Shown here one piece after another: positions 1 through 61,281 of a DNA stretch of 61,281 nt; the stretch's first letter is position 1; the number at the start of each line of letters is the position of its first letter. A program made the translations under genes and the position numbers. Source of the DNA: a virus. Taxonomy: Duplodnaviria; Caudoviricetes. Location of the stretch: positions 1 through 61,281 of the IMG/VR virus record IMGVR_UViG_3300030098_004783; one strand, 5' to 3'. Below the pieces are notes generated by a model. The model did no database searches, was not told the origin of the DNA, and worked only from the letters and a program-made list of their open reading frames with translations.

Positions 1-2
1 CA

Positions 3-1583
3 ATAGAATCATTTGCTGAGTGTTTACATATATTAATGTGTGGGACCGGCTTTGGTTTTAGTGTTTCGGAAAAACACGTCAACAAACTTCCAGTCGTGCC
101 TGAGCTTACTGAGGAACGGTTACCCGATTATGTGGTTCCTGATTCCAAAGAAGGTTGGGCCGACTCGGTAAAGGTGCTTATGAATGCTCTCTTTGAGGGT
201 AAACATATACACTTCGATTACTCGGAGTTAAGACCAGAAGGTTCGCGTCTCGCGACAATGGGAGGACGTTCCTCTGGTCCAGCACCACTTATAAGATTGC
301 ATCAATTTATAAGAGAAGTGTTTGGTAAAGCACAAGGAAGAAAACTTCGACCGATTGACTGTCACGATATCTGTAATCAGATAGCAGAGATAGTTGTATC
401 AGGAGGAGTTCGCAGAAGTTCTCAGATATCATTATCAGACTTAGATGATGATAAGATGAGAGACGCTAAGATATGGCCATTTCCCCTTAGACGAGCAATG
501 GCTAACAACTCAGCAGTATATGAAAGTAAACCTACAGCGGTAGAGTTCTTAAATGAATGGGCTACGTTAGCTGCCTCAGGGACAGGTGAACGTGGTATAT
601 TTAATCTTAAAGGTGCTAGAGATTCTGCACCAAAGAGAAGAAATGGAAATATGATTGAAGGAACTAACCCGTGCGGTGAAATTATGCTGAGAGACCAAGA
701 GTTCTGTAATCTTTCTGAAGTAGTAGTAAAAGAATACGATGATTTAGATACATTATTAGATAAGGTAGAGACAGCAACGTGGATGGGTGTAATACAATCC
801 GCATTTACTGACTTTCCTTACCTGAGACCTAAGTGGAAAAAGAATTGTGACGTAGAACGGCTTTTAGGCGTCAGTATGACTGGGGTATGTGATAACCTAC
901 CGGCACTGACTTCGGACGCTTTAAAGGCCCTTAAAAGCCGCGTATTGCGAATTTCTCGCAAAGCTGCTGATACATTAGGCGTTCAACATTCAAAAGCAAC
1001 CACTTGTATAAAACCAAGCGGCACAGTTAGTCAATTAGTGAACTCCGCTTCGGGAATGCATCCACGTTATTCCAGATATTACTTACGCCGGTATAGAATT
1101 GCGGCTACTGACCCTCTATTTCATATGATGAAAGACCAGGGAGTCACGTTCTATCCCGAAGTTGGACAAAAAGATGGACTCGCTACAACGTATGTTTGTG
1201 AATATCCTGTTAACTCTCCTAGTAATTGTCTTACTAGGAAAGATATCGGAGCTATAGAGCAATTGGAATTGTACAAACTAATACAAGAAAACTGGTGTGA
1301 ACACAATGCTTCTCTTACTGTATATGTTAAAGATAATGAATGGTTTGAAGTCGGTAACTGGGTATATAAAAATTGGAATATTATTAACGGTGTATCTTTT
1401 CTTCCTTATGATTCTGGTCACTACAAGTTAGCGCCATATAAGGAAATAACAGAAAAAGAATACAACGAAAGAATGGAGACATTCATTAATTCTGACTACA
1501 GTAAACTCAGTAAATATGAGACTGAAGATAATACAGAAGGTGCTAAAGAATTAGCCTGTAGTGGGGACAAATGCGATATATAA
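3..1583 (+). CDS. nrdJ: Class II (adenosylcobalamin-dependent) ribonucleotide reductase, 5'-truncated by window edge
   Basis: Motifs VVSGGVRRS, GTNPCGEI, TCIKPSGTVSQL and C-terminal ACSGDKC redox pair. The frame is open from base 3 (IESFAECLHILMCGTGFGF), so ATG 36 is internal. Confidence 0.93.
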   Translation: MESFAECLHILMCGTGFGFSVSEKHVNKLPVVPELTEERLPDYVVPDSKEGWADSVKVLMNALFEGKHIHFDYSELRPEGSRLATMGGRSSGPAPLIRLHQFIREVFGKAQGRKLRPIDCHDICNQIAEIVVSGGVRRSSQISLSDLDDDKMRDAKIWPFPLRRAMANNSAVYESKPTAVEFLNEWATLAASGTGERGIFNLKGARDSAPKRRNGNMIEGTNPCGEIMLRDQEFCNLSEVVVKEYDDLDTLLDKVETATWMGVIQSAFTDFPYLRPKWKKNCDVERLLGVSMTGVCDNLPALTSDALKALKSRVLRISRKAADTLGVQHSKATTCIKPSGTVSQLVNSASGMHPRYSRYYLRRYRIAATDPLFHMMKDQGVTFYPEVGQKDGLATTYVCEYPVNSPSNCLTRKDIGAIEQLELYKLIQENWCEHNASLTVYVKDNEWFEVGNWVYKNWNIINGVSFLPYDSGHYKLAPYKEITEKEYNERMETFINSDYSKLSKYETEDNTEGAKELACSGDKCDI

Positions 1584-1679
1584 ATGATAAGATACCATAC
1601 CGAATGCCCACATTGCTGGAAGCGTTGCATCCTTATAAGATACGATGGAAGTTATAAATGCTGTAATTGTAACAGATAG
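1584..1679 (+). CDS. 31-aa zinc-finger microprotein (not in ORF track)
   Basis: MIRYHTECPHCWKRCILIRYDGSYKCCNCNR; ATG directly follows the nrdJ stop and the ORF fills the gap to the primase. Confidence 0.65.
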   Translation: MIRYHTECPHCWKRCILIRYDGSYKCCNCNR

Positions 1680-1685
1680 GTAAAG

Positions 1686-2831
1686 ATGACAACTATTAAT
1701 CAATTAAATCTCACTTTCTGTGAGGGCGCAGATGAAATGAGATACGTTGTACCTAAAGAAAAGGAAGACGGATTCTATTTCAGTAATGATGATATACCTC
1801 TACCAGATGTAGGTAGTTGGTTGCGCTCTATTAAATATAAAGATGAGAATGCTTATTTATTCGTATTAGATATAGATGCTAAGAAGTTTGATAGGAACGT
1901 ACTTATTGCCGCACGTGGGTTGCACGATACAATAAGAAACTATCTTCACGTAGAACCAGTATTAAAAGCATCTGGTAGTAAAGGAGTACAGATTATATTT
2001 AAACTGAACTTCGATGAGAACGTTGAAGAACATATTGCTTTAAAAAATATGGAGAACTTAGCTTATACGCTATATAAAATAACTACACCTGAAGTAAGAA
2101 AGAGAATTAGATTCGACGAGAAACCTGGAATAGACTGTGCAATGTTCACAAAGAGAAGGATGCTTCGCTCATTTTGTAAACACTTAGGTTCAAATATGTT
2201 CTCCGTTCCGTACAAGTACGAAGATGATTTTAACACTGTGAAGAAAAGAATGAACTTAGAAGTACCCCTTATATCGTTCGATACATTCCCAGAAGTTCAA
2301 TATAATGATGAGTATGTTATATATGAATATACAACGTCTACTAATGATATTGGCGTACTTCTAGAAGAGCTTCCAGATTTAGACCCAGAGAATAAGAAGG
2401 TGGCCGCTGATAATAAAAAGTACCAGCGAATGCCTACGATTTTAAAACGTGTCGTCGATTGCGACCACGTTGACCACAGTCTTAAATGGCCTTTAATTAG
2501 CTATTTGCATATATGGGAACGTATGCAGCCAAAGGAAATTGCTGAGTGGCTTTGGCAATACTCAGGTTGGAAAGATTTGAGTAACGTTAAAATAACGATG
2601 TATCAAATCACGTGGACCTGTAACTGGGTTGATAAACAAGAGTGGTGGAAGCAAGATAAAAGTATAAGATACTTATTCCCACTTCCTGACTCTTTCTTAG
2701 AACCTATGTTCCAAGAACGTGCACTAAAGATTGGTTGGTCTAATCTATACCAAGAACTTCGGTATACTTTGACTCGTTATCTTTCAATGCTAGGGCTTGA
2801 ACCGTCCGAAGCGTCACAAACCGTGCAGTGA
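1686..2831 (+). CDS. priS: Archaeo-eukaryotic primase, PriS catalytic domain fused to a PriL/PriX-like C-terminal domain
   Basis: LFVLDIDA (motif I), KASGSKGVQ (motif II variant), IDCAMF..RMLRS (motif III); helical C-terminal region HSLKWPLISYL...KITMYQI. Confidence 0.8.
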   Translation: MTTINQLNLTFCEGADEMRYVVPKEKEDGFYFSNDDIPLPDVGSWLRSIKYKDENAYLFVLDIDAKKFDRNVLIAARGLHDTIRNYLHVEPVLKASGSKGVQIIFKLNFDENVEEHIALKNMENLAYTLYKITTPEVRKRIRFDEKPGIDCAMFTKRRMLRSFCKHLGSNMFSVPYKYEDDFNTVKKRMNLEVPLISFDTFPEVQYNDEYVIYEYTTSTNDIGVLLEELPDLDPENKKVAADNKKYQRMPTILKRVVDCDHVDHSLKWPLISYLHIWERMQPKEIAEWLWQYSGWKDLSNVKITMYQITWTCNWVDKQEWWKQDKSIRYLFPLPDSFLEPMFQERALKIGWSNLYQELRYTLTRYLSMLGLEPSEASQTVQ

Positions 2832-3138
2832 AGTAATTCCACTCACGTCCTACTTTCGTAGTGATATTTTTATCGTTCAGATACTTTGCTATCTGTCCGT
2901 ATGTGTGACCTGTCTTTCTAAGATTCACCATATCTAAACATATCTCCCATTCCTCGGGAGTATATCCAAACATATCGCTTCTAAACGAACGTTGGCGAAC
3001 CGCGTCAGTTCCTTTCGATGTACTTCCGCTCATAAGAACTCCTTTAAAGGGGTCTCCCTTTTGTATCTTAGCAGAGCCTCTTAAGCCTACATCTTTAATC
3101 TTTTCTGTCCATTCTTCATTGGGTGTTCCGTGTACCAT
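2740..3138 (-). CDS. Small protein with serine-recombinase-type DNA-binding (Recombinase/HTH) domain, no catalytic domain
   Basis: GHTYGQIAKYLNDKNITTKVGREW pattern; GGAGG upstream; last gene of the late operon. Confidence 0.6.
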   Translation of the reverse strand: MVHGTPNEEWTEKIKDVGLRGSAKIQKGDPFKGVLMSGSTSKGTDAVRQRSFRSDMFGYTPEEWEICLDMVNLRKTGHTYGQIAKYLNDKNITTKVGREWNYFTARFVTLRTVQALALKDNESKYTEVLGID

Positions 3139-3142
3139 TTCC

Positions 3143-4201
3143 TTATCCTCCTAATGTTATTTTTCTTTCTAAGTAATCACCAAGTCTTGGTTTACGTTTA
3201 TCTAAACCGAGAACGCAAGTTATATCATCGCCCATAACTTTGATGGTTTTAGATGTAACTCTGTGATTACCTCTTATGTTCTTATCTGGTACCGAAAGAT
3301 ATACCAGACTTTCCAAACCTACGTAGAATCCTCTGCTTATGTCCACAGATATTTCTTTTTGTTCTACGTAATTTTTCATAACTGTACTTAAAGCTTCTTC
3401 ATATACTTCTGCATTTTCTGTTTTATTGCTTTGAAATGTTGTACCTACTCTTCCCATAGGTGCATTTCCATAAGTAAATGTTCCGAATGCATCATCACTA
3501 CCTATGCCTACCGCCGTTGTAGCGGGAGCTATATGATTATAGCTTAATCCTTTTATTCCATCCATATAAGATAGAGTTAATGAGCGCGAGCCAGTATCCA
3601 CGCTTTTCTTTTTTCCTAATATAATTTTATCGCCCACCATATCTACATAATATTCCAATGGGTCTTCTGGTGTTGTATCATCTACTGTTTTAGCCATAAC
3701 TTCTAAAAATATTTCATAAGGAGATTGTCCCGAAGTTCGATATCCTTTCATTGGGGTTTCAGGGGAAAAGTCACTAAAAGCAGATAAATCTATAACAGTT
3801 GATGACGTATTTACTTTATCTTTTATTATTGAAGATAAGAATTGAACTGTAGTATATCCGTCAAAATTATCTTTATCAGTTATAGCCACTGGTTCTGCGT
3901 CAGACCCAGAAAGAAATATACGTGGGTCGTAAGCCATTATAGATATACTAGTATCATTGGGGTTCATTTCTTTAACATATCCTACGAATATAGGTGAACC
4001 TTCACTGACTCCCTCTCCTAGATAGAACTCTACTTTAGAATTAAACAAATGTGCGTCTTGATATTCAGGGTCATCTATATTAATTTGCAAACTATTAATT
4101 TGATTATTACCAGGAATGTTTAAAGATACTGATTTAAATTCAGTTATATCCTTTCCTCCTATTGTTAATTTAGGAAGACTATATAAATTGCGGCCTCTCA
4201 T
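3143..4201 (-). CDS. Tail tip / baseplate hub-like protein
   Basis: Position after the tail genes; hub-like pattern (IFVGYV...ISIMAYD; YRV/HRVTSKTI). Confidence 0.6.
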   Translation of the reverse strand: MRGRNLYSLPKLTIGGKDITEFKSVSLNIPGNNQINSLQINIDDPEYQDAHLFNSKVEFYLGEGVSEGSPIFVGYVKEMNPNDTSISIMAYDPRIFLSGSDAEPVAITDKDNFDGYTTVQFLSSIIKDKVNTSSTVIDLSAFSDFSPETPMKGYRTSGQSPYEIFLEVMAKTVDDTTPEDPLEYYVDMVGDKIILGKKKSVDTGSRSLTLSYMDGIKGLSYNHIAPATTAVGIGSDDAFGTFTYGNAPMGRVGTTFQSNKTENAEVYEEALSTVMKNYVEQKEISVDISRGFYVGLESLVYLSVPDKNIRGNHRVTSKTIKVMGDDITCVLGLDKRKPRLGDYLERKITLGG

Positions 4202-7109
4202 CTAAGATTCCTCCCATTGATATAAGACCATCTGATAACCAAGTACCATCGTTAGCTATTTCTGCTACTGCTTCAGTTGCCATATCTACTGCCCATTTGT
4301 TACTTACCCTTCCAGTAGGAACGTCTTCGGATAGATTGGTTATCTTACCAAAGAACCTTACGTACGTACCATCTGGTCTTTGAATATCTAAGTACACTGG
4401 TGTACCTTCTTGTTGATATTTCTTTATGTTATTATAATCTGTCATACCAGAAGTAGTTGCTGTAGAATAATCGCCGAAGGCTATTCCTCCGAAACGTATG
4501 CTACCACCCTCTGACCCAATCTTACGTAGCTCAGAACGTCCTATTCTATCTGTAATGTTTATATACTTACCACGTCGGTTCCAACTAACGGATTGCGCGA
4601 TAAGGATATCATTTAAAGACACGTGAGCTGAATCAATTACTTTTATAACTTCAGAGTGACTATTATCATATGGATATATATATTTAATGTGTGGTATACC
4701 AGAAGAACCGGCATCATCTTCCCAACCAATCGTCATAAGAATAGCATACGAATCAAATGTCCACCCACTACCAGATGGTATATCTACATCAGTTGGGTCA
4801 ACCAATCCACTAGTATCGTGCTTACATTTAACCCAATCATCGGGAGCTTCAAAGACTAACGGTCCATTAACAGCTAGGGATACAAAGTCAGGGTCAGCTG
4901 CATTGCTGTGGGTTGTAGGTTTTGGAGCACGGGTATAATCAGTAAATTGTAATGCCCTAAATTTAATCTCATTTGTTAGTGGGTCTTTAACGGGATACTG
5001 TAAACTAATTCTACATCTTCCTAAGTTAAAATCCTTAAGATTAGTAGTATCTACATTTTTTAATCCAATAAACAGCCTATCAAATTTTCTTTCTGATTTA
5101 GCTATTAGTATATAATTCTTTGGAGTTTCATCTGCACTAATAACATTAGAATCAGCTAGTGTCATTATATCATTACTTACATCGTCGTTATTACCTTCAG
5201 TATCAGACCAAGTCCCACCATTATTTACAGTAACTGAGATAAGATTGCGTTCTTCTACTTCTTCGGGTAAGTTTTTAGATGAATTATTAGCTTGTGTATA
5301 ATCCGAAAATGATTCTAATTTAGAATAACTTAATTTATCATACGCGGTCTCAGTTCTGTCATCTTTAACTTGAAGTCTTAATAATCTGTAATCATCTAAG
5401 AATCTATTGTCACCACCTACTGTTCTATCATCTAATACACTGCGAACACCAACGAAATCATTATCTACATAGGGGTCGTGCGTATAAGCGTGTCGCTCTC
5501 TATAAGTATCCATTCTATTTTCAGCCGCATTGAGAGTATCAGTAGCATAATTAGTATCTCCATTCTGCACATTAAAAGAAAAATCTCCCCTATCTAACCA
5601 TAGATTAGCTCTGTTTTCAGGTATAGTTAAATTAGATGCTCTAGTTCTACTTTCAGATGCATCAATCGTAGTAAAGAAGCCTCTATCTTCAAAGATATGA
5701 TGAGGCCAACCAGTAGTTAAACTACAAATCACTGGGTCATTAGCGTGGTCATATACACCCCACCCTCCCGTATTAGCTTCCGCAGAAGGCATAGATGTTG
5801 TAGTTCTATCAATAAAGAAACCATTTTTAGTTACTGCTCTAGCACTGCCACCGGCAACTACGCCAGTAACTGCCGTTAAAAACGTGAAATGCGTAGAATC
5901 AGCAACAGCTGAAATTGTTTGGTCCCCTGTAAATGCACCACAATCTGACAATGTAACTACCTGACCAGATGGAATACCGTGAGGTGCGCTAGTGGTTACT
6001 TCACACGCTCCACCGCCCTGTGCTAAATTACTAACGGTAAATTCATTTGTTACTGTAAATCGCCCATTAAAGTTTGTAGTATCTGATATTAATATATTAG
6101 CACTATTAGCTATCGCTGTACCAGTACTTGCATAATTAATAAATACTCTATCTGTCAAACTTCCTGTAGCTTGCGTTTGACTTTGTAACTCAGGTACCGT
6201 AGTAGATTGAATACTTGCAGTATGGCAGAATCTAAGATAAACTCTTTCACCTGGATAAAGCATATTACTGGACGCATCGTTTGCCGAAGTAGCTTCCGTA
6301 CAATATTTTAATTTAGCTTCTAATATTTTCCAGACATCATATATTGCTACTGGATTGGCAGCAGATATACTATTGTATTTAGTATGTAACGTTGTTGTAC
6401 GTATTCTACCACCTACTGTTTCGTACGTAACTTCTACAGGTACGTCTTTGTGAACATCTGGGCTTACACTCTCTCCACTAAACCAAGCATAAACCATACT
6501 TGGTAAACTTCTACGGGCTAAGTTTCCTTCTATGTTAGTATTGTATATACCACTATAAACTGTCTTTCTATCTGTTTTAAGTACAGCTATTGGTGGTAAC
6601 GTTGTCGGATAAAAGAAAGGTATCTTTGTGGACGTCTGTGTATCCAAGTGTAACAATGATGTATCTTGACTTCCAGTGCCTATGTTCGATACAGTCCTTT
6701 CATCAAGTTCACCGAAGGTATTATCTGTATTACCTGTCGTATAATATTTTGACCAATATCCTTCTGTGCTTATAGCACGTACTAACGGAAAGAATTTTCC
6801 GCTTTTTGTATAAATGTGACTTACAACTCCGAAGTGTTGTGGTTTATCTAAATAAACTACCTGCGAATTTGATTTTTCTGGCGAATTGTCTTCTCCATCG
6901 TCCCAGTCTATATAAAATCCAGATACTGGTTCATTAAATTCAACTCTATACCAATACTTTCTAAATCCAACAAAGTATTGGTCATCCTCGTGACTAGATA
7001 CTTGACCTACTCCATAACTTGTTATAGATAAAGCGCTAGTATCAGACTGCGCGTTTTCTTTTGTTTCATAGACTTTAATTATATAATCAGATGATGATGA
7101 TATGCTCAT
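4179..7109 (-). CDS. Tail tip / distal-tail protein with PKD-like and fibre-type beta domains
   Basis: FYIDWDDG...SHIYTKSG (PKD-like); VTTSAPHGIPSGQVVTLS motif seen in virion proteins; position in tail module. Confidence 0.6.
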   Translation of the reverse strand: MSISSSSDYIIKVYETKENAQSDTSALSITSYGVGQVSSHEDDQYFVGFRKYWYRVEFNEPVSGFYIDWDDGEDNSPEKSNSQVVYLDKPQHFGVVSHIYTKSGKFFPLVRAISTEGYWSKYYTTGNTDNTFGELDERTVSNIGTGSQDTSLLHLDTQTSTKIPFFYPTTLPPIAVLKTDRKTVYSGIYNTNIEGNLARRSLPSMVYAWFSGESVSPDVHKDVPVEVTYETVGGRIRTTTLHTKYNSISAANPVAIYDVWKILEAKLKYCTEATSANDASSNMLYPGERVYLRFCHTASIQSTTVPELQSQTQATGSLTDRVFINYASTGTAIANSANILISDTTNFNGRFTVTNEFTVSNLAQGGGACEVTTSAPHGIPSGQVVTLSDCGAFTGDQTISAVADSTHFTFLTAVTGVVAGGSARAVTKNGFFIDRTTTSMPSAEANTGGWGVYDHANDPVICSLTTGWPHHIFEDRGFFTTIDASESRTRASNLTIPENRANLWLDRGDFSFNVQNGDTNYATDTLNAAENRMDTYRERHAYTHDPYVDNDFVGVRSVLDDRTVGGDNRFLDDYRLLRLQVKDDRTETAYDKLSYSKLESFSDYTQANNSSKNLPEEVEERNLISVTVNNGGTWSDTEGNNDDVSNDIMTLADSNVISADETPKNYILIAKSERKFDRLFIGLKNVDTTNLKDFNLGRCRISLQYPVKDPLTNEIKFRALQFTDYTRAPKPTTHSNAADPDFVSLAVNGPLVFEAPDDWVKCKHDTSGLVDPTDVDIPSGSGWTFDSYAILMTIGWEDDAGSSGIPHIKYIYPYDNSHSEVIKVIDSAHVSLNDILIAQSVSWNRRGKYINITDRIGRSELRKIGSEGGSIRFGGIAFGDYSTATTSGMTDYNNIKKYQQEGTPVYLDIQRPDGTYVRFFGKITNLSEDVPTGRVSNKWAVDMATEAVAEIANDGTWLSDGLISMGGILDERPQFI

Positions 7110-10100
7110 AGTTCAACTCCTGCTTTGTGTATTGTTACCGTTGTCGAAGATGCTACTTCATCTATACTAGTTCCTCTAATGTTATGATAATCTTTAACAA
7201 ATAATCTAGCATAATATGATATTGGTTTTCCGTTACTATCAATATCAGAAACTGGTTTAGTCCATAAAAAGGTACCATCTGCTGGGTTGATAGGGTAGAT
7301 AGTATGCGGATAATAGACAAATTCCTCCATTTTTCCATCATATGATTCATTCCATCCCGAACTACTGCCTAAATGCCATACCCATCCAACACCACCTTCA
7401 TCGTAACTTCCTACTATCCTCGCTCCCGTTTTCCATCGAGTAGTTGAACCCGCGGCCAAAACCTTTCCACTTTGGTCTTCTAATTTTCCATTCAGAAATA
7501 GCTTACAATTTCCGTGGGTTAAATCTTTATCAAACGTTACTATTATATTTGTTGGAATTCCATTCAAAGGAGCAACTGAATGACTAGTTAATTCTACATA
7601 AGCATCGGCAACTAATTTACTATAATAAAATCTAGCGATTATTTTACCATCGCTATTCATTGCTATATCTACTCCACCCTTCCATCCACCGGTTTCGAGT
7701 ATACCACAATCGATATCAGGATATTTATCTGGTCTTATATGTATTACATATGATGATTGAGCGGAATTAATACTTCCAGATGCATCATTACTTCCACTTG
7801 AGCCAGGACGGAATATATATAATCTATCATTAACGCCGCTTCTAAAGTTATGGCACCAACCAGATAATCCTTCTGGGTCTAAAAATTTAGTATAATCATT
7901 TATACTACCACCCTGGTGAGTTCCTTTAGTGGTCGTCGTTGATGGATTAAATGCAGCAGGAGAAGATAACTTATCTAATCTTGTATATCCATATTGATAT
8001 GTTTTATTATTAAAATAATCAATCACATCCCCTTCGCTGTCATCAGTGCTAGGCGGCCAATTCATAAAAGTATTTTCTGTGCTAGGTAATGGTCTCCACA
8101 TAGGAACGTGTAAAGATGATTTATGATATTGATGAGTTGGCGGCTCGGTATCGATAATTAAAAATCCATACCAGGCATCTTCATCTGCACATTTCCATCT
8201 AAATTCTGGATAGAATGGGTTAGAATCGCTAGGGGATACATTAAAATCTGATACAGTAGGTAATCTATCTTCATAAATTGCTAAAGCAAATGGTTTTTTA
8301 GTATTGATGTGTCCAGTAGATACTATTTTATCATCGTTTTCTGAAGTTGCTATTGTCATAGAAGAAGAATTTAAAGGATTAGCAGAAGCTAATACTGTAG
8401 TTAAAACATCTCCTTCTTTAAGTTTATCTTCGTTAATTATAGGCGAAGTATCAAATACTAACCATTTATTTAAATCATCTAAATTATCTTCGACTACAAC
8501 TTGAGTAATATAACCTCCAGATGGATTATCATCTGACATTATTCCATTTCCATAATCTGTTTGAGTTTCTATAGATGAATTGTCAGGGTCAGGATTTAAA
8601 TTTCTTCGTTTTAAATAGGTACCCGCATCTGTGAACTTTGTTTCATTAAATGTTGCGCCATAAGACGTAGAATCTGGCAAAGATAAGCCCTGATTAATAG
8701 AAGTGATACTTCCGTATGTTCTTGAAATTCCTGGAATTCCTTCTGTTGCGCTAGTATTTCTAACTTCTAATACTAACCAATATTTTAATGGAGAAATAAA
8801 TAATCTATGATAAAATTCCTCTGTGCATAAGTCAGTCGTTCCATTTTGAGCTTTAGTTAAATCATTATTAAATTTAATCATATCTCCATTTCTTTCTATA
8901 ACTTTTACAATTTTTCCGAACTTATTAGTTGGATATGTAGTATAATCTTGATAAAATGTTTCAGTAAATGCTACTGCATCTATTCCTGCTCTTCCGAATT
9001 TATATATTACATATTCAGTATCATCTGCAAGATTAAAAATCGTGGGATTATCTACTTTTAACCACCCTTCTTTAGCATCAGATATATCTAATACTCTAGC
9101 AGATGCAAAAATATTTTCTCTTTTAGCAGGTATACATTGAGCTCCATCTAAGTCATTTCCTAAATTAACAGTAGATGAATTAAAATCAAAAATAAGCCCG
9201 CCTTTCTGTGAGAATAATTCTATTTGTGAAGTTCCCTTAAAATCAAAACCTCTATTTGCTACTGCTCCATATGTGCTTAATCCTTTATTGACATAAGGCC
9301 AGCCAGCAGCAGCATTTGTAGGACTTCCACTTTCATATGTAAAGAAAGAATGAGAAGCTTGACATCCAATACGCTCGTCCCAAGCGTTACTAGTAAATCC
9401 AGCTCTAATTGCTATATCACTGGAAGTATGATATATATCGTCTAGTGTAGATGAGTTATATCCAATATTACTAAACCATAAATTTGTAGTTCCACCCGAT
9501 GCTAATTTATCAAATTCGCCTGGGTCATCAAAACCAAGAGATATATAATTATTATTATAAAAAGTTGGATTTGCAGCTATTTCATCTCCAAATTCGCTCA
9601 TATCATCTGCTGAATATATATACGATTTATTAGATTCAATATTAATAGTTGATAATCCAGTATTATTTTCTGTAACTGTAGCGTTAGTCATTAAACTATT
9701 AAATCCGTGATATTGTACATTGTCAAAATAAATAACATTTTCTGTATCGAAATCATTAGTACTTCTAAAAGCATAATCATCTGGGTCAGTACTATAATTA
9801 GCTTTTCCAGGATAATTGAAATTCCATATTGACATATACCTAGGAGCTCTCCAATCAGTCATAAATGAACTAGATTCTCGGCATTGGAGCTGCATCCACT
9901 CGCTTAATGGTTCTTGTGTTTGTGAATTTCTTAATTGAAACATTATAGTTCTAGCATAAAATTTAAATGCTATATTTATCCAAACATTCTCTTCAATTTG
10001 AGCTCCAAAATTATGTTGTGCATCAAAATGACTATTTAAATTCATCCATACAGTAGGTCCTAAAGTTTCGTGGAAACAAGCTCCATCACTGCTTATTTTA

Positions 10101-11731
10101 TTATTTAAGTTACCTGTCCAGAAACCTTCTTTACCTGCTTGAAATGGATTTAATAATGCTTCATTAAATGAATCATTTATTGGCTGTGTCGGTGTAACCA
10201 TTATTGGAGAATTTCCTATAAAATCTCTGTCCACATTTTTTCCGGCTTCATATCTATCACTTAAAGAACCAAAATCAATTGGCCATTTAGCTATAATTAC
10301 ACCCGCAGTACTTCCATATTCATTAGCGTCATTTGTAGCATTAGTTGTTCCAGATAATGTAGCTGCACCTAATGGAGAGCCAGTTCTTACCATAAATGCG
10401 TGAAAGTTTTCATTTGGCAATGGTTTAGTAGCACTGAACATAATAGCAAATCCCCTTAATATAGCACAATCTCTTACTCCAGTATAATCTAGAGCATTAT
10501 GAGTATCGTGAGCATCAGATTTAGCTCTAAAAACTGGACTTAAATTTTCTATTAAAAAGTCAGTACTAATTACTTGATTTGTGTAGCCAAGCATTCCATC
10601 TTGGAAAGTATGAAAATTGGGGGCACTGTCACTTCCCGGTGGTAAATCATCATCTCTAAGAGTTGAACTACCAGATGTATCTATAGGTAATGGCATTGGT
10701 ACTTCAAATATTGTAACGTTTTCTTGTCTATTTGTAGCTCCATAATATCCGAATTCGTCTGGTATAGTTTGACCAGTTTTTGTTGTTCCTGGTATTGCCT
10801 CAGTTGCCCACTTAGTTCTAGATTTTAAAGATTGACCACCAGTTAAAGATTTCTCACCGCTAACTGTTACAGTAGACCTGAATAAATCAACATTTGCTTC
10901 ATCTGTCATATTCTTACTACCTCTAGTATAAATATTTGTAGCAATAATATCACTAGCATCTATAGTTTCTTCTATGTCTGCAGTAACTTTAATAGTATTT
11001 GTATATTGCAAATCACCATCCTGTAAATATTGAAACCATATATCTCGTTTATCTACTCGACGACCATCTCTAGGTACCCAACTTCCAGAATCTGACCACG
11101 GATTAATTTGACCACGTCTTAATAATTTCTTTTTCTCAACAAAAATAACCCACTGACCGGGTGTTATTTCTTCTGCATAACGTTTTTTTAATTGCTGATG
11201 AGTCATTGGAAAGAAATCCGCACTTTGTGCACTATGCGCTGCATCAAGAGTTAAATATGGATTTCCATATTCTATAATTTTTTCTCCTGAGATAGTAGTT
11301 ACTCTAGAAAATGCACCTGAAAAATCTTCTGTGAGCCAAGGCTGTTCTATGTCATTAGTTGCTGAAATAATAGTGATGTCTCTTTTATTAACAGTAGTTA
11401 TAGTTCCTTCATTATCAGGACCTATATGTGTATTTGATTTCCATAAATTAAATGTAGGTAAAGATTCTTTTTTATCTAATGACACTTCGGTAGGAAAATA
11501 ATATTGTTTTAATCCAACTAATGTAGCTCCACCATCATATACACTTTTATCTGGAATAACAAAATCTGAAATATATAATTGTTCATCTACTCCTCCTTTA
11601 ATTTTTGAAGTTTCGCTATTTCCATCAAATAAATCTCCAAATGCTGTAGATAAATTTACATCGTAATAAGTGTTATTATTACCACTAATTTTTTTGTAAT
11701 ACCTATTCTTGCCTGCTCCCTTTACTGCCAT
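7106..11731 (-). CDS. Large tail protein with C-terminal LamG/concanavalin-like domain
   Basis: 1541 aa immediately after the tape measure gene; NIIVTFD...KLFLNGKL...YDGKMEEF. Confidence 0.65.
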   Translation of the reverse strand: MAVKGAGKNRYYKKISGNNNTYYDVNLSTAFGDLFDGNSETSKIKGGVDEQLYISDFVIPDKSVYDGGATLVGLKQYYFPTEVSLDKKESLPTFNLWKSNTHIGPDNEGTITTVNKRDITIISATNDIEQPWLTEDFSGAFSRVTTISGEKIIEYGNPYLTLDAAHSAQSADFFPMTHQQLKKRYAEEITPGQWVIFVEKKKLLRRGQINPWSDSGSWVPRDGRRVDKRDIWFQYLQDGDLQYTNTIKVTADIEETIDASDIIATNIYTRGSKNMTDEANVDLFRSTVTVSGEKSLTGGQSLKSRTKWATEAIPGTTKTGQTIPDEFGYYGATNRQENVTIFEVPMPLPIDTSGSSTLRDDDLPPGSDSAPNFHTFQDGMLGYTNQVISTDFLIENLSPVFRAKSDAHDTHNALDYTGVRDCAILRGFAIMFSATKPLPNENFHAFMVRTGSPLGAATLSGTTNATNDANEYGSTAGVIIAKWPIDFGSLSDRYEAGKNVDRDFIGNSPIMVTPTQPINDSFNEALLNPFQAGKEGFWTGNLNNKISSDGACFHETLGPTVWMNLNSHFDAQHNFGAQIEENVWINIAFKFYARTIMFQLRNSQTQEPLSEWMQLQCRESSSFMTDWRAPRYMSIWNFNYPGKANYSTDPDDYAFRSTNDFDTENVIYFDNVQYHGFNSLMTNATVTENNTGLSTINIESNKSYIYSADDMSEFGDEIAANPTFYNNNYISLGFDDPGEFDKLASGGTTNLWFSNIGYNSSTLDDIYHTSSDIAIRAGFTSNAWDERIGCQASHSFFTYESGSPTNAAAGWPYVNKGLSTYGAVANRGFDFKGTSQIELFSQKGGLIFDFNSSTVNLGNDLDGAQCIPAKRENIFASARVLDISDAKEGWLKVDNPTIFNLADDTEYVIYKFGRAGIDAVAFTETFYQDYTTYPTNKFGKIVKVIERNGDMIKFNNDLTKAQNGTTDLCTEEFYHRLFISPLKYWLVLEVRNTSATEGIPGISRTYGSITSINQGLSLPDSTSYGATFNETKFTDAGTYLKRRNLNPDPDNSSIETQTDYGNGIMSDDNPSGGYITQVVVEDNLDDLNKWLVFDTSPIINEDKLKEGDVLTTVLASANPLNSSSMTIATSENDDKIVSTGHINTKKPFALAIYEDRLPTVSDFNVSPSDSNPFYPEFRWKCADEDAWYGFLIIDTEPPTHQYHKSSLHVPMWRPLPSTENTFMNWPPSTDDSEGDVIDYFNNKTYQYGYTRLDKLSSPAAFNPSTTTTKGTHQGGSINDYTKFLDPEGLSGWCHNFRSGVNDRLYIFRPGSSGSNDASGSINSAQSSYVIHIRPDKYPDIDCGILETGGWKGGVDIAMNSDGKIIARFYYSKLVADAYVELTSHSVAPLNGIPTNIIVTFDKDLTHGNCKLFLNGKLEDQSGKVLAAGSTTRWKTGARIVGSYDEGGVGWVWHLGSSSGWNESYDGKMEEFVYYPHTIYPINPADGTFLWTKPVSDIDSNGKPISYYARLFVKDYHNIRGTSIDEVASSTTVTIHKAGVEL

Positions 11732-13695
11732 TAGAAACTACCTCTATAACTTGTCATTCTTAATGCTCTTGGTAATTCATCTGCCAACTTTTGAGCAAAA
11801 TCAGTACCATCGCGTGTATATACGTCTCCTACGTTTACTGTTATTCCACTACCCATTCCTACCATTCCTTGTGTTTTTGATATAATTTGTTCGCCGGGTT
11901 CTACGTATACTAACTGATGTCTATTTGACACCATACCCGTGTCAGCTACTGATGTATTCATTTCTGCCATTTGATTATCTCTGCTTTGTCTAAATGCCAT
12001 AGCTACTCCTGCAGATATTGCCAGACTTCCTGCAAATACTGCTGCCATTGCAGCCGGATGCGGAACTTTCCCTGCAGCTAATAATGCATTATTTATCATT
12101 AACGTAGTATTAAAAGCCATAAATGCAGCATTTAATCCCATAACAAATTGCATTAAAGGACTATCTGCGGCTCCCCACGCAATACCGGCCATAACCATAC
12201 CCATTAAAGATGTAGTTACCATCTGTATTGTTTGAGAAAGTAATTGATATTGAAGTCGTGCTCTTTCATTCATAGCTGTCCAAAATTCAACTGGTGTTGT
12301 AATAATTCTGTTATTAAGTTTTGACATCTGTACTTGCGTTAATTGTATCGATGCCGCTAATTGATTCTGACCTAATATCGCACCTTTAGTAAACATTCCC
12401 ATTAATTTAAATCCGAATGCTAGCTTTAATAATATTCCTGCAGGTCCTCCTGCTATACGAGTTAAGAAATTAAAAAATTGAAATATATCTAATATTGCAT
12501 CTCCTAAAAATCCCATCGCATTTATAAAAGAATCCGAACTTATGATAGTAGAAAAAGAAGTAAGACTCAAAACTATAGCATCAATTATACCTGGTTTTAA
12601 TTGTTGAAACATTTCTACTAATCTATCTACCATAACTGCTACTTGTTGCATAACCTCTGGTGAACGTAGGGGTGCTAAGAACTCTTGGCGAAGCTTTGCG
12701 AATATTGCGGTAAACGATTGCATTTGAACGTTCACAACGTCCATTAATGCACCTTGTGAGTTAGTAACATTTGATAACATAGTCTGATATTCATCAGCTG
12801 CACCTATTAATAAACCAAACGAACGTAACGCACGTACAGTAAACACGTCTGAGGCAGACTGAAGCATCTCTAACGTTAACTGTTCACCAGCAAACGCTGC
12901 CATAAGTGCATCAATATCTAACTTTCCATCGCGTATGATTTGGAAAGTCATACCCATACTGTTCATAAATTCTTGAAGTTCGTCAGTGTTCGTTATCATA
13001 TCCAAGAACATCTTGTTTACAGAACGTGCACTGATACCTGCTTCTAAAGCACGGTTAGATAGAACTGCCATTATAGATACTAATTGCTCAAAACTAACAC
13101 CCGACATAACTGCAGTCGAACCTGCAAATGCAAAAGCTTTTTGTAAATCACCTATATCTAAAATAGATTCTTGTGTAGCTACTTGCATAGCATCCATTAA
13201 ATCTCCGGCTTCAGTAAATTCTTTGCCAAAGGTATTTACAGCAAACACTGTCATACGAGCAGCTTCTTCGAATGCAATTCCATTAGCTTTAGATAAAGCA
13301 GTCATTGCACCAATAGAATCATTAACTTGGTCTACAGTTAACCCAGCCTTAGATAACATAACCGCACCTTGAGCAATTTCATCTCCAGATACACCAAATT
13401 GAGATGCTACTTCATTAATAGAATCAGCAAGCTCATACATTTGACTTTCCGTTACACCACCCAATGCACGAACAGTAGTTAATGCTTCTTGGAATTGATT
13501 GACTGCATTGTAGGCAACAAATGCACCCGCACCCATTGCGACAAATGAAGCAGATACTGCCATAAGAGCTGTGTCAGCTAATCTAGAACTACTTTGAATA
13601 ATTCCAGATGTAGCTGTCATTCTAGCATCTATTTGAGCTAAAGCAGCTTGCGCCTGAGCTGTATTAATATTATAATTAATATTTATTCCTGCCAT
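11731..13695 (-). CDS. Tail tape measure protein (TP901 family)
   Basis: Ala-rich helical protein; EIAQGAVMLSKAGL, GVSFEQLVSIMAVLSNRALEAG; hydrophobic C-terminal segments. Confidence 0.9.
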   Translation of the reverse strand: MAGININYNINTAQAQAALAQIDARMTATSGIIQSSSRLADTALMAVSASFVAMGAGAFVAYNAVNQFQEALTTVRALGGVTESQMYELADSINEVASQFGVSGDEIAQGAVMLSKAGLTVDQVNDSIGAMTALSKANGIAFEEAARMTVFAVNTFGKEFTEAGDLMDAMQVATQESILDIGDLQKAFAFAGSTAVMSGVSFEQLVSIMAVLSNRALEAGISARSVNKMFLDMITNTDELQEFMNSMGMTFQIIRDGKLDIDALMAAFAGEQLTLEMLQSASDVFTVRALRSFGLLIGAADEYQTMLSNVTNSQGALMDVVNVQMQSFTAIFAKLRQEFLAPLRSPEVMQQVAVMVDRLVEMFQQLKPGIIDAIVLSLTSFSTIISSDSFINAMGFLGDAILDIFQFFNFLTRIAGGPAGILLKLAFGFKLMGMFTKGAILGQNQLAASIQLTQVQMSKLNNRIITTPVEFWTAMNERARLQYQLLSQTIQMVTTSLMGMVMAGIAWGAADSPLMQFVMGLNAAFMAFNTTLMINNALLAAGKVPHPAAMAAVFAGSLAISAGVAMAFRQSRDNQMAEMNTSVADTGMVSNRHQLVYVEPGEQIISKTQGMVGMGSGITVNVGDVYTRDGTDFAQKLADELPRALRMTSYRGSF

Positions 13696-15284
13696 TATCT
13701 ACTTCCTCCTACTTGAGTTCTGTGATACCCTGCTTTTGTATATAATCCTTTACGGAACTTACGTCTTCTTGCTTTTCTAGTAAATGGTACAGGACTTCCA
13801 CTTCTTGCACCTGCTAATCCCAATGACATTGCTTTTACATAAGCTATAGCTGCTCCCATATTCTTTTTACCAAAAAGTAAACCTCTAATATCAGATGCTA
13901 ACCCAATGTAGTGCCAAAACTTACTTGGAGGAACAAACCACCAAATTAAATGGTTACCGAATAATCTCCTCAATATTCCTTTCATTTCTTTATTTTTTAA
14001 CATTAGATTATCTTTATCTAAATCAAATAAAGAAAGTCTAGGCTCCCTTTTTAATCCGGCTTTGCCTCGTACTCTAGCTGCTTTTATTGCTTCAGCTTGC
14101 GCAACTGAACCTCTTAGGTATGCAGCATTAATATCTTCAAATGCCATAAATGCTTCTAATTCAGTTTCCCTATATGCTTTATCAAAATTCCTTTCGGCAT
14201 CTTCTAAATAACGATGTAAAACTAACTCTACCATTCCCATACCATTAGCAAGACCTTCTGAAATAAAGGACCTCTTTGGCATTTTAGATGTGCCCGTATC
14301 GTGATAGAATACATATGGAGTTATATAAAATGGCTCAATTACTCCTCCTATTTTCATCTGAGAATTTCTTATAGTATCTTTTGCTGCTGCAGCTTTTAAT
14401 GCAGATTGGTAATTCATTCCAGCATATGGATATGTTACTTGAGCTACCGGTGCTAATCTAGCAACAACATCCATTAAAGACGCTCCTCTCATATGAGGAG
14501 GATATGCTGTATATCCTTTTTGTGTTTTATAAGGGTCTCCAAAAAACCCAGATATACTACGTTTCTTTTGCATTTCTCGTTGCGCTTTAGTAACTCCAGG
14601 TGCAACGTGCCCAGATGCCATATAAGTACTTACTTGTTTATGTAAAACTGCATTAGCTCCGTGTGGCCAACCTGCCCATCTATATGTATAAAACTGCCAT
14701 CCATCTGGCAATTCAGCTGTGTACGTGACACCATATAAAGGTATGCCTGGATATGGAACTCTTCCACCAAATTTAGCGTATCTTCTAGTTTTTTGTTTTA
14801 TAGTTTCTGGATTTAATGCTTTCCATTTCATACGACCAGCGCGGAAATATTCTTCTTTAATCGAATCTCCAATTATACCTCCTGCGTGCTGATTGACATA
14901 TGGTACTACCATTTCTAAGTATTTTCTTAATCCAAATGTCTTATTTTTAGCCGCGTTAGCTTCTAATGCACTTAATGAAAGTCTATGAGGCATACTTTTT
15001 AAATCATTAAATACTTTATCTGGATTATTCTGAACGAAATGATTAAACGCCTTACCTTGTCTACTTAATTCATTTCTAAGTAAAGTAGTAACAGCTTGTC
15101 TACCTTGTTTTGCTGATATTTCTCTTAACCAAGTACCACTTTTAGCTTCAAAGACTTCTCTTCCTGGTTGTAATCCTAATTGTTTTGCAAATGTACCTGA
15201 TGCTGCAAACTTTCCATTTGCCAGTCTTTCGACTGGTCCTACGTCGTGTAGTGCAAATATATCGTGTGCATCTTTCAAGTCCAT
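13695..15284 (-). CDS. Basic virion morphogenesis protein with Mu gpG/HK97 gp10-like tail-completion motifs
   Basis: KWKALNPETIKQK and YVFYHDTGTSKMPKRSFI motifs embedded in a 529-aa Arg/Lys-rich protein. Confidence 0.55.
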   Translation of the reverse strand: MDLKDAHDIFALHDVGPVERLANGKFAASGTFAKQLGLQPGREVFEAKSGTWLREISAKQGRQAVTTLLRNELSRQGKAFNHFVQNNPDKVFNDLKSMPHRLSLSALEANAAKNKTFGLRKYLEMVVPYVNQHAGGIIGDSIKEEYFRAGRMKWKALNPETIKQKTRRYAKFGGRVPYPGIPLYGVTYTAELPDGWQFYTYRWAGWPHGANAVLHKQVSTYMASGHVAPGVTKAQREMQKKRSISGFFGDPYKTQKGYTAYPPHMRGASLMDVVARLAPVAQVTYPYAGMNYQSALKAAAAKDTIRNSQMKIGGVIEPFYITPYVFYHDTGTSKMPKRSFISEGLANGMGMVELVLHRYLEDAERNFDKAYRETELEAFMAFEDINAAYLRGSVAQAEAIKAARVRGKAGLKREPRLSLFDLDKDNLMLKNKEMKGILRRLFGNHLIWWFVPPSKFWHYIGLASDIRGLLFGKKNMGAAIAYVKAMSLGLAGARSGSPVPFTRKARRRKFRKGLYTKAGYHRTQVGGSR

Positions 15285-15577
15285 TATCTTGTTTGAGCCT
15301 TTGCTTCCTCCATCGCCCTTTCTTTTTCTTCCGCTATATAAGCGTCGAACTGGTTCATAGAGATTAATACTTCGGGCGGCAATGTCATAACCGAAGGTAC
15401 ATCTCTCATTTTTATCGTATAATGTTCGATATTTGTTGCTGCGTGTGTTCCGTTCGCCTTATCCCAAGTCCACTCCGTAACTACGGGTAGTTCAAACCAG
15501 GGTTCGCTAACGACCGGCAACGACCATTCTTTCGCGAGATTTAATAAGGCTAGTTCTTGGTCGTCGTGTCTAAATTT
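15284..15577 (-). CDS. Tail assembly chaperone T-frame, reached by -1 frameshift (gpGT-like product of about 209 aa)
   Basis: The -1 frame is open from the slippery site (KFRHDDQELALLNLAKEWSLPVVSEPW...) to the stop at 15284; there is no good independent start (TTG only). Confidence 0.75.
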   Translation of the reverse strand, partial: KFRHDDQELALLNLAKEWSLPVVSEPWFELPVVTEWTWDKANGTHAATNIEHYTIKMRDVPSVMTLPPEVLISMNQFDAYIAEEKERAMEEAKAQTR

Positions 15578-15912
15578 TCAGAGATTGATTTCCAGATTTC
15601 GTTTCTGTCTATTCCTAACATTTCAAAATAAAACGGTAAAATAGCAGCTCTATCTGGAGCTTCCATTATTTTTAAATCTTCTTGAAGCGCTTTCTCAGAT
15701 TCTTCTCCGAATTCTAAGCATAGCGTTTTAAGAACTTTGGCGCAGATACGAACATCTGCGTCAGCGGCTCCTTCTAAGGTAGCCGAAAAATCTTGAAGTT
15801 GTTTAATCTCTCCAATACTTGGACGTTTGAATTTAAGCTTATCCCCTGATAGGGGTAGTTGTAATTCAACCGTTGTATCTGGTTTCGTGTATTTGTCTAA
15901 TAGTTTTCCCAT
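15550..15912 (-). CDS. Tail assembly chaperone (gpG-like)
   Basis: Follows the tail tube genes; GGAGG RBS; slippery heptamer near its 3' end. Confidence 0.75.
   Translation of the reverse strand: MGKLLDKYTKPDTTVELQLPLSGDKLKFKRPSIGEIKQLQDFSATLEGAADADVRICAKVLKTLCLEFGEESEKALQEDLKIMEAPDRAAILPFYFEMLGIDRNEIWKSISENLDTTTKN
15571..15577 (-). other. Programmed -1 ribosomal frameshift site A-AAT-TTA
   Basis: X XXY YYZ heptamer in the correct phase (GAA AAT TTA); a TGA in the -1 frame lies immediately upstream. Confidence 0.78.
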
Positions 15913-15938
15913 TCCTTTTTCCTCCTATTAATATTTTA

Positions 15939-15954
15939 CTTAGCTTACGCTAAG
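15939..15954 (-). other. RNA hairpin CTTAGC-GTAA-GCTAAG after the tail tube gene
   Basis: Perfect 6-bp stem with a GNRA loop on the transcribed strand; intergenic. Confidence 0.5.
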
Positions 15955-15986
15955 AGATTGGCGAGTGTCAGTGTATTAGATTAAGT

Positions 15987-16649
15987 CTAAGTTGACCATC
16001 CAGTTGTAGTGGTTTCATCGTGAACTGCTCCACCTGTGTCGATTGCACTGCTAGCTGTATCGAATGATATGTAACGTGCATCTTCCCAAGATAATGTACC
16101 ACGTGAAGCTTGTCTGTTAGCAAAGCTTACGGTACAATTAATTTTACAGTTGTCGAAACACCAAAATAAATATTTACTTGCTGAAATTTTTTGTTGAACT
16201 ATGATTGCATAACCGCGCTCATCAGCAGCTCGTGTTGTTGCAGTGTCTAGTCCAGCGTCAAAGACTGCTTCAGTTCCAGAATTAGTATTATATCCATTTG
16301 GCATTTCCATAGCGAGAGCCCAAAGTTCATCGTGTGAAAGTAAATTATTACTAACGTTGTTACCATCGCTAGCTACAAAATCACAACTTCCTGAACCTGT
16401 TTCTTTAATTTCGATATCGTGGTCAAATACATCTGCTAAAGTCTGATATGTATCATACTCTTTTCCGTAACTTCCTATTGAAACTCCAGTTACGTTTTCT
16501 ACTTCCATCAATACTTTTGTAGTTGCGTTATCTCCTAATGCGTCTAACGCTGACTTTAGTAAAGTATTGCCGGTGTAAGACCAGTTGACTTCTACGTCGT
16601 TCTCTCTTGCAATAAATACCCTTACAGCATCCTTAATAAATGTTGCCAT
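15987..16649 (-). CDS. Major tail (tube) protein, short paralog
   Basis: Lies directly upstream of the G/GT chaperone; shares GVSIGS...DTYQTL...FDHDIEI and SFANRQA blocks with the next gene. Confidence 0.7.
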   Translation of the reverse strand: MATFIKDAVRVFIARENDVEVNWSYTGNTLLKSALDALGDNATTKVLMEVENVTGVSIGSYGKEYDTYQTLADVFDHDIEIKETGSGSCDFVASDGNNVSNNLLSHDELWALAMEMPNGYNTNSGTEAVFDAGLDTATTRAADERGYAIIVQQKISASKYLFWCFDNCKINCTVSFANRQASRGTLSWEDARYISFDTASSAIDTGGAVHDETTTTGWST

Positions 16650-16660
16650 ATTTGTTTACC

Positions 16661-17929
16661 TCATATTGCGTCAATGGACCAATCGTTGCATTTCCAGCTA
16701 ACGCTTGCCCTTGTCGCTTGTCTGTTTGCGAAACTTGGAATGACTGAATCTAATTTCACTTTATTGAAGGTATACTTCACTCCACTTGTTTCCGCCATAT
16801 CTGTGTAGTCATAGACTACAACTTTTAAACCTTCTGTTGTTTTGAATTTTATATAGTGTATTGCTTCTGAATTTGCAACCTTTGCTGCCCCTCCTAAAGC
16901 GGTCGTGCTTGTAGCTCTAGACCAATATGCACCATCGTCACTTGTTGTTGCTGCGCCAGTGTCAATTCTTAATTGCGCATCTCCTCCACCAGTTACTCCA
17001 CTTCTGTGAACTCTAATCCAATAGTAGTCTCCTATTGTCATACCAGTCCACGTAGCTGGTGCTGATTCTACTTTCCATTTAGTTGCTGCGTTATATGTGT
17101 TGTGGTCAACTGTTATTGAAAGATTACCTGCACCACTTAATACAGTATCTGAAGGAACACCTTCTATCTTATATGATACTCCACTTCCTATTGCAACTGG
17201 AAGTGCTGCAAATGTAACACGTGTTGCACTAGCAGTTGAATCCGTTATAGTTCTTACTGCTCCTTTATTGGGACCACTTAAGATTGTTAATGTGCCACCA
17301 ACCCAAGAATCATCTGCTTGTGTTAATACACCAGCATCAACTAATGTAGTTGTACTTCCTCCCGAAGATGCAGCTGCCGTAGATACTCCTACATTTAACT
17401 CGTTATAAATAGTAGCAAGTATTGTATTACTTTGACCTGCGCTACCACCAGTGTATTTCCACGCGAATGCGGCACTATCAATAGTTTCAGCCATTGCTCT
17501 AAATCTAATCCAAACGCAGTCATTGGTAGCATCGAAATCAGTAAATGCATCACCTTCTCCAACTCTTCTATACTTAGTCATAAATCTAGTTCCAGTATAG
17601 TCTCCTTGGTTATCTGGGTTAGTAAAATCCTCATCCGTTGCTACTATTGAATCTGTAGTAGCATCAGTAGTCATATCTAAGTTCATAAAACCAAATGGCA
17701 ATTGCATCATTTCTTTAAACTTCTGTGCACCACTGTCAGCATCATCGGCTACAAAGTCAAAGCTTCCACTAGCTTCTTCTGTAATCTCAATATCGTGGTC
17801 AAAGGCATCGTGTAATGTTTGATATGTATCGAACACCTTTCCCATACTACCTATACTGACTCCAGTTAAATGAGACACGTCGTGTCCATTGAATTCTGTT
17901 CTAACTCTTTTTCCTAAGAAATTTGCCAT
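16661..17929 (-). CDS. Tail tube protein paralog with large inserted surface domains
   Basis: Same N- and C-terminal tube blocks as 15987..16649, plus an insert of about 250 aa containing TTTLVDA...WVGGTLTILSG...RTITD. Confidence 0.65.
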   Translation of the reverse strand: MANFLGKRVRTEFNGHDVSHLTGVSIGSMGKVFDTYQTLHDAFDHDIEITEEASGSFDFVADDADSGAQKFKEMMQLPFGFMNLDMTTDATTDSIVATDEDFTNPDNQGDYTGTRFMTKYRRVGEGDAFTDFDATNDCVWIRFRAMAETIDSAAFAWKYTGGSAGQSNTILATIYNELNVGVSTAAASSGGSTTTLVDAGVLTQADDSWVGGTLTILSGPNKGAVRTITDSTASATRVTFAALPVAIGSGVSYKIEGVPSDTVLSGAGNLSITVDHNTYNAATKWKVESAPATWTGMTIGDYYWIRVHRSGVTGGGDAQLRIDTGAATTSDDGAYWSRATSTTALGGAAKVANSEAIHYIKFKTTEGLKVVVYDYTDMAETSGVKYTFNKVKLDSVIPSFANRQATRASVSWKCNDWSIDAI

Positions 17930-17935
17930 ATTTAT

Positions 17936-18409
17936 CTATCCTGTTGCATCTATGTACGTAACTGACATACCTAAAGCTCCCCTATATAGAAACTCATCTT
18001 CGCCTATAGGAACTTGTGCGGCCGTTTCTCCGACTGTTGTATTAAATTCCATAACATCAACATTTGAGAACGTCATATCATTCAAAGTTTTCTGAAGCTT
18101 ATCAAGGGCATAATTGACTAAACGTTTTCTAGTAAGGGCTGTTCCTCCGACCGTTATTGAATTAAATTCGTTAACGTTCACCTGGAATACAAAGTCCGAA
18201 CTAAACATTCTAGTACCGTCCATAAAATAATCTACGGGCGTACTTTCGTTGCCATATATAATATTTGGAACGTCATATTCAAAATCTGCGTCTTCATCTT
18301 CATCATTTTCTGCGCTAAAGATAGTGAAGTTAGGTTGAATAAAACTACTCTCTGCATTAAGAGCCGTCTTAATATCGTCCTCAACTGTCTCTATCATCGA
18401 GATTGTCAT
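17936..18409 (-). CDS. Probable tail terminator / tail completion protein
   Basis: Acidic 157 aa immediately upstream of the tube genes; synteny only. Confidence 0.5.
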   Translation of the reverse strand: MTISMIETVEDDIKTALNAESSFIQPNFTIFSAENDEDEDADFEYDVPNIIYGNESTPVDYFMDGTRMFSSDFVFQVNVNEFNSITVGGTALTRKRLVNYALDKLQKTLNDMTFSNVDVMEFNTTVGETAAQVPIGEDEFLYRGALGMSVTYIDATG

Positions 18410-18852
18410 TATGTTCCGCCTACGGTCGTTGTTGAAGAGCCGTCACTGTCTCTTCCTATTGTGTGCATATACGGTTTACTACGTACGTCTGTTCCCCTAG
18501 GTATATATAAGTCACGTTCTTTAATGAACTCTACCTTAGTTGGGTCTTGCATATGCATCACCTCATATCCTCCCTGCATAAATCTGTGCCATTCTAACAT
18601 ACCCGTATCTTTCCACATTTTGTTTCTGTGTACTTTTTGGTATGCAAGAGCGGTTGCAAGGTGAGAAATTGCCTCATCCGAGAGGTATGTTCCTGTAGTG
18701 TGTGAAGTAATAGTTAGCGATGTATCCATTATCTCATTGTACATAGCCAAAGCTAAAGCTTCCATCTTGTCAGTAAAATCAGAATCACTGATAGTTCCTG
18801 ACGCAATGCTTGATAAATCTCTGAACCGTACTAATATTGTGTCTGCTGCCAT
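18409..18852 (-). CDS. Probable head-tail adaptor
   Basis: Helical 147 aa (AISHLATALAY) in the neck position; synteny. Confidence 0.5.
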   Translation of the reverse strand: MAADTILVRFRDLSSIASGTISDSDFTDKMEALALAMYNEIMDTSLTITSHTTGTYLSDEAISHLATALAYQKVHRNKMWKDTGMLEWHRFMQGGYEVMHMQDPTKVEFIKERDLYIPRGTDVRSKPYMHTIGRDSDGSSTTTVGGT

Positions 18853-19046
18853 TATTTCTTACTCTCTATAAATTTCATACCTTCACTAGCGTGCCATATA
18901 GTCCTATCGCCATTGTCGTGTATTATTACATATAAAGACGAAGTTCTATCTATATAAACCTTTCCATACTCTATATCTTCAGAGTACTTAGGTTTCTTTA
19001 CCATTCCACTTCCTAATTCTATAAATTCTTCCAAATCCAATTTCAT
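18852..19046 (-). CDS. Hypothetical protein (64 aa; start revised to MKLDLEEF)
   Basis: AAGGAGG RBS and ATGA overlap with the upstream small ORF. Confidence 0.6.
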   Translation of the reverse strand: MKLDLEEFIELGSGMVKKPKYSEDIEYGKVYIDRTSSLYVIIHDNGDRTIWHASEGMKFIESKK

Positions 19047-19222
19047 TTTAATGCCTCCTTTAGCATTTCTTTCCATTTACTTTCTGTTACTTCTGTATCC
19101 CACCATTTAGCATTAAAGGAATCATCCTCTTCCATCTGTAATCTAATGCCAACCTTTACTCTTCGGTGAGTACCTCCTGGTACATTTTGTAACTTCAATA
19201 TTCTTTGCTTTATTGTCGTCAT
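19043..19222 (-). CDS. Hypothetical 59-aa protein (not in ORF track)
   Basis: MTTIKQRILKLQNVPGGTHRRVKVGIRLQ...EALK; ATGA overlaps at both ends. Confidence 0.65.
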   Translation of the reverse strand: MTTIKQRILKLQNVPGGTHRRVKVGIRLQMEEDDSFNAKWWDTEVTESKWKEMLKEALK

Positions 19223-22200
19223 AGGTCCATCTCCAAGTAGTGTGTCGTGTCGTGGAATCCAGTATCCACGAATTCCGTGTTATCAAGTATATCACCACTG
19301 TCGAAAGGAGTAAAGTCTCCTACGTGTATATCTCCACCATATCCAGCTGTCTGTACCCAAGTACCATCATTATCAAATACTCCTTGTACATATAAATCCA
19401 TCGCGTCGGATACTCTAATAGTAGCTCCACTGAAAACATTAAAGGTATCACATACCTTATTGTCTTCGTTCATTGTTAATATTCCTGTACGTAATTTAAC
19501 ATCTGCATCGGAATCAAATTCATTCGTAACTGTACTGTAAGTTAATGCACCACTTCCTGCACATATCTCATATAGATTTGTAGTATCATCGTGTGTCTTA
19601 CTAACTATATGTCCTGATGCATTTACTGAAACACTTGTAATATCAAAATTAGAATTTTGAAATTCTAATTTACAAGAATCTGCTGTTATTTCCGCTTGGT
19701 CATAGCTTCCACTAATTACAATATTATCGAATGAAGAATGTGCTGTGCTAAACTTCGGTCCATATGCATTACTACCCGGTGGGGATGAAAATGTATTATT
19801 GGTAAATGAGGATAATGTATTGCTTGCTTTATGCCAAACTGGCCAAAAATTAGTTTTCCAATTTGTAAATGTACAATTATCTATATCCCAAGTATCGCCA
19901 GTACTAGTATTTCTAATACTTTCAAATTTGTCGAATGTAGTATAATCTGCTGTAATATTCATACTAGTATTTGCGTCCCAATAATTACTTGGCGTACCAC
20001 CAGCTGAACTTGTTATTGTATTAGGGTCTCCTGAAGTTCCGCTTGAAGTTAGCGTTCCTACTGAACTACCGAAACCACATCCAGCAACATCTGTGAACGT
20101 TAGAGTAGTACCAGCATCTAATTGTAGTGCCCCTCCTGCCTTAACGTCTATTAATTTAGCTGTTATATTATTTCCATTAGAATCAAAAGTATTAGTTCCA
20201 CCAGATGATTCTATTCTCAATTCATCTGTAAATGTTATATTCCCTTGAGATATTGCTTGAATATCACTATTTGATGTAAGAAACAATGATTTTATTGTTA
20301 AATTTTTGTCGGTAGATGATGATGATGGGAAATTCATTGTACCACTTGAGCTATTCTGATAAATATACCATCTATAAATATCATTAAATGCAATAGCTCC
20401 TTTACCAGAAGCTACCAATACGTTACCAAACGTTCTTCCTATTTGTATCATTTCATTTGTATTTGAAACTAACCTACCCGACTTTTGTTCGATAGTATGA
20501 TAAATTAATGTAGTTGAATTGCCTCCGTTTATGTCTTTTAATGTTATAAGGTTTGAATCTCCGCCTGTTTCTATTTCAAATTTGTATAAATTTAAAGAGT
20601 CTTTATGATAAATATATTTATTTGTGCCTGTCATCTTTAAAGTAGATTCGTCATAGTCGAATGTTCCTGCTCCTGCCCAAGCTGGGTCTCCTGCAAATGT
20701 TCCGTTATTGGATTCTGCCGATAAATCTTCTACATCAGTTCCGCTTGGTGCTGCATTGTCTGTTCCTTCATTAAACTCATACCATAATTTAGCATTGCCG
20801 TCAGTAAATCCGTTTGGATTACTACTTACGTGATAATTATCAGCAGCCATTGCTGTCCAATCCTTAAACATCATATTACGAATTTGACCTACTGATAATG
20901 CTTCAGCCCAAACTGATACTCTTCCTATAGTTCCAAAGAAAGGAGCGGAACCATCGTGTCCTTCAGAGCCTATTGCCATTTGTGTATTATTAGTTTCAAT
21001 AGTTTCAGTCCAAGCTACCTGCCCATCAAGTTTACCATCTAAATAAACTGACATTAAATCATTATCAGCATCAACAACTCCTGCGATGTGATGCCACTTA
21101 TTATCAACAGTTAATACTGTGTTTCCCTCTAACATAGTATAAGCTGGTGAACCGTCAGCAGATGCAATAGTTAAGTCAATCCTTTCAGCATTAGATATAC
21201 CAAGGAGATAACCATCAGAATATCTACCTTTTGATATAATTCTCTGATAATCACCTACTGCACTTAATTTAATCCATCCTTCAAGCGTAAGATTTGTAGA
21301 AATGTCTAAACTACTGTGGTCAGGTATAGTAATCCAATCCCCAGTTCCATCAAGCGTTACTGCACTCTTACCAATAAGACCACCACTGGTAGTAAAATCT
21401 CCTGCTACTGTGATTGTATCGTCTGTTGCATCTAATGTTCCACCTGTTGCTATTGTAAGATTATTACATTTGTTAGCTGTGTTGTGTTGACTACGGAAAG
21501 AAGAACCCACAATTATATTTCCAGCCCAATATCCACTTTCTGTCCAATCAAGTTGCGTTGAACCATTATTTACAAATATATTACTTGTTGCATCACCAAC
21601 AAAATCACCATCACCAAAACTTTGGTCAGTATTTGCAGAACCTTGACCTGTAATTATTAAATTGGCTCCAGCTTCTTCATCAGAAACACCACCTATTGAA
21701 AATTGACTGGCAATTAACATAGCGCCAGCGCCACCATAATTTGTAGTTCCATCATTGTCAAAATGTCCAGAACATTCCATCCTCTGTCCATTCAAATCTA
21801 AAATATCTCCACTACCTACTGTAAATGCATCAAACTCACAATCTCCTGTAAGTTTTACTCTATCATTACTTCCTTCAAGTGTTATGTCAAATTGAAAATC
21901 ACAGTTCTTAAGCTGAGCATTAGAATTATTATGATAGCCCCATTGGAAATTACTACTATTAGTATTTGTAACTATAATTGGATGTGTTTCTAATACACCT
22001 GCAAGTGTTGCAGTTTGTCCATCTCCTGCATAAAACCAAAATTGCTTATCTCCAGTATTCATATTGTTAATAAGTTTAGGATAACTTGATTCAGGGTTTG
22101 TTGCAGTTCCCATTGTCAATGTTTTGTTTGCCCAAATATAACAATGTGAAGCTCCTGCATCTAACTGCAATTGCCTTTCAATAGTTTCATCTTTATAAAA

Positions 22201-23904
22201 TCGTAATTGACCTCCTGCTTGTTGCCAATTGTAAAACGTAAAAGCAACGCTACTTGATTGATTTACATATATACTGTCAAGTCCTCTAACAGTTCCATTA
22301 TTGTGAGTAAATGCTCCTGCATTATCAATGTTTGCTGCTAAATCTAAATTACCTCTTGGTGCTGACAAAGTTCCCTCTGCTTCTATCGTAAGTGTTCCGT
22401 CAAGGTCAAGAGTGCCGTTTACCCAAGCAAGGCTTACCCCAGTTCCATCTGCATCCGTTCCAGTGCCGTAATCCCCTATTGCTGCTGTTGCCCCAGTTCC
22501 TTCATCTATCTTCCACCAATGGTCTGGTGTTACATTAAAAGAACCTGAATAGAGTGAAGCTACTTGGTCTGCTGACAATGCTTGTTTAAACATTTTAATA
22601 TCACGCAATCCTCCATCCCATCTTTGGTCGCCTCCTTTTGTATAATTATCTCCTATTATTAAATTATGTGAATTACTGCCTATTGCACTTCCTGAAAAAG
22701 TAGTATCTTCTACATTTAAAACTCCATCAACGTAAATTCTGCCTGTTCCTGAACCTGTAGAATCATAAGTAAACACAACGTGCTGCCAAGACCCATAAGT
22801 TACACTTCCTGTTGTTGCAACTAAAGCATTATCATTAACATATATATAATAATAATCATTACTTCCTCTATTTATTGCCAAAGAATAAGCTGAGTCATAT
22901 TTTTTATCAATTATGCGTTGTGTAGAGTCTCCTGAATCTGTTGCTTTCACCCAAGCTGAAATAGTCAATGCATCCATCCCATCTAAAGAAGCTGCATCAG
23001 CAACTTCAATATAATCTGCATCACCATCAAAATCAGGATAACTCAGTGACAAACCCTCTACCTTTCCTTGTGTTACTGTAAACGTCCCATCTGTCGTTGT
23101 GCTATTATCATATACATCTACATAGTATTCGTCAGTATGAATATTAGATGCAACAATACTTGTCGGTGTTAAATCTAAATCTGTAGCATCTCCAAAATCT
23201 TCTCCTAAATTAGAAGAATCTATTGTAGTGCTGTTTAATTTCCACCAATGTTGTAAATTATCTATGTCTGAAGTGGTTGCATTAATTTTACTTGACAATT
23301 TTAAAACTTCTGCATCTGTAAGTGTGTCTGAGTAATATCTTACGTCTGCAATATATCCATCAAACATCGACCTTACTCCTGCGTTATCGTGCAATGCTCC
23401 AACAACAACGTGGTCTAATTTACTGTCTGTCATATCTCCAAACCAATCACCGTTGTTACTTCCACTTGCTACAACTACAGTTTCTTCAATACCGTCAATA
23501 TACATTTTAATTGCAGTTCCAGTGCTTCCTACTGCAATGTGATGCCAATTACCATCATCTGTTATTGCATTTGTGCTTTTTAAATCATAAACAACAGAAC
23601 TATCCATACATTTAATGTATAGTTTACCATCAGAATTAAAAAATGTCCTTATATAATAATTACCAGTTGCTTCATCTGTAGCAGAAAACCAATGTTGTTG
23701 AGTTCCTCGATTCCAATCGTCAGACCTAACCCAAGCGGTAATAAATCCAGCAGTATCAGTTGTTCTAAAATCTGCTGTTGAATTTTTAAGATAATCTGCA
23801 CTTCCGTCTAATTCTAAAGCAGCGTCAAGATTTACATCAACGTCTGCTGTTCCAAGATTTCCTTCTATTATTCCGCCCGTGCCTGTAATATTGATTGTTC
23901 CCAT
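19219..23904 (-). CDS. Giant virion fibre/spike protein with three LamG-like domains and beta-solenoid segments
   Basis: Repeated WHHIA/WQHVV...YxDG motifs; G/S/T/N-rich; paralogous to the next gene. Confidence 0.75.
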   Translation of the reverse strand: MGTINITGTGGIIEGNLGTADVDVNLDAALELDGSADYLKNSTADFRTTDTAGFITAWVRSDDWNRGTQQHWFSATDEATGNYYIRTFFNSDGKLYIKCMDSSVVYDLKSTNAITDDGNWHHIAVGSTGTAIKMYIDGIEETVVVASGSNNGDWFGDMTDSKLDHVVVGALHDNAGVRSMFDGYIADVRYYSDTLTDAEVLKLSSKINATTSDIDNLQHWWKLNSTTIDSSNLGEDFGDATDLDLTPTSIVASNIHTDEYYVDVYDNSTTTDGTFTVTQGKVEGLSLSYPDFDGDADYIEVADAASLDGMDALTISAWVKATDSGDSTQRIIDKKYDSAYSLAINRGSNDYYYIYVNDNALVATTGSVTYGSWQHVVFTYDSTGSGTGRIYVDGVLNVEDTTFSGSAIGSNSHNLIIGDNYTKGGDQRWDGGLRDIKMFKQALSADQVASLYSGSFNVTPDHWWKIDEGTGATAAIGDYGTGTDADGTGVSLAWVNGTLDLDGTLTIEAEGTLSAPRGNLDLAANIDNAGAFTHNNGTVRGLDSIYVNQSSSVAFTFYNWQQAGGQLRFYKDETIERQLQLDAGASHCYIWANKTLTMGTATNPESSYPKLINNMNTGDKQFWFYAGDGQTATLAGVLETHPIIVTNTNSSNFQWGYHNNSNAQLKNCDFQFDITLEGSNDRVKLTGDCEFDAFTVGSGDILDLNGQRMECSGHFDNDGTTNYGGAGAMLIASQFSIGGVSDEEAGANLIITGQGSANTDQSFGDGDFVGDATSNIFVNNGSTQLDWTESGYWAGNIIVGSSFRSQHNTANKCNNLTIATGGTLDATDDTITVAGDFTTSGGLIGKSAVTLDGTGDWITIPDHSSLDISTNLTLEGWIKLSAVGDYQRIISKGRYSDGYLLGISNAERIDLTIASADGSPAYTMLEGNTVLTVDNKWHHIAGVVDADNDLMSVYLDGKLDGQVAWTETIETNNTQMAIGSEGHDGSAPFFGTIGRVSVWAEALSVGQIRNMMFKDWTAMAADNYHVSSNPNGFTDGNAKLWYEFNEGTDNAAPSGTDVEDLSAESNNGTFAGDPAWAGAGTFDYDESTLKMTGTNKYIYHKDSLNLYKFEIETGGDSNLITLKDINGGNSTTLIYHTIEQKSGRLVSNTNEMIQIGRTFGNVLVASGKGAIAFNDIYRWYIYQNSSSGTMNFPSSSSTDKNLTIKSLFLTSNSDIQAISQGNITFTDELRIESSGGTNTFDSNGNNITAKLIDVKAGGALQLDAGTTLTFTDVAGCGFGSSVGTLTSSGTSGDPNTITSSAGGTPSNYWDANTSMNITADYTTFDKFESIRNTSTGDTWDIDNCTFTNWKTNFWPVWHKASNTLSSFTNNTFSSPPGSNAYGPKFSTAHSSFDNIVISGSYDQAEITADSCKLEFQNSNFDITSVSVNASGHIVSKTHDDTTNLYEICAGSGALTYSTVTNEFDSDADVKLRTGILTMNEDNKVCDTFNVFSGATIRVSDAMDLYVQGVFDNDGTWVQTAGYGGDIHVGDFTPFDSGDILDNTEFVDTGFHDTTHYLEMDL

Positions 23905-26900
23905 TAGTCTCGTGCCACCGTTCCTGCTATATTTCTAATACTGTTTACGTTATTAGCCCCATTTGATAAATTGAATGTTCCATTATTATGTATATTTACA
24001 GTTCCTAAATTGTAAATTCCAGTATCGCTTGTATCTCCAAAATATGCTCCTGAACCTCCTGAGCAAATATCAAGAATACCAAATACTGATAACTCATTTG
24101 CAGATTTAGCTCTGGAAAATCCACCTCTTTGAATATCTAAATTATTAAGTATTCTTATGTGTGCTGAAGAGCTTGAATCACCATCTTTCTGTCTTATATA
24201 ATAATCAACTGAACTCGTGTCTCCATTTATTATTACATTATAAAATGTATCGTCTCTTATATCAGAGTCACTATTTCCAGTAAATGAAACTGTTCCATTG
24301 TTGTGAGTAAATGTTCCAGTGACATTATACCAAGCATAACCATTTGTCCCACTTGTACCGTCACCTTCACCAGTAATTTCAGTAGTTCCGCTCGGTGCAA
24401 TATATGTTGCCCCATTTCCTATTGTAAGACTGTTAAACTGCCAATTTGCAGTGCATCCAGTTGAACCAAGCGTTCCTCCTTGAATATCTACATTGCCTCC
24501 TACTTCTATAGCTGTGTTTGGATAACTATCGTGAGCAAATGCCCCTCCACTTGTAATTGTTAAATCATTAGCAATATCAAATGTTTGGTCAATCACTCTT
24601 AGTTTATTATTTGTGTCTATAATTACATTATAAAATGAGTCATTAACGTCTATACTTGGTAAGCTCTCAGTTCCATCAAATGTTACAGTTCCATTATTAT
24701 GTTCAAACCTACTATTACCTGATGCTTGCATTATATATCCACTGCCATTGTTTCCAGTAAGAGTCGTAACACCCTGTGTGGCTTTAAATAAACCTCCACT
24801 ATCTATGGTTAAACTTTTAAAATTATGAGCTCCTGCGGCATCATCATCATAATTAAATGTTGTACCAGATTCAACTTGCATATGACTTGTAACTGTTAAT
24901 GTATCATCTGCATTATCAACATTAAATCTACCCTCTTTAAGTTGTAATATGTTACCTACTGTAAGAGTGCTTCCAGATTTAGGTCTCCAGTGTGTAGCTG
25001 TGCCAGATGAATCGCCGTTAATTATTAAATTATAAAATGTGTTTTCTTGTATGTGCGAATCTGTATTGTGTGTAAATTCTACAGTTCCGTTTTGGTGTGT
25101 ATATGTTCCTGATGTATGTTGCCAAGCAAAACCGCCTGTCGTCTCTGCACGAACTTTAATTTTACCTGCACCACCCTGGAATGTACCTCCTGTTATCTTA
25201 ACAGAATCGAATGTAATTTCTGAAGATGCTTGAGCTGTATCAACACAACTTAAAGCCACGGTTCCACTACTAATATCCAACCCCGGCAATAAATCTCCTG
25301 ATTTGTATTTTAAACTACCAGACGCAGCGAAATCAATAACTGCAGTAGCAGTGCCTGAATTATTAGAGGCAGTAAATGAAACTCCACCAGCTCCTACCCA
25401 AGAAGCTGAGCCTAGTGTACCATTCTCCGCTCCAGAAGCTGCTGAATCTGTAAATGTAGAACCAGAACCATCGTTACAGTGATAAACTCCAAGTAAACCA
25501 GCTGCATCGTTTGCTATTTCTGTCCACATATTGGCTCTTATTTCAGATTCGGTTCTAACATCTTCCCATATTCTAATTTCATCATAATGTAAGTAACTTG
25601 AGCCTCCCACTTCTACTGGAACATTTCCACCCGAATCACTACCTGATGGATTTGACGCAGTACTCTGACCATCGAGTTTTCCATCTACATATATTTTTAT
25701 ACCTGTGTCTTCTGACACATCGTGAGTCATTGCTATGTGATGCCATTTTCCATCGTTTATAGCAGTATTGCCGACAGCATATCTACTATCTCCTGCTGTA
25801 GAACCTGCTCTTACAGTTCCGTCAGCTAACATATGCATACCGTGTCCGTAATTATCTTTTGATATCAGTCCAATTGTACTTACATTGGATGGTGCTGAAC
25901 CATTATCGACTTTAAACCATCCCTCGAGTGTTTTATCTCCTGAATTATGATATTTAGTTGAATTGCTACCGGTACCCTTATCGTGCGGTACTGTACCTTG
26001 AGTTCCGTCTATAGCTGAGTCACCTAATACTCCACCAGATAATACTAAGTTTCCTTTTACTGTGACTGTATCAGCATCTAAATCTAAAGTAGAACTAGTT
26101 GCAGCTTGAATGTTACCCCAAGTTGCGTCTGCATCTGGGTCATATGTACCAGATAAAACAAATAAAGGCGTTGTACCATAATCTCGGTCACCAGAATGTC
26201 TCACTGTGCTTCCTCCGTTGACAACGACTCTACCTAGAGTATATGAACCACCAAGGCTAGTATTTTGGTTTTTGCTTGAACTGTTCACGTGAACTACTGT
26301 ATGTGAAGATAAGTTATTTGTTAACTCGTGTGCTAATGAACCTATCGCGTGTGAACCAGTTGTATATACTTCACCATCGGCGTCAAAGCTACTTCCTCTG
26401 CCAGTACTAGATATAGTAAAGTCACCATCTACATATATTCGTTGCCCATTTAAATCAAGATGTGCACCCTGTTGCATTGTTATAGCCTTAAATGAACAAG
26501 GACCTGTAATTTTATAAGAAGCTATATCGTGGAACTTTAATGTTGTATTAGTATTTGTAGCTGTAGCAGCTTGACTAATTGTAAAAGATGTAACTGTAGC
26601 ATTATTAACTGCTGTGACTACTGTATCTCTTGGTATACCTGTACCTGTAACAGTGTGTCCCACTTTTATAGAAGTAGTTGCATCACAAGTGACTGTAGTT
26701 TGATTTGATGTGTGATTTGTATCACACGATGCATCTTCGTGAGCGACTGCTTCTGTAACAGATGTCCAATCGTGTTGAAACGATAAATTTGCCAACTCAA
26801 CTGGGTTACCACCAGAAGGCTGATAACCTGCATTAACGTCAGAATTCTGCATCCATAAATGATTATTTAAATTACTGTTAGTGTTATGTACTGGACATTG

Positions 26901-29621
26901 ATATAGTTCACTTGCGCCCTGTATAACTGTAGAGTTACCAGTAGTACCACTTGAACCTCCAATAGAGAATCCACCACTACCTGTTATATACCCACCTGTA
27001 CGTAGTCCTGCGGACGTATCGGAAGAACCAACAAACCTTGCATCGTCATATCCCATAGTTAATGTCATTTTGTTTCCTGCTGCTCGATTTACAGTAGTTC
27101 CTATAAGCCAATTTCTGTAACCGCCCAAATTGAGAACGTTACGAACTGTTATACTTTGAAAGTAAAACCTATTCCATCCCTGGTTAGTAGTCAAATTGTA
27201 GAACTCAATAGCGTCATCACCATCACTCTGGTCACCTATATATTGTTCTTCGCTGTAACTTTGGTTATTAGGTAAACTTAATGTTACATTTCCCCAGTTA
27301 GGAATAAATGTGCCTATGTTCTTCATTGTGTAATTACCAGATACATCTAATTGGTATATATCCATATTACCATTACTTGCTGAAACTGTTCCGTTAGTTC
27401 CTATCCACAGACCGTTCGCAAATTCTAAGTTCTCATATATTAAGTCTGCTAATTCCGAAGTCGTCTCTGATAGTCCGACTAACTCAGAACCTACTGAAAC
27501 TCTTTTAACACTAACGTTTTCAAATTTACTTCTGTAAGTTCCTTGACTTTCCATAGTACCATAAGATGTACCTTGAGTAGCGTGCGTAAGTAATGCAAAC
27601 ATACGTTTAAATCCATCGGCACTTGTATCCACATTCTGTGTAGTACCACGACTAGAACCTACTGCAGTTGTCATTATTCCTTGTTTTGGACCAGAACTGT
27701 GACTTCCGTCTAAGTTAGTGAAATCACTTGTTTGCACATAAACTTCGCCACGAGTTGTAGTGAATCCTGTTTCATTTCTATAACCCGACCAACTCGAACT
27801 ATTTTGGAAGTATCCACTAGGACCACCTAGTTTTGTAAAATTAGTAGTATAAGCACTGACTAAATCTTTATCTGCGGCAAGGTCACTCCCTAAAGCAGCA
27901 GTAACTAAATAACCAGTGTCAGATACACACATCCTACTTGTAGTCATACCGTGTGAGAATATATCTTCAGTAGTACCTCCAATAGTCCACCTGTGTATTC
28001 CTGGGTTTGGTGTTTTACCAGAATATACCGTATCTACTTGGTCTGGCGTTAATGCAACTTCATACATTCTAACATCTCTAATTTTACCATCTAAAAACCA
28101 TTGTGCAGTTCCGGCGTTATTTTCAGCTCCTATATATAATGGATATGCATCATCCATAGTAAACCCGCCCATATTTCCTGAAAATGTTCCATTTTTAGCA
28201 CTATCTGATGATAATGCTATTTCTTTTCCATTAACATATAATTTCATTACTGCATTAGAAGAATCTGTGTAAGACATTGTTGCAACTACGTGTGCCCAAG
28301 GATTGGCATTATCAACAAAAGTAGCAGATTCAGCTTGTGCATATTCACTAGTTCCGTTAGCTTGATACAAATATGTTAATTTGGAATCTGTCCCAACATA
28401 AAACAAAACTCTATCATTGCCACCATTAAATGCTCCTACAATAGTATTATTGGCTGTTGGGTCACCATCATCCAATCTAATCCAAGCAGACCACGAATGT
28501 GAAAGTCTTAACTGAGCTTGTGGAACTGTAGCAAATTTAATAAGTTCGTCAGAACCATCTAAGTCTAAACAAGATGCTGTTAGTGCTTCTAATTTACCTG
28601 AAGTTACATTGAAATTACCATTGACATAAAATGCAGAAGCATTATATATGTCTGTACCAGTACTATGTGAAGCTATTGTAGTTTGGTCTATACCTCTTCT
28701 TACTGTTAAGTCATTTGAAGATATACCAGAAACATACATCTTTTCACTTCCTATTTGTATAATTTGACCGGTGTGGAATTTAGTACCATCTTGAACAGTT
28801 AGTGTAACATCAGTCACGCTAGCAGTAAATGAACCATCGTTTGTATTAGTTCCTATGTCTCTGGTTTCATCACTCGATGGTATAACTTCAATAGCAAATT
28901 GTCCATAAGTTCTAGCTGTTCCTGTAACTGAAGGCGTACCGCCTCCTCCTCCTTGATTACTAGTTGCATTATTAATTAAAGGATAATGACCATCTGGCGT
29001 GCCTGCGCCTATAGTATCTTTGTGTATTCCTATCCTAGAAGATGCTATTGCTACTTGTGTAGCATTTAATACAGCATCGTAAATCATAACATCAGCAATG
29101 TATCCGTGAAAGTGACTGCCCGATGTAGCTGTGCATCCTATAAATAAGTCTTCATCTGGAGTTAAATCATTAGTAACAGAACCCTGAGAAGCAAATGACT
29201 CTCCATTCCAATATAATGTAGTTGTATTGAGAGTAGTATCGTGCACAATAGCCACGTGATGCCATTTGTCAGGATAACAAGGACCAGTGTCTAATAAATA
29301 CTGAGCACCGTCTCCCTTATCGTGATGTTGAAATCTAACTGTGTTGTCATCTCTGTGAATTAAATCCCACCGTCCACCGTCACTTCCCTTATATCCACTT
29401 AATATTTTTTGGTCAGCTGCAGATTTTGATGAATGCGCTTTAAACCAGCACATTATAGTAGTATTTCCAGAAGAATTTGTACTATTCAAATTTAAATTAG
29501 TATCTATCTTATCGTCACTTCCGTCGAAAAATAATACATCATCCATATCCATTTCAACGTTAGCATTACCAGGTGAACCACTCCATACTCCACCAGTTCC
29601 TATAAGTTTTATACTCGTCAT
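23904..29621 (-). CDS. Giant virion fibre/spike protein with three LamG-like domains and beta-solenoid repeats
   Basis: WHHVA/WAHVV/WHHIA LamG motifs; repeated HNNGTV-type units. Confidence 0.75.
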   Translation of the reverse strand: MTSIKLIGTGGVWSGSPGNANVEMDMDDVLFFDGSDDKIDTNLNLNSTNSSGNTTIMCWFKAHSSKSAADQKILSGYKGSDGGRWDLIHRDDNTVRFQHHDKGDGAQYLLDTGPCYPDKWHHVAIVHDTTLNTTTLYWNGESFASQGSVTNDLTPDEDLFIGCTATSGSHFHGYIADVMIYDAVLNATQVAIASSRIGIHKDTIGAGTPDGHYPLINNATSNQGGGGGTPSVTGTARTYGQFAIEVIPSSDETRDIGTNTNDGSFTASVTDVTLTVQDGTKFHTGQIIQIGSEKMYVSGISSNDLTVRRGIDQTTIASHSTGTDIYNASAFYVNGNFNVTSGKLEALTASCLDLDGSDELIKFATVPQAQLRLSHSWSAWIRLDDGDPTANNTIVGAFNGGNDRVLFYVGTDSKLTYLYQANGTSEYAQAESATFVDNANPWAHVVATMSYTDSSNAVMKLYVNGKEIALSSDSAKNGTFSGNMGGFTMDDAYPLYIGAENNAGTAQWFLDGKIRDVRMYEVALTPDQVDTVYSGKTPNPGIHRWTIGGTTEDIFSHGMTTSRMCVSDTGYLVTAALGSDLAADKDLVSAYTTNFTKLGGPSGYFQNSSSWSGYRNETGFTTTRGEVYVQTSDFTNLDGSHSSGPKQGIMTTAVGSSRGTTQNVDTSADGFKRMFALLTHATQGTSYGTMESQGTYRSKFENVSVKRVSVGSELVGLSETTSELADLIYENLEFANGLWIGTNGTVSASNGNMDIYQLDVSGNYTMKNIGTFIPNWGNVTLSLPNNQSYSEEQYIGDQSDGDDAIEFYNLTTNQGWNRFYFQSITVRNVLNLGGYRNWLIGTTVNRAAGNKMTLTMGYDDARFVGSSDTSAGLRTGGYITGSGGFSIGGSSGTTGNSTVIQGASELYQCPVHNTNSNLNNHLWMQNSDVNAGYQPSGGNPVELANLSFQHDWTSVTEAVAHEDASCDTNHTSNQTTVTCDATTSIKVGHTVTGTGIPRDTVVTAVNNATVTSFTISQAATATNTNTTLKFHDIASYKITGPCSFKAITMQQGAHLDLNGQRIYVDGDFTISSTGRGSSFDADGEVYTTGSHAIGSLAHELTNNLSSHTVVHVNSSSKNQNTSLGGSYTLGRVVVNGGSTVRHSGDRDYGTTPLFVLSGTYDPDADATWGNIQAATSSTLDLDADTVTVKGNLVLSGGVLGDSAIDGTQGTVPHDKGTGSNSTKYHNSGDKTLEGWFKVDNGSAPSNVSTIGLISKDNYGHGMHMLADGTVRAGSTAGDSRYAVGNTAINDGKWHHIAMTHDVSEDTGIKIYVDGKLDGQSTASNPSGSDSGGNVPVEVGGSSYLHYDEIRIWEDVRTESEIRANMWTEIANDAAGLLGVYHCNDGSGSTFTDSAASGAENGTLGSASWVGAGGVSFTASNNSGTATAVIDFAASGSLKYKSGDLLPGLDISSGTVALSCVDTAQASSEITFDSVKITGGTFQGGAGKIKVRAETTGGFAWQHTSGTYTHQNGTVEFTHNTDSHIQENTFYNLIINGDSSGTATHWRPKSGSTLTVGNILQLKEGRFNVDNADDTLTVTSHMQVESGTTFNYDDDAAGAHNFKSLTIDSGGLFKATQGVTTLTGNNGSGYIMQASGNSRFEHNNGTVTFDGTESLPSIDVNDSFYNVIIDTNNKLRVIDQTFDIANDLTITSGGAFAHDSYPNTAIEVGGNVDIQGGTLGSTGCTANWQFNSLTIGNGATYIAPSGTTEITGEGDGTSGTNGYAWYNVTGTFTHNNGTVSFTGNSDSDIRDDTFYNVIINGDTSSVDYYIRQKDGDSSSSAHIRILNNLDIQRGGFSRAKSANELSVFGILDICSGGSGAYFGDTSDTGIYNLGTVNIHNNGTFNLSNGANNVNSIRNIAGTVARD

Positions 29622-30745
29622 TGACTATCTATCCTCCCACCATCATTAATAAGACCACCTATATTAAAAGTACCACTTGTAGCTCTTATTCTAACTTTCT
29701 CATTAGCATTTAATAAAGAAAGAGTTCCTTCTACAGTCCAAGTACCCGATGCAGTTTGATTATATCCAAATTGCATATTTTCATTCGTTGACCTGTCATA
29801 ATATTTCATATACATATTATTTCTTACCGTAAATTCATAACCATCGGCACTGAGTGGGACCAGAATTCCCTGACCACTTCCATTCTCCATAGTGAAATTA
29901 TTATTAATAGTTACAGAATTACTTTCATCTCCATATAAGGTAAGTGAACTACCACAAGAGCCTGTGCATTGCAATTCGAGATTGTATATATGAGAATCAG
30001 CAAAATTAAAGTAAGTACCGCCAGAGCCTTCATATCTGAATGTTCCATTATTATGATTCACAGTGCCATCTTTTAAATCTAAACCATAATTGTCTGCTGC
30101 TCTACTACCCTGTATTTTTGTCACATCGCTCGTTGCATTATATGTTCCTCCGCTATCTACAGTCAAAGAACGAGCTTCAACTTGCGATGTATTAGCAGTT
30201 AATGTGCCACCATTTTGTATTAATATATCTCCAGCTACATCCAAATTGTAATAACCCCCTATAACATTAGCTGTGTCGAGAGTCCCTGCTGTAACTGTTA
30301 GATTTCCAGATATAGATATATTGTTACCAAATATATGAACATTATTACCACTATTGGTTGCATCGTTAATAGTTAAATCTCGTATTCCACTACCTACATC
30401 AACAAAAGTTCTATCACCAGAAGCTCTTATTCCAGTCATTGTAATATTTAAATTTGTGATTGACCCACTATTGTTAAAATTATTATCTTGGTCACTACCT
30501 GCTAATGTCAATATATATGAAGTGTTACCGGTAAGTGTTCCGCCTGATTCTATAGAAACTTGTCCCGTTGTTACATTAGTATCCAGTGTAACAGTATCTC
30601 CATTTTGAATTACTGCTTTGTCATCTGTTGAATCTGGATTTCCCGCCGTGCCTGAACCATCTGTTGCTGTATTCCATTGGTTGCTATCTGTGAAATCCAT
30701 AGCGTTCCCTGATGTAGGGTTAGAATACCAGATGGTGGTTGCCAT
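29618..30745 (-). CDS. Beta-helical structural protein related to the giant fibres
   Basis: NQWNTATDGSG...AVIQNGDTVTLD start; HNNGTF unit; SLTVDSGGTY shared with the 1905-aa protein. Confidence 0.6.
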   Translation of the reverse strand: MATTIWYSNPTSGNAMDFTDSNQWNTATDGSGTAGNPDSTDDKAVIQNGDTVTLDTNVTTGQVSIESGGTLTGNTSYILTLAGSDQDNNFNNSGSITNLNITMTGIRASGDRTFVDVGSGIRDLTINDATNSGNNVHIFGNNISISGNLTVTAGTLDTANVIGGYYNLDVAGDILIQNGGTLTANTSQVEARSLTVDSGGTYNATSDVTKIQGSRAADNYGLDLKDGTVNHNNGTFRYEGSGGTYFNFADSHIYNLELQCTGSCGSSLTLYGDESNSVTINNNFTMENGSGQGILVPLSADGYEFTVRNNMYMKYYDRSTNENMQFGYNQTASGTWTVEGTLSLLNANEKVRIRATSGTFNIGGLINDGGRIDSQ

Positions 30746-31023
30746 TAGGCACCACCTACCGAACTTAAAATAATTTCAATCGCTGCGACTACTATTGCCG
30801 CAGTTCCACCTGTATAGCCTATAAGCTGCTGTTTTGTCAGTGCTGGTATTGTTTCTTCGAACATCTGATGATGAGCCAAGTGATTGGTCATTTCTGTGCG
30901 TAAGACTGTAGTGTCTTTTTTAACGTCTACGAAATCAGCCCTTAACTCGTGAAAGTCTTCACTAACTATCTTTAGACGTTCGTCGATTCGTATGACGCAT
31001 TCGGCCAGCTTTGAAGGTTCCAA
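30745..31023 (-). CDS. Coiled-coil protein with C-terminal transmembrane helix (holin-like topology)
   Basis: Heptad N-terminus; GGTAAIVVAAIEIILSSV hydrophobic end; TTG start with GAGGT RBS. Confidence 0.5.
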   Translation of the reverse strand: MEPSKLAECVIRIDERLKIVSEDFHELRADFVDVKKDTTVLRTEMTNHLAHHQMFEETIPALTKQQLIGYTGGTAAIVVAAIEIILSSVGGA

Positions 31024-31033
31024 GTTAGGTACC

Positions 31034-31591
31034 TCAGGCGTATTCGCCGACTACGTATACTTTGACAATATCATCTGAATCTAAAGCACCAGCTGACTTA
31101 ACTGCTACTGCAATCATTCCACCGGTTGCGGTTAATTTAGATATATCATTAGCGCCTGCGGCGATTGTTATATCTGAACCTTCCTGTGTCCAACCATATG
31201 GTAATCCTGCTGCCGTATCCAATCTATTGTGCGTAGAAGATGTAATTGCAGCTGCTGCTGCATCTCTATCTGCTATAGTTGGTTGTGGCGGACAAGACCA
31301 TATTTGTGCTGTCAACGTATGAGTATCACCTTGATGTACGATATATACTGAGATGTTCTTATACTTATCCATTGTAAGAATGTTCTCAGATGTATCTGCA
31401 TCTGCTGATTGTGTTTGTACACTAGCATAAGGGTCTATTAATACAGAATAAGTGGAAGTTCCACCTGCTCCAATTAATTCAGTTCCTAGTGCTATCCCAT
31501 CTGATGTAGCGAAATATGCTGCTAATTCTTTAGTTCCTGACCATTTCGGTCCGAAATTTCTGCTTTTATATACTGTACAAGTTCCTGCCAT
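31034..31591 (-). CDS. Probable minor head/virion protein
   Basis: Beta-rich, small-residue composition; lies downstream of the capsid gene. Confidence 0.45.
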   Translation of the reverse strand: MAGTCTVYKSRNFGPKWSGTKELAAYFATSDGIALGTELIGAGGTSTYSVLIDPYASVQTQSADADTSENILTMDKYKNISVYIVHQGDTHTLTAQIWSCPPQPTIADRDAAAAAITSSTHNRLDTAAGLPYGWTQEGSDITIAAGANDISKLTATGGMIAVAVKSAGALDSDDIVKVYVVGEYA

Positions 31592-31617
31592 AATTATTTC
31601 CTCCCTAAATTATGTCC

Positions 31618-32070
31618 CTATTGTGTAGGGTCGTCTACTAATTTAAATGTTAACGATATGTTAGTTACGACGTTGTTACCAATGTTCGTACTATTATCTA
31701 GTAAGATGTTATCTCCTGCAGTACAATCTTCTGAACCGTCAGATTTTGCTGCTATAGCTTCGAATGCGGCTGCGCCTGCATCTAGAGCTACATCTGCACT
31801 AATATCTGTACCACCAGATAAAGCTGCTGTATCAGCAGATAACTTTTGTACTGTAACAACTCCATTAGTTCCTTCATCTCCACTTAAGTGTACTTTTCCG
31901 CTAACAAAAGTCGCTGCTTTAGGAATAGTACATACGTAATGTAATGCTCCTGTAGTAAAGTTTAACGCTCCTGTATTTACAGTAAAATAACTTGCAGTAT
32001 CGATAGCAGTTGCTAATTTCTGTCTAGCATCGTATTTATTTAATCGATTATTACTTATTTTTAATGTCAT
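31618..32070 (-). CDS. Probable capsid decoration/minor structural protein
   Basis: Immediately after the capsid gene; beta-sandwich-like pattern (TIPKAATFVSG). Confidence 0.45.
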   Translation of the reverse strand: MTLKISNNRLNKYDARQKLATAIDTASYFTVNTGALNFTTGALHYVCTIPKAATFVSGKVHLSGDEGTNGVVTVQKLSADTAALSGGTDISADVALDAGAAAFEAIAAKSDGSEDCTAGDNILLDNSTNIGNNVVTNISLTFKLVDDPTQ

Positions 32071-32098
32071 TTGTTCTTCCTTAATATTTATTTTTTAA

Positions 32099-32154
32099 GG
32101 GCGTGCACTATCCATTTTCGCAATGCAAGCAAAGCTAGACGGATAGTACTTCCC
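32099..32154 (-). other. Stem-loop downstream of the major capsid gene (mRNA stabiliser or partial terminator)
   Basis: Minus-strand GTACTATCCG pairs with TGGATAGTGC (10 bp, G-U wobbles fit this strand), flanked by GGG/CCC. Confidence 0.5.
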
Positions 32155-32170
32155 AAATTATTTATCTTCC

Positions 32171-33217
32171 TTAATCCCTGACTTGCAAAACGGCCATAGC
32201 TTTTGGCTCCACAATCACAGTTCCACGAGTGTAGAACATTTGATAGTGGAAGTCGTGTGTTGCGTCGTCCATATAAGAGTGGAAAGACATATTGTTGGCT
32301 TGAGGGAATTCCTTGGAGAAACTCTGATAAGTTTGTCCTGCAGGGTTGTTCCTGTCAAGTCCCATAATGTATCCATCACCAGCTGTGGTTGGGAATCCAG
32401 CAACATTCTTTAATCCGTGGAATGTAATTCCAGCGATATTAGATGCTTGGAAACCACCAAGTGGGTCGCGTACCCAATCTGCACCTACTTCTGTAATAAA
32501 TGTACTTAGTAAGTGTAAATCGCGGTATCTCATATAAACGTCGGTCATACTATAGTTATAACCATCTTGGTCTTCAAAGACTGTCTGAAGGTCTAGAATA
32601 TCCCTAACTGGGTTTGCATCAGCTTCATCCCAGAAATAGGTTGAATCCAACTTACCATTTAAGTGCCCAACAGTATCTTCTGTTCCGAAATCACTGGTAA
32701 TGTGAGACATAACGTCTGCCATACCTGTGTCGTCGGTATTTGTCATACTGAAGTCATTGGTTAAAGTTGCAACCATTTCGGAGTTGATTTGCTCAGCTAG
32801 CCAGTAAGCTACGCGTCGGCGTGTCCTTGCGAGAGGGTCTATTTTTAGTCTCTCGTGGTCGCCTCTTGCTGCTTCTGTTAACTTGAATGCAACACCTCTT
32901 GCTTGAAGAACGCCTACAGCCATCTCTAGTGGAGATACGCTTACGTAGGAGAACTCTGAGCCGTCTGCCCTTAGTGGGGCGTATTCTTTCTTCACGTCAG
33001 CACCAGCGCTGCCACGGGTTCCCGTGCCTGCACCGTCTGTTTCAATCTGGTACGAGAAAGTTGTTGCATCGACTGTTTGCTTTGGCAAAATGTCATCGAA
33101 AATCAACAAGCTGTCTAGTAATTCATCAAGGTCTCGAGCCTGGAATTCTGGTCTAAGGAAAGAATCCTTAGGCAAAACTCCAGCAAGGGTTCCGTATGGG
33201 TCGTATCTTTCTGCCAT
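32171..33217 (-). CDS. Major capsid protein (HK97 fold)
   Basis: 348 aa; position after the scaffold and cement genes; strong AAGGAG RBS; C-terminal GTVIVEPKAMAVL. Confidence 0.8.
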   Translation of the reverse strand: MAERYDPYGTLAGVLPKDSFLRPEFQARDLDELLDSLLIFDDILPKQTVDATTFSYQIETDGAGTGTRGSAGADVKKEYAPLRADGSEFSYVSVSPLEMAVGVLQARGVAFKLTEAARGDHERLKIDPLARTRRRVAYWLAEQINSEMVATLTNDFSMTNTDDTGMADVMSHITSDFGTEDTVGHLNGKLDSTYFWDEADANPVRDILDLQTVFEDQDGYNYSMTDVYMRYRDLHLLSTFITEVGADWVRDPLGGFQASNIAGITFHGLKNVAGFPTTAGDGYIMGLDRNNPAGQTYQSFSKEFPQANNMSFHSYMDDATHDFHYQMFYTRGTVIVEPKAMAVLQVRD

Positions 33218-33227
33218 ATTAAACTCC

Positions 33228-33830
33228 TTATGCCACTACTCCGTGGGAGCAGATGTCGCTCTCAGAACCTCCAGCGGCTTGTCCGACTGCACCAATACCA
33301 ATTAAGACATTTTGTGCGTCAGAGCCACCATCGTGGAATGAGAATGCTCCAGTCATAGTTGTACCGTTATCCTTCCAACCGTCTGCTGATACATCCCAAG
33401 CTACAGGTGAACCACTTGTTATAGCGGTTGACTCGCAAACTCCTCTGATAGCCATTGATACACCAGGCATTACTACAGTAGCTACGCGGTAGTAACCGCT
33501 GGTTAATCTAGCTTGATTCCAAGATGACTGTGTCGAACTTGGGATTTTGTGCCAGACTGGTTGGGATTTAACAATTCCAATCCATCCGTTGGTTGCTGCT
33601 GCTTGAGCTACTACAGGCAATCCACCACAATCATCGTAATCATTTGCAGTGCTATCGTGGATACCCACAAGGTCACCTTCTTTGATTTCTTCTCCGAGTG
33701 TGAATGAATTTTTTCCTAGTGCGCCGTTCTCGACGAATATTGAGGTACCAGATGCGACAGTAATATTACCTTCGTAAAGAATACAGGTGATTTCTAGTCC
33801 ACCACCATATAATCCTGCTTTGTCTACCAT
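33228..33830 (-). CDS. Capsid cement/decoration protein
   Basis: Gly/Ala-rich 200 aa between scaffold and capsid genes; EEIKEGDLVGI...WIGIV pattern. Confidence 0.55.
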   Translation of the reverse strand: MVDKAGLYGGGLEITCILYEGNITVASGTSIFVENGALGKNSFTLGEEIKEGDLVGIHDSTANDYDDCGGLPVVAQAAATNGWIGIVKSQPVWHKIPSSTQSSWNQARLTSGYYRVATVVMPGVSMAIRGVCESTAITSGSPVAWDVSADGWKDNGTTMTGAFSFHDGGSDAQNVLIGIGAVGQAAGGSESDICSHGVVA

Positions 33831-33849
33831 ATTTTATTTACCTCTTTTT

Positions 33850-35034
33850 CTAACTTATATATTGCTTCCACTCTTCAGGGTATTTCATTCCATTCGCTTC
33901 TGCGTGTTTAATCTTCAGACTATAATAGAGTTTATCTTCCATTCTTCCTTTGGAATCTATCCCTTCGTCTGAGCCAACCTTATCGGTTTCATTAATTACT
34001 GGAGCTTCCTCTAATCTTCGAGCGGAGCTGTCCTCAATCTGAGAGTTGAAATGGTCAGATAACTTAGCAAACGCTTTAAGCGTAGTTAAATCCAGGTTAT
34101 CAACATCCGAGTGGATGGACTCTGGTATTTTACCAAGATATATCTTTTTCAATTCTTCCTCAGCTGAGGCTTTGCTATCAACCTGATTTAGAACTTCTTC
34201 GAGACGTTTCTCGAGTTCAGCTACTTTGTCGGTAGCTTGAGTAAGTTCATCAACCGAATCCTCTTTAGGTTCTTCCTCGGTTTCAGATTTAGCTGGAGTT
34301 TCAACAGCAGGCTCGGCCTGTGCTTCAACCTCTTCTTTCTTTTCTTCTTGTTTCTCTTCTTTGACTTTTTCCTTTTCCTTTGTCATATCTATTTCTCCTG
34401 CGTATATTGGTACAGAAAATCTATCTGAAGGTTTTTCGGGTCCAACAGAATTTCCCATAGGTTCATTATCTTTCATAAGTCCTAATCCAGTAGGATTATA
34501 ATAATCAATAATGTTCTTATCTAGTACGTCTTCAGATTCAACATCTACTTCTATAGAAGGTAGTATATCTCCTCTCTTAAGTTCTCTGTTAACTTCGTCA
34601 TCATTAGTACGTACTTTAAGGTATAAACCTTTATCTATATCGTATCTAGCTTCACCAACTTCTATATCAACGCGTTTTTCACGGTTGTGGTCAATGTGAC
34701 CGTTATTTATCTTAGTCCAGGTTGGTAAAGCTGCCATATGGGCAGTTGGGTCAATGAGATATTTTTCTCCTGAGAGACCACGCAATCGTGTGTCATTCTC
34801 AGTAGCGAGTATCCAGGTCCAATCGTCTCCTCCATATAATGAAAGAACGCTGGTTTTCTTTTCACCTGCTTCTACTCTTCGAGCTCTTTTTCGTTTATCT
34901 ACAACTAATTTAGTAACTGCTGTAGCTAACTCGTCACAAGAATAGTCATTTGACTTCTTCATTTTACGCATCCAAGCTGGCATTTTGCCAGTTGCACAGC
35001 GCTTTTGTACGGGTGTTGTTACGATATCACTCAT
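33850..35034 (-). CDS. Prohead protease / scaffold fusion
   Basis: N-terminal globular domain (HIDHN, PSIEVD, PTGLGL) followed by an acidic coiled-coil scaffold; lies upstream of the capsid genes. Confidence 0.65.
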   Translation of the reverse strand: MSDIVTTPVQKRCATGKMPAWMRKMKKSNDYSCDELATAVTKLVVDKRKRARRVEAGEKKTSVLSLYGGDDWTWILATENDTRLRGLSGEKYLIDPTAHMAALPTWTKINNGHIDHNREKRVDIEVGEARYDIDKGLYLKVRTNDDEVNRELKRGDILPSIEVDVESEDVLDKNIIDYYNPTGLGLMKDNEPMGNSVGPEKPSDRFSVPIYAGEIDMTKEKEKVKEEKQEEKKEEVEAQAEPAVETPAKSETEEEPKEDSVDELTQATDKVAELEKRLEEVLNQVDSKASAEEELKKIYLGKIPESIHSDVDNLDLTTLKAFAKLSDHFNSQIEDSSARRLEEAPVINETDKVGSDEGIDSKGRMEDKLYYSLKIKHAEANGMKYPEEWKQYIS

Positions 35035-35063
35035 TTATAAATATCCATTTAGTATATGTGGAA

Positions 35064-35261
35064 CTAAACTTGTACGTCCTTTACTTTATATGCTACGACT
35101 CCGCTTGCATTAACAATTGGCTTAGCATTTCTAGGGTTTTTAATACTAGTACGAATAGGGACCATTTCATCACCACCGTCGCTAACGATGATTGTCTCAT
35201 CCTCACTTTTTGCTTGCTTTCTTTCCTTTTTTAGGTTTTTTAGTTTCGACTTTCTTGACAT
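35064..35261 (-). CDS. Hypothetical basic protein (start uncertain)
   Basis: ORF in operon orientation; overlaps 35203..35328. Confidence 0.4.
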   Translation of the reverse strand: MSRKSKLKNLKKERKQAKSEDETIIVSDGGDEMVPIRTSIKNPRNAKPIVNASGVVAYKVKDVQV

Positions 35262-35328
35262 CCTTTTTCACTTCCTTTTTTTCGCCAATGATTATATCTT
35301 CTCTATCATCATCGAACGTTATTTTCAT
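35203..35328 (-). CDS. 41-aa Lys-rich microprotein
   Basis: MKITFDDDREDIIIGEKKEVKKDVKKVETKKPKKGKKASKK; ATGA coupling and AGGAGAGG RBS. Confidence 0.5.
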   Translation of the reverse strand: MKITFDDDREDIIIGEKKEVKKDVKKVETKKPKKGKKASKK

Positions 35329-35471
35329 TTTCCTCTCCTTCTTGCAGCTTTAGCCGCGTGGATTGCTCTTTCTTGTCTTTTGGCACTGGCTTTAGACTTA
35401 TGTTTACCAAGTAATCTTTTACCATTCTTAGTTCTAAGTTGATAACCTTTGCCCTTCTTCTTTACTACCAT
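35325..35471 (-). CDS. 48-aa very basic microprotein
   Basis: MVVKKKGKGYQLRTKNGKRLLGKHKSKASAKRQERAIHAAKAARRRGK; resembles small basic proteins common in phage head modules. Confidence 0.65.
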   Translation of the reverse strand: MVVKKKGKGYQLRTKNGKRLLGKHKSKASAKRQERAIHAAKAARRRGK

Positions 35472-35541
35472 ATTATACCTATTTAAAGTTATTCCTCAGT
35501 ACAGCAATCTGTACAGTTGCACTCTTTGTTACAGCACATAT

Positions 35542-35805
35542 TTATTCTTTCTTTTCCTTTTTTGCTTTTGGTTTTGCTTTTGCCTTTGGCTTTGCCTTTG
35601 GTTTTGCCTTTGGTTTTTCTTCCTTAGGTTCTTTTTTAGGTGCCTTTGTAAGTTCTTCGATTTCTTCAGCTTCTTCTAAAGTTGGTACTCCATCGTCCAT
35701 AGCCTTTTCGACTATTTCTGCAAGTTCCCAACCAACTAACTGAGTCATTCCTCTTTCTAGCATTCCTCTAGCTTTAAGAAAATCTATCATTTCTTGTTTT
35801 TCCAT
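35542..35805 (-). CDS. 87-aa protein with PKAK-repeat basic tail (start revised to MEKQEM)
   Basis: AGGAG RBS; KPKAKPKAKPKAKAKPKAKK tail. Confidence 0.65.
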   Translation of the reverse strand: MEKQEMIDFLKARGMLERGMTQLVGWELAEIVEKAMDDGVPTLEEAEEIEELTKAPKKEPKEEKPKAKPKAKPKAKAKPKAKKEKKE

Positions 35806-35815
35806 ATTTAATCTC

Positions 35816-36346
35816 CTATTTTTTACTTTCCATTTTATGTTCTTGTTCTTGCGCTTTAGCTTCAATCATTTGAGCTTGTTTCTGCATACTATCATTATAA
35901 TCAATAACAGATTGCGCTTTTATCTTATAAAATGCTGTTTTTTCTGCTTGTTCTTGTTTCCACACATCTAAAGCATCTTTAATAATTAGAAGGGCTGGCC
36001 CGCCTAATATTGCAATTAAAGTTGTATATGCTTCGATGTTTTCAAGAACATCTGAGTTATTAAGTCCCGTGTGTATAACAAAACCTGCAAACCCGACCCA
36101 CAACAATACTAATGGGACAGCAATCATAAACATAAAAATATCGTTGAAGGTTACTCCTTCTCCTTTTTCTTTACTCATTATTTCTTTCCTCCCTTTATCC
36201 TCAATTTTCGGTTTCTTTTTCCGCTTTACAATCGCATTCAAGTGTAACACAACTACATTCATTATCATTAATACAACAATCAGTGCTAACACAGCAGACA
36301 CAACCGCAACAATTTCCAACAATATTATCAACCATTCCAATATCAC
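35816..36346 (-). CDS. Membrane protein, about 3 TM helices plus C-terminal coiled coil
   Basis: Three long hydrophobic segments; ATGA coupling. Confidence 0.7.
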   Translation of the reverse strand: MILEWLIILLEIVAVVSAVLALIVVLMIMNVVVLHLNAIVKRKKKPKIEDKGRKEIMSKEKGEGVTFNDIFMFMIAVPLVLLWVGFAGFVIHTGLNNSDVLENIEAYTTLIAILGGPALLIIKDALDVWKQEQAEKTAFYKIKAQSVIDYNDSMQKQAQMIEAKAQEQEHKMESKK

Positions 36347-37338
36347 TCAATTTCCTCTAATCTAAAACCCAGGTCTTCACCATTAGTGTAGTAAGGCCAA
36401 TTAGTAATAAATGTAACGTATTCATAATCCCCGGTATTATTATAATCCGCATAAAAGGTAGCATAAAAATAATATACTCCTTCATATATGTTCGTAAAGT
36501 TATCCTCTATAGGATATTGTAAATCTAACCAATGTTCATCTTCAAACCATCCAGAAACATTGAAATAGTACTCATCGTAAACCATAGCATCAAAATCTAT
36601 GGTTTCATTCTCCCCTTCGAAAAAGTGACCCACATCATAATACACCAACACAGGTAAAGGGTCACCGTCGTCATCACAATTAGTATCCATATCGACATAT
36701 ATATCTAACGCATTCTCCTCTCTTGAAAAATTACCATACTGTAATCCATCCCAGAGAACCAATTGAGTATGGTTACAATGATTCTCCTCATTTTCATAAT
36801 CACAAGAGCCATCATCTTCTGTTGCTCTATCATTGTAATTATTTGCGTCAACGTCCATACAACCATACACAGTTTCATTAGTCTGTGTTTCGTTATTTGT
36901 TCCGTTTTGATTTAGGTACTGACATCTTCCATTATCGTGAGTTGCCTGTGAATCATAGTTCGTGGCACTCGCGTCAGTACATCCGTACTTAACTGGCGGG
37001 GGAAACTGACAACTGCCATTGTCAAAATCGGCATCTTGTTTAAAGTTGATTGCCGTAGGGTCTGTACACCCCCCTTTCAACATTGGTTCGTCTTCTTCCC
37101 CGAAGAATTCACGGAACATATCAACATCAACGTTACCACTTCCAAACATAGCTAAAATAAAGACAGTCAAAATAGAACCTATTTTTTGTCCTAACTTTGT
37201 CTCCCCTATCTTATCGGCAGTCTTGCCTATTTGTTCGAATACTCCCTCTTCATCGGGTTTTCGTGGTCCACTGAGTCCTAAAGCTTCTCTTTCTTCTTGA
37301 GAAATTACGCTTATTGCTCCGTAATCATCTTTTGCCAT
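36343..37338 (-). CDS. Membrane-anchored acidic protein with three GC(T/M)D..A.N(Y/F)...A..D.G.C repeats
   Basis: TM ILTVFILAMF; repeats GCTDPTAINF, GCTDASATNY, GCMDVDANNY; many N-x-S/T sequons. Confidence 0.75.
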   Translation of the reverse strand: MAKDDYGAISVISQEEREALGLSGPRKPDEEGVFEQIGKTADKIGETKLGQKIGSILTVFILAMFGSGNVDVDMFREFFGEEDEPMLKGGCTDPTAINFKQDADFDNGSCQFPPPVKYGCTDASATNYDSQATHDNGRCQYLNQNGTNNETQTNETVYGCMDVDANNYNDRATEDDGSCDYENEENHCNHTQLVLWDGLQYGNFSREENALDIYVDMDTNCDDDGDPLPVLVYYDVGHFFEGENETIDFDAMVYDEYYFNVSGWFEDEHWLDLQYPIEDNFTNIYEGVYYFYATFYADYNNTGDYEYVTFITNWPYYTNGEDLGFRLEEIE

Positions 37339-37350
37339 TTTTTATTTAAT

Positions 37351-37818
37351 TTAAGTTGATGCTACAAAAACTTCTAAATCACAAGCAGCTGTATCTGCGA
37401 GAGCTGTTATGTTTACTAAATCTTCTAACGCTAATGAAAGCGCTGAACCTGAAGCATCCATTGTATCGACAACTCCTCCTGAGATATCACCATTATAGAT
37501 AAAGGATTGTCCTTTGTCTAGTTTAACTGCAAATTCGTGATTTCCTTCACTCTTAAAAGTTAATACAACGTGATTTGTATCATCTAAATTAGTTATTCTA
37601 ATATACTTAACTGTAGATTCTACGAATGTTCCTGCAGCTACTGCAGTGCTCATTGCGACTATTTCTACTTCTGAAGCTGGTACGTTTACTATTCTTTTTG
37701 ATACTTCAGCAATACTTGCTAAAGATAAAGTATTAGTAGCGCCCTGGTTCATTCCATTTAGATTAATACTTTCAGTTATCGTTACGGTCATTGTAGCGGC
37801 TGTTATTGTACTTGCCAT
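37351..37818 (-). CDS. Hypothetical beta-rich virion-type protein
   Basis: VKYIRITNLDDTN...ADTAACDLEVFVAS pattern; lies in the head module. Confidence 0.55.
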   Translation of the reverse strand: MASTITAATMTVTITESINLNGMNQGATNTLSLASIAEVSKRIVNVPASEVEIVAMSTAVAAGTFVESTVKYIRITNLDDTNHVVLTFKSEGNHEFAVKLDKGQSFIYNGDISGGVVDTMDASGSALSLALEDLVNITALADTAACDLEVFVAST

Positions 37819-37858
37819 TATTTCTTACCTCTTTTTTTCTTTTCCCTTTCCTTCATAA

Positions 37859-37990
37859 CTAATATCGCTTTCCCGATTTAGTTCTTGGATATTTATTTTT
37901 TTTACCTTTTTTCATATCGCTATCTTTCATTAAACTGCCGTCTGGCATATAGTGATATCCTTTAGGTGCCTTTTTTCCATCCTTTGCCAT
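37859..37990 (-). CDS. 43-aa basic microprotein with H-x-M-P-D-G motif
   Basis: MAKDGKKAPKGYHYMPDGSLMKDSDMKKGKKNKYPRTKSGKRY; TAATG coupling to the portal stop. Confidence 0.65.
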   Translation of the reverse strand: MAKDGKKAPKGYHYMPDGSLMKDSDMKKGKKNKYPRTKSGKRY

Positions 37991-39423
37991 TATTGTTCTT
38001 CCTCTCTAGTTCTTTTATCAGATGAATCATCATTGCTGGTGTCAGATTTGAAATTAGCTCCTTTGCCAAATCCTCCTTCACCTCCTATGTTCACCATAGA
38101 TATATCATTATAATAAGTAGCACCATCATCAATAATAGACATTTGTTCTAATAGTTTCTCTCTTGTTATAACGTTCTTTTCAAATAATTGTAACCATATT
38201 TCAGGTTCATAATATTTTTTGAATACTAAGCGACACGGTTGGTCAGTTATATCAGGGAATATTTGGGTTTCGAAAAACCTTGCAACTGCCCTCCTGTATC
38301 GTTCTATTTGTCTTTCTGCTCTTATTTCCTGTCGGGAGATAATTGATTTATTAGCGCCCGATTGTTCGATTAATCCTATAGAAAATAAGTAATTCATTAG
38401 GAGAGCAGATATAACAGGCTCTAGATGTCCCATAACTTCTAATACTCGACTGTCTCTAGAACCAGCGCCGGTTGTTCCCATATAACCGACCTCGTGATGA
38501 TTATCAATCGCCACGACTCCTTGAGTAGCCGAAGATATTTTATCGTAGGCCTTAGCGAGATTCTCTAATGCTGTCTTTTTGTCATTCTCAGAATCGAGAC
38601 CACTTAAGTCAGCACTAATAACTTTAAGGTTATTAGAATTCATCTTAATAGATGCGAGAATGTCTCTATTGACACCCTTTAAAGCTTTGATAACGTGAAA
38701 GCTAGAACGACCAAATGGTATGCCGTAAGGCGACCTTGCATCACGTTTTATACGGCACAAGGCTATTTGCTCGTTTCTATAATCACCGAAGTCGTTTATT
38801 CTCCAGGTTCTCATATTTACCAAAAATCTAGAGTCTGAAGCGACAGAAACCTGTAAAAATTGAGTATCTTCTACCTCATTCACCTTTGCACCTAAGCTAG
38901 ATGAATAAGTTTGCGTTTGACCTGCTATACTAGAAGGCATCTGCGATTCGTTACCCAAACGATTTGCGGGCTTGTTAGATGCAACCTTTTTCTTATTTGC
39001 CATCGTATCGAGACGTAAAAGACGGCCATTCATAGCCTTAAGTTGCGTCAATTGTCCATCAGACCAGTATTTCTTTAATGCACCTGTACCCTCCCGTACG
39101 ACATTAAGACCCATCATCTCAATCTCGTCGTATGCTAGTGGGTCAACATTTTCAAAGAATTCACGAACCTGTTCGGCTCCTTCACCAACAAATTGATAAT
39201 CAGTGAATAATTCTCCAACCACGTAATCAACTAAAAAGGAGAACCACTCATTTTCTTGGTATTCCAGAAGATAGTGGTCGTAAAATTTAGTAACTTCTTT
39301 ATCTCTGTAGTCCCCTATGCTTGTATCGTATACATCAAAGGTTTCTGAAGAATCAGTCAGTGGACTGTCTGAGGATGAAAACCATCCTCCAAAAAATGGT
39401 GATTTATTGTTATCTTCTGTCAT
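37990..39423 (-). CDS. Portal protein
   Basis: 477 aa after TerL; SPYGIPF motif; VVREGTG; acidic tail. Confidence 0.8.
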   Translation of the reverse strand: MTEDNNKSPFFGGWFSSSDSPLTDSSETFDVYDTSIGDYRDKEVTKFYDHYLLEYQENEWFSFLVDYVVGELFTDYQFVGEGAEQVREFFENVDPLAYDEIEMMGLNVVREGTGALKKYWSDGQLTQLKAMNGRLLRLDTMANKKKVASNKPANRLGNESQMPSSIAGQTQTYSSSLGAKVNEVEDTQFLQVSVASDSRFLVNMRTWRINDFGDYRNEQIALCRIKRDARSPYGIPFGRSSFHVIKALKGVNRDILASIKMNSNNLKVISADLSGLDSENDKKTALENLAKAYDKISSATQGVVAIDNHHEVGYMGTTGAGSRDSRVLEVMGHLEPVISALLMNYLFSIGLIEQSGANKSIISRQEIRAERQIERYRRAVARFFETQIFPDITDQPCRLVFKKYYEPEIWLQLFEKNVITREKLLEQMSIIDDGATYYNDISMVNIGGEGGFGKGANFKSDTSNDDSSDKRTREEEQ

Positions 39424-39439
39424 AGCGACTCTCCATTAT

Positions 39440-39757
39440 TTAAATTTGGAACAAATCTCCAGTATCTTCGTATAAAGCGGGATTCTCCAAATAAGGGCGA
39501 CGTTTATCTACCCAAATGATACATCCTTTTTTACCTACGTACGTAATATCATATCCGTACTTCTTTGCGTACGTTGCCAGAGCCCAGTGGCTTTCGCCGA
39601 AGTATTGGAAGCCTTTTATGATACGATGTAACGTTCCTAAAGGTATTCCAAGTTCATCTGCGAACACTCTGTAGCTTTGTTTCTTACTTTGGTTTCTATA
39701 ACACCAATTTAAGATGGCAATGCAATCATTCTCTAAATTTCCTCCGTAAAAGCTCAT
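39440..39757 (-). CDS. Helix-turn-helix protein
   Basis: SYRVFADELGIPLGTLHRII. Confidence 0.65.
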   Translation of the reverse strand: MSFYGGNLENDCIAILNWCYRNQSKKQSYRVFADELGIPLGTLHRIIKGFQYFGESHWALATYAKKYGYDITYVGKKGCIIWVDKRRPYLENPALYEDTGDLFQI

Positions 39758-41460
39758 AATTTCAATTTTGACGCTGCAAATCCTAAAAAAGGTGGACTTA
39801 CATCTTTTGATAGATGTAGAAGGGCTAGTCCCATACTATCGAGTAAATCAATAGTTCCACCTACAGGTTCTTTGAACTTTAAATAGTTAGAAGTGCCCTG
39901 GACCTTCTGAACTACTACTCCATCGTGCTCAAGAAGGAATTTTGTATAGAAAGGTTCGAGTTTTGGTACTTTCAGACGTCCGTCCATTATAATTTTACGA
40001 TAATTTTGTAACATATCGTGCTTATATGGTCCTGTCATCCAAACACCAAGTACTTCTTTCTTAGCTGCTGTTTCATTGGAGTATATCTTCACCGAAGGTA
40101 TTCTCCTAGGTTCTTTAGTTAAATCTGCTGTTATTTGTATACCTACTGCAGTAGCATCGGGGTAAATGCGGACTATCTTACCTTTATACGCGTGATATAT
40201 ACGCTTTATACGTTCTATAATAGGGTCATAGTCTCTTGTGCCTGATTCTGGGGGTGTGGGGGGTATTTCTTCCCAAAATACTAGACGTGCACGGTCCCCA
40301 GATACCTCAAACACCGTTATTTGCGTAGGATTTAACAATAATCCGTAGTCAATCCCCATAATATACTCTCGACCGGCCTCGGGATTGATATTTAACTCCC
40401 AAGTCTCCGTTGCACACTCCTGAAGAAACAGTTTAGGGAAGAATTTACCTGCAGATTTAGGGAATTCACCCATATTTTCCGCAACAAAGTCCTCATTAAG
40501 CATACAACACTTGTTACACTTCCATCCATCTATCTCTGCGTCTTCTGTTAATTCGCGCGGGGCACATAGTCCCTTCTTTAACACCCACTGACAGGGAATA
40601 TTTAGACGTTTAAAGCGGTTTTTTATATAGCTACGAGTAATCGCGCCTTGTTTTATGGCATCCCACACGTCAATGTGGTGAGTTCCGTACTCTTCTGGCT
40701 CATTCAAGTAGGCTTCCCATTCAATTTCTAACTCTGGGTTAGCTACAGTCTTTGGGGTTCCTACCATTATCATCTTCTTTTCAGTGTAAGTATCGGCCAT
40801 CATATCGTCAATAACTGTAGTTCTGACCTCTTTTGTAACTAATTCTATCTCGTCAACGATGAAAAGAGACCCCTTATTACCTCTTTTACTGTCTGCTTTC
40901 TGCGATTGCGCTAAATTACTAGCTACAACCTCTGATTCATTGAACCCAAAGCGGATATATTCCTTACCATAGGTACCTCTTTGTCCCATTTTAGCGCTGG
41001 GCTGCACATATGTCTCCATTAAGTAGTCGCAACGCTTTAAAGCCTTCCATATGTCCTCCATAATGAAAAGCTGGTCCTGGGTAGGAGCAAAAATTACTGC
41101 TCTAGTAGTCGCCTCTTTGCACATCTTCCAAAGAATATATGCACTGAGAACTGCACTTTTACCTATTTTACGAGGTTCAATAAATAAATTGACCTCTCTA
41201 GTCTCAAAAATAGCCACAGCCTCGCTCTGCCAAGGGGCAGGAAACATAGGCTTACGGTTATCAAGTCTCACATAAGCTACACAAAATATGTCAAAATCAA
41301 GCAATACACGCCTGTGAAACTCCTCATCTGTTGAAGATGACTCCGCAACATCTACGAACCTCTTAAATATCTCGTAATTGTGGTTAAATCGTATGTCTGT
41401 AGCGGAATCTTCCTCTAAAGTCTTCTTGGCTTCTACGAGAACTGTCGCCAAATCGAACAT
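39754..41460 (-). CDS. terL: Terminase large subunit
   Basis: PAPWQ, Walker A EPRKIGKS, Walker B LFIVDE, motif III MVGTP, nuclease GIDYG, YPDATAVG, DLLDS. Confidence 0.93.
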   Translation of the reverse strand: MFDLATVLVEAKKTLEEDSATDIRFNHNYEIFKRFVDVAESSSTDEEFHRRVLLDFDIFCVAYVRLDNRKPMFPAPWQSEAVAIFETREVNLFIEPRKIGKSAVLSAYILWKMCKEATTRAVIFAPTQDQLFIMEDIWKALKRCDYLMETYVQPSAKMGQRGTYGKEYIRFGFNESEVVASNLAQSQKADSKRGNKGSLFIVDEIELVTKEVRTTVIDDMMADTYTEKKMIMVGTPKTVANPELEIEWEAYLNEPEEYGTHHIDVWDAIKQGAITRSYIKNRFKRLNIPCQWVLKKGLCAPRELTEDAEIDGWKCNKCCMLNEDFVAENMGEFPKSAGKFFPKLFLQECATETWELNINPEAGREYIMGIDYGLLLNPTQITVFEVSGDRARLVFWEEIPPTPPESGTRDYDPIIERIKRIYHAYKGKIVRIYPDATAVGIQITADLTKEPRRIPSVKIYSNETAAKKEVLGVWMTGPYKHDMLQNYRKIIMDGRLKVPKLEPFYTKFLLEHDGVVVQKVQGTSNYLKFKEPVGGTIDLLDSMGLALLHLSKDVSPPFLGFAASKLKL

Positions 41461-41888
41461 TATGCTTCTTTAGCTAAATCTCGTATAAGTTTCTTAACGG
41501 TGCCCTGAGCTTTCTTTTCCGTGTGGTCAAAATTGCTTAGGATAACCTGTACTAGAATTTCATTCTTCAGATGCTTCTCAGCCTCTGTAGAAAGCTTTTC
41601 TCGCATTTTGGGCGTTAGGTTCTTTTCAATAAGTTCCATTATCTCTGCTTCGTGCTTACTTAAAAGCTTAGACGCATAAACATCTACGAACATCTTGAAA
41701 GCAGGAACTTTGTAGTAAGCTACAGCCCCTGCACCAACGACTACCAAAAGAAGACCTATAAGTACTGGCGAACCTATGAGAACGTCAAGGAGTCCCTCTA
41801 GCATACCTTCAGAATCAGTTCCTGAAGTCATATTTCCTGTCTCATTGGTTGCAGTCACGTTACTATCTGCTGTTGTATTATTTGTCAT
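41460..41888 (-). CDS. Single-pass membrane protein with sequon-rich N-terminus
   Basis: NNT, NTT, NVT, NET and NMT in the first 21 aa; TM VLIGLLLVVVGAGAVAYY. Confidence 0.7.
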   Translation of the reverse strand: MTNNTTADSNVTATNETGNMTSGTDSEGMLEGLLDVLIGSPVLIGLLLVVVGAGAVAYYKVPAFKMFVDVYASKLLSKHEAEIMELIEKNLTPKMREKLSTEAEKHLKNEILVQVILSNFDHTEKKAQGTVKKLIRDLAKEA

Positions 41889-42354
41889 TTTCTTCTACCT
41901 CTATGTCTATTATTTCTGGTTGTTTCTTCCACGTTACGTCTAAGTCACCATCTTCGCCTTTAAGCTCCTTTAGAAGGTCTCTAGCAGCTCCAATACTGTC
42001 CTGTACTATAGTGGTATTACGTGCACGTTGTAAGTAATTGAGTACGTACTCATTCATTTTTCGCATACGTTCGTTAGTCGTTTCAAAATTAAGAAGTTCG
42101 TCTATGCTCTTATCATACGACCAAGAATCATAACGTTCTAATTGCATTAACATTGCAGCAACGCGGCTGGTTTCGATAATGTTCAAAGATAAGCCAGGGT
42201 CCTGGTCAAGTTCGCATAAGTAAAACTTATAGCGCTCATAATCTTCAGGAACTTGTTTAATTTTCTCTACTAACGACAATGGATTGTCCATTGTAAGTGC
42301 GTTAACAATCTTGTACTTTTTCAAACCGTGCTCTTTGTTAGGCATAGCTACCAT
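41878..42354 (-). CDS. Probable terminase small subunit
   Basis: First gene of the late operon; helical; N-terminal NKEHGL; C-terminal EIIDIEVEE. Confidence 0.5.
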   Translation of the reverse strand: MVAMPNKEHGLKKYKIVNALTMDNPLSLVEKIKQVPEDYERYKFYLCELDQDPGLSLNIIETSRVAAMLMQLERYDSWSYDKSIDELLNFETTNERMRKMNEYVLNYLQRARNTTIVQDSIGAARDLLKELKGEDGDLDVTWKKQPEIIDIEVEENDK

Positions 42355-42549
42355 ATATATATATTTGGAACTATATAAGTCTATTGGTATATGTCCTATT
42401 ATATCTATCTCATATGTTTGTTATCTATACAAAACAGGTTTGAAAATTTTTACTCGCCTCTGAACTCACCTATGTACGTGAAATGAAGGTTATCGAGGAC
42501 CGATGGAACGCGGGCATAACAAGAAGAGTATCAACAAATTTTTTGCTAA

Positions 42550-42579
42550 GTGGGTTTTGTTTCCCTCACAGAAACCCAC
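42550..42579. repeat. Inverted repeat in the divergent intergenic region
   Basis: GTGGGTTTTGT ... ACAGAAACCCAC. Confidence 0.5.
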
Positions 42580-42599
42580 GTTCTAAGCACGGATTAAGT

Positions 42600-42613
42600 T
42601 AAAATCTTTATAA
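42600..42613 (+). promoter_or_regulatory. Archaeal BRE-TATA promoter of the first early operon
   Basis: AAAATC-TTTATAA about 25 nt upstream of the start of a structured leader. Confidence 0.55.
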
Positions 42614-42631
42614 GCAGTTAGCTACTGTGGA

Positions 42632-42757
42632 TATAGCGAAAGCAGATGGCCCCATTCGGAGAATGGAGCAGTAAGTAAAGGGCATCAAAATGAGTCCCTC
42701 GAACACGGCCATACCCTCAGACCAAAAATGATTAAAGACATTGGGCTTTCGACTATA
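42632..42757 (+). ncRNA. Putative multibranched 5' leader RNA
   Basis: Nested pairings TATAGCGAAAGC/GCTTTCG(A)CTATA, ATGGCC/GGCCAT, CCATTC/GAATGG, AATG/CATT; ends 4 nt before GGAGG. Confidence 0.55.
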
Positions 42758-42774
42758 GAACGGAGGAAAACCAT

Positions 42775-43182
42775 ATGACCAAAAGTCTACAAGCAGAAGT
42801 CAAGAAGTTAACTAAAGAACTTAATATTCTTAAGGGAAAAGTTAACAATCTTGAGGGACACGTTGAAGCTCACGGTAAGACCCTTGAGGGGGACTTTATG
42901 AGAGCTGACAAAAACGTGAAGAAGAGAGGCCGTAAAAGTAAGAAGTCATCGTCTAAAAAACGTGTGATGGATACTGATGGCCTCTACTGTTGCACTAAGT
43001 GTAAGTTAGATGATTATTCATCTGACAAGTGGAAGAAGAAATTCGTTGGTAATATTCGAGTCTTTAGGGGCAAGAATTCCAAAAAGAATGCTTCAGAACA
43101 TCACTCTTTGCAAAAGGGCGCTGGCAAAGTCGGACATACAGCCAAACTGTATTCCACTGTGTTGGCCAAGCAGAAGAAATAA
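42775..43182 (+). CDS. Early protein: coiled coil, basic linker and possible Cys/His zinc site
   Basis: GGAGG RBS; heptad N-terminus; YCCTKC...HH...H. Confidence 0.75.
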   Translation: MTKSLQAEVKKLTKELNILKGKVNNLEGHVEAHGKTLEGDFMRADKNVKKRGRKSKKSSSKKRVMDTDGLYCCTKCKLDDYSSDKWKKKFVGNIRVFRGKNSKKNASEHHSLQKGAGKVGHTAKLYSTVLAKQKK

Positions 43183-43269
43183 ATAAGTAATTATTTGTTT
43201 CCATAAGTCAAGCCTGTGAAACTAACAACATCCCCATATCAGAAATGATTAACTGAGGATGAGGCACGG

Positions 43270-43299
43270 TATCCTGAGGCAAGATGTAAAACTGCCTCA
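43270..43299 (+). ncRNA. Compact H-type pseudoknot motif, copy 1
   Basis: TATC-CT-GAGGCA-A-GATG-TAAAAC-TGCCTC. Confidence 0.6.
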
Positions 43300-43347
43300 C
43301 ATCCGCTCATAGTCTTATGCTCCGGCATAGACGGGTAGGAAAAAAAA

Positions 43348-43527
43348 ATGTCAGAAGAAACAACATTTTGTCCTATATGTGGTAGTGAAAAAATATCACG
43401 TTTAGGAGGGCTTGATTCAGTTGGATTTTATTTCGATAAATTCCAATGTAGGACCTGTGGCTATAAGATGGAGGGCCACAAAGTGTATCTATCCTCGATA
43501 GATATAGAGACGGAGTTGATAAAATGA
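43348..43527 (+). CDS. 59-aa zinc-ribbon protein (not in ORF track)
   Basis: MSEETTFCPICGS...FQCRTCGY; ATGA coupling to the next gene. Confidence 0.75.
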   Translation: MSEETTFCPICGSEKISRLGGLDSVGFYFDKFQCRTCGYKMEGHKVYLSSIDIETELIK

Positions 43528-43760
43528 AAAGAGGACTAAGAAAATATGTATTACCTGACGGCAAAGTATATTATCTAAACAATGATTACAAGACCGGCGG
43601 AAAATACGAAACCAAAAATGGAAGACCAATATACGATGTTCTTCACAGATTCGAGGACGGAAAGAATGTAGAATACTTCAAAAAGGCCAAAGAAGTGACT
43701 GCTTGGAGAACATTCAACGTGAAAGACATCAAGGGCAAACTATTGGAGTTAGACGAATGA
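43524..43760 (+). CDS. Hypothetical protein
   Basis: GGAG RBS; ATGA overlaps at both ends. Confidence 0.7.
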   Translation: MKRGLRKYVLPDGKVYYLNNDYKTGGKYETKNGRPIYDVLHRFEDGKNVEYFKKAKEVTAWRTFNVKDIKGKLLELDE

Positions 43761-43933
43761 GAAGAAGACATATGCCTAGGCCAGTGATACCACATACTAT
43801 GAAAGCTCAACAGCAGACAGTATGTGGTTGGAATCTATCTGCACACGAATATGCTGCCACTCAGAATAGAAAGTGGCGACACGTGAACTGCAAGAGATGC
43901 TTGGATATGAGAGACAAAGGGGGTGAAGACTAG
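43757..43933 (+). CDS. 58-aa H..CG..CxxC zinc-finger protein (start revised)
   Basis: MRRRHMP...H...TVCG...VNCKRC; ATGA overlap. Confidence 0.65.
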   Translation: MRRRHMPRPVIPHTMKAQQQTVCGWNLSAHEYAATQNRKWRHVNCKRCLDMRDKGGED

Positions 43934-44107
43934 GTAGGCCATCGGGCCCTCCGTTCTGTAGTTACTTATTTTTATCCATAGCCTATTGCACACCCACTCG
44001 CGCGCCCGCGCGCCTGCGCGCAGGGCCTTGACGATAAAAAGTCTCCTACGTGAGACCTCCCGCACACTTGCGTCAGGAACTCGCATTCGGGAATCACTCC
44101 AAGCTCA

Positions 44108-44165
44108 CGGAGGTGTAGACACACGTGGCCTTGACGTCGTCTATTCCAAAGCTTTATATAGAACC
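44108..44165 (+). promoter_or_regulatory. Strong early promoter, copy 1 (upstream palindrome, BRE and TATA)
   Basis: CGGAGGTGTAGACACAC...CTATTCCAAAGCTTTATATAGAACC; 51/58 identical to 45368..45425. Confidence 0.8.
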
Positions 44166-44183
44166 GTCGTTTCTGTGCTGACG

Positions 44184-44807
44184 GTGACAAATGTGAAAAC
44201 GAACACAGACACACAGAAGCTTGAGCACATACCTACACGTATGCTCAAAGCCGAGCTTGAACGTCGTGATAACGGCAGAACATACGCAGACGTATACGAA
44301 CGTTGCGGAGTTAGTGACGAGCATAAAGACCTGTTCGACGAGGTCGTATATGCGATATGCACAGAGGGAAAGACCATCACGGAGGTTTCCACACCTACCC
44401 GTGCAGGGTTCATACACGGTAATGCGAAGAATTGGGTTCGCAACGCAGGAAACCTACGTGGGTTCAGGGAACTTTGTGGTTCCCACACACCTACGGATTC
44501 GACCACATTCGAAGCACAACCTATGTCCGTGCCTGAGAACGTATGCAGAACCTACCTCGAGTCACGTAGGAAGGCAGGAAACGGCTTTACGACCACAATG
44601 ACGATGGTCGAGACAGGCACGTATAAGGGCAATCCCTTTGGGATTGTGCAGAATACGAACAGCAAACGCTGGGTTATCGGACAGGTGACTAAGCTCGACA
44701 AGGTCGTAGCCATACCTATGACACGTGGAGCCTACAAAAACGTAGACAAGGAGACCAAAGGTCAACGTATGGTATGCGAAATACCTGTGTTCGACCCTCA
44801 AGGTTAA
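44184..44807 (+). CDS. Hypothetical early protein, probably leaderless (start revised to GTG 44184)
   Basis: In-frame GTG 31 nt after the first T of the TATA; the upstream part of the track ORF crosses promoter and GC-repeat sequence. Confidence 0.7.
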   Translation: MTNVKTNTDTQKLEHIPTRMLKAELERRDNGRTYADVYERCGVSDEHKDLFDEVVYAICTEGKTITEVSTPTRAGFIHGNAKNWVRNAGNLRGFRELCGSHTPTDSTTFEAQPMSVPENVCRTYLESRRKAGNGFTTTMTMVETGTYKGNPFGIVQNTNSKRWVIGQVTKLDKVVAIPMTRGAYKNVDKETKGQRMVCEIPVFDPQG

Positions 44808-44821
44808 GCACACACACCTAA

Positions 44822-44849
44822 CTACCTGAGCACGTAGGGAAACTGCTCA
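44822..44849 (+). ncRNA. Compact H-type pseudoknot motif, copy 2
   Basis: CTAC-CT-GAGCA-C-GTAG-GGAAAC-TGCTC; starts 15 nt after the stop codon. Confidence 0.6.
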
Positions 44850-44875
44850 CTACGTTCATAGACGTGCGTAGGGGC

Positions 44876-44900
44876 GGGGCGAAGCCCCTTATTATCTTTT
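44876..44900 (+). terminator. Hairpin plus T-rich tract, probable terminator
   Basis: GGGGC-GAA-GCCCC followed by TTATTATCTTTT. Confidence 0.5.
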
Positions 44901-44904
44901 ATCC

Positions 44905-45367
44905 ATACGTGCGTAGGGTGTCACACGCGCCTACGCGCGTAGATTTCATCATCAGCAGGGCCTACGTGCGTATACGTGCGTATGTGAACGTAAAGAGGCT
45001 CTCTCGTCTACGTGCGTATACGTATGTATGCGAACGTTAGTGCTGGGGGTCAGATGTTCTTATACGTGCGGACGGATATTAGAGAGAATAAGTGCTGTTG
45101 CTGATACGTATACGTATATTACGTATGTATATACATATATGAACATATACGAACATCTACGTATAAGAACATCTACGAACGTATGAGAGAGAGAGGGGCT
45201 ATACACATACGTATGAGAACATAGAACATATATGTATATATATATACGTAGAAGTATGTCCTCTAATAACACAGATGCTATGTGTTTATAGCGTGGGTCT
45301 CGTGCGTGTGTGTCGCGGGTGTGACGTGCGGGTGATGTGGGGGTGTGTGTGGGGGTGTGTCACGGGT
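44905..45367. repeat. Non-coding low-complexity tract of alternating purine-pyrimidine repeats ending in a G-rich segment
   Basis: Repeated TACGTGCGTA, TATACGTA and GAACAT units, (TA)n, then GGG/GGGGG runs separated by GT repeats. Confidence 0.75.
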
Positions 45368-45425
45368 CGGAGGTGTAGACACACACGGCTTCAACATCCT
45401 CTATTCCAAAGCTTTATATAGAACC
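45368..45425 (+). promoter_or_regulatory. Strong early promoter, copy 2
   Basis: Direct repeat of 44108..44165, 1260 bp downstream; ATG 33 nt after the first T of the TATA. Confidence 0.8.
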
Positions 45426-45445
45426 CCAACTCTGAGCTTGGTAAG

Positions 45446-45910
45446 ATGTTTCGAAGTGAAGCGTTGAGGGATATCTCATCCCCGTGTGAGCAAGTCGGTG
45501 ACACTCTCCCTGAGTGTGCACGGGCTACGGCAGGGTCTCCTCACCCTGTCCGCCCATTCAGTTGGGCAATCGCCGAACAATACGCATTGTCTACGGATGA
45601 TGTGTTAGCGTGGCGAAGTGCGTGGTGTTCGTATAGGAATGCGTATAACCACGAAGAACCAGCCGTGCCAAACGAGGAGTTGGCAACGTATTCACGTGAG
45701 TCCCCATATCACGTGCAACATATACGTATGGCAGGAAAGTATGCGGATTCGATGGGCAACTATCACAAGGCCTACGCAAGTGACAGGACATCGAACCCAC
45801 TTGACCTCACAAACGCATCACTACGTGACTTCACGATAGCGATGGCGAAGGATGATAAGGCAGGTATCCTACGTGCCTTTGAGTATGCAGGATGGGACAC
45901 AAAGGAGTGA
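45446..45910 (+). CDS. Hypothetical early protein (probably leaderless)
   Basis: ATG at the expected distance from the TATA; first gene of a coupled series. Confidence 0.7.
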   Translation: MFRSEALRDISSPCEQVGDTLPECARATAGSPHPVRPFSWAIAEQYALSTDDVLAWRSAWCSYRNAYNHEEPAVPNEELATYSRESPYHVQHIRMAGKYADSMGNYHKAYASDRTSNPLDLTNASLRDFTIAMAKDDKAGILRAFEYAGWDTKE

Positions 45911-45914
45911 AAAT

Positions 45915-46214
45915 ATGAACACAAACACAGACATAGATATGAGCATAGATGACGACTTCTACGGAGACGTAGATTTAACACAGGAAGAACGTGATATGAT
46001 ATACGAGGACAGCCTCGTAGGACGTGCGTATGATGAGCATCAGGATTGGAAGGATGAAGAATCCCTACGTGAGTTCTGCAAACCATACGTAAATTGGGCA
46101 AACGATTGGCACAACACAGGCAAGGCTTGGCTACACAATACACGTATGCAAGTTCGTGCCGACAAAGTGAACGAAGCAAAGGCCATACGCAAGTTATTCG
46201 GATGTGACCTATGA
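45915..46214 (+). CDS. Hypothetical acidic protein (start revised to MNTNTD)
   Basis: AAGGAGTG RBS. Confidence 0.7.
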   Translation: MNTNTDIDMSIDDDFYGDVDLTQEERDMIYEDSLVGRAYDEHQDWKDEESLREFCKPYVNWANDWHNTGKAWLHNTRMQVRADKVNEAKAIRKLFGCDL

Positions 46215-46426
46215 GCTGGATTGAGGTCACCGTGCGTTTGCACGAAGATGAGGTGAAGCTACTTCCTATGTGCCTGACTGACGATGGCACGTATGAGGGA
46301 ACATTGGCGAACGGTATAATCGCACAGGTTATACGTGGGGCTAAGAAGGTGAACCCCAAAGGAGAGCTTGTGTATTCATACGTATACGATAGGGTCTACG
46401 AACATCTGGAGGATGAGAAAGAATGA
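46211..46426 (+). CDS. Hypothetical protein
   Basis: ATGA overlaps at both ends. Confidence 0.65.
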   Translation: MSWIEVTVRLHEDEVKLLPMCLTDDGTYEGTLANGIIAQVIRGAKKVNPKGELVYSYVYDRVYEHLEDEKE

Positions 46427-46596
46427 GCAGACGTAGGTCAGGTGCACGGACACCATACGAGAACTACGAGCTACCCAAGTCCAGCGAGAAGGGGGAACCC
46501 TTCATCGATTGGAACGAAGTCATCAAAAACGTGCGATTAAACCCACGTGGGAAACCTGTGCGTGTGATACGCAAAAAGAAGGGGGCCAAAAATTGA
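46423..46596 (+). CDS. 57-aa basic protein (not in ORF track)
   Basis: MSRRRSGARTPYENYELPK...IRKKKGAKN; GGAGG upstream and ATGA overlap. Confidence 0.65.
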   Translation: MSRRRSGARTPYENYELPKSSEKGEPFIDWNEVIKNVRLNPRGKPVRVIRKKKGAKN

Positions 46597-46605
46597 GATG
46601 TTTAC

Positions 46606-46649
46606 GGTTAATTCAAACCTCTTCACAAAGTGAAGAGTTTGAATGAACC
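46606..46649. other. Long hairpin upstream of the amidoligase gene
   Basis: ATTCAAA(C)CTCTTCAC-AAA-GTGAAGAG-TTTGAAT, flanked by GGTT/AACC. Confidence 0.6.
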
Positions 46650-46673
46650 TAACCAAAACCAAATGGAGAAAAT

Positions 46674-47987
46674 ATGGAATCAGAAAACGAAACCGATGAC
46701 ATCATTTGTGATGTCTGCCGTGACTCACCAGCTACTGCTGTGGAATGTCTCGAAGGCACAGATACTGACATATGTGACTGCTGTCTCGATGAACTACCTA
46801 CGGATGAGTGGAGTGGTGAGCTTGTCAGAGAAATCGTAGCCCACGTAGATGGCTACGGTGTAGGACGGGATACACTTGACGATGAGTGTTTCACCTGTGA
46901 TTGGAGTGGGGAGTATGGATTCAATGAGAATGCAGTTGAACTCACCTGCGGAGACATCGTTAATCGTGAGTATTACAGCGATGAGCTGTTCTACTGTCAC
47001 GATTGTGATTATCGAGGACATATCGATGATGCACAATGGATAGACCAGATTGAAGCATACGTATGTGATGACTGTTCGTGTGAACATAGGCACAGAGCTG
47101 ACCGTTGGCACAACAGATTCGCAAAGATTGTTTCCAATACGTTCAGTAAGTTCCCTGTCCGCAATTACGTGGGCATTGAGTTCGAAGCTGAAGAGGGAGA
47201 ACCTATACGTGATGTGATACCATCTGCCCTGTATAACAAAATCGCAGAGGCTAAAGACGATGGTTCTCTGAACTATGGCACGGAGTATGTGACACACCCA
47301 ATGCGTGGTGATGACATAGCTAACACGATAGATGAGATGTGCGATATGTTCGCATCAAATGGTTGGACATTAGGAACCAACGTAGGTTGGCACTTCCATT
47401 ATGATATGGACAGCTTGAGCATCAACCGTCAGAAGAACGTATGGAAGGCTATGCAGAGATTTGATAACCTAATACGTATGTCTGATGACTTCGGATATTT
47501 CAGAGATATGCAGAGGTCGTATGCCACAGGATGGACAGAACAATACGTAGCTTGGGCATCACAATGGGCGATGGATAAGAAGCGTGACTATGATTACAAC
47601 GCACATAGGAGACAGGCAACACGTGGCTCTGAGATGGGTAGATATGCGTGGCTTAATTGGTCTCCGATGGGGAACATAGATAATAAACGTGTAGAGATAC
47701 GATTGTATAGACCTATTACATACAGACGTAATTACACAGACGCTACAAGCTGGTCACGTAGTGCATACTCATCAGTAGCACAGGACTACAAACTATTCAT
47801 TCAATTTTGGAATGAGTTTATACGCAAGTCTGCGTATCGACCACGTTCGTTGAGATTCAGAGATGATGCACACGGACTGATTGATATGACAGAATTTGCA
47901 GGACAATTTTCACCAGAGGTGAAGGATTGGTTGATTACAAACCACAATACACATATAACACGACAGGAGGTGATAAACAATGTGTGA
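46674..47987 (+). CDS. Putative amidoligase (glutamine-synthetase-like COOH-NH2 ligase) with N-terminal Cys-rich zinc repeats
   Basis: VGIEFE, DDGSL, EYVTHP, GWHFH, RYAWLN, VEIR motifs; several CxxC pairs in the acidic N-terminus. Confidence 0.8.
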   Translation: MESENETDDIICDVCRDSPATAVECLEGTDTDICDCCLDELPTDEWSGELVREIVAHVDGYGVGRDTLDDECFTCDWSGEYGFNENAVELTCGDIVNREYYSDELFYCHDCDYRGHIDDAQWIDQIEAYVCDDCSCEHRHRADRWHNRFAKIVSNTFSKFPVRNYVGIEFEAEEGEPIRDVIPSALYNKIAEAKDDGSLNYGTEYVTHPMRGDDIANTIDEMCDMFASNGWTLGTNVGWHFHYDMDSLSINRQKNVWKAMQRFDNLIRMSDDFGYFRDMQRSYATGWTEQYVAWASQWAMDKKRDYDYNAHRRQATRGSEMGRYAWLNWSPMGNIDNKRVEIRLYRPITYRRNYTDATSWSRSAYSSVAQDYKLFIQFWNEFIRKSAYRPRSLRFRDDAHGLIDMTEFAGQFSPEVKDWLITNHNTHITRQEVINNV

Positions 47988-49248
47988 GATACAATTCGTA
48001 ATGAGCGATACGTTGGGCAATGACAACGTTAATAACTTCATTGAAATGTTGAGTAAAGGTTCTAGGTCGAACGATGACGCAACAGGTATATTCAGTAGTT
48101 CATACCAATGGAAAGTTGGTAAGGCCTACGAGGATTTGAAAGATAAGAAAGATGACAGCATCAGACACGTGCTGTCCGCACTCCCAAGCAATTGGCTCGT
48201 GGGTCACAATAGACTTGCGACACAGGGTAGTGAGACTAATAACGAGAACAATCATCCGTTCTCGAATGATACTTGCACGATAGTGCATAATGGTATCATA
48301 GGTAATGACGATACGTTGAAGGCACAGTATGGCTTCGACTATAAAGCAGAGACAGATAGTGCGATAGTCCCTGCGTTAATTGACCATTACATACGTGATG
48401 GTAAGGATGAGATAGACGCTATCAAAGAAAGTGCAGAAGAACTAACAGGTTCGTATTCGATATTTGTATTTATGCACAGCACACAGAACCTATACTACCT
48501 CAAAAATAATTCGACATCATTTTATATGATGAAAACTCTCGATGCAAACGATAACGTAAGCATCTATGGTAGCACATCCAAGTCAAGCTTGGAGGATATG
48601 TCGTATATAAAAAGCGATGGACTGTTTGGTTCCGACCTATTTAAAGCACGACACATAACTACACCAGAGGGTGGTGTTATATATCACGTAGTATATAAAG
48701 GAGATAACGGAATGGATATTGTTAATGCAGGTGAATTTACACCTCAATCCTACGTATATAAAGGAGGAACTACGTATTACGGTAGGGGTGCCTACTCTTA
48801 TGGTGGTAATACATACTATGATTGGGATTCACTCGATGATACAGATTACGTAGGAGATAGCTGTTCGCTATCGAAGAATGAAACCAAACGTAAGGAACGT
48901 GCAGAATCTTCGGAAGCTATGAACGAGATACTAAAGGAGTTCGATACTAACGTAGATGATGTGTTCGAAGGAGTAGTGACTGACATAGAAAACTTCTGCG
49001 TATACGATGAGGATATAATATTTAGTGGACAATTCACGAATGATATTATGGATGCGGTATCTACGTATTCAAGTAGACATCAACAGATAGTTCTACGTGA
49101 CGTTCCTACTATGTATGGAACTTACTTGGAAAATTATTTAGATGCAACTGCGTGGATATCTACGGATGATGTAGGTAAAGGCGAGGACATTAGCAACTAT
49201 ACAGTTAAATACCAAGCACTTGTTAAGTATATAGAGGACAACCAATGA
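47980..49248 (+). CDS. Class II (Ntn) glutamine amidotransferase with acidic C-terminal extension
   Basis: N-terminal Met-Cys, GHNRLATQG, NNHPF, VHNGII, ETDS. Confidence 0.9.
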   Translation: MCEIQFVMSDTLGNDNVNNFIEMLSKGSRSNDDATGIFSSSYQWKVGKAYEDLKDKKDDSIRHVLSALPSNWLVGHNRLATQGSETNNENNHPFSNDTCTIVHNGIIGNDDTLKAQYGFDYKAETDSAIVPALIDHYIRDGKDEIDAIKESAEELTGSYSIFVFMHSTQNLYYLKNNSTSFYMMKTLDANDNVSIYGSTSKSSLEDMSYIKSDGLFGSDLFKARHITTPEGGVIYHVVYKGDNGMDIVNAGEFTPQSYVYKGGTTYYGRGAYSYGGNTYYDWDSLDDTDYVGDSCSLSKNETKRKERAESSEAMNEILKEFDTNVDDVFEGVVTDIENFCVYDEDIIFSGQFTNDIMDAVSTYSSRHQQIVLRDVPTMYGTYLENYLDATAWISTDDVGKGEDISNYTVKYQALVKYIEDNQ

Positions 49249-49925
49249 AAACGTTAGCACTTAATCCTGATAAAAACGCAGACGATAACATATCAGACGC
49301 AGTCGATTTCTTTACACGACATTGTCACGGTGAGAAAGAACTTACCGGATTATTTGCATTCGAAGATAGAGACCCATACGCACTATACCATCCACGATGG
49401 AATGGTAGACCACTATTACCTGAGAAATTAGCGTCAGCTATTGATAGGTGGTGTGATAAAGGTAAAGGATGGGCGATACTACATAGCCGTTCATACCCAC
49501 GTGGAACTAATTCACGTAGAGAACGTATGCCGTTGAGGTTATCTACTTACCAATACTTCTTTCACATAGGTGGATATGGTAGCCAATCATTGTGGAATGA
49601 AGTGCAACGTTCACGTAGAGTAAAGAGGCCAACTAATATGGCGGTATATAATGCGTGGATACAATCACAAATATCAGATGATTTTCTTAACAGATGGAGA
49701 GACTATCACAACTTAAGCGATGAGGGTAATGAACGCACACGTTCATTCTGTTCATTCGTATGGGATAATGGTATGATAAAGAAATACAATATGTATGAAG
49801 ATGATTACGAGGATAATAGTCCGACACGATATAAGGTGTATAGTGTAGAGGGATACGACAATGATAACACATTGACTTATCGCCCTGCGTTTACTATGCA
49901 ACCAGAATGGGATGGTGTGCAATAA
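49245..49925 (+). CDS. Hypothetical protein
   Basis: GAGG RBS; ATGA coupling to the GATase gene. Confidence 0.7.
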   Translation: MKTLALNPDKNADDNISDAVDFFTRHCHGEKELTGLFAFEDRDPYALYHPRWNGRPLLPEKLASAIDRWCDKGKGWAILHSRSYPRGTNSRRERMPLRLSTYQYFFHIGGYGSQSLWNEVQRSRRVKRPTNMAVYNAWIQSQISDDFLNRWRDYHNLSDEGNERTRSFCSFVWDNGMIKKYNMYEDDYEDNSPTRYKVYSVEGYDNDNTLTYRPAFTMQPEWDGVQ

Positions 49926-50461
49926 TGGGTGCGTATCCATTTAGTCAGGCAGTCAAATGGCCTGAACATATGTGCGAACATTGTAGTAATATAATCGGCC
50001 CTGTCGATGTGTTCGGTAATAATCCAGACGATAATAAATGCGAGGGTGCGGGTATGAAACTGAAACCACAATGGGGTGGTAAACTCGAAGGACAGGCAGA
50101 TGATGACCCTACGCAACACGCATTCATAGATATATCATATGGTATACGTGACCATACAGACTCTGAGAAATTTAGAAAGTTCGTTATGGAAACTAAACGT
50201 ATGGCTGTTCCTATGTGTGAACTTGGTAAACAATTACCAAAGATACACGTGCAAAGACAGTCAGACTGTGAGTATCCAGAGATTAGAAAGAAGATGGATA
50301 TGGATGGAGTCCCACGTATGGTGGACATAGAAGGACATAAATTCTGCGGACATTGTCACGTCAAGCAGACGTATCAGGGCTACGCAGATTACTCGTGGCG
50401 TTCGACAGCAGAGACCTGCACGAACCCTGATTGTATAATGAACGGAGGTAAAGAACAATGA
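49925..50461 (+). CDS. Cys-rich hypothetical protein (start revised to MGAYPF)
   Basis: TAATG coupling; CEHC, CGHC, CTNPDC. Confidence 0.7.
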   Translation: MGAYPFSQAVKWPEHMCEHCSNIIGPVDVFGNNPDDNKCEGAGMKLKPQWGGKLEGQADDDPTQHAFIDISYGIRDHTDSEKFRKFVMETKRMAVPMCELGKQLPKIHVQRQSDCEYPEIRKKMDMDGVPRMVDIEGHKFCGHCHVKQTYQGYADYSWRSTAETCTNPDCIMNGGKEQ

Positions 50462-50601
50462 GTAAACACACAGATGAACTGCTTGAAGCAGTTCAGGAGA
50501 TATCCGCAATCATTTACTATCAGTCGAATTTAAAAGAGCAGGATAGATGGTTAGCAGATATAATGGAGAAAGGTATATGGCTCCCAGAGGATGACGACTG
50601 A
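50458..50601 (+). CDS. 47-aa hypothetical protein (not in ORF track)
   Basis: MSKHTDELLEAVQEISAII...; GGAGG RBS; coupled at both ends. Confidence 0.65.
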   Translation: MSKHTDELLEAVQEISAIIYYQSNLKEQDRWLADIMEKGIWLPEDDD

Positions 50602-50735
50602 TGGAAGATATATGCGATTTCATTGACGGTAGTGGCATAGTAGAATGTCCAGATTGCGGTGAGGTAGTAGAGACCGTAGACGAAGATAAGTGTCCTTACT
50701 GTCACAATGGAAAATATATGTATGGAGATATATAA
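50601..50735 (+). CDS. 44-aa CPxCG zinc-finger microprotein (not in ORF track)
   Basis: ECPDCGE...KCPYCH; TGATG coupling; abuts the next ATG. Confidence 0.75.
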   Translation: MEDICDFIDGSGIVECPDCGEVVETVDEDKCPYCHNGKYMYGDI

Positions 50736-51083
50736 ATGAAACAAAACAAAATATTAACAGAGTTTCTCGATATGATAGACGAAGCCCATAAGATAGAGGC
50801 ATCTAACATAGACATAAAGAAGATACTCTCACCTGCACAGTTCAGGCAATTTACAGAAATGGAAGAGGTTATTAACAATATGTTTTCAGCTAATAACCTA
50901 CACGAAGGCATACGTAAGACAATAGACGGTGCCAAGCTAAACAATACGCAACAGATAAACGTATTGATTATGCTAAAAATATTTGAAACATTCATCGGTG
51001 CGATGAAGGAGGCTGGTATACAACCCGATACAAGCAGTAGCAATTATGATTTGCCTACTGACTTCGGTGACTTGTATGCCTAA
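50736..51083 (+). CDS. Hypothetical helical protein
   Basis: GGAG RBS; operon continuity. Confidence 0.7.
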   Translation: MKQNKILTEFLDMIDEAHKIEASNIDIKKILSPAQFRQFTEMEEVINNMFSANNLHEGIRKTIDGAKLNNTQQINVLIMLKIFETFIGAMKEAGIQPDTSSSNYDLPTDFGDLYA

Positions 51084-51085
51084 AA

Positions 51086-51131
51086 CACACATAGTAGGTA
51101 AGTTAGTAAACGTACTTACCTACTCTGTGTG
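51086..51131. other. Strong intergenic hairpin
   Basis: CACACA-T-AGTAGGTAAGT / ACTTACCTACT-C-TGTGTG; 17 bp with one mismatch. Confidence 0.65.
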
Positions 51132-51161
51132 GTGATACAAAAAATTAAAGGAGAATTAAAA

Positions 51162-51494
51162 ATGACAAACAACAGATTTAGTAGAATGTCCTCACGTAGT
51201 GGGGGTAATGATAGCTCCGCCAAATCAGGCGGGAACGTTAAGTATAACGTAATTAAGAGTGAACGTGTGGATTGGGAACCAAATAACTTTTTGGAAATAT
51301 CCCACAAGTCATACGATGCTAAGGGTGAGAACTCTGGTAGTGGTGAGTTTTACTCACTATCACGTGGCTACTACGCAACCGGCAACGGTGACGTAGATGA
51401 AGGCACACCTATATACCAGAAGAACCTTACGCTTCCAGCTGACGATAAGTTCCTCGATAGCTTCATCGGTGCATTAGATAAGATATTTTCTTAG
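51162..51494 (+). CDS. PC4/PUR-like single-stranded nucleic-acid-binding protein (start revised to MTNNRF)
   Basis: AAGGAG RBS; beta-beta-beta-beta-alpha pattern NNFLEIS...EFYSLSRGYY...KNLTLP...helix. Confidence 0.55.
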   Translation: MTNNRFSRMSSRSGGNDSSAKSGGNVKYNVIKSERVDWEPNNFLEISHKSYDAKGENSGSGEFYSLSRGYYATGNGDVDEGTPIYQKNLTLPADDKFLDSFIGALDKIFS

Positions 51495-51502
51495 GTGCAT
51501 AG

Positions 51503-51667
51503 ATGAGAAGCAAAGATGTTCGCACAGGTATGGTTCACGAGATGCATAGTATAACTACTGCATATGAGAACCTACGCACAGTAATGAGTAAGCCTTCACC
51601 TATGAGTAGGTGGAGTGAGGTTAAGGATGCTCTTGAGCGTCTATCATCTGCTATTTACGGACAGTGA
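51503..51667 (+). CDS. 54-aa hypothetical protein (not in ORF track)
   Basis: MRSKDVRTGMVHEM...; AGGTG RBS. Confidence 0.55.
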   Translation: MRSKDVRTGMVHEMHSITTAYENLRTVMSKPSPMSRWSEVKDALERLSSAIYGQ

Positions 51668-51739
51668 ATACGTAGATAAATACACCCTTGCAATACACGT
51701 AGGATATTGTATCTTAGTATCAATAGTGGTGTTATCAAT

Positions 51740-51967
51740 ATGAGATATCATATAGCTTATTCAAATCAGATACGTTTGAAGGATGGCCGAGTACTCACGT
51801 ACGATGACGTTGAACTTCACGAAGAGACACACGAGTACGACGTAGGCACGAGAGAGAAACACAATACACCACGTAAGGGTGATGAGCTGGAGTATCTCGA
51901 AGATTTTATGTCAGGCAACTTTGTTGTCATCCTCGAGAAAGGAGACGTAGAACAATTAAGTGATTAA
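51740..51967 (+). CDS. Hypothetical acidic protein (start revised to MRYHIA)
   Basis: GGTG RBS. Confidence 0.6.
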   Translation: MRYHIAYSNQIRLKDGRVLTYDDVELHEETHEYDVGTREKHNTPRKGDELEYLEDFMSGNFVVILEKGDVEQLSD

Positions 51968-52607
51968 GGTGAACCGATTACATATACGATACGAGCCGAG
52001 AGTAGGCACTAAGTCTGGAGGGGGATACAATAACACTTCCTCTGGACTGCACGAAGTGAGGCACGTAGATGATGTAGTTGAGTTTGTATTTCTTAATGAA
52101 ATATACGTGAGGTTCGGTAGCGTTGATTCACTCAACGTCTACCCTCACCCACCTTATGATGATGACCTACGCAACCACGATGTATCTGAATTACAGATGG
52201 TAGCGGACAATAGGTTCGCACGTGTCATCGACAATCTTTTTAGAAAAGAATGTATTGATGACAACAACATACACGAGTATGTATTTAGAATTTACAGACG
52301 ACCTACGTATGGTCGAACTGATATACCTGCGTATTGGGATATAACTATACGTGAGCATAATATCGATTTGCCACGTTACGCACATAGCCCTGCTCCTACG
52401 GAGATGTACGTAGGTGAGTTCAAGGATACGTGGACTGACGAACAACGTGAGGTTGTGCGTGAGTTCCGTGCGTACGCTGTGAGTTTCCCGCGTTCGCTGA
52501 CTGAGAATCAATTCATCGAGTTCTATATGCAACGGATAAAAGATAGCCCTTCCCGCGCCGATGCTCGTAGAATATGGAAACATAGGGCAGAAATGGGATT
52601 AGTATAA
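51960..52607 (+). CDS. Hypothetical protein
   Basis: Long ORF in operon orientation. Confidence 0.7.
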   Translation: MIKVNRLHIRYEPRVGTKSGGGYNNTSSGLHEVRHVDDVVEFVFLNEIYVRFGSVDSLNVYPHPPYDDDLRNHDVSELQMVADNRFARVIDNLFRKECIDDNNIHEYVFRIYRRPTYGRTDIPAYWDITIREHNIDLPRYAHSPAPTEMYVGEFKDTWTDEQREVVREFRAYAVSFPRSLTENQFIEFYMQRIKDSPSRADARRIWKHRAEMGLV

Positions 52608-52609
52608 CA

Positions 52610-53053
52610 ATGGTAAATACAAAAAAAGATGTAAAGTTTGGCCTTAAAAAAGAAGAGGAAGCTATTAAATGCTTCTCTGACAATGCTCCCAAAGGTAAAT
52701 GGAATGAATTTAAAAAGATGAATGAGTTTAATCACTTCGATTATTGTGCTCATTCTGCTGACCGTAAGCGTTCTGCGTTCGTAGAGATTAAATCTCGACG
52801 TAATGCTAAGGACGCGTATGAGGACACTATGGTGCCCTCTGTAAAGATTGAGAAGGCTTTAAACCTGATTCGTTTAGGACATAAAGTTTATTTTGTATTC
52901 AATTTTACTGACGGTATATTCTTTATTGACCTCGAAAAGGCCACCGTACGCTTTGGAAAAAGCGCACGTACAGATAGAGGTGCATTGGAATTAGGACACT
53001 ACGCATTTATACGCGTAGATTTATTAACAAAAATAGGAGAAAAAAATGAGTAA
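52610..53053 (+). CDS. PD-(D/E)xK nuclease
   Basis: E...HFDY...FVEIKSR; VYFVFNFTDG. Confidence 0.8.
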   Translation: MVNTKKDVKFGLKKEEEAIKCFSDNAPKGKWNEFKKMNEFNHFDYCAHSADRKRSAFVEIKSRRNAKDAYEDTMVPSVKIEKALNLIRLGHKVYFVFNFTDGIFFIDLEKATVRFGKSARTDRGALELGHYAFIRVDLLTKIGEKNE

Positions 53054-53438
53054 TGTAACAGCAAGAAAATATAAAGAGTTAGAAAGCCGAATCGAAACAA
53101 TCGAAAAGTGGCTAGATGAAAAGACCGACGTCTTAACGCAACTTGGTATGTTAGAAAACTACAGCTTCCTGATAAAAGCAGTTAGAGAATACGTTGAAAG
53201 ACAAGAACAAATGGGACAACAAATGCAACATATGCAAGGACAGTTCCAGACTAACATTGCTTCTGTAGAAGAGTTTATGAAAGACAACAAACTCGAAAAG
53301 AAATGGGAAAAATTCTTAGATAAGAAACAAAAAGAAGCTGAAGAAGAAATGAAAAAGCAACAAGCTATGGCGGAAGGTCCAGATATAAAAAGCGCAAGTG
53401 AAATTATAGCAGAACAGCGGGGAATGACTAAGGAGTAG
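53046..53438 (+). CDS. Coiled-coil hypothetical protein
   Basis: E/K/Q-rich heptads; AGGAG RBS. Confidence 0.7.
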   Translation: MSNVTARKYKELESRIETIEKWLDEKTDVLTQLGMLENYSFLIKAVREYVERQEQMGQQMQHMQGQFQTNIASVEEFMKDNKLEKKWEKFLDKKQKEAEEEMKKQQAMAEGPDIKSASEIIAEQRGMTKE

Positions 53439-53441
53439 ATT

Positions 53442-53537
53442 ATGTGGCAAATCTCTGATATAGGTAGCTGTATAGAATGTACAGAATACACAGCTATAGA
53501 TGAATACAATACTTGTGAAATATGTAGTATATTATGA
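53442..53537 (+). CDS. 31-aa CxxC...CxxC microprotein (not in ORF track)
   Basis: MWQISDIGSCIECTEYTAIDEYNTCEICSIL; AAGGAG RBS; ATGA overlap with the ATPase gene. Confidence 0.65.
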   Translation: MWQISDIGSCIECTEYTAIDEYNTCEICSIL

Positions 53538-54883
53538 TTCAAAAACGAAAGAGTAATCTCAATGACTTACACCGATACTTCGAAAGTTGTTTTGTGTTAG
53601 GTAAAAGAGACCCTATATTAGAAAACCACGAAACTCGTATACTCGCCTTATTATTATGGGCGATTGCTGGTAAATCAGTATGTATTAGAGGTGAGTCTGG
53701 CAGTGCTAAAACTAAAATATTAAACGCAGTAACTGCATTGATATATGGTGACGAAGGACTCGCGGGACGCAATCCCAGTGTTTTATGGTTGAATTCATCT
53801 TCAGCCAAAGGACATCTTACTGAGGATAGTGCTCACGTTATAACACAATCTAAGCGTTGTGTTATTCCTGAGCTACAAAATATATTGACATCTCAAAATC
53901 TAGAAGCTATGATTAAGCTTTGGATGGAAGACCGTCCGTATATATACAGTAAGAACGAAATGGGTAGACGTACTGTCAGGATAATACTTGACCCTAAACC
54001 AATATTGACGAACCTTGCCGATGGAAACGAAAGTTTACCACAGCTCCCTGTTGAAATGAGACGTAGAGTAATAAGTTTGCCTACGTTCTCTAGTAAGGAG
54101 TTAAACGAAAAAGTTCACCATCTAAAGGCAGTAAGTCGTATGTTACCAGACGATAAGCTAGTGAAATTATCACGTATAGAAACCAGTGGCTTAAAAAATC
54201 AAATAAAAGAAGCTATGGGATTAGATAAACGTGTTATAAATCCAGGAGCAGACGTCATACGTACGACTATACCAGCAATATATACAATGTCAAACACATT
54301 CATAGATTATTACTTTGATGTTATAGAAGCAGTTACTAAGTTTCACCATAGAGAAAGAGCACAGGATTTGGATTATATTTATTCGACTCCTGCGGACAAT
54401 TTCATTGGTTTCTTATTGGCCGGTAGTATCTTCAGAGATATGTCAATAGGAATCAATCCGATTGGGAAAGAAATTATAGATTTCGTACCAAAAGCGGAAG
54501 TGTGGGGAGATTTAGTAACAGAAAGCGAGTCAGATGCAGTTCATATAGACGAAATCACTGACCACCTTTCAACAAAAGGAATAAACCGAACTAAGAAAAT
54601 GATTGAATATACAATGGAACGTTTAGTTGATACTAATTTTGTAAGGAGATTAAATAAAACAAACAAGTATTATAGAACGCAGGACTTTGATTTTAGTAGG
54701 TCAGTAGATTGGAAGGGTTTAGTAGATGCTTGTATAACGAATATGGAGAGTAATTCACCACATATTGCAGAAGAATATAAGAAGGATGATTTACATATGT
54801 ATACAGACCCATTTACAGGCGAACATAAGAATATACCTATGACATTACAAGTATATGGAGGACATATAGATGAAGGAGTATGA
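53534..54883 (+). CDS. AAA+ ATPase, MCM-like replicative helicase candidate with C-terminal winged helix
   Basis: Walker A GESGSAKT, SSAKG, CVIPE (Walker B position), arginine finger EMRRR, C-terminal wHTH-like segment. Confidence 0.65.
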   Translation: MIQKRKSNLNDLHRYFESCFVLGKRDPILENHETRILALLLWAIAGKSVCIRGESGSAKTKILNAVTALIYGDEGLAGRNPSVLWLNSSSAKGHLTEDSAHVITQSKRCVIPELQNILTSQNLEAMIKLWMEDRPYIYSKNEMGRRTVRIILDPKPILTNLADGNESLPQLPVEMRRRVISLPTFSSKELNEKVHHLKAVSRMLPDDKLVKLSRIETSGLKNQIKEAMGLDKRVINPGADVIRTTIPAIYTMSNTFIDYYFDVIEAVTKFHHRERAQDLDYIYSTPADNFIGFLLAGSIFRDMSIGINPIGKEIIDFVPKAEVWGDLVTESESDAVHIDEITDHLSTKGINRTKKMIEYTMERLVDTNFVRRLNKTNKYYRTQDFDFSRSVDWKGLVDACITNMESNSPHIAEEYKKDDLHMYTDPFTGEHKNIPMTLQVYGGHIDEGV

Positions 54884-55004
54884 TGGTAGATGCCAATACT
54901 GTTTAGATTGGCCACAAGAATGCGATTGTAGACCAAACCTAATACAAGGGGGACTATTTTATAAGAATAGTTACTGGCCTATAAGGGAGATAGACCCACG
55001 ATGA
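54870..55004 (+). CDS. 44-aa CxxC..CxC microprotein (not in ORF track)
   Basis: MKEYDGRCQYCLDWPQECDC...; GGAGG RBS; ATGA coupling downstream. Confidence 0.6.
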   Translation: MKEYDGRCQYCLDWPQECDCRPNLIQGGLFYKNSYWPIREIDPR

Positions 55005-55234
55005 TAACATACTGCAAAGGATACAAGCATCCAGACGATATAAAGGTATGTATAAATGACCACGTTATAACATTTAAAGAAGTAGCAGAAGTGATTATAC
55101 AACTGATAAAAAATGAAGACAATATATATCCGAAACCCAGATTTAGAGGAGGAGATATGTTAATTGATTTTTTAAATGAATGTATGGAAATGAGAGATGT
55201 TCCTGATGAATTATTAAGGAAGTATAAATTATGA
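55001..55234 (+). CDS. Hypothetical protein
   Basis: Coupled ORF with GGGAG RBS. Confidence 0.65.
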   Translation: MITYCKGYKHPDDIKVCINDHVITFKEVAEVIIQLIKNEDNIYPKPRFRGGDMLIDFLNECMEMRDVPDELLRKYKL

Positions 55235-55326
55235 GTGATATCATACCATTAGAAATTCCTTTAAATAGTCAGATACGAGTATATATACTATGTGGCATAG
55301 TTAATATAATATGGAGGGTAATATGA
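55231..55326 (+). CDS. 31-aa hydrophobic microprotein
   Basis: MSDIIPLEIPLNSQIRVYILCGIVNIIWRVI; ATGA overlaps at both ends. Confidence 0.5.
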   Translation: MSDIIPLEIPLNSQIRVYILCGIVNIIWRVI

Positions 55327-55436
55327 ATTGTACCTTATGTAAATGGAAACTATCACCACAGTATGTTAGATACCGAGATGTCAATGGTAATCCCTATTGT
55401 AGGGAATGTTATATACAGATAGGAGGAATACTGTGA
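55323..55436 (+). CDS. 37-aa CxxC...CxxC microprotein (not in ORF track)
   Basis: MNCTLCKW...NPYCRECY; GGAGG RBS. Confidence 0.7.
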   Translation: MNCTLCKWKLSPQYVRYRDVNGNPYCRECYIQIGGIL

Positions 55437-55606
55437 TAATAATAGAAGATTTGATATGGCACCTTGAATCTTTAAATGAAGATTTAGAAGATAAAGGTCT
55501 AGAAGTTACTATTGACTTCTTAAGATATATGAGAAGAAACATAGCAGGTAGAGGAACTTTATCAGGTTTTCTATCAGCAGATGAGTATAGGGAGATAAAA
55601 ATATGA
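55433..55606 (+). CDS. Hypothetical protein (start revised to GTG 55433)
   Basis: AGGAGG RBS and GTGA overlap. Confidence 0.6.
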   Translation: MIIIEDLIWHLESLNEDLEDKGLEVTIDFLRYMRRNIAGRGTLSGFLSADEYREIKI

Positions 55607-56208
55607 AAGAGATAATGGAAAAGTACAGCACGACATTCTTTGAATGTGTACAAGAATGGCCCAAAGAAATTAGAGAAGATATATATAAACTATATGCTTA
55701 TCTGAGGGTCATAGACGAAATGGTAGAAGGTGATGCTGATTGGAACGACTTTAAAAAATGGAGAAAGATAATAGAACAATTCTACGAAGTGTGTGATAGA
55801 CACGAGTTCGAGGGACAGTGGCTTATAGATTTTCACCAAGCTATGCTGACTGATTTAAAAACTAAAGAACACACAACTACATCTATGATAGAATATTGTA
55901 AAGGGTCGGGTGAATCGGTTGGACTAATGGTTTCAAGAATACTAGGATGTTCACCAGCTGGTGATGAATACGCTAGAGCATTAGGTAGAGCATACCAAAT
56001 AATAAATTTCGTGAGAGATTACGACGACGATGTATCTAAAGGTTATCACTATATTGGTGAAGACAAAAACTTCTACATTCGTATGTTTATTAACGAGCTA
56101 ACGTTTGCTTCTACAGGTTTACAGTTTATACCTAAACACTTACGTGGACCAATAGTCGAGGCGAACAAAAAATATCTACAGGTGGCAGATGATAATAAAG
56201 GGTTTTAG
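55603..56208 (+). CDS. Squalene/phytoene synthase family protein (head-to-head prenyl diphosphate synthase)
   Basis: STTF, LYAYLRVIDEMVE, AMLTDL, EYC...SVGLM, ARALGRAYQIINFVRDYDDD...GYHYI. Confidence 0.88.
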   Translation: MKEIMEKYSTTFFECVQEWPKEIREDIYKLYAYLRVIDEMVEGDADWNDFKKWRKIIEQFYEVCDRHEFEGQWLIDFHQAMLTDLKTKEHTTTSMIEYCKGSGESVGLMVSRILGCSPAGDEYARALGRAYQIINFVRDYDDDVSKGYHYIGEDKNFYIRMFINELTFASTGLQFIPKHLRGPIVEANKKYLQVADDNKGF

Positions 56209-56518
56209 AGTAAATGAACCACGCAAACCAGCTGAGATATATGTCTGCAACTGTGTACACGGACATTACAATTGTACGTGCGATGGAAAAGGAGGAAAGA
56301 GAATGAACGATTTTGAAAAGTTTAAAGCAATATTAGAAATAATGGAATTTCATTTAAATGAAGAACGATTAGGAGAAACTATAATCAGTAAATGGGTAGA
56401 TGAATTAAATGCTAGTTTACAAATGTATCACGATATGGCAAATATAAATGCTGGTAACGTGATAGGTAAAACTAAAATTCAAGACGACCCATATTACGGT
56501 AGAGAAGGACCTAAATGA
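56189..56518 (+). CDS. Hypothetical protein with CxC..H..CxC
   Basis: ORF in operon; a second start (MNDFEK, GGAGG RBS) is possible. Confidence 0.55.
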   Translation: MIIKGFRVNEPRKPAEIYVCNCVHGHYNCTCDGKGGKRMNDFEKFKAILEIMEFHLNEERLGETIISKWVDELNASLQMYHDMANINAGNVIGKTKIQDDPYYGREGPK

Positions 56519-56537
56519 TGTATTTTAATGAAGCCGA

Positions 56538-56741
56538 ATGGATTATCATCCTATCAGTAGGAATGGCAATCCTTCTCGCGTGGGCGACATTACTATGACT
56601 TGGTATCCAGAAGGCTCTACGCTATGTCCATACTGTTATGCAGTGTGCACTTTAGTGTTTAAGAGTATAGATAAAAGTATATACGAATGTTTAAAATGCA
56701 AAAGAGAAACAATAGTTAGTCACGAGGAGGTTGATTGGTAA
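56538..56741 (+). CDS. Zinc-ribbon protein
   Basis: LCPYC...YECLKC; TAATG coupling to the Cas4-like gene. Confidence 0.65.
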   Translation: MDYHPISRNGNPSRVGDITMTWYPEGSTLCPYCYAVCTLVFKSIDKSIYECLKCKRETIVSHEEVDW

Positions 56742-57622
56742 TGAAAATAGAAGAATTTGATAAAATAAAAGAACTCTACGATGTGAGTATTATGGAATTA
56801 TCTAAAGAGGATAATGAATCTCTCTTTAAATATCTCGATGAACCTTCACAATGGAAGAGTAATAGAAAGAGGCGTACATTTTACGCTTCTGATGCAACAC
56901 GTTGTGAACGTCAGTTGTTTTATTCGGTATCTGGAAAGCCAGAAACGAATCCATCAATTGGACCGAAGCAATTAAAGATATTCGCATTGGGAGATGCTAT
57001 ACACGAAGGTATATCAGATAGATATAGACAAGTGGATGGATGGAAATTCTACGAAGAAGCTCCCGGTGAGATACATATACCAAAGAGAGATGACCACGAA
57101 GGTGATTTCTTACTACACTATAGAGTGGATGGTATATTAAAAAGAAAGTTTGGTGAAGAAAAACTACTTGGTATAGATACCGATAGTATGATTACTGAAT
57201 TTAAAAGTAGTGCTGACTTCCCATATACAACAGGAAAGAACAAAAAAGGTGATATATACTGGTTCGGAGCCAAAGATGTGCCTAAGTACGACCACTTTGC
57301 ACAGCTCCAATTAGGTATGTACGGCGAAAGTGTTAAATATGGAGTATTGCATTACTATAATAAGAACAACAGCGAAGAGGCGGTACACGTCCTCAAGCTG
57401 AATGAAACGTTCGTCCACGGACTTATTGAAAGGATGTGGGATATTATGGACAGGATAGCTCGAGGAGAGTTACCCGAACGTCCATATGAAGCCTATCCAA
57501 ATAAAGGTAAGACGGCTTTACAGAAGACTAAGAAGATGGGAGATACCATATTCAAGTCGGATTGGCACTGTCTTTACTGTAATTATTCGGATATGTGTTG
57601 GGGATTGAACGGAGCGGAGTAG
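56741..57622 (+). CDS. Stand-alone Cas4/RecB-like Fe-S exonuclease
   Basis: ASDATRCERQLFY, GDAIH, RVDG, EFKS, QLQLGM, C-terminal HCLYCNYSDMC; GAGGAGG RBS before ATG 56741. Confidence 0.85.
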   Translation: MKIEEFDKIKELYDVSIMELSKEDNESLFKYLDEPSQWKSNRKRRTFYASDATRCERQLFYSVSGKPETNPSIGPKQLKIFALGDAIHEGISDRYRQVDGWKFYEEAPGEIHIPKRDDHEGDFLLHYRVDGILKRKFGEEKLLGIDTDSMITEFKSSADFPYTTGKNKKGDIYWFGAKDVPKYDHFAQLQLGMYGESVKYGVLHYYNKNNSEEAVHVLKLNETFVHGLIERMWDIMDRIARGELPERPYEAYPNKGKTALQKTKKMGDTIFKSDWHCLYCNYSDMCWGLNGAE

Positions 57623-57625
57623 GAA

Positions 57626-59878
57626 ATGCGAACAAAAGTATTCTTGTTAAATGTAGATTATTTTACTGACCCAGTGTCAGATGAGCCCATACTTAGATTG
57701 TATGGTAAAACTGAACACGGCGAAACTAAAGTATTCTTTCAAGAAGGCTTTCGGCCGTATTTCTACTTAGCACGCCCTTCTCCACACGACCGTCGTTTAC
57801 TTACGATGGCTGGTGCAGAAATAGGAGAGAACGTAGAATTAGAACACTATCAAGAAAAGTATGATTGTGTTCGAGTATACTTGAGGCACCCTAAACATAT
57901 GCCTCGTCTTAGAGAGAAGTTGATAAACAGAGGAAGAACAGTTTTTAGTGCAGATATACTGTATCAGCTTAGATATCTTTATGACAAGGATGTAGGACCA
58001 TTTGTAGAAGTCGAACACGATAAGTATAAGAACGTATTAGATATCGAGAGATGTGAATCATTCGATGTTAATCTAGACGTATTAACTTTTGATATTGAAT
58101 GTAGTCTGCGTACTAAAGATATGTACTGCATAGCCGCGCAATTAAACGACAATGCTGGCGTAGTATTTACTAACGCTAACGGCGAAGCTAGAATGATAGA
58201 GGATTTCGTCGAATACATACAAGCAGTAGACCCCGATATAATAACCGGTTACAATAGTAATGGGTTTGATATTCCAGTAATAATGAGAAAAGCGAAATCT
58301 TTAAATGTAGATTTCGGTATTGGAAGAGAAGGGGACGAACCTTGGATGCGTGAAGATAACAAGCGAAGAATTAAATCTTGGTTCGTATCAGGAAGAATAT
58401 TCGTTGACACTTGGCAACAAGTTAAACAGGAACTCAAGCCTATTCAGGAATCACTTGGGTTCGTGGGTGAACTTCTGGGAGTCGGGTCTAAAGACAATGT
58501 TGATGCATCTCGCATAGAAGAAGAATGGAAAAACAGACGTCTTTCTGTAATTAAATATTGCAAGAAGGATGTCAAAGTTACCTATGACGTTTTTATGCAC
58601 GATAAGATAGCATCTATTTCTAAAGCTATGGCTTTGAGCATTGCGAGTGACCTACCCCTAGAACATTCGTTTGCCCCCGTTACTTCTCGTATCGTCGATT
58701 CCCTACTCATCAGACGTTTCGATAAGAAAGGTTTTGCTGTTCCTCAGAATACTTGGAACAACAAAGCTAAGAAAATAAAAGGAGCGACCGTCTTTGAGGT
58801 TTTCGAACCCGGTATTTATCACAATGTGGGTATATTTGATTTTAAATCTATGTATCCAAGTGTTATGATAAAGAACAATATTTGTCCAACAACATTTACA
58901 AAAACGGAAACCAATGATAGCGTTCGCTCCCCCCTCGGGGTTTATTTTATGTTGGACAAAGAGTCAATCGTTCCTAAGATTCTTAAGAGTCTTTGGGAAT
59001 GGAGAGATGAAACTAAACTCAAGATAGAAAAGAATGGCGATTACTTTGATAGACTACAATATAGTATCAAGGTTCTTATGAATTCTTTTTATGGAGTTAT
59101 GGCTAGTGATTTCTATAGATTTACTAACCCGTCGATAGGTGGTAGTATTACTGCCTTTGCTAGACTAGGCATACAAAATGTAAACGACGAGTTGGCCGCC
59201 CGGGATTACACAGTCATATATGGTGATACAGACAGTGTTTTCGTACAACTTAAGGATGAAGACCCACACGTATTAGCCAAAGAACTATCGGCTCGTGGAT
59301 TAGAAATGGAACTAGAAAAAATTCTAAGTACATTTTTTACACACGGAGCTAAAAAACGATACGCTGCTATGGTAGAATGGCCGAAAGAAGAATTCTACGT
59401 TAAAGGTTATGAGTTAAAAAGAGGAGATTCCTTTAAGATACAGAGAGAAGTATTAGAACAATCTCTGCGTCTTATATTAAAAGATAAACCAGATGATGCT
59501 CTTAAGTTAGTAACTGAAGCAGTAAGAAAAATAAAGAACGAGGAAATTGAATTAGAAGATTTAATAGTAACCAAGAGTGTTAAATCTCCAAGCGAATATG
59601 TAAACCCTGATTCAAATGCAGGGGTGCAGGCGGCCGCTAAACTTCAAGCCCGAGGATATCCTTGGTTGCCAGGCACGAAGATAAGTTGGGTTGTATCTAA
59701 CTCTAAGCAGACACCAATGGAAGTAGAACCTTACATAGAAACCACAGATATGAAAGTAAAATATGATAGGGACTATTACGCTGACCGTTTGGTTAGAACT
59801 ATGTCAGATATAGCTGGCGTCTTTGACTGGGATGATATGGGATTAAGGAGTGGAACTAAACAATTAAAATTGTTCTAA
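57626..59878 (+). CDS. polB: Family B DNA polymerase, archaeal type
   Basis: Exo FDIEC, GYNSNGFD, YCKKD; Pol DFKSMYPS, KVLMNSFYG, YGDTDS, KKRY; archaeal-type N-terminal domain (RPYFY). Confidence 0.96.
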   Translation: MRTKVFLLNVDYFTDPVSDEPILRLYGKTEHGETKVFFQEGFRPYFYLARPSPHDRRLLTMAGAEIGENVELEHYQEKYDCVRVYLRHPKHMPRLREKLINRGRTVFSADILYQLRYLYDKDVGPFVEVEHDKYKNVLDIERCESFDVNLDVLTFDIECSLRTKDMYCIAAQLNDNAGVVFTNANGEARMIEDFVEYIQAVDPDIITGYNSNGFDIPVIMRKAKSLNVDFGIGREGDEPWMREDNKRRIKSWFVSGRIFVDTWQQVKQELKPIQESLGFVGELLGVGSKDNVDASRIEEEWKNRRLSVIKYCKKDVKVTYDVFMHDKIASISKAMALSIASDLPLEHSFAPVTSRIVDSLLIRRFDKKGFAVPQNTWNNKAKKIKGATVFEVFEPGIYHNVGIFDFKSMYPSVMIKNNICPTTFTKTETNDSVRSPLGVYFMLDKESIVPKILKSLWEWRDETKLKIEKNGDYFDRLQYSIKVLMNSFYGVMASDFYRFTNPSIGGSITAFARLGIQNVNDELAARDYTVIYGDTDSVFVQLKDEDPHVLAKELSARGLEMELEKILSTFFTHGAKKRYAAMVEWPKEEFYVKGYELKRGDSFKIQREVLEQSLRLILKDKPDDALKLVTEAVRKIKNEEIELEDLIVTKSVKSPSEYVNPDSNAGVQAAAKLQARGYPWLPGTKISWVVSNSKQTPMEVEPYIETTDMKVKYDRDYYADRLVRTMSDIAGVFDWDDMGLRSGTKQLKLF

Positions 59879-59894
59879 ATATAGAAGGTGCTAT

Positions 59895-60320
59895 ATGAGA
59901 AAGAAAAAACCAAGAGCCCCACCAAAAAATCGTACACGTTACGAAGGTGAGCTCGTTAAAATAGTAGGGACTAAACGTCCCGATTGCTATGTCTCGCCAT
60001 CTGGTAATACACAGGGTTGGGATGTATTTATAGTACATAAATTTGGAAAGAAATTCATACCAATTGAGGTGAAGACTTCAAGCACCACATCTAATATTAA
60101 CTTAGCATATAATCCAAGAGTTAAGAAACAATATGAAAAATATGACGGTATATGGAGACGACATAAAATAGTTACTTGGTATGCGTTTAGAAAAATAACG
60201 CGTGGACCAACAAGAAAAGAAAGAAAGTGGCGTTTTATACCTATATCAAATATAAATCAAATGGTATTGTCTTACGATGATGGATTGACACTAAAAGAAT
60301 TTACGGAGGTAATTTTATAA
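59895..60320 (+). CDS. hjc: Archaeal-type Holliday junction resolvase
   Basis: RYEGELV...SG...WDVF...PIEVKTS. Confidence 0.7.
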   Translation: MRKKKPRAPPKNRTRYEGELVKIVGTKRPDCYVSPSGNTQGWDVFIVHKFGKKFIPIEVKTSSTTSNINLAYNPRVKKQYEKYDGIWRRHKIVTWYAFRKITRGPTRKERKWRFIPISNINQMVLSYDDGLTLKEFTEVIL

Positions 60321-60628
60321 TGTATAATAGATGTTATTTTTCAAAGGGTAACTTTGAAACGATGAGAGAAAAGCTAGAAGAATATGTCTCGCGACATAAA
60401 GTAGTTAGCAGAGAAGATGTTATTGATAATGTTTTCTTTGTTAATAAGCGAGGCATCAAGATGACTATGAATAATAGACAGTTGGGTTTCATAGTGAGAT
60501 ATAGTGAAAGGCAAGGCGGTGTTACTTCATTTGTTCATAGAAGAAATAAAGAACACCATTATTATCTAACAACTGTAGATAATATGAAACAATTTGTAGG
60601 AGATGATTGGATTGGAAGAAGAAAATGA
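60320..60628 (+). CDS. Hypothetical protein (possible winged helix)
   Basis: GGAGG RBS; TAATG coupling. Confidence 0.65.
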   Translation: MYNRCYFSKGNFETMREKLEEYVSRHKVVSREDVIDNVFFVNKRGIKMTMNNRQLGFIVRYSERQGGVTSFVHRRNKEHHYYLTTVDNMKQFVGDDWIGRRK

Positions 60629-60887
60629 AATGACTGGTGTTACACCAGATATGTTAGCAAACCATACAAATATGCAGGGAGATGTATCAGACCAAAAGAA
60701 ACATTTCGCTGAAATATCATTTGATGGTTTTAGAATCTGTCTAAGCACATCCGAGGAAATGCCATTAATAGATTTCAATGATGAACTATTAAGGTTTTGG
60801 GCTCGGTTAGATGAGTTTATGATGGAAAAGCAAAATGAAAGAAGAAAGACCTCGCGAAAGAAGGGGCAACAGAACCATTACGGTTAG
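60603..60887 (+). CDS. Hypothetical protein
   Basis: ORF in operon; start uncertain. Confidence 0.6.
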   Translation: MIGLEEENEMTGVTPDMLANHTNMQGDVSDQKKHFAEISFDGFRICLSTSEEMPLIDFNDELLRFWARLDEFMMEKQNERRKTSRKKGQQNHYG

Positions 60888-60895
60888 GAGAAAAT

Positions 60896-61276
60896 ATGAG
60901 AAGAGACGAAGATTATTTACAAGATTTAATTGAATCAATGTTTGGACTAAATAATATTATGTACAATAGTGTACCTAAATATAAACCTAGGAAAGACGCG
61001 GCTAATAGAAATGTCGAAGTTGATTCGACTGGCGACGCTGTTAATATAACGATGGATTTGCCAGGTGTAGAGCTAGCAGATATCAACTTAGAAGTTGATG
61101 AATTTAATGTAGTAATAACCGCTAAGAACGGTATAAGAAACTACAAGTTTAATAGGACATTTAAGTTTTCTTTAGATGCGAACAAAGCTAAAGCAACATT
61201 TAAGAATGGAGTATTAAACGTATCAGTGGAGAAGGTTGCCAAACCTGATATGAAAAAGGTTACAATAGAAGGCTGA
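60896..61276 (+). CDS. hsp20: Small heat-shock protein (Hsp20/alpha-crystallin)
   Basis: MDLPGV...INLEV...AKATFKNGVLNV. Confidence 0.9.
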   Translation: MRRDEDYLQDLIESMFGLNNIMYNSVPKYKPRKDAANRNVEVDSTGDAVNITMDLPGVELADINLEVDEFNVVITAKNGIRNYKFNRTFKFSLDANKAKATFKNGVLNVSVEKVAKPDMKKVTIEG

Positions 61277-61281
61277 TACAA

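What the first reader, a model, noticed from the sequence alone, without database searches (positions are those of the whole stretch)
43257..44849. Recurrent compact pseudoknot with covariation downstream of early genes
Seen: two elements share the architecture S1-CT-S2-N-S1'-xxAAAC-S2'. These are TATC-CT-GAGGCA-A-GATG-TAAAAC-TGCCTC (43270) and CTAC-CT-GAGCA-C-GTAG-GGAAAC-TGCTC (44822). Stem sequences and lengths differ but pairing is kept, while CCTGAG and AAACTG are conserved. Both follow the first gene of an early transcript and precede another hairpin. Copy 1 has a second upstream TGAGGCA (43260) that could form a competing hairpin (GGATGAGGCA with TGCCTCACATCC). Inference: an RNA device such as a nuclease block, processing site, antiterminator or protein decoy, possibly switchable.
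Basis: partly seen in the sequence, partly recalled or inferred. Interest (0 to 1): 0.75.

Follow-up and report, generated by a model that had tools for sequence, protein, structure and literature searches.

The report
Widespread phage pseudoknot behind stop codons
The two look-alike stretches are real copies of a tiny, uncatalogued knot-shaped RNA that phages of many bacterial groups place just after a gene's stop codon, often right before an RNA cutting site, where it most likely shields the end of the upstream message.

Summary
Both elements exist as described (43269-43299 and 44822-44849, + strand). They belong to a large family of 27-32-nt H-type pseudoknots: S1 (3-6 covarying pairs closed by C-G), C, S2a UGAGYA, one base, S1b, N1-3AAAC, S2b UGCUC(A). 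All 144 instances from the less biased scan keep S1 pairing, and S2 shows compensatory changes. Rfam 15 has no match and my paper searches found no description.

Of 278 instances, 190 have a co-directional ORF ending within 30 nt upstream, with a sharp minimum spacing (mode 5-6 nt between stop and S1). Downstream, 27 are followed within 20 nt by a tRNA, 6 abut a type III hammerhead, 11 abut DUF2800 RNA, and 134 precede an ORF start.

Best reading, untested: an always-folded roadblock that caps the 3' boundary of the upstream cistron after downstream cleavage or before a terminator. The proposed switch is not conserved in the one close relative.

Earlier notes of this scan describe what appears to be the same knot on other DNA, with the same reading.

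The parts
43269..43299 (+). Pseudoknot copy 1 (PK1). It is the variant with a 7-bp S2 (UGAGGCA/UGCCUCA). S1 is UAUC/GAUG with one G-U pair. L3 ends in AAAC.
   Evidence: 13.5 bits, E 0.022. Other family members also carry a 7-bp S2 with a compensated inserted pair.
44822..44850 (+). Pseudoknot copy 2 (PK2), the canonical form: CUAC-C-UGAGCA-C-GUAG-GGAAAC-UGCUCA-C.
   Evidence: 43.8 bits, E 2.8e-12. It is conserved in relative G001 with one change in L3.
42775..43182 (+). First plus-strand (early-side) ORF, 135 aa, upstream of PK1. Its stop lies 90 nt before the CC of PK1.
   Evidence: No PHROG family was found.
43316..43329 (+). Small hairpin UAUGC-UCCG-GCAUA between PK1 and the start codon at 43348.
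   Evidence: It is nucleotide-identical in relative G001 while its flanks diverge. It is part of the MFE fold and gives a weak resemblance to Rfam Bacteroides-1 (19 bits against a gathering score of 43).
43348..43527 (+). ORF downstream of PK1 (59 aa). Its start lies 48 nt after S2b.
44108..44165 (+). 58-nt promoter-like repeat (second copy at 45368-45425, 88% identical) in front of the ORF that precedes PK2.
   Evidence: family D4. The promoter function is inferred only.
44241..44807 (+). ORF upstream of PK2 (in-frame starts at GTG 44193 or ATG 44241). The stop TAA 44805-44807 lies 14 nt before the first S1 pair.
   Evidence: No PHROG family was found. The syntenic ORF is present in G001.
44870..44889 (+). 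Terminator-like hairpin with a T-rich tail, 20 nt after PK2.
43257..43266 (+).
   Evidence: Present. It is not conserved in G001 and is not a family feature.

Best explanation
Both elements are members of a large, uncatalogued family of compact H-type RNA pseudoknots made on the strand of the flanking genes.

Shown here: the fold is S1 (3-6 freely covarying pairs closed by C-G), a one-base loop 1 (C), a nearly invariant 5-7-bp S2, one junction base, and a 5-7-nt loop 3 ending in AAAC. The knot is placed a few bases behind a co-directional stop codon.

Inferred: the knot folds on its own and stays folded, because it sits just outside the reach of the terminating ribosome. It then acts as a mechanical roadblock that marks and protects the 3' boundary of the upstream cistron. 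When the long phage message is cut just downstream, the upstream piece ends in the knot plus a tail of a few bases, so 3'-to-5' exonucleases cannot digest back into the coding region. The cut can come from an abutting hammerhead, from RNase P at an adjacent tRNA, or from a host endonuclease in the short spacer before the next ribosome-binding site.

In this window, PK1 would cap the message of the first early gene (42775-43182). PK2 would back up the weak terminator of the unit at 44193/44241-44807.
For: Fold.
- In 89 distinct 26-nt-class copies, the S1 pair at columns 9-22 is paired in 89 of 89 with four pair types, and columns 10-21 are paired in 88 of 89.
- Overall 91.7% of cells are paired, against 23-37% when the partners are slid. 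0 of 500 shuffles reach the observed covariation score.
- All 144 instances from a scan that did not fix S1 or the 3' tail have at least 3 S1 pairs.
- S2 compensations: C-G becomes U-G in 34 of 89 copies or U-A in others; UAGGCA pairs with UGCCUA; UGGGUA pairs with UGCCCA; and an inserted seventh pair occurs as C-G, A-U, U-A or G-C.
- The frequent U-G wobble fits RNA on this strand and does not fit a DNA palindrome.

Placement.
- 190 of 278 instances have a same-strand ORF ending within 30 nt upstream, against 54 of 278 in the antisense control.
- The distance from stop to CC starts abruptly at 8 nt (40 cases), then 9 nt (23), 10 (12), 11 (18) and 12 (17). Only 7 cases fall at 0-7 nt.
- The spacer from stop to the first S1 pair peaks at 5-6 nt, and only 6 of 180 are under 4 nt.

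Link to cleavage sites.
- 27 of 278 instances have a tRNA starting 4-14 nt after UGCUC.
- In an overlapping set of 215 instances, the only same-strand upstream tRNA found in the 300 nt examined lies 143 nt away, and adjacent tRNAs have no knot between them.
- In 6 of 278, a type III hammerhead begins at or within 6 nt of the knot's 3' end, so self-cleavage would leave the knot plus 6-13 nt on the upstream product.
- L130 is an array of knot-hammerhead-ORF-knot-hammerhead-ORF.
- In these settings the knot is severed from the downstream RNA, so any role it has must concern the upstream RNA or the cut itself.

Published context: hammerheads flank single genes in prophages, implying processing of long transcripts (PMC3088659, passages read).
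Against: - No expression or end-mapping data exist for any copy. No RNA run holds this phage.
- A plain roadblock does not obviously need the near-invariant S2 and loop sequences kept across phages of many phyla. That degree of conservation looks more like a binding or catalytic site.
- In 134 of 278 instances the next element is simply an ORF start and no cutting device is visible.
- Where a terminator follows, as at PK2, a second protective structure seems redundant.
- PK1 lies 90 nt, not 5-15 nt, behind the nearest long ORF.
- The direction of protection (3' cap or 5' block) is inferred from 33 of 278 contexts (27 tRNA and 6 hammerhead).
Confidence: 0.42

Rival explanations
1. The knot is an xrRNA-like block against 5'-to-3' decay or against ribosomes. 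It insulates the downstream unit (next cistron, tRNA, ribozyme, DUF2800 RNA or terminator) from 5'-to-3' exonucleases such as RNase J. It also keeps terminating or sliding ribosomes coming from the upstream gene off that unit.
For: - The knot resembles the coremin Xrn1-resistant motif as described in PMC10520033 (passages read). Coremin is a short hairpin whose loop follows a YGAD consensus, then a spacer containing UUAAAC, then a second hairpin. It stalls Xrn1 one base upstream of the hairpin and also stalls scanning ribosomes.
- Both window copies are followed by a hairpin.
- The knot sits exactly at the leading edge of a terminating ribosome.
- The element that follows is often a structured RNA that must fold: 27 tRNA, 11 DUF2800 RNA and 6 hammerheads of 278.
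Against: - Where a hammerhead or RNase P cuts just downstream, the knot is detached from the RNA it would protect.
- Many host groups are not known to me to use a 5'-to-3' exonuclease (recalled, not tested).
- The coremin loop is 4-8 nt and is not reported to form a 5-6-bp second stem.
Confidence: 0.15
2. The knot mimics a tRNA acceptor arm and is cut by RNase P in loop 1, between the conserved U and the G that starts S2. It would therefore be a host-operated processing site. The cut would leave the downstream RNA with a 5'-terminal hairpin.
For: - S2 stacked on S1 ends in a 3' single strand, like an acceptor stem.
- The conserved U(-1), the G(+1)-C pair and an A after UGCUC (100 of 144 instances) match known RNase P preferences. 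ACCA is the commonest 4-mer tail.
- Bacterial RNase P cleaves a small H-type pseudoknot in loop 1 when a 3' RCCA is present. The T2/T4 gene 32 pseudoknot is followed by ACCA. Whether pseudoknots are RNase P targets in vivo is called an open question (PMC12710915, passages read).
Against: - ACCA follows only 14 of 144 knots, and neither window copy has it. In the model substrate, no cleavage was seen without the RCC motif.
- A processing site placed directly in front of a hammerhead or a tRNA 5' end would be redundant.
- The helix is 9-11 bp, not 12 bp.
Confidence: 0.12
3. The knot is a binding site, either an aptamer for a small molecule or a site for a widely shared protein. It would regulate the neighbouring genes or a downstream terminator. 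This includes the first reader's switch and antiterminator ideas.
For: - The pattern of a free S1 against a fixed S2 and fixed loops resembles pseudoknot riboswitch aptamers (recalled comparison).
- PK2 and about ten cellular copies are followed by terminators. In the cellular copies the UGA of the motif is the stop codon of a conserved 20-aa micro-ORF, so translation must melt the knot.
- Both window copies have flanking repeats of S1 strands that could compete with S1.
Against: - S2b does not contain a ribosome-binding site, and the start codon lies mostly 20-36 nt away.
- No alternative pairing is conserved in the family or in G001.
- There is no common neighbouring gene. Upstream Pfam hits are DUF932 in 18 of 149, Hsp20 in 6 of 149, and otherwise scattered; downstream genes are diverse.
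- There is no Rfam riboswitch match.
Confidence: 0.1
4. The knot is itself a very small self-cleaving ribozyme.
For: It occupies the same intergenic slots as hammerheads and has about 20 conserved positions in 30 nt.
Against: - It is frequently fused to a complete hammerhead, which would make a second cutter pointless.
- It has no similarity to any Rfam ribozyme.
- All conserved positions can be explained by the two stems and two groove-crossing loops.
Confidence: 0.05
5. The element works as DNA (operator, promoter or origin element), or the similarity is chance.
For: - S2a and S2b form an inverted repeat.
- PK2 borders an iteron-rich and AT-rich region.
- In phages of about 100 kb, several copies sit next to DnaA-box-like repeats.
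Against: - There are two interleaved covarying helices, with U-G wobble in 34 of 89 copies.
- The orientation follows the genes strictly (190 against 54 of 278).
- Chance is excluded.
Confidence: 0.02

Closest known systems
Hammerhead 'punctuation' of phage and prophage operons (Perreault et al. 2011, PMC3088659; Rfam RF00008)
   Same: Both occupy the same intergenic slots between small phage genes. Both imply that a long transcript is processed into gene-length units. The knot is physically fused to type III hammerheads in 6 of 278 cases.
   Different: The knot has no hammerhead core and no Rfam ribozyme match. It is probably not a cutter but the structure left on the upstream product. The passages I read do not mention it.
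Coremin Xrn1-resistant RNA (xrRNA-C) of plant and fungal RNA viruses (PMC10520033)
   Same: Both are very small (about 30 nt). Both have a short hairpin whose loop begins with a pyrimidine, followed by a spacer containing UUAAAC and then another structure. Coremin blocks a processive exonuclease and ribosomes, and is found in UTRs and intergenic regions.
   Different: The coremin loop is 4-8 nt with a YGAD-type consensus, and no 5-6-bp second stem is reported. It needs a second hairpin, acts against the eukaryotic 5'-to-3' Xrn1, and occurs in eukaryotic RNA viruses. Any relation of fold to the phage knot is untested.
T2/T4/RB69 gene 32 mRNA leader pseudoknot
   Same: It is a phage H-type pseudoknot of two coaxial helices in an mRNA untranslated region. 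It is followed by ACCA and is discussed as a possible RNase P substrate (PMC3014915; PMC12710915).
   Different: It lies 67 nt upstream of one specific gene (the ssDNA-binding protein) and nucleates gp32 binding on an A+U-rich leader for autoregulation. The present family has no fixed gene partner and tracks the upstream stop codon.
Pseudoknotted RNase P substrates: TYMV-type tRNA-like acceptor arm and the biotin-aptamer pseudoknot with added GCCAC
   Same: All are compact H-type pseudoknots whose second stem ends in a 3' single strand. In the model substrates, cleavage falls in loop 1.
   Different: Those substrates need a 3' RCCA, whereas only 14 of 144 family members have ACCA. One model is artificial and the other lies at the 3' end of a plant virus genome.
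Luteovirus-type frameshift-stimulating pseudoknots (recalled from memory, not read here)
   Same: They share the architecture: a short S1, a 1-2-nt loop 1 containing C, a junction base and an A-rich loop 3. They also share the 5-8-nt spacing from the ribosomal A-site codon.
   Different: Here the A-site codon is a stop codon, not a slippery heptamer. No overlapping reading frame continues; PK2 is followed by a terminator.

Membership tests
This pseudoknot family (defined here; model R1) | S1 of at least 3 pairs closed by C-G, with a partner strand directly after S2a plus one base | tested here: met
   PK1 has UAUC/GAUG and PK2 has CUAC/GUAG. In the family, all 144 instances meet this, and covariation is shown.
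This pseudoknot family (defined here; model R1) | Loop 1 is C, S2 is UGAGYA paired with UGCUC(A), and loop 3 ends in AAAC | tested here: met
   PK2 matches exactly (43.8 bits). PK1 has the 7-bp S2 variant with a compensated G-C insertion (13.5 bits, E 0.022).
This pseudoknot family (defined here; model R1) | Placed behind a co-directional stop codon with at least 4 nt of spacer | tested here: met
   PK2 lies 14 nt from the stop to S1. PK1 lies 87 nt behind the long ORF, and 12 nt behind a 3-codon mini-ORF of doubtful meaning.
Any Rfam 15 family | Match at the curated gathering score | tested here: not met
   The window gave 0 matches. The permissive scan of 43150-45000 gave only sub-threshold chance-level hits. 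In 20 and in 4 related loci, only DUF2800 RNA, tRNA and Hammerhead_3 matched, and none covered the knot.
Programmed -1 frameshift or readthrough stimulator | Slippery heptamer or leaky stop 5-9 nt upstream, with an extended or overlapping reading frame through the knot | tested here: not met
   No XXXYYYZ heptamer lies before either copy. PK2 is followed by a terminator. Family stop-to-knot distances show no frame preference relative to the internal UGA.
RNase P pseudoknot substrate or tRNA-like acceptor arm | 3' RCCA after the acceptor-like stem | tested here: not met
   The tails are ACAUCC (PK1) and ACUACG (PK2). ACCA occurs in 14 of 144 family members.
RNase P pseudoknot substrate or tRNA-like acceptor arm | Cleavage by RNase P in loop 1 | not testable with these tools
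   This needs an enzyme assay. The precedent comes only from PMC12710915.
Coremin xrRNA-C | A 4-bp hairpin with a YGAD (or YGNNAD) loop, an 8-10-nt spacer and a second hairpin | tested here: not met
   The loop here is 8-9 nt and pairs with the 3' strand. A following hairpin is present at both window copies but is not general in the family.
Coremin xrRNA-C | Stalls a processive exonuclease | not testable with these tools
   This needs digestion assays.
T4-type gene 32 translational operator | Pseudoknot about 67 nt upstream of the ssDNA-binding protein gene, followed by an A+U-rich unstructured leader over the ribosome-binding site | tested here: not met
   The downstream ORFs in the window have no PHROG family. 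PK2 has no downstream gene before a terminator. Family neighbours are diverse.
Pseudoknot riboswitches (preQ1, SAM-II and similar) | Rfam match, and S2b sequestering the ribosome-binding site or forming part of a terminator | tested here: not met
   There is no Rfam match. S2b is UGCUC(A), mostly 20-36 nt from start codons.

The most novel reading that the evidence does not exclude
The near-invariant S2 and loops, kept in phages of more than ten bacterial phyla while S1 drifts freely, exist because the knot is an active site. It would then be either the smallest natural self-cleaving or ligand-binding RNA yet found, or a universal prokaryotic counterpart of the eukaryotic-virus xrRNAs whose fold arrests the conserved RNA-degrading or translating machines of all bacteria.
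Probability: 0.15. Interest if true: 0.93.

Novelty: new variant of a known kind. Interest (0 to 1): 0.77.

Why it matters
If the reading holds, phages of very different hosts share one portable 30-nt device that defines and protects the ends of gene-length messages cut from long transcripts. That would be a missing partner of the long-unexplained hammerhead and tRNA 'punctuation' of phage operons. It would give bacteria-infecting viruses an analogue of the exonuclease-resistant RNAs known from eukaryotic viruses. It would supply a very small, host-independent mRNA stabiliser or insulator for synthetic biology. It would also explain part of the unannotated intergenic sequence in viromes. Whatever the function, the family deserves an Rfam entry: it is easy to recognise, abundant, and marks transcript orientation and gene ends in uncultured phage genomes.

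Tried and rejected
- **RNA evidence.** No RNA run holds this marine phage. Laying three metatranscriptome contig sets and one DNA set gave no RNA cover.
- **Close relatives.**
  - blastn of 43000-45500 against named phages gave no match.
  - A protein-pattern scan with the ORF before PK2 found no relative.
  - One relative (G001) came only through the motif scan.
- **Named phages carrying the knot.**
  - blastn of two motif loci gave only tRNA-level or unannotated hits.
  - DUF932 homologues exist in 631 named records.
  - The one record I scanned, Streptomyces phage Jay2Jay, has no knot (best 10 bits, E 0.67).
- **Rfam Bacteroides-1** (19 bits against a gathering score of 43). The match lies on the hairpin after PK1, not on the knot, and is below threshold. 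The sR42 hit (E 0.47) is a structureless chance match.
- **Switch hypothesis.** The upstream duplicate is not conserved.
- **DNA operator reading.** Rejected because of the U-G wobble and the strand bias.
- **Frameshift reading.** Rejected.
- **Micro-ORF family.** No NCBIfam hit for 0 of 8 peptides. Only two unnamed homologues were found.
- **Fremin et al. 2023 catalogue** (PMC10690425). The motif words are absent from the six supplementary files that could be searched. Files 1 and 2 gave no searchable text and file 4 was not fetched. Where the alignments lie I did not establish, so the knot may be among their 10,006 unnamed candidates.
- **Paper searches that found no description of this knot.**
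- **False positives set aside.**
  - L009 is a mitovirus-like contig with a plain hairpin.
  - L025, L029, L036 and L058 lack S1 or S2 pairing.
  - L198 has a hammerhead-like regex hit without a ribozyme fold.
- **Earlier-findings look-ups.** By sequence and by place they gave nothing.
Full report
**1. What the window is**

The window is a complete 61,281-nt uncultured virus record, rated 100% complete by CheckV. It comes from marine metagenomes.
- Minus-strand structural genes (large terminase, tape measure, a virion structural protein) fill about 2-42 kb.
- Plus-strand genes follow (amidotransferase-like protein, Cas4-like nuclease, DNA polymerase, ribonucleotide reductase).
- The finding lies at the start of the plus-strand block.

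**2. The observation**

Both elements are present as written.
- The shared words occur exactly twice in the window, both on the + strand. Chance expectation is 0.10, and 0 of 100 shuffles gave two.
- A structural descriptor finds nothing else comparable on the + strand.
- Rfam 15 has no match at gathering thresholds in the window. A permissive scan of 43150-45000 gave only chance-level hits.

**3. It is a large family**

*Scans.*
- Chance hits should have spread evenly over the allowed lengths. Instead, 92 of 133 matches had one length, 26 nt.
- All 144 distinct instances from that scan had the C-G pair plus two further S1 pairs.
- A stricter pattern hit 88 loci in bacterial genomes and MAGs.

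*Host range.* By record titles, those 88 loci include:
- Actinomycetes and Bifidobacterium
- several Bacillota lineages
- Bacteroidia
- Alpha-, Beta-, Gamma- and Deltaproteobacteria
- Cyanobacteria
- Chloroflexota
- Saccharibacteria and other Patescibacteria
- Omnitrophota, Aminicenantes, Atribacterota, KSB1, Poribacteria and Lentisphaerota-like bacteria
- one Nitrososphaera MAG

Most records are MAGs, so some contigs may be misbinned phage. Neighbouring genes are phage or mobile-element genes such as integrase, resolvase, Mom, ArdC-like, scaffold and CHAP.

*Copy number.* Five complete or nearly complete phage genomes of about 100 kb carry 4-7 copies each at E <= 0.001, mostly clustered within 3-5 kb.

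**4. The fold**

*S1.* On 89 distinct 26-nt-class copies:
- The closing pair is C-G in 87 of 89.
- The next two pairs are paired in 88 of 89 and 89 of 89, with up to four pair types. A fourth pair forms in 71 of 89 and a fifth in 30 of 89.
- Overall 91.7% of cells pair, against 23-37% when partners are slid by 1-3 columns. 0 of 500 shuffles reach the observed covariation score.
- Among the 278 instances, S1 is 3, 4, 5 or 6 pairs long in 65, 146, 50 and 17 cases.

*Loops.* Loop 3 is mostly 5-7 nt and always ends in AAAC, by the pattern used. Loops 2 and 3 tolerate insertions, including a whole hairpin in loop 2.

*S2.* S2 is nearly invariant, but it is a helix:
- Position 5 is C-G in 55 of 89 copies and U-G in 34 of 89.
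- Further copies found by the covariance model in the flanks of the scanned loci do not depend on the pattern. They show U-A at that position, UAGGCA with UGCCUA, UGGGUA with UGCCCA, a flipped G-C closing pair of S1, and a seventh pair inserted as C-G, A-U, U-A or G-C. PK1 is of the last kind.
- A subclass has AAAAGGCUC in place of AAACUGCUC.
- The abundant U-G wobble places the pairing in RNA on the gene strand.

*Geometry.* A single-base loop 1 across a 6-7-bp S2, and a 5-7-nt A-rich loop 3 along a 3-6-bp S1, is the classical geometry of a compact H-type pseudoknot. That comparison is recalled textbook knowledge, not tested here.

**5. Where the family sits**

I classified 278 distinct instances, 200 viral and 78 from genomes.

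*Upstream.*
- 190 have a same-strand ORF ending within 30 nt, against 54 in an antisense control.
- The distance from the end of the stop codon to the CC rises abruptly at 8 nt (40 cases), then 23, 12, 18 and 17 cases at 9-12 nt. Only 7 cases fall at 0-7 nt.
- Counted to the first S1 pair, the spacer peaks at 5-6 nt. It is under 4 nt in 6 of 180 cases.
- With the stop codon in the ribosomal A site, this puts the first pair at about the mRNA entrance of the ribosome. The position of the entrance is recalled, not tested here.
- So the knot sits as close to the stop as it can without being melted by the terminating ribosome.

*Downstream.*
- 134 have an ORF start within 60 nt, mostly 20-36 nt away.
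- 27 have a tRNA beginning 4-14 nt after UGCUC.
- 11 have the Rfam DUF2800 RNA. In 10 loci checked, its model starts on the last base of the knot (124-160 bits).
- 7 show a hammerhead core, of which I accept 6.
- 6 have a terminator-like hairpin.
- 93 have nothing I could classify.

*tRNA asymmetry.* In an overlapping set of 215 instances, 21 had a tRNA 3-12 nt downstream. The only same-strand upstream tRNA found in the 300 nt examined lies 143 nt away. Adjacent tRNAs have no knot between them. The knot therefore belongs to the ORF-to-tRNA junction, not to tRNAs as such.

**6. The hammerhead fusions**

- In L130 and L143, Rfam Hammerhead_3 matches (E 2e-6 to 6e-9) overlap the last four bases of the knot.
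- Reading the sequences shows that the 5' strand of stem III starts at the base after UGCUC (L130, L143, L155, L177, L230) or 6 nt later (L226). Cleavage would then fall 6-13 nt behind the knot.
- The hammerheads of L155, L177, L226 and L230 were recognised by eye and by a core pattern, not by Rfam.
- L130 reads knot-hammerhead-ORF (60 aa)-knot-hammerhead-ORF.
- After self-cleavage each message would begin with the body of a hammerhead and end with a knot plus a short tail.
- Perreault et al. reported that hammerheads flank single genes in prophages and proposed processing into gene-length mRNAs (PMC3088659, passages read). I saw no mention of the knot there.

**7. Mechanism**

*Shown.* A conserved, covarying pseudoknot on the sense strand; its tight coupling to upstream stop codons; and its position immediately 5' of cleavage sites in 33 of 278 cases (27 tRNA and 6 hammerhead).

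*Inferred.*
- Cleavage detaches the knot from whatever lies downstream in those cases, so its role there must concern the upstream RNA or the cut itself.
- tRNA-tRNA junctions, where both sides are already structured, lack the knot.
- The simplest single function is therefore a 3'-terminal cap: a structure that stays folded during translation of the upstream gene and stops 3'-to-5' exonucleases from entering it.
- Where only a spacer and ribosome-binding site follow, the same barrier would work after a host endonuclease cut, or against decay spreading from downstream cistrons. Where a terminator follows, it would back the terminator up.

I put this at about 0.4.

*The main weakness.* A passive barrier does not obviously require the near-invariant S2 and loops.

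*Alternatives kept open.*
- A coremin-like block to 5'-to-3' exonucleases or ribosomes (PMC10520033, passages read).
- An RNase P site. U(-1), the G(+1)-C pair and an A 'discriminator' are conserved, but ACCA follows only 14 of 144 knots. The model pseudoknot needed RCCA (PMC12710915, passages read).
- A ligand or protein site.
- A ribozyme.

**8. This window**

*PK1.*
- It lies between the first plus-strand ORF (42775-43182) and a block of three small ORFs starting at 43348. It is 90 nt behind the stop.
- It is followed by a small hairpin at 43316-43329. This hairpin is nucleotide-identical in relative G001 although the flanks and even the downstream gene differ.

*PK2.*
- It lies 17 nt (stop to CC) behind an ORF that has its own 58-nt promoter-like repeat. 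A terminator-like hairpin follows 20 nt after PK2.

*Relative G001.*
- G001 is 56.8 kb, 93% complete and 75-93% identical over 44.7-47 kb. It has both knots in synteny.
- G001's copy of PK1 has the canonical 6-bp S2 and lacks the upstream duplicate.
- The proposed switch is therefore not conserved, and nested folding does not favour it.

**9. Novelty**

- There is no Rfam 15 family.
- Eight full-text searches found no description.
- The theta-ribozyme paper (PMC10879173, passages read) and the T4 review (PMC3014915, passages read) do not mention it.
- The 10,006 unnamed candidates of PMC10690425 may include it. Three of its supplementary files were not searched.
- Earlier notes of this scan describe, on other genomes, a 27-32-base uncatalogued pseudoknot behind phage stop codons and before hammerheads, read as a 3' cap. 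These notes are unchecked AI notes, and I could not compare sequences. They agree with what I derived, before I saw them.

Noticed in passing
window 44850-45430: A non-coding, repeat-rich stretch directly after PK2. It holds iteron-like ACGTGCGTA and TACGTATACGTAT repeats, AT-rich palindromes, and DnaA-box-like TTATCCATA at 44899-44907 (also at 43972-43980). It looks like a replication origin.
   Followed up: partly
window 44108-44165 and 45368-45425: A 58-nt direct repeat (88% identical) with TTGACG...TATATA-like hexamers in front of two ORFs. These are probably phage promoters.
   Followed up: no
window 43316-43340: The hairpin UAUGC-UCCG-GCAUA plus GAC.GGUA.GA just before a start codon resembles the 3' half of Rfam Bacteroides-1 (19 bits against 43). 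It is identical in relative G001. This may hint at a Bacteroidota host.
   Followed up: partly
L168, L190, L183, L184, L172, L199, L187, L159, L214, L134 (genome/MAG loci): A conserved micro-ORF of about 20 aa (M-K/H-R-F-x-I-P-R-V-A-H-C-x-x-G-C-x-x-x-S) uses the UGA inside the knot's CCUGAG as its stop codon and is followed by a terminator. It occurs in cellular contigs of several phyla, once beside a MerA-like gene and once beside an ArsM-like methyltransferase. It has no NCBIfam family and only two unnamed homologues.
   Followed up: partly
L194, L195, L206 (CP054675.1, Ca. Tepidiaquacella): A CRISPR array with a 30-nt repeat (35 copies in 2.4 kb) has at least four spacers that contain the whole knot. 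The host therefore targets this conserved multi-copy phage sequence.
   Followed up: partly
L019, L067, L135, L138, L157, L167, L171, L181, L197, L205: The Rfam DUF2800 RNA (RF02960, function unknown) starts on the last base of the knot in all ten loci.
   Followed up: partly
L007, L017, L018, L028, L031, L037, L039, L040, L065, L068, L072, L203 and others: A recurrent order of DUF932 gene, knot, tRNA-Asp(GUC) in phages of about 100 kb. Further knots nearby are preceded by a hairpin TAGTAG-GGGG-CTACTA and followed by DnaA-box repeats (TTATCCACA).
   Followed up: partly
L039:225, L026:2028 and 1684, L053:1231, L044:2699, L007:2698, L166:599, L100:207, L204:171: A subclass of the knot has AAAAGGCUC instead of AAACUGCUC. 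Two adjacent bases change together.
   Followed up: no
window 43996-44030 and the syntenic place in G001: A GC-rich tract of CGCGCGCC-type repeats in an otherwise 38% GC genome, upstream of the promoter-like repeat. Its function is unknown.
   Followed up: no
window 44808: One DNA run carries a variant with CA inserted in the CACACA run between the stop codon and PK2. This lengthens the spacer by 2 nt.
   Followed up: no

Follow-up and report, generated by a model that had tools for sequence, protein, structure and literature searches.

A palindromic word enriched in the early gene block of a marine tailed virus is a candidate site array for a DNA-binding protein

Why should a four-base palindrome crowd into one gene block of a viral genome? 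The 61281-base contig of a marine tailed virus (the window, counted over its whole length) contains 317 copies of ACGT, and the original prediction held that these are over-represented between 44000 and 52600, on top of coding sequence. The regional excess is real (14.2 per kb versus 3.7 per kb in the rest), and the segment counts that had been put forward proved exact: 11 in 44221-44820, 18 in 44821-45300 and 18 in 51661-52500. A likelihood scan placed the dense segment at 44001-52501, with 121 sites in 8500 bases versus 196 in the 52781 bases outside it. Base composition predicts 31.5 sites in this region, dinucleotides predict 51.7 and trinucleotides 105.1. Since the trinucleotide expectation reaches this last value, ACG and CGT are enriched in their own right. 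The last dense site lies at 52445, and 52608-54883 is down to 5.7 ACGT per kb. We refer to 44000-52607, which starts at the first early promoter and closes with a 215-amino acid ORF, as the early block. Its GC content at 44-47 kb, predicted to be higher, was measured at 0.47-0.52.

ACGT is the enriched core, but the word itself is longer: YACGTR or, in a wider form, YRCGYR. The preference for TACGT or CACGT had been noticed before; T or C precedes ACGT at 63% of sites. YACGTR occurs 68 times in the region versus 45 times elsewhere (9.3-fold enriched), whereas RACGTY, with 11 versus 59 copies, is not enriched (1.1-fold); one-sided flank matches reach 2.8-fold. The non-palindromic forms are balanced on the coding strand (19 TACGTG, 17 CACGTA). 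A symmetric flank effect together with this balance is what a reader of double-stranded DNA with two-fold symmetry should produce. The enriched set extends beyond YACGTR to TACGCA (13.8-fold) and CACGCA (5.8-fold), and the half-site before CpG is YR (TA 3.8-fold, CA 3.6-fold, TG 3.1-fold). Alternating pyrimidine-purine hexamers with one CpG reach a 6.2-fold enrichment, more than the CpG effect (1.7) multiplied by the alternation effect (1.8) would give. YACGTR density is 4-14 per kb inside the early block versus 0-4 per kb elsewhere. Coding copies are present in every early ORF, scattered without phasing at about one per 80-150 bases, and ACGT sites in coding DNA displayed no spacing preference (gap CV 1.1), a 10-11-base period being absent.

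How much of this excess follows from the codon usage of the early genes? The early set comprised 16 ORFs (44241-52607), which were subjected to within-gene synonymous shuffles that kept protein and codon usage and, in a stricter version, also the dinucleotides at codon junctions. These ORFs contain 95 ACGT (13 in frame ACG-T, 35 in xAC-GT and 47 in xxA-CGT), versus 53.5 ± 4.9 in codon-only and 77.8 ± 3.8 in junction-preserving shuffles, none of 100 of which reached 95. For YACGTR, 50 copies compare with 20.6 ± 3.3 and 36.0 ± 3.0, respectively, and again 0 of 100 shuffles reached the observed number. Under the junction-preserving null, ACGT was not in excess in middle (55 versus 53.0) or late genes (131 versus 122.2), and neither was YACGTR (9 versus 13.2 and 34 versus 31.5). 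The signal thus persists under control of local codon and dinucleotide usage, with z values of 4.6-5.5 against the strictest nulls. What is left over is modest in size, however, at 17 ACGT and 14 YACGTR beyond the junction-preserving expectation. Of the original interpretation, the DNA-level signal on unrelated ORFs stands: it survives codon, junction and forbidden-word controls, is densest in untranslated iterons and is common to relatives. Local codon and junction usage, when kept, reproduces the larger part of the coding excess, namely 78 of the 95 ACGT and 36 of the 50 YACGTR. In separate shuffles that barred new GATC, CATG, GTAC, CTAG and CCGG, the expected YACGTR numbers stayed unchanged (20.0 and 35.1), which excludes the excess as a by-product of palindrome avoidance.

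An unlikely alternative is that ACGT, as one of many words, is carried along by the block's own oligonucleotide signature (higher GC3, more CpG and more NAC, CGT and ACG codons). Its cause might be tuning of translation, another mutational regime or a module of other evolutionary origin; the iterons would then be an ordinary regulatory feature in their own right. GC3 falls from 0.42 in early to 0.31 in middle and 0.24 in late genes, and is still 0.43 in early genes once codons touching ACGT are set aside; this general shift has nothing to do with ACGT, and the ACGT signal rides on it. The observed/expected ratio of CpG is 1.13 in the block versus 0.81 elsewhere, many unrelated 4-mers are 3-4-fold enriched in early genes, and on the plus strand CACA, GAGG and GGTG come close to ACGT in enrichment. 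The near-complete trinucleotide expectation, the yield of the junction-preserving shuffles and the Poisson-like scatter of the coding sites point the same way. Composition does not, however, account for the contrast between YACGTR and RACGTY, the residual under the strictest nulls or the surplus of one-CpG alternating hexamers. Nor does it explain why CGT is over-used in early genes only behind A (47 of 65 CGT Arg codons are A-CGT; outside ACGT the share of CGT among Arg codons is 17%, versus 10-12% in other genes), or why density peaks in untranslated DNA.

Related viruses bear on this alternative in both directions. By amino acid identity of their class II glutamine amidotransferase (GATase) to that of the window, they fall into clades a (78-80%), b (63%) and c (37-41%). 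Clades a and b share the ACGT-rich block and its syntenic borders, and in clade c, as in clade b, the block border falls at the corresponding syntenic position. The block is 74-80% identical to relatives at the nucleotide level versus about 91% in the flanks, as a compositional origin would allow. Four-fold sites are only 48% identical between window and clade b, i.e. synonymous divergence is near-saturated, yet 25 of the window's 51 ACGT positions are common to both (binomial P=2.6e-4). This is twice the proportion for 4-mers generally (25.5%), and ACGT ranks 2 of 100. Pooled third positions inside ACGT were more conserved (85% versus 71%, P=0.0012; 77% versus 55%, P=0.004). When stratified by codon, the effect was weak and not significant (common odds ratio 1.61, P=0.14; 1.96, P=0.051), so that selection at synonymous sites within ACGT is only suggestive. 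Clade c argues against composition: its early block is as GC-rich, yet enriches a different palindrome. We found no ACGT excess there, but 35 copies of TCRYGA (versus 11.3 in codon-only and 21.7 in junction-preserving shuffles) and 15 TTCRYGAA in the untranslated repeat region. Only two word types are known across the three clades.

In the window, the highest density is reached in a conserved untranslated iteron region (44808-45445), with 19 ACGT (29.8 per kb) and 13 YACGTR (20.4 per kb). It contains TACGTGCGTA twice, ATACGT 2.5 times, a 10-base ACATATACGA unit 2.9 times, (AT)9, a G/T-rich 12-mer 4.5 times and the perfect palindrome CTACGCGCGTAG at 44931-44942, and has perfect alternating runs of about 20 bases. 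Its tandem YACGTR-bearing units are spaced 10 bases apart and are conserved in relatives; aligned with three of these, the region has a mean column identity of 84%. Two copies of an early promoter element (44108-44165, upstream of ORF1, and 45368-45425, which ends some 25 nt ahead of the start codon of ORF2; all stranded features given here lie on the plus strand) can be read as TTGACG-N17/18-TTATAT/TATATA or as BRE/TATA. The copies form repeat D5 (58 nt, 88% identity), the sole source of an exact repeat of at least 25 nt in the genome, and the pattern has two matches versus 0.05 expected. At the second copy, a T/A box is found in all three relatives, each also with TTGACA 17 nt upstream of the box. 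ORF1 is followed by a terminator-like GC hairpin and then a T-run (44870-44889).

We propose, with a probability of roughly 40%, that YACGTR forms a site array for a sequence-specific double-stranded-DNA-binding protein on an early block that probably enters the cell first. The ACGT excess would be the core of a cis-acting double-strand word, YACGTR or an alternating hexamer around one CpG, that marks this block. Its reader would probably be dimeric and either of viral origin, as an early or virion protein, or supplied by the host; this protein may nucleate at the iterons between the two early-promoter copies and then occupy the whole block. Such binding might switch off or insulate early transcription, or shield the DNA exposed first. 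That the block enters first is an inference: the contigs form closed circles whose break points are arbitrary, and neither a genome terminus nor a terminal repeat was seen in them.

Plasmid and phage replication origins and immunity regions offer familiar cases of iteron or operator arrays to which a cognate initiator or repressor binds. As in these, short words stand at helical spacing beside promoters in untranslated DNA adjoining an AT-rich tract, and from one related lineage to another the word differs but the architecture is kept. Classical iterons, however, are 17-22 bases long and lie within a few hundred bases, whereas the 6-base word here runs at 6.7 per kb through 7 kb of unrelated coding sequence. 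Chi, KOPS, uptake sequences and SeqA-bound GATC clusters are over-represented functional words, and they resemble the present case in that a short word is dense inside coding sequence by DNA-level selection. To our knowledge all of them belong to cellular chromosomes and, except GATC, are non-palindromic and mostly strand-polar. Here, in contrast, a palindrome is confined to one temporal viral gene block, and a sister clade has another word in its place. The word looks like a DNA-level signal across all early genes and their control region, where restriction-type palindromes are erased.

GATC and CATG, which the original prediction described as purged, are each absent genome-wide versus about 213 expected. 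A stretch of 8638 bases (42474-51112) is free of GTAC, and CTAG has a single site, at 48062, in 43930-53112; early ORFs contain 5 GTAC versus 25.3 ± 3.6 and 1 CTAG versus 8.4 ± 2.3 in junction-preserving shuffles. In clade c, avoidance is likewise limited to the block, with no GTAC, CTAG, GATC or AGCT in early ORFs versus 18, 6, 17 and 13 in late ORFs. The loss of GTAC and CTAG from the block and the other word of the sister clade are additions to what had been predicted. The pattern clearly points to a virus under restriction pressure, and the GTAC and CTAG loss may represent avoidance limited to DNA that works before a viral counter-measure acts, comparable to the T5 first-step-transfer DNA and the leading region of T7-like phages.

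Restriction pressure also speaks for a DNA-modification target: YACGTR might be methylated by the host, or otherwise modified, to mark, protect or time the early block. The word is shaped like a Type II recognition site (YACGTR is presumably the BsaAI and ACGT the MaeII specificity) and differs between clades whose hosts may differ (GC 0.38 versus about 0.50). We nevertheless regard this as improbable. No methyltransferase or base-modifying family was detected among the 65 ORFs called by hand and scanned, and nothing ties the block's amidoligase/GATase pair to DNA. Moreover, a protective mark gives no obvious reason for sites to accumulate, and the enriched set, including TACGCA and CACGCA, exceeds one specificity.

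Alternatively, alternating tracts with CpG and CpA steps could make the block flexible or prone to left-handed or open forms, which would aid the last-packaged, first-ejected and most bent DNA or respond to transcription-driven supercoiling. Alternating runs of at least 8 bases occur at 10.6 per kb in the block versus 3.3 per kb elsewhere (10.75 versus 4.5 in clade b), and runs of at least 10 bases at 3.6 versus 0.85 per kb. The one-CpG hexamers, the YR half-sites and the long untranslated runs fit as well. We find such a mechanical code very doubtful, though, as alternation without CpG is only 1.8-fold enriched, TGCA, ATAT and TATA were not enriched in the block, and GTAC and CATG alternate too, yet are absent. 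In clade c the run excess is small (5.3 versus 2.7 per kb), and alternation in the top words TCGCGA, CGCGAA and TCACGA stops at 4 bases. That YACGUR in early transcripts is read by a nuclease or RNA-binding protein setting message lifetime would suit block borders that coincide with the run of co-oriented ORFs from the early promoters, but is highly improbable, given a palindromic word whose two non-palindromic forms the coding strand carries equally often, a density peak that lies past the terminator-like hairpin and ahead of the second promoter, in DNA expected to be little transcribed, and no Rfam family at the gathering threshold.

A candidate for the proposed DNA-binding reader is not apparent from family matches, as none of the early ORFs matched a DNA-binding family at the thresholds used. 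The early genes are all oriented away from the late operon. ORF1 (44241-44807, 188 amino acids), the first of them, is the most divergent gene of the block (37-42% amino acid identity to relatives, versus mostly 61-97% for adjoining genes), with no homologue in clade c and no family match. ORF2 (45446-45910, 154 amino acids), immediately downstream of the iterons, has a conserved 37-residue segment in common with clade c; its fold model (pLDDT 43) is unusable. A small basic ORF (46423-46596, 57 amino acids, pI 10.8) is found only in the ACGT-type clades (80-91% identity in a and b; clade c gave no match), and a Cys/His-rich ORF (49907-50461, 184 amino acids) only in clades a and b. Between these two lie an Amidoligase_2-like protein (46674-47987; PF12224, E 1.1e-5; phrog_7631; 40% identity in clade c) and the GATase (47980-49248; PF13522, PF13537; phrog_4736). 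The first gene past the block encodes a PDDEXK_14 endonuclease (52610-53053; PF24579, E 1.7e-12), whose homologue marks the block border in clade c. At the junction between late operon and early block, a variable zone holds four small ORFs (42355-43933). Among the 12 tabulated relatives, two of these ORFs are matched once each and a third is not matched, while the ORF at 43703-43933 is matched only weakly (33-45% amino acid identity), in 8. A zinc-ribbon ORF in this zone (43348-43527) gave a weak Lar-like match (TIGR03655, E 7.9e-5, 22.9 bits, below the 39.6 cut-off).

Two phage systems resemble this arrangement. EcoRI cuts T5 only at sites in the first-step-transfer DNA, where untranslated repeat regions are also conserved (10.1101/866236). 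T5 pre-early DNA is likewise an early-gene block of about 8-10 kb and the only place where restriction sites matter; the present virus misses GTAC and CTAG only in its block and has a conserved iteron region. Unlike T5, with its long terminal repeat and mapped injection stop, it has no terminal repeat or terminus that we could find and no homology to T5 genes, its terminase having no match among 50,697 phage records, and the available part of the T5 report does not mention a short word spread through pre-early ORFs (10.1101/866236). In Autographiviridae, sensitivity to Type I restriction is determined by motifs of the leading region, and this region is first-injected, variable and equipped with anti-defence genes (PMC12455610). 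While sites are lost in that first-injected region, a palindrome is gained here; as in the T7-like leading region, a variable small-ORF zone, a weak Lar-like match and the fast-evolving ORF1 head the block.

The word ACGT occurs 317 times in the window, and a likelihood scan placed 121 of these sites within 44001-52501 (14.2/kb, versus 3.7/kb for the 196 sites outside). The original prediction had proposed such a regional excess from hand counts of 11, 18 and 18 sites in three segments; these counts were reproduced exactly, and the excess itself is confirmed. Base composition would give 31.5 ACGT in the region and dinucleotides 51.7. Trinucleotides would give 105.1, and therefore ACG and CGT already carry much of the excess. 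The dense zone, which we call the early block (44000-52607), stops at the stop codon of a 215-aa ORF: its last dense site lies at 52445, and in the PDDEXK_14 gene that follows the density has fallen to background.

For codon-aware comparisons, 65 ORFs were called by hand from ORF lists and grouped into 16 early (44241-52607), 16 middle and 29 late ORFs, with four small ORFs at 42775-43933 excluded. Codon-only shuffles within genes predicted 53.5 ± 4.9 ACGT in the early ORFs, where 95 are observed. Junction-preserving shuffles, which also keep the dinucleotides at codon junctions, raised the expectation to 77.8 ± 3.8, so most of the coding excess, not all of it, is local codon and junction usage. 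Codon-preserving shuffles had been named as a check: a residual excess survives them (95 versus 77.8 ± 3.8, with none of 100 shuffles reaching 95), and most of the signal is reproduced by local usage. Under the same null the excess was absent from middle (55 versus 53.0) and late genes (131 versus 122.2). The sites often fall as xxA-CGT, as had been suggested (47 of the 95), and all frames are occupied (ACG-T 13, xAC-GT 35). Spacing periodicity, which had been proposed as a check, did not show among coding sites, which gave a gap CV of 1.1, no 10-11-base peak and a 3-base signal that was weak.

Of the early Arg codons, 42% are CGT, versus 19-21% elsewhere. The ACGT excess is not simply codon preference, because this surplus stands mostly after A (47 of the 65 early CGT codons) and the CGT share drops to 17% outside ACGT. 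The early genes also bear a separate, general composition shift, with a GC3 of 0.42 versus 0.31 and 0.24 in the other gene groups, and still 0.43 outside ACGT. We weighed the possibility that the word is a by-product of composition, for which this shift and the large share reproduced by local usage speak; with the residual excess on the other side, we regard it as unlikely.

The enriched word is longer than ACGT. T or C precedes 63% of the region's sites, in line with the TACGT and CACGT forms initially noted, and A or G follows 83%. With 68 copies in the region and 45 elsewhere, YACGTR is enriched 9.3-fold; matches on one side only reach 2.8-fold, and RACGTY is unenriched (11 versus 59, 1.1-fold). 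In early ORFs we counted 50 YACGTR versus 20.6 ± 3.3 in codon-only and 36.0 ± 3.0 in junction-preserving shuffles; the residual ACGT excess there lies almost entirely in this longer word. An origin of the YACGTR excess as a by-product of palindrome avoidance was ruled out: shuffles in which no new GATC, CATG, GTAC, CTAG or CCGG was permitted gave 20.0 and 35.1, versus the 50 observed. The word could also be a target for DNA modification. The two-sided palindrome is compatible with such a target, no methyltransferase family was matched among the 65 hand-called ORFs, and we hold this explanation to be quite unlikely.

Read outward from the CpG, the favoured half-site is pyrimidine-purine (TA 3.8-, CA 3.6- and TG 3.1-fold), and TACGCA (13.8-fold) and CACGCA (5.8-fold) therefore belong to the word set too. 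Alternating pyrimidine-purine hexamers with one CpG were 6.2-fold enriched, versus 1.8-fold for alternation alone and 1.7-fold for one CpG alone. Alternating runs of at least 8 bases reach 10.6 versus 3.3/kb in the window and 10.75 versus 4.5/kb in clade b, one of three groups of relatives. In clade c the excess of such runs is weak (5.3 versus 2.7/kb) and the top words are non-alternating. A structural code, in which alternation as such would be the signal, finds support in the first two of these genomes and little in the third; we think it very unlikely.

Two copies of a 58-base promoter element, 88% identical (44108-44165 and 45368-45425), provide the genome's sole exact repeat of at least 25 bases. 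The first copy lies upstream of ORF1 (44241-44807, 188 aa), which is followed by a terminator-like hairpin, and the second ~25 bases upstream of ORF2 (45446-45910, 154 aa). As judged by sequence, the element fits a sigma-70 promoter and a BRE/TATA box equally well; the sigma-70 match, seen in copy 1 and in 3/3 relatives, consists of TTGACG or TTGACA, 17-18 bases and TATATA or TATAAA. Since this fit is equal and Shine-Dalgarno sequences are common, we withdrew an archaeal reading with BRE/TATA box and leaderless start.

The 638-base untranslated region between the promoter copies (44808-45445) holds 19 ACGT (29.8/kb) and 13 YACGTR (20.4/kb). Within it, TACGTGCGTA units recur in tandem at 10-base spacing, along with ATACGT repeats and a 10-base ACATATACGA unit; an (AT)9 tract, an array of a G/T-rich 12-mer and the CTACGCGCGTAG palindrome are also present. 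Compared with three relatives, its mean column identity is 84%. As in an iteron array, repeated words thus stand in untranslated DNA adjoining a promoter and are kept in relatives. That the word acts as an RNA signal is highly improbable. In a search for structured RNA in 42300-46700, seven Rfam matches (E up to 1) were obtained, all far under gathering scores and on low-complexity repeats.

Several further observations concern this iteron region. CTACGCGCGTAG, at 44931-44942, is a perfect 12-base palindrome whose core TACGCGCGT is invariant in the four-sequence alignment. A similar core occurs where telomeres are resolved in linear-plasmid prophages; the ORFs gave no match to a telomere resolvase family. 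The listed contig pieces of two of three DNA runs (X7, X9) end at 44901, one run restarts at 45413, and a variant lacking 44817-44862 is present in a third run. The repeats at 44901-45413 are variable or hard to assemble.

Protein-seeded scans of IMG/VR yielded relatives in three clades, graded by amino acid identity of their glutamine amidotransferase (GATase); scans with a terminase alignment or an alignment of a conserved 449-aa protein gave no clade beyond these. Extending the word test to them, as had been proposed, revealed an ACGT-rich block in clades a and b and no ACGT excess in clade c. In clade a (GATase 78-80%; L001-L004), a stretch of 9-10 kb is rich in both ACGT and YACGTR. In clade b (GATase ~63%; L008/L076, L035/L077), 11-27 ACGT/kb over 8 kb compare with 2-10/kb beyond, the border lies 1 kb ahead of the 449-aa gene, and GTAC is undepleted, occurring as ACGTAC. 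The early block of clade c (GATase 37-41%, GC ~0.5; L021/L043) is enriched in other words, TCRYGA and CRCGAA/TTCGYG: TCRYGA occurs 35 times versus 11.3 ± 2.7 in codon-only and 21.7 ± 3.0 in junction-preserving shuffles, and once in late ORFs. Its untranslated repeat region is made of TTCRYGAA (15 copies in 5904-7177), and the enrichment stops at the homologue of the PDDEXK gene.

The word is also kept between genomes. Versus clade a, 74 of the 108 aligned window ACGT are kept, compared to 48% of all 4-mers (rank 2 of 138); versus clade b, where four-fold sites are 48% identical, it is 25 of 51 compared to 25.5% (rank 2 of 100, binomial P=2.6e-4). In amino-acid-conserved codons, third positions inside ACGT were kept more often in both comparisons (85% versus 71%, P=0.0012; 77% versus 55%, P=0.004). 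A codon-stratified version of this test was weaker, the common odds ratio being 1.61 versus clade a (P=0.14) and 1.96 versus clade b (P=0.051). The two comparisons are not independent, because both use the window. Taken as they are, these values are suggestive of selection on the ACGT word.

Avoidance of short palindromes is a familiar mark of restriction pressure. The purge of GATC and CATG that had been suspected is complete: each occurs 0 times in the 61-kb genome versus ~213 expected. CATG is absent from 17/17 relative loci examined and GATC from 11/17, being present in late genes of the GC-rich clade c. Other palindromes are avoided in the early part. GTAC is absent from 42474-51112 and CCGG from 43594-49345, and a single CTAG lies between 43930 and 53112. 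Early ORFs contain 5 GTAC versus 25.3 ± 3.6 expected and 1 CTAG versus 8.4 ± 2.3, and late ORFs are near expectation (GTAC 128 versus 153, CTAG 99 versus 102). In clade c, GTAC, CTAG, GATC, CATG and AGCT are all 0 in early ORFs, versus 18, 6, 17, 0 and 13 in late ORFs. That is, restriction-site avoidance is limited to the block, as in leading regions of the T5/T7 type. A second palindrome-poor zone was seen at 20340-24355, within a giant Laminin_G_3 gene, where GTAC and CTAG are each 0 versus 12.5 expected and CCGG, GGCC and CGCG each 0 versus 3.8; TGCA reaches 33 versus 12.5, and ACGT is ordinary (11 versus 12.5).

With a probability of roughly 0.4, we read the early block, which probably acts first and perhaps enters first, as a dispersed array of sites for a putative double-strand DNA reader with sequence specificity. 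A putative reader protein would nucleate at the iterons, and the YACGTR sites dispersed through the block would offer it further sites. Terminase genes are followed by a variable zone of small ORFs and then by promoters directed away, a gene order that fits, and does not prove, a first-acting or first-entering block. A broader interpretation, in which the virus family would write a clade-specific CpG-centred palindrome through its whole early block and erase restriction-type palindromes, appears doubtful to us. The block would then mark itself as one domain, which a viral or host factor, or the mechanics of the DNA, would read in its entirety; DNA that has to act first could in this way be distinguished, shielded or timed.

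Block-limited site avoidance and iteron regions are already known kinds of feature. Regional gain of a palindrome within coding sequence is, to our knowledge, not familiar, and we know of no regional DNA code over unrelated genes described for any virus, our literature search not having been aimed at absence. A limited search, which cannot prove absence, found no description of a clade-specific 6-base palindrome recurring across unrelated early genes over 7-10 kb of their coding sequence. Should there be a reader protein or a modification, the occurrence of two word types, YACGTR and TCRYGA, in homologous early blocks that share their borders would be a natural experiment. It would allow study of how first-acting viral DNA is marked, protected or timed, and of how far such a signal can overlie protein-coding sequence. 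Block-limited loss of GTAC, CTAG, GATC and AGCT extends the idea that the leading region decides restriction, which comes from cultured T5- and T7-like phages, to an uncultured marine lineage without a close cultured relative. Direct precedents for block-limited restriction avoidance are the first-step-transfer DNA of T5 (10.1101/866236) and T7-like leading regions (PMC12455610).

Searches of Pfam, PHROGs and NCBIfam assigned none of the early ORFs to a DNA-binding family. ORF1 evolves faster than any other gene (37-42% amino acid identity, with neighbours mostly at 61-97%), lacks a clade c counterpart and received no family assignment; it behaves like an anti-defence gene, not like a conserved binder. 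The early ORF at 49245-49925 likewise diverges far faster than its neighbours (29-46% identity to relatives), and fast divergence as in these two ORFs is typical of arms-race genes. ORF2 adjoins the iterons and has a 37-residue segment in common with clade c. Its homologues comprised 22 close ones (66-93% identity) and no others, and its fold model (mean pLDDT 43, 14-row alignment) was unusable. Three ORFs are confined to the ACGT-type clades: 45915-46214, a 57-aa basic ORF (46423-46596) and a Cys/His-rich ORF (49907-50461). As candidate readers, these three, ORF1 and ORF2 are leads only, chosen by position or clade co-occurrence. Across the three clades, no large feature of the early block is better conserved than the gene pair for Amidoligase_2 and class II glutamine amidotransferase (46674-49248; L043 8726-11263). 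Judged by eye, a second ORF of amidoligase type lies at 13099-14325 in clade c.

The 61,281-base window is the entire virus contig, with a GC content of 0.383, no tRNA genes and no terminal overlap. Its ends meet in a ~40-base gap with an Hsp20 gene on one side and a complete class II ribonucleotide reductase (RNR) gene on the other, and the ends of relatives' contigs fall at arbitrary map positions. Contigs from four of 24 listed public runs (X6, X7, X9 and the RNA run X20) showed no starts or ends that would place a terminus. The late operon lies on the minus strand, between 42354 and ~3143, and comprises two small ORFs, the large terminase, candidate portal and capsid genes, a tape-measure-like protein and two giant Laminin_G_3 proteins. 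Plus-strand genes at 42775-61276, continuing at 36-2831, comprise the early block, the PDDEXK_14 nuclease, a Cas4-like exonuclease and a family B DNA polymerase (PolB), together with a squalene/phytoene-synthase-like protein, Hsp20, RNR and a primase-polymerase-like protein. The variable zone of four small ORFs (42355-43933) separates late operon and early block. Its zinc-ribbon ORF (43348-43527) gave the sole hit to an anti-restriction function, matching the Lar restriction-alleviation family TIGR03655 below threshold (E=7.9e-5, 22.9 bits, cut-off 39.6). Among 12 tabulated relatives, three of the four ORFs had at most one match, and 43703-43933 had weak matches (33-45% amino acid identity). 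The 135-aa ORF at 42775-43182 encodes a very basic protein (pI 10.1) that begins with a coiled-coil-like stretch.

The terminase had no match among 50,697 phage records, and its alignment found no relative in 185,579 species genomes; an Atlas look-up returned terminase clusters of viruses and a few Bathyarchaeota. For PolB, identity to halovirus polymerases and to a single bacterial Pol II record does not exceed ~26%. A paper on Poseidoniales viruses mentions an amidoligase/GATase pair, in a lineage without DNA polymerase (PMC11706807). The class II RNR shares ~49% identity with roseophage enzymes and only 47-51% with those of Patescibacteria MAGs (7 loci), the nearest cellular relatives found. 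Public runs containing the window sequence are marine metagenomes, with 96-99% of its sampled words present in marine samples. A 132-aa minus-strand ORF (2740-3138) overlaps the 3' end of the primase-polymerase-like gene and gave a short match to the PF07508 serine-recombinase 'Recombinase' domain (E=5e-6); it may be a fragment. Genes of auxiliary type are the squalene/phytoene-synthase-like gene (55603-56208), Hsp20 (60896-61276) and the monomeric B12-dependent ribonucleotide reductase (36-1583).
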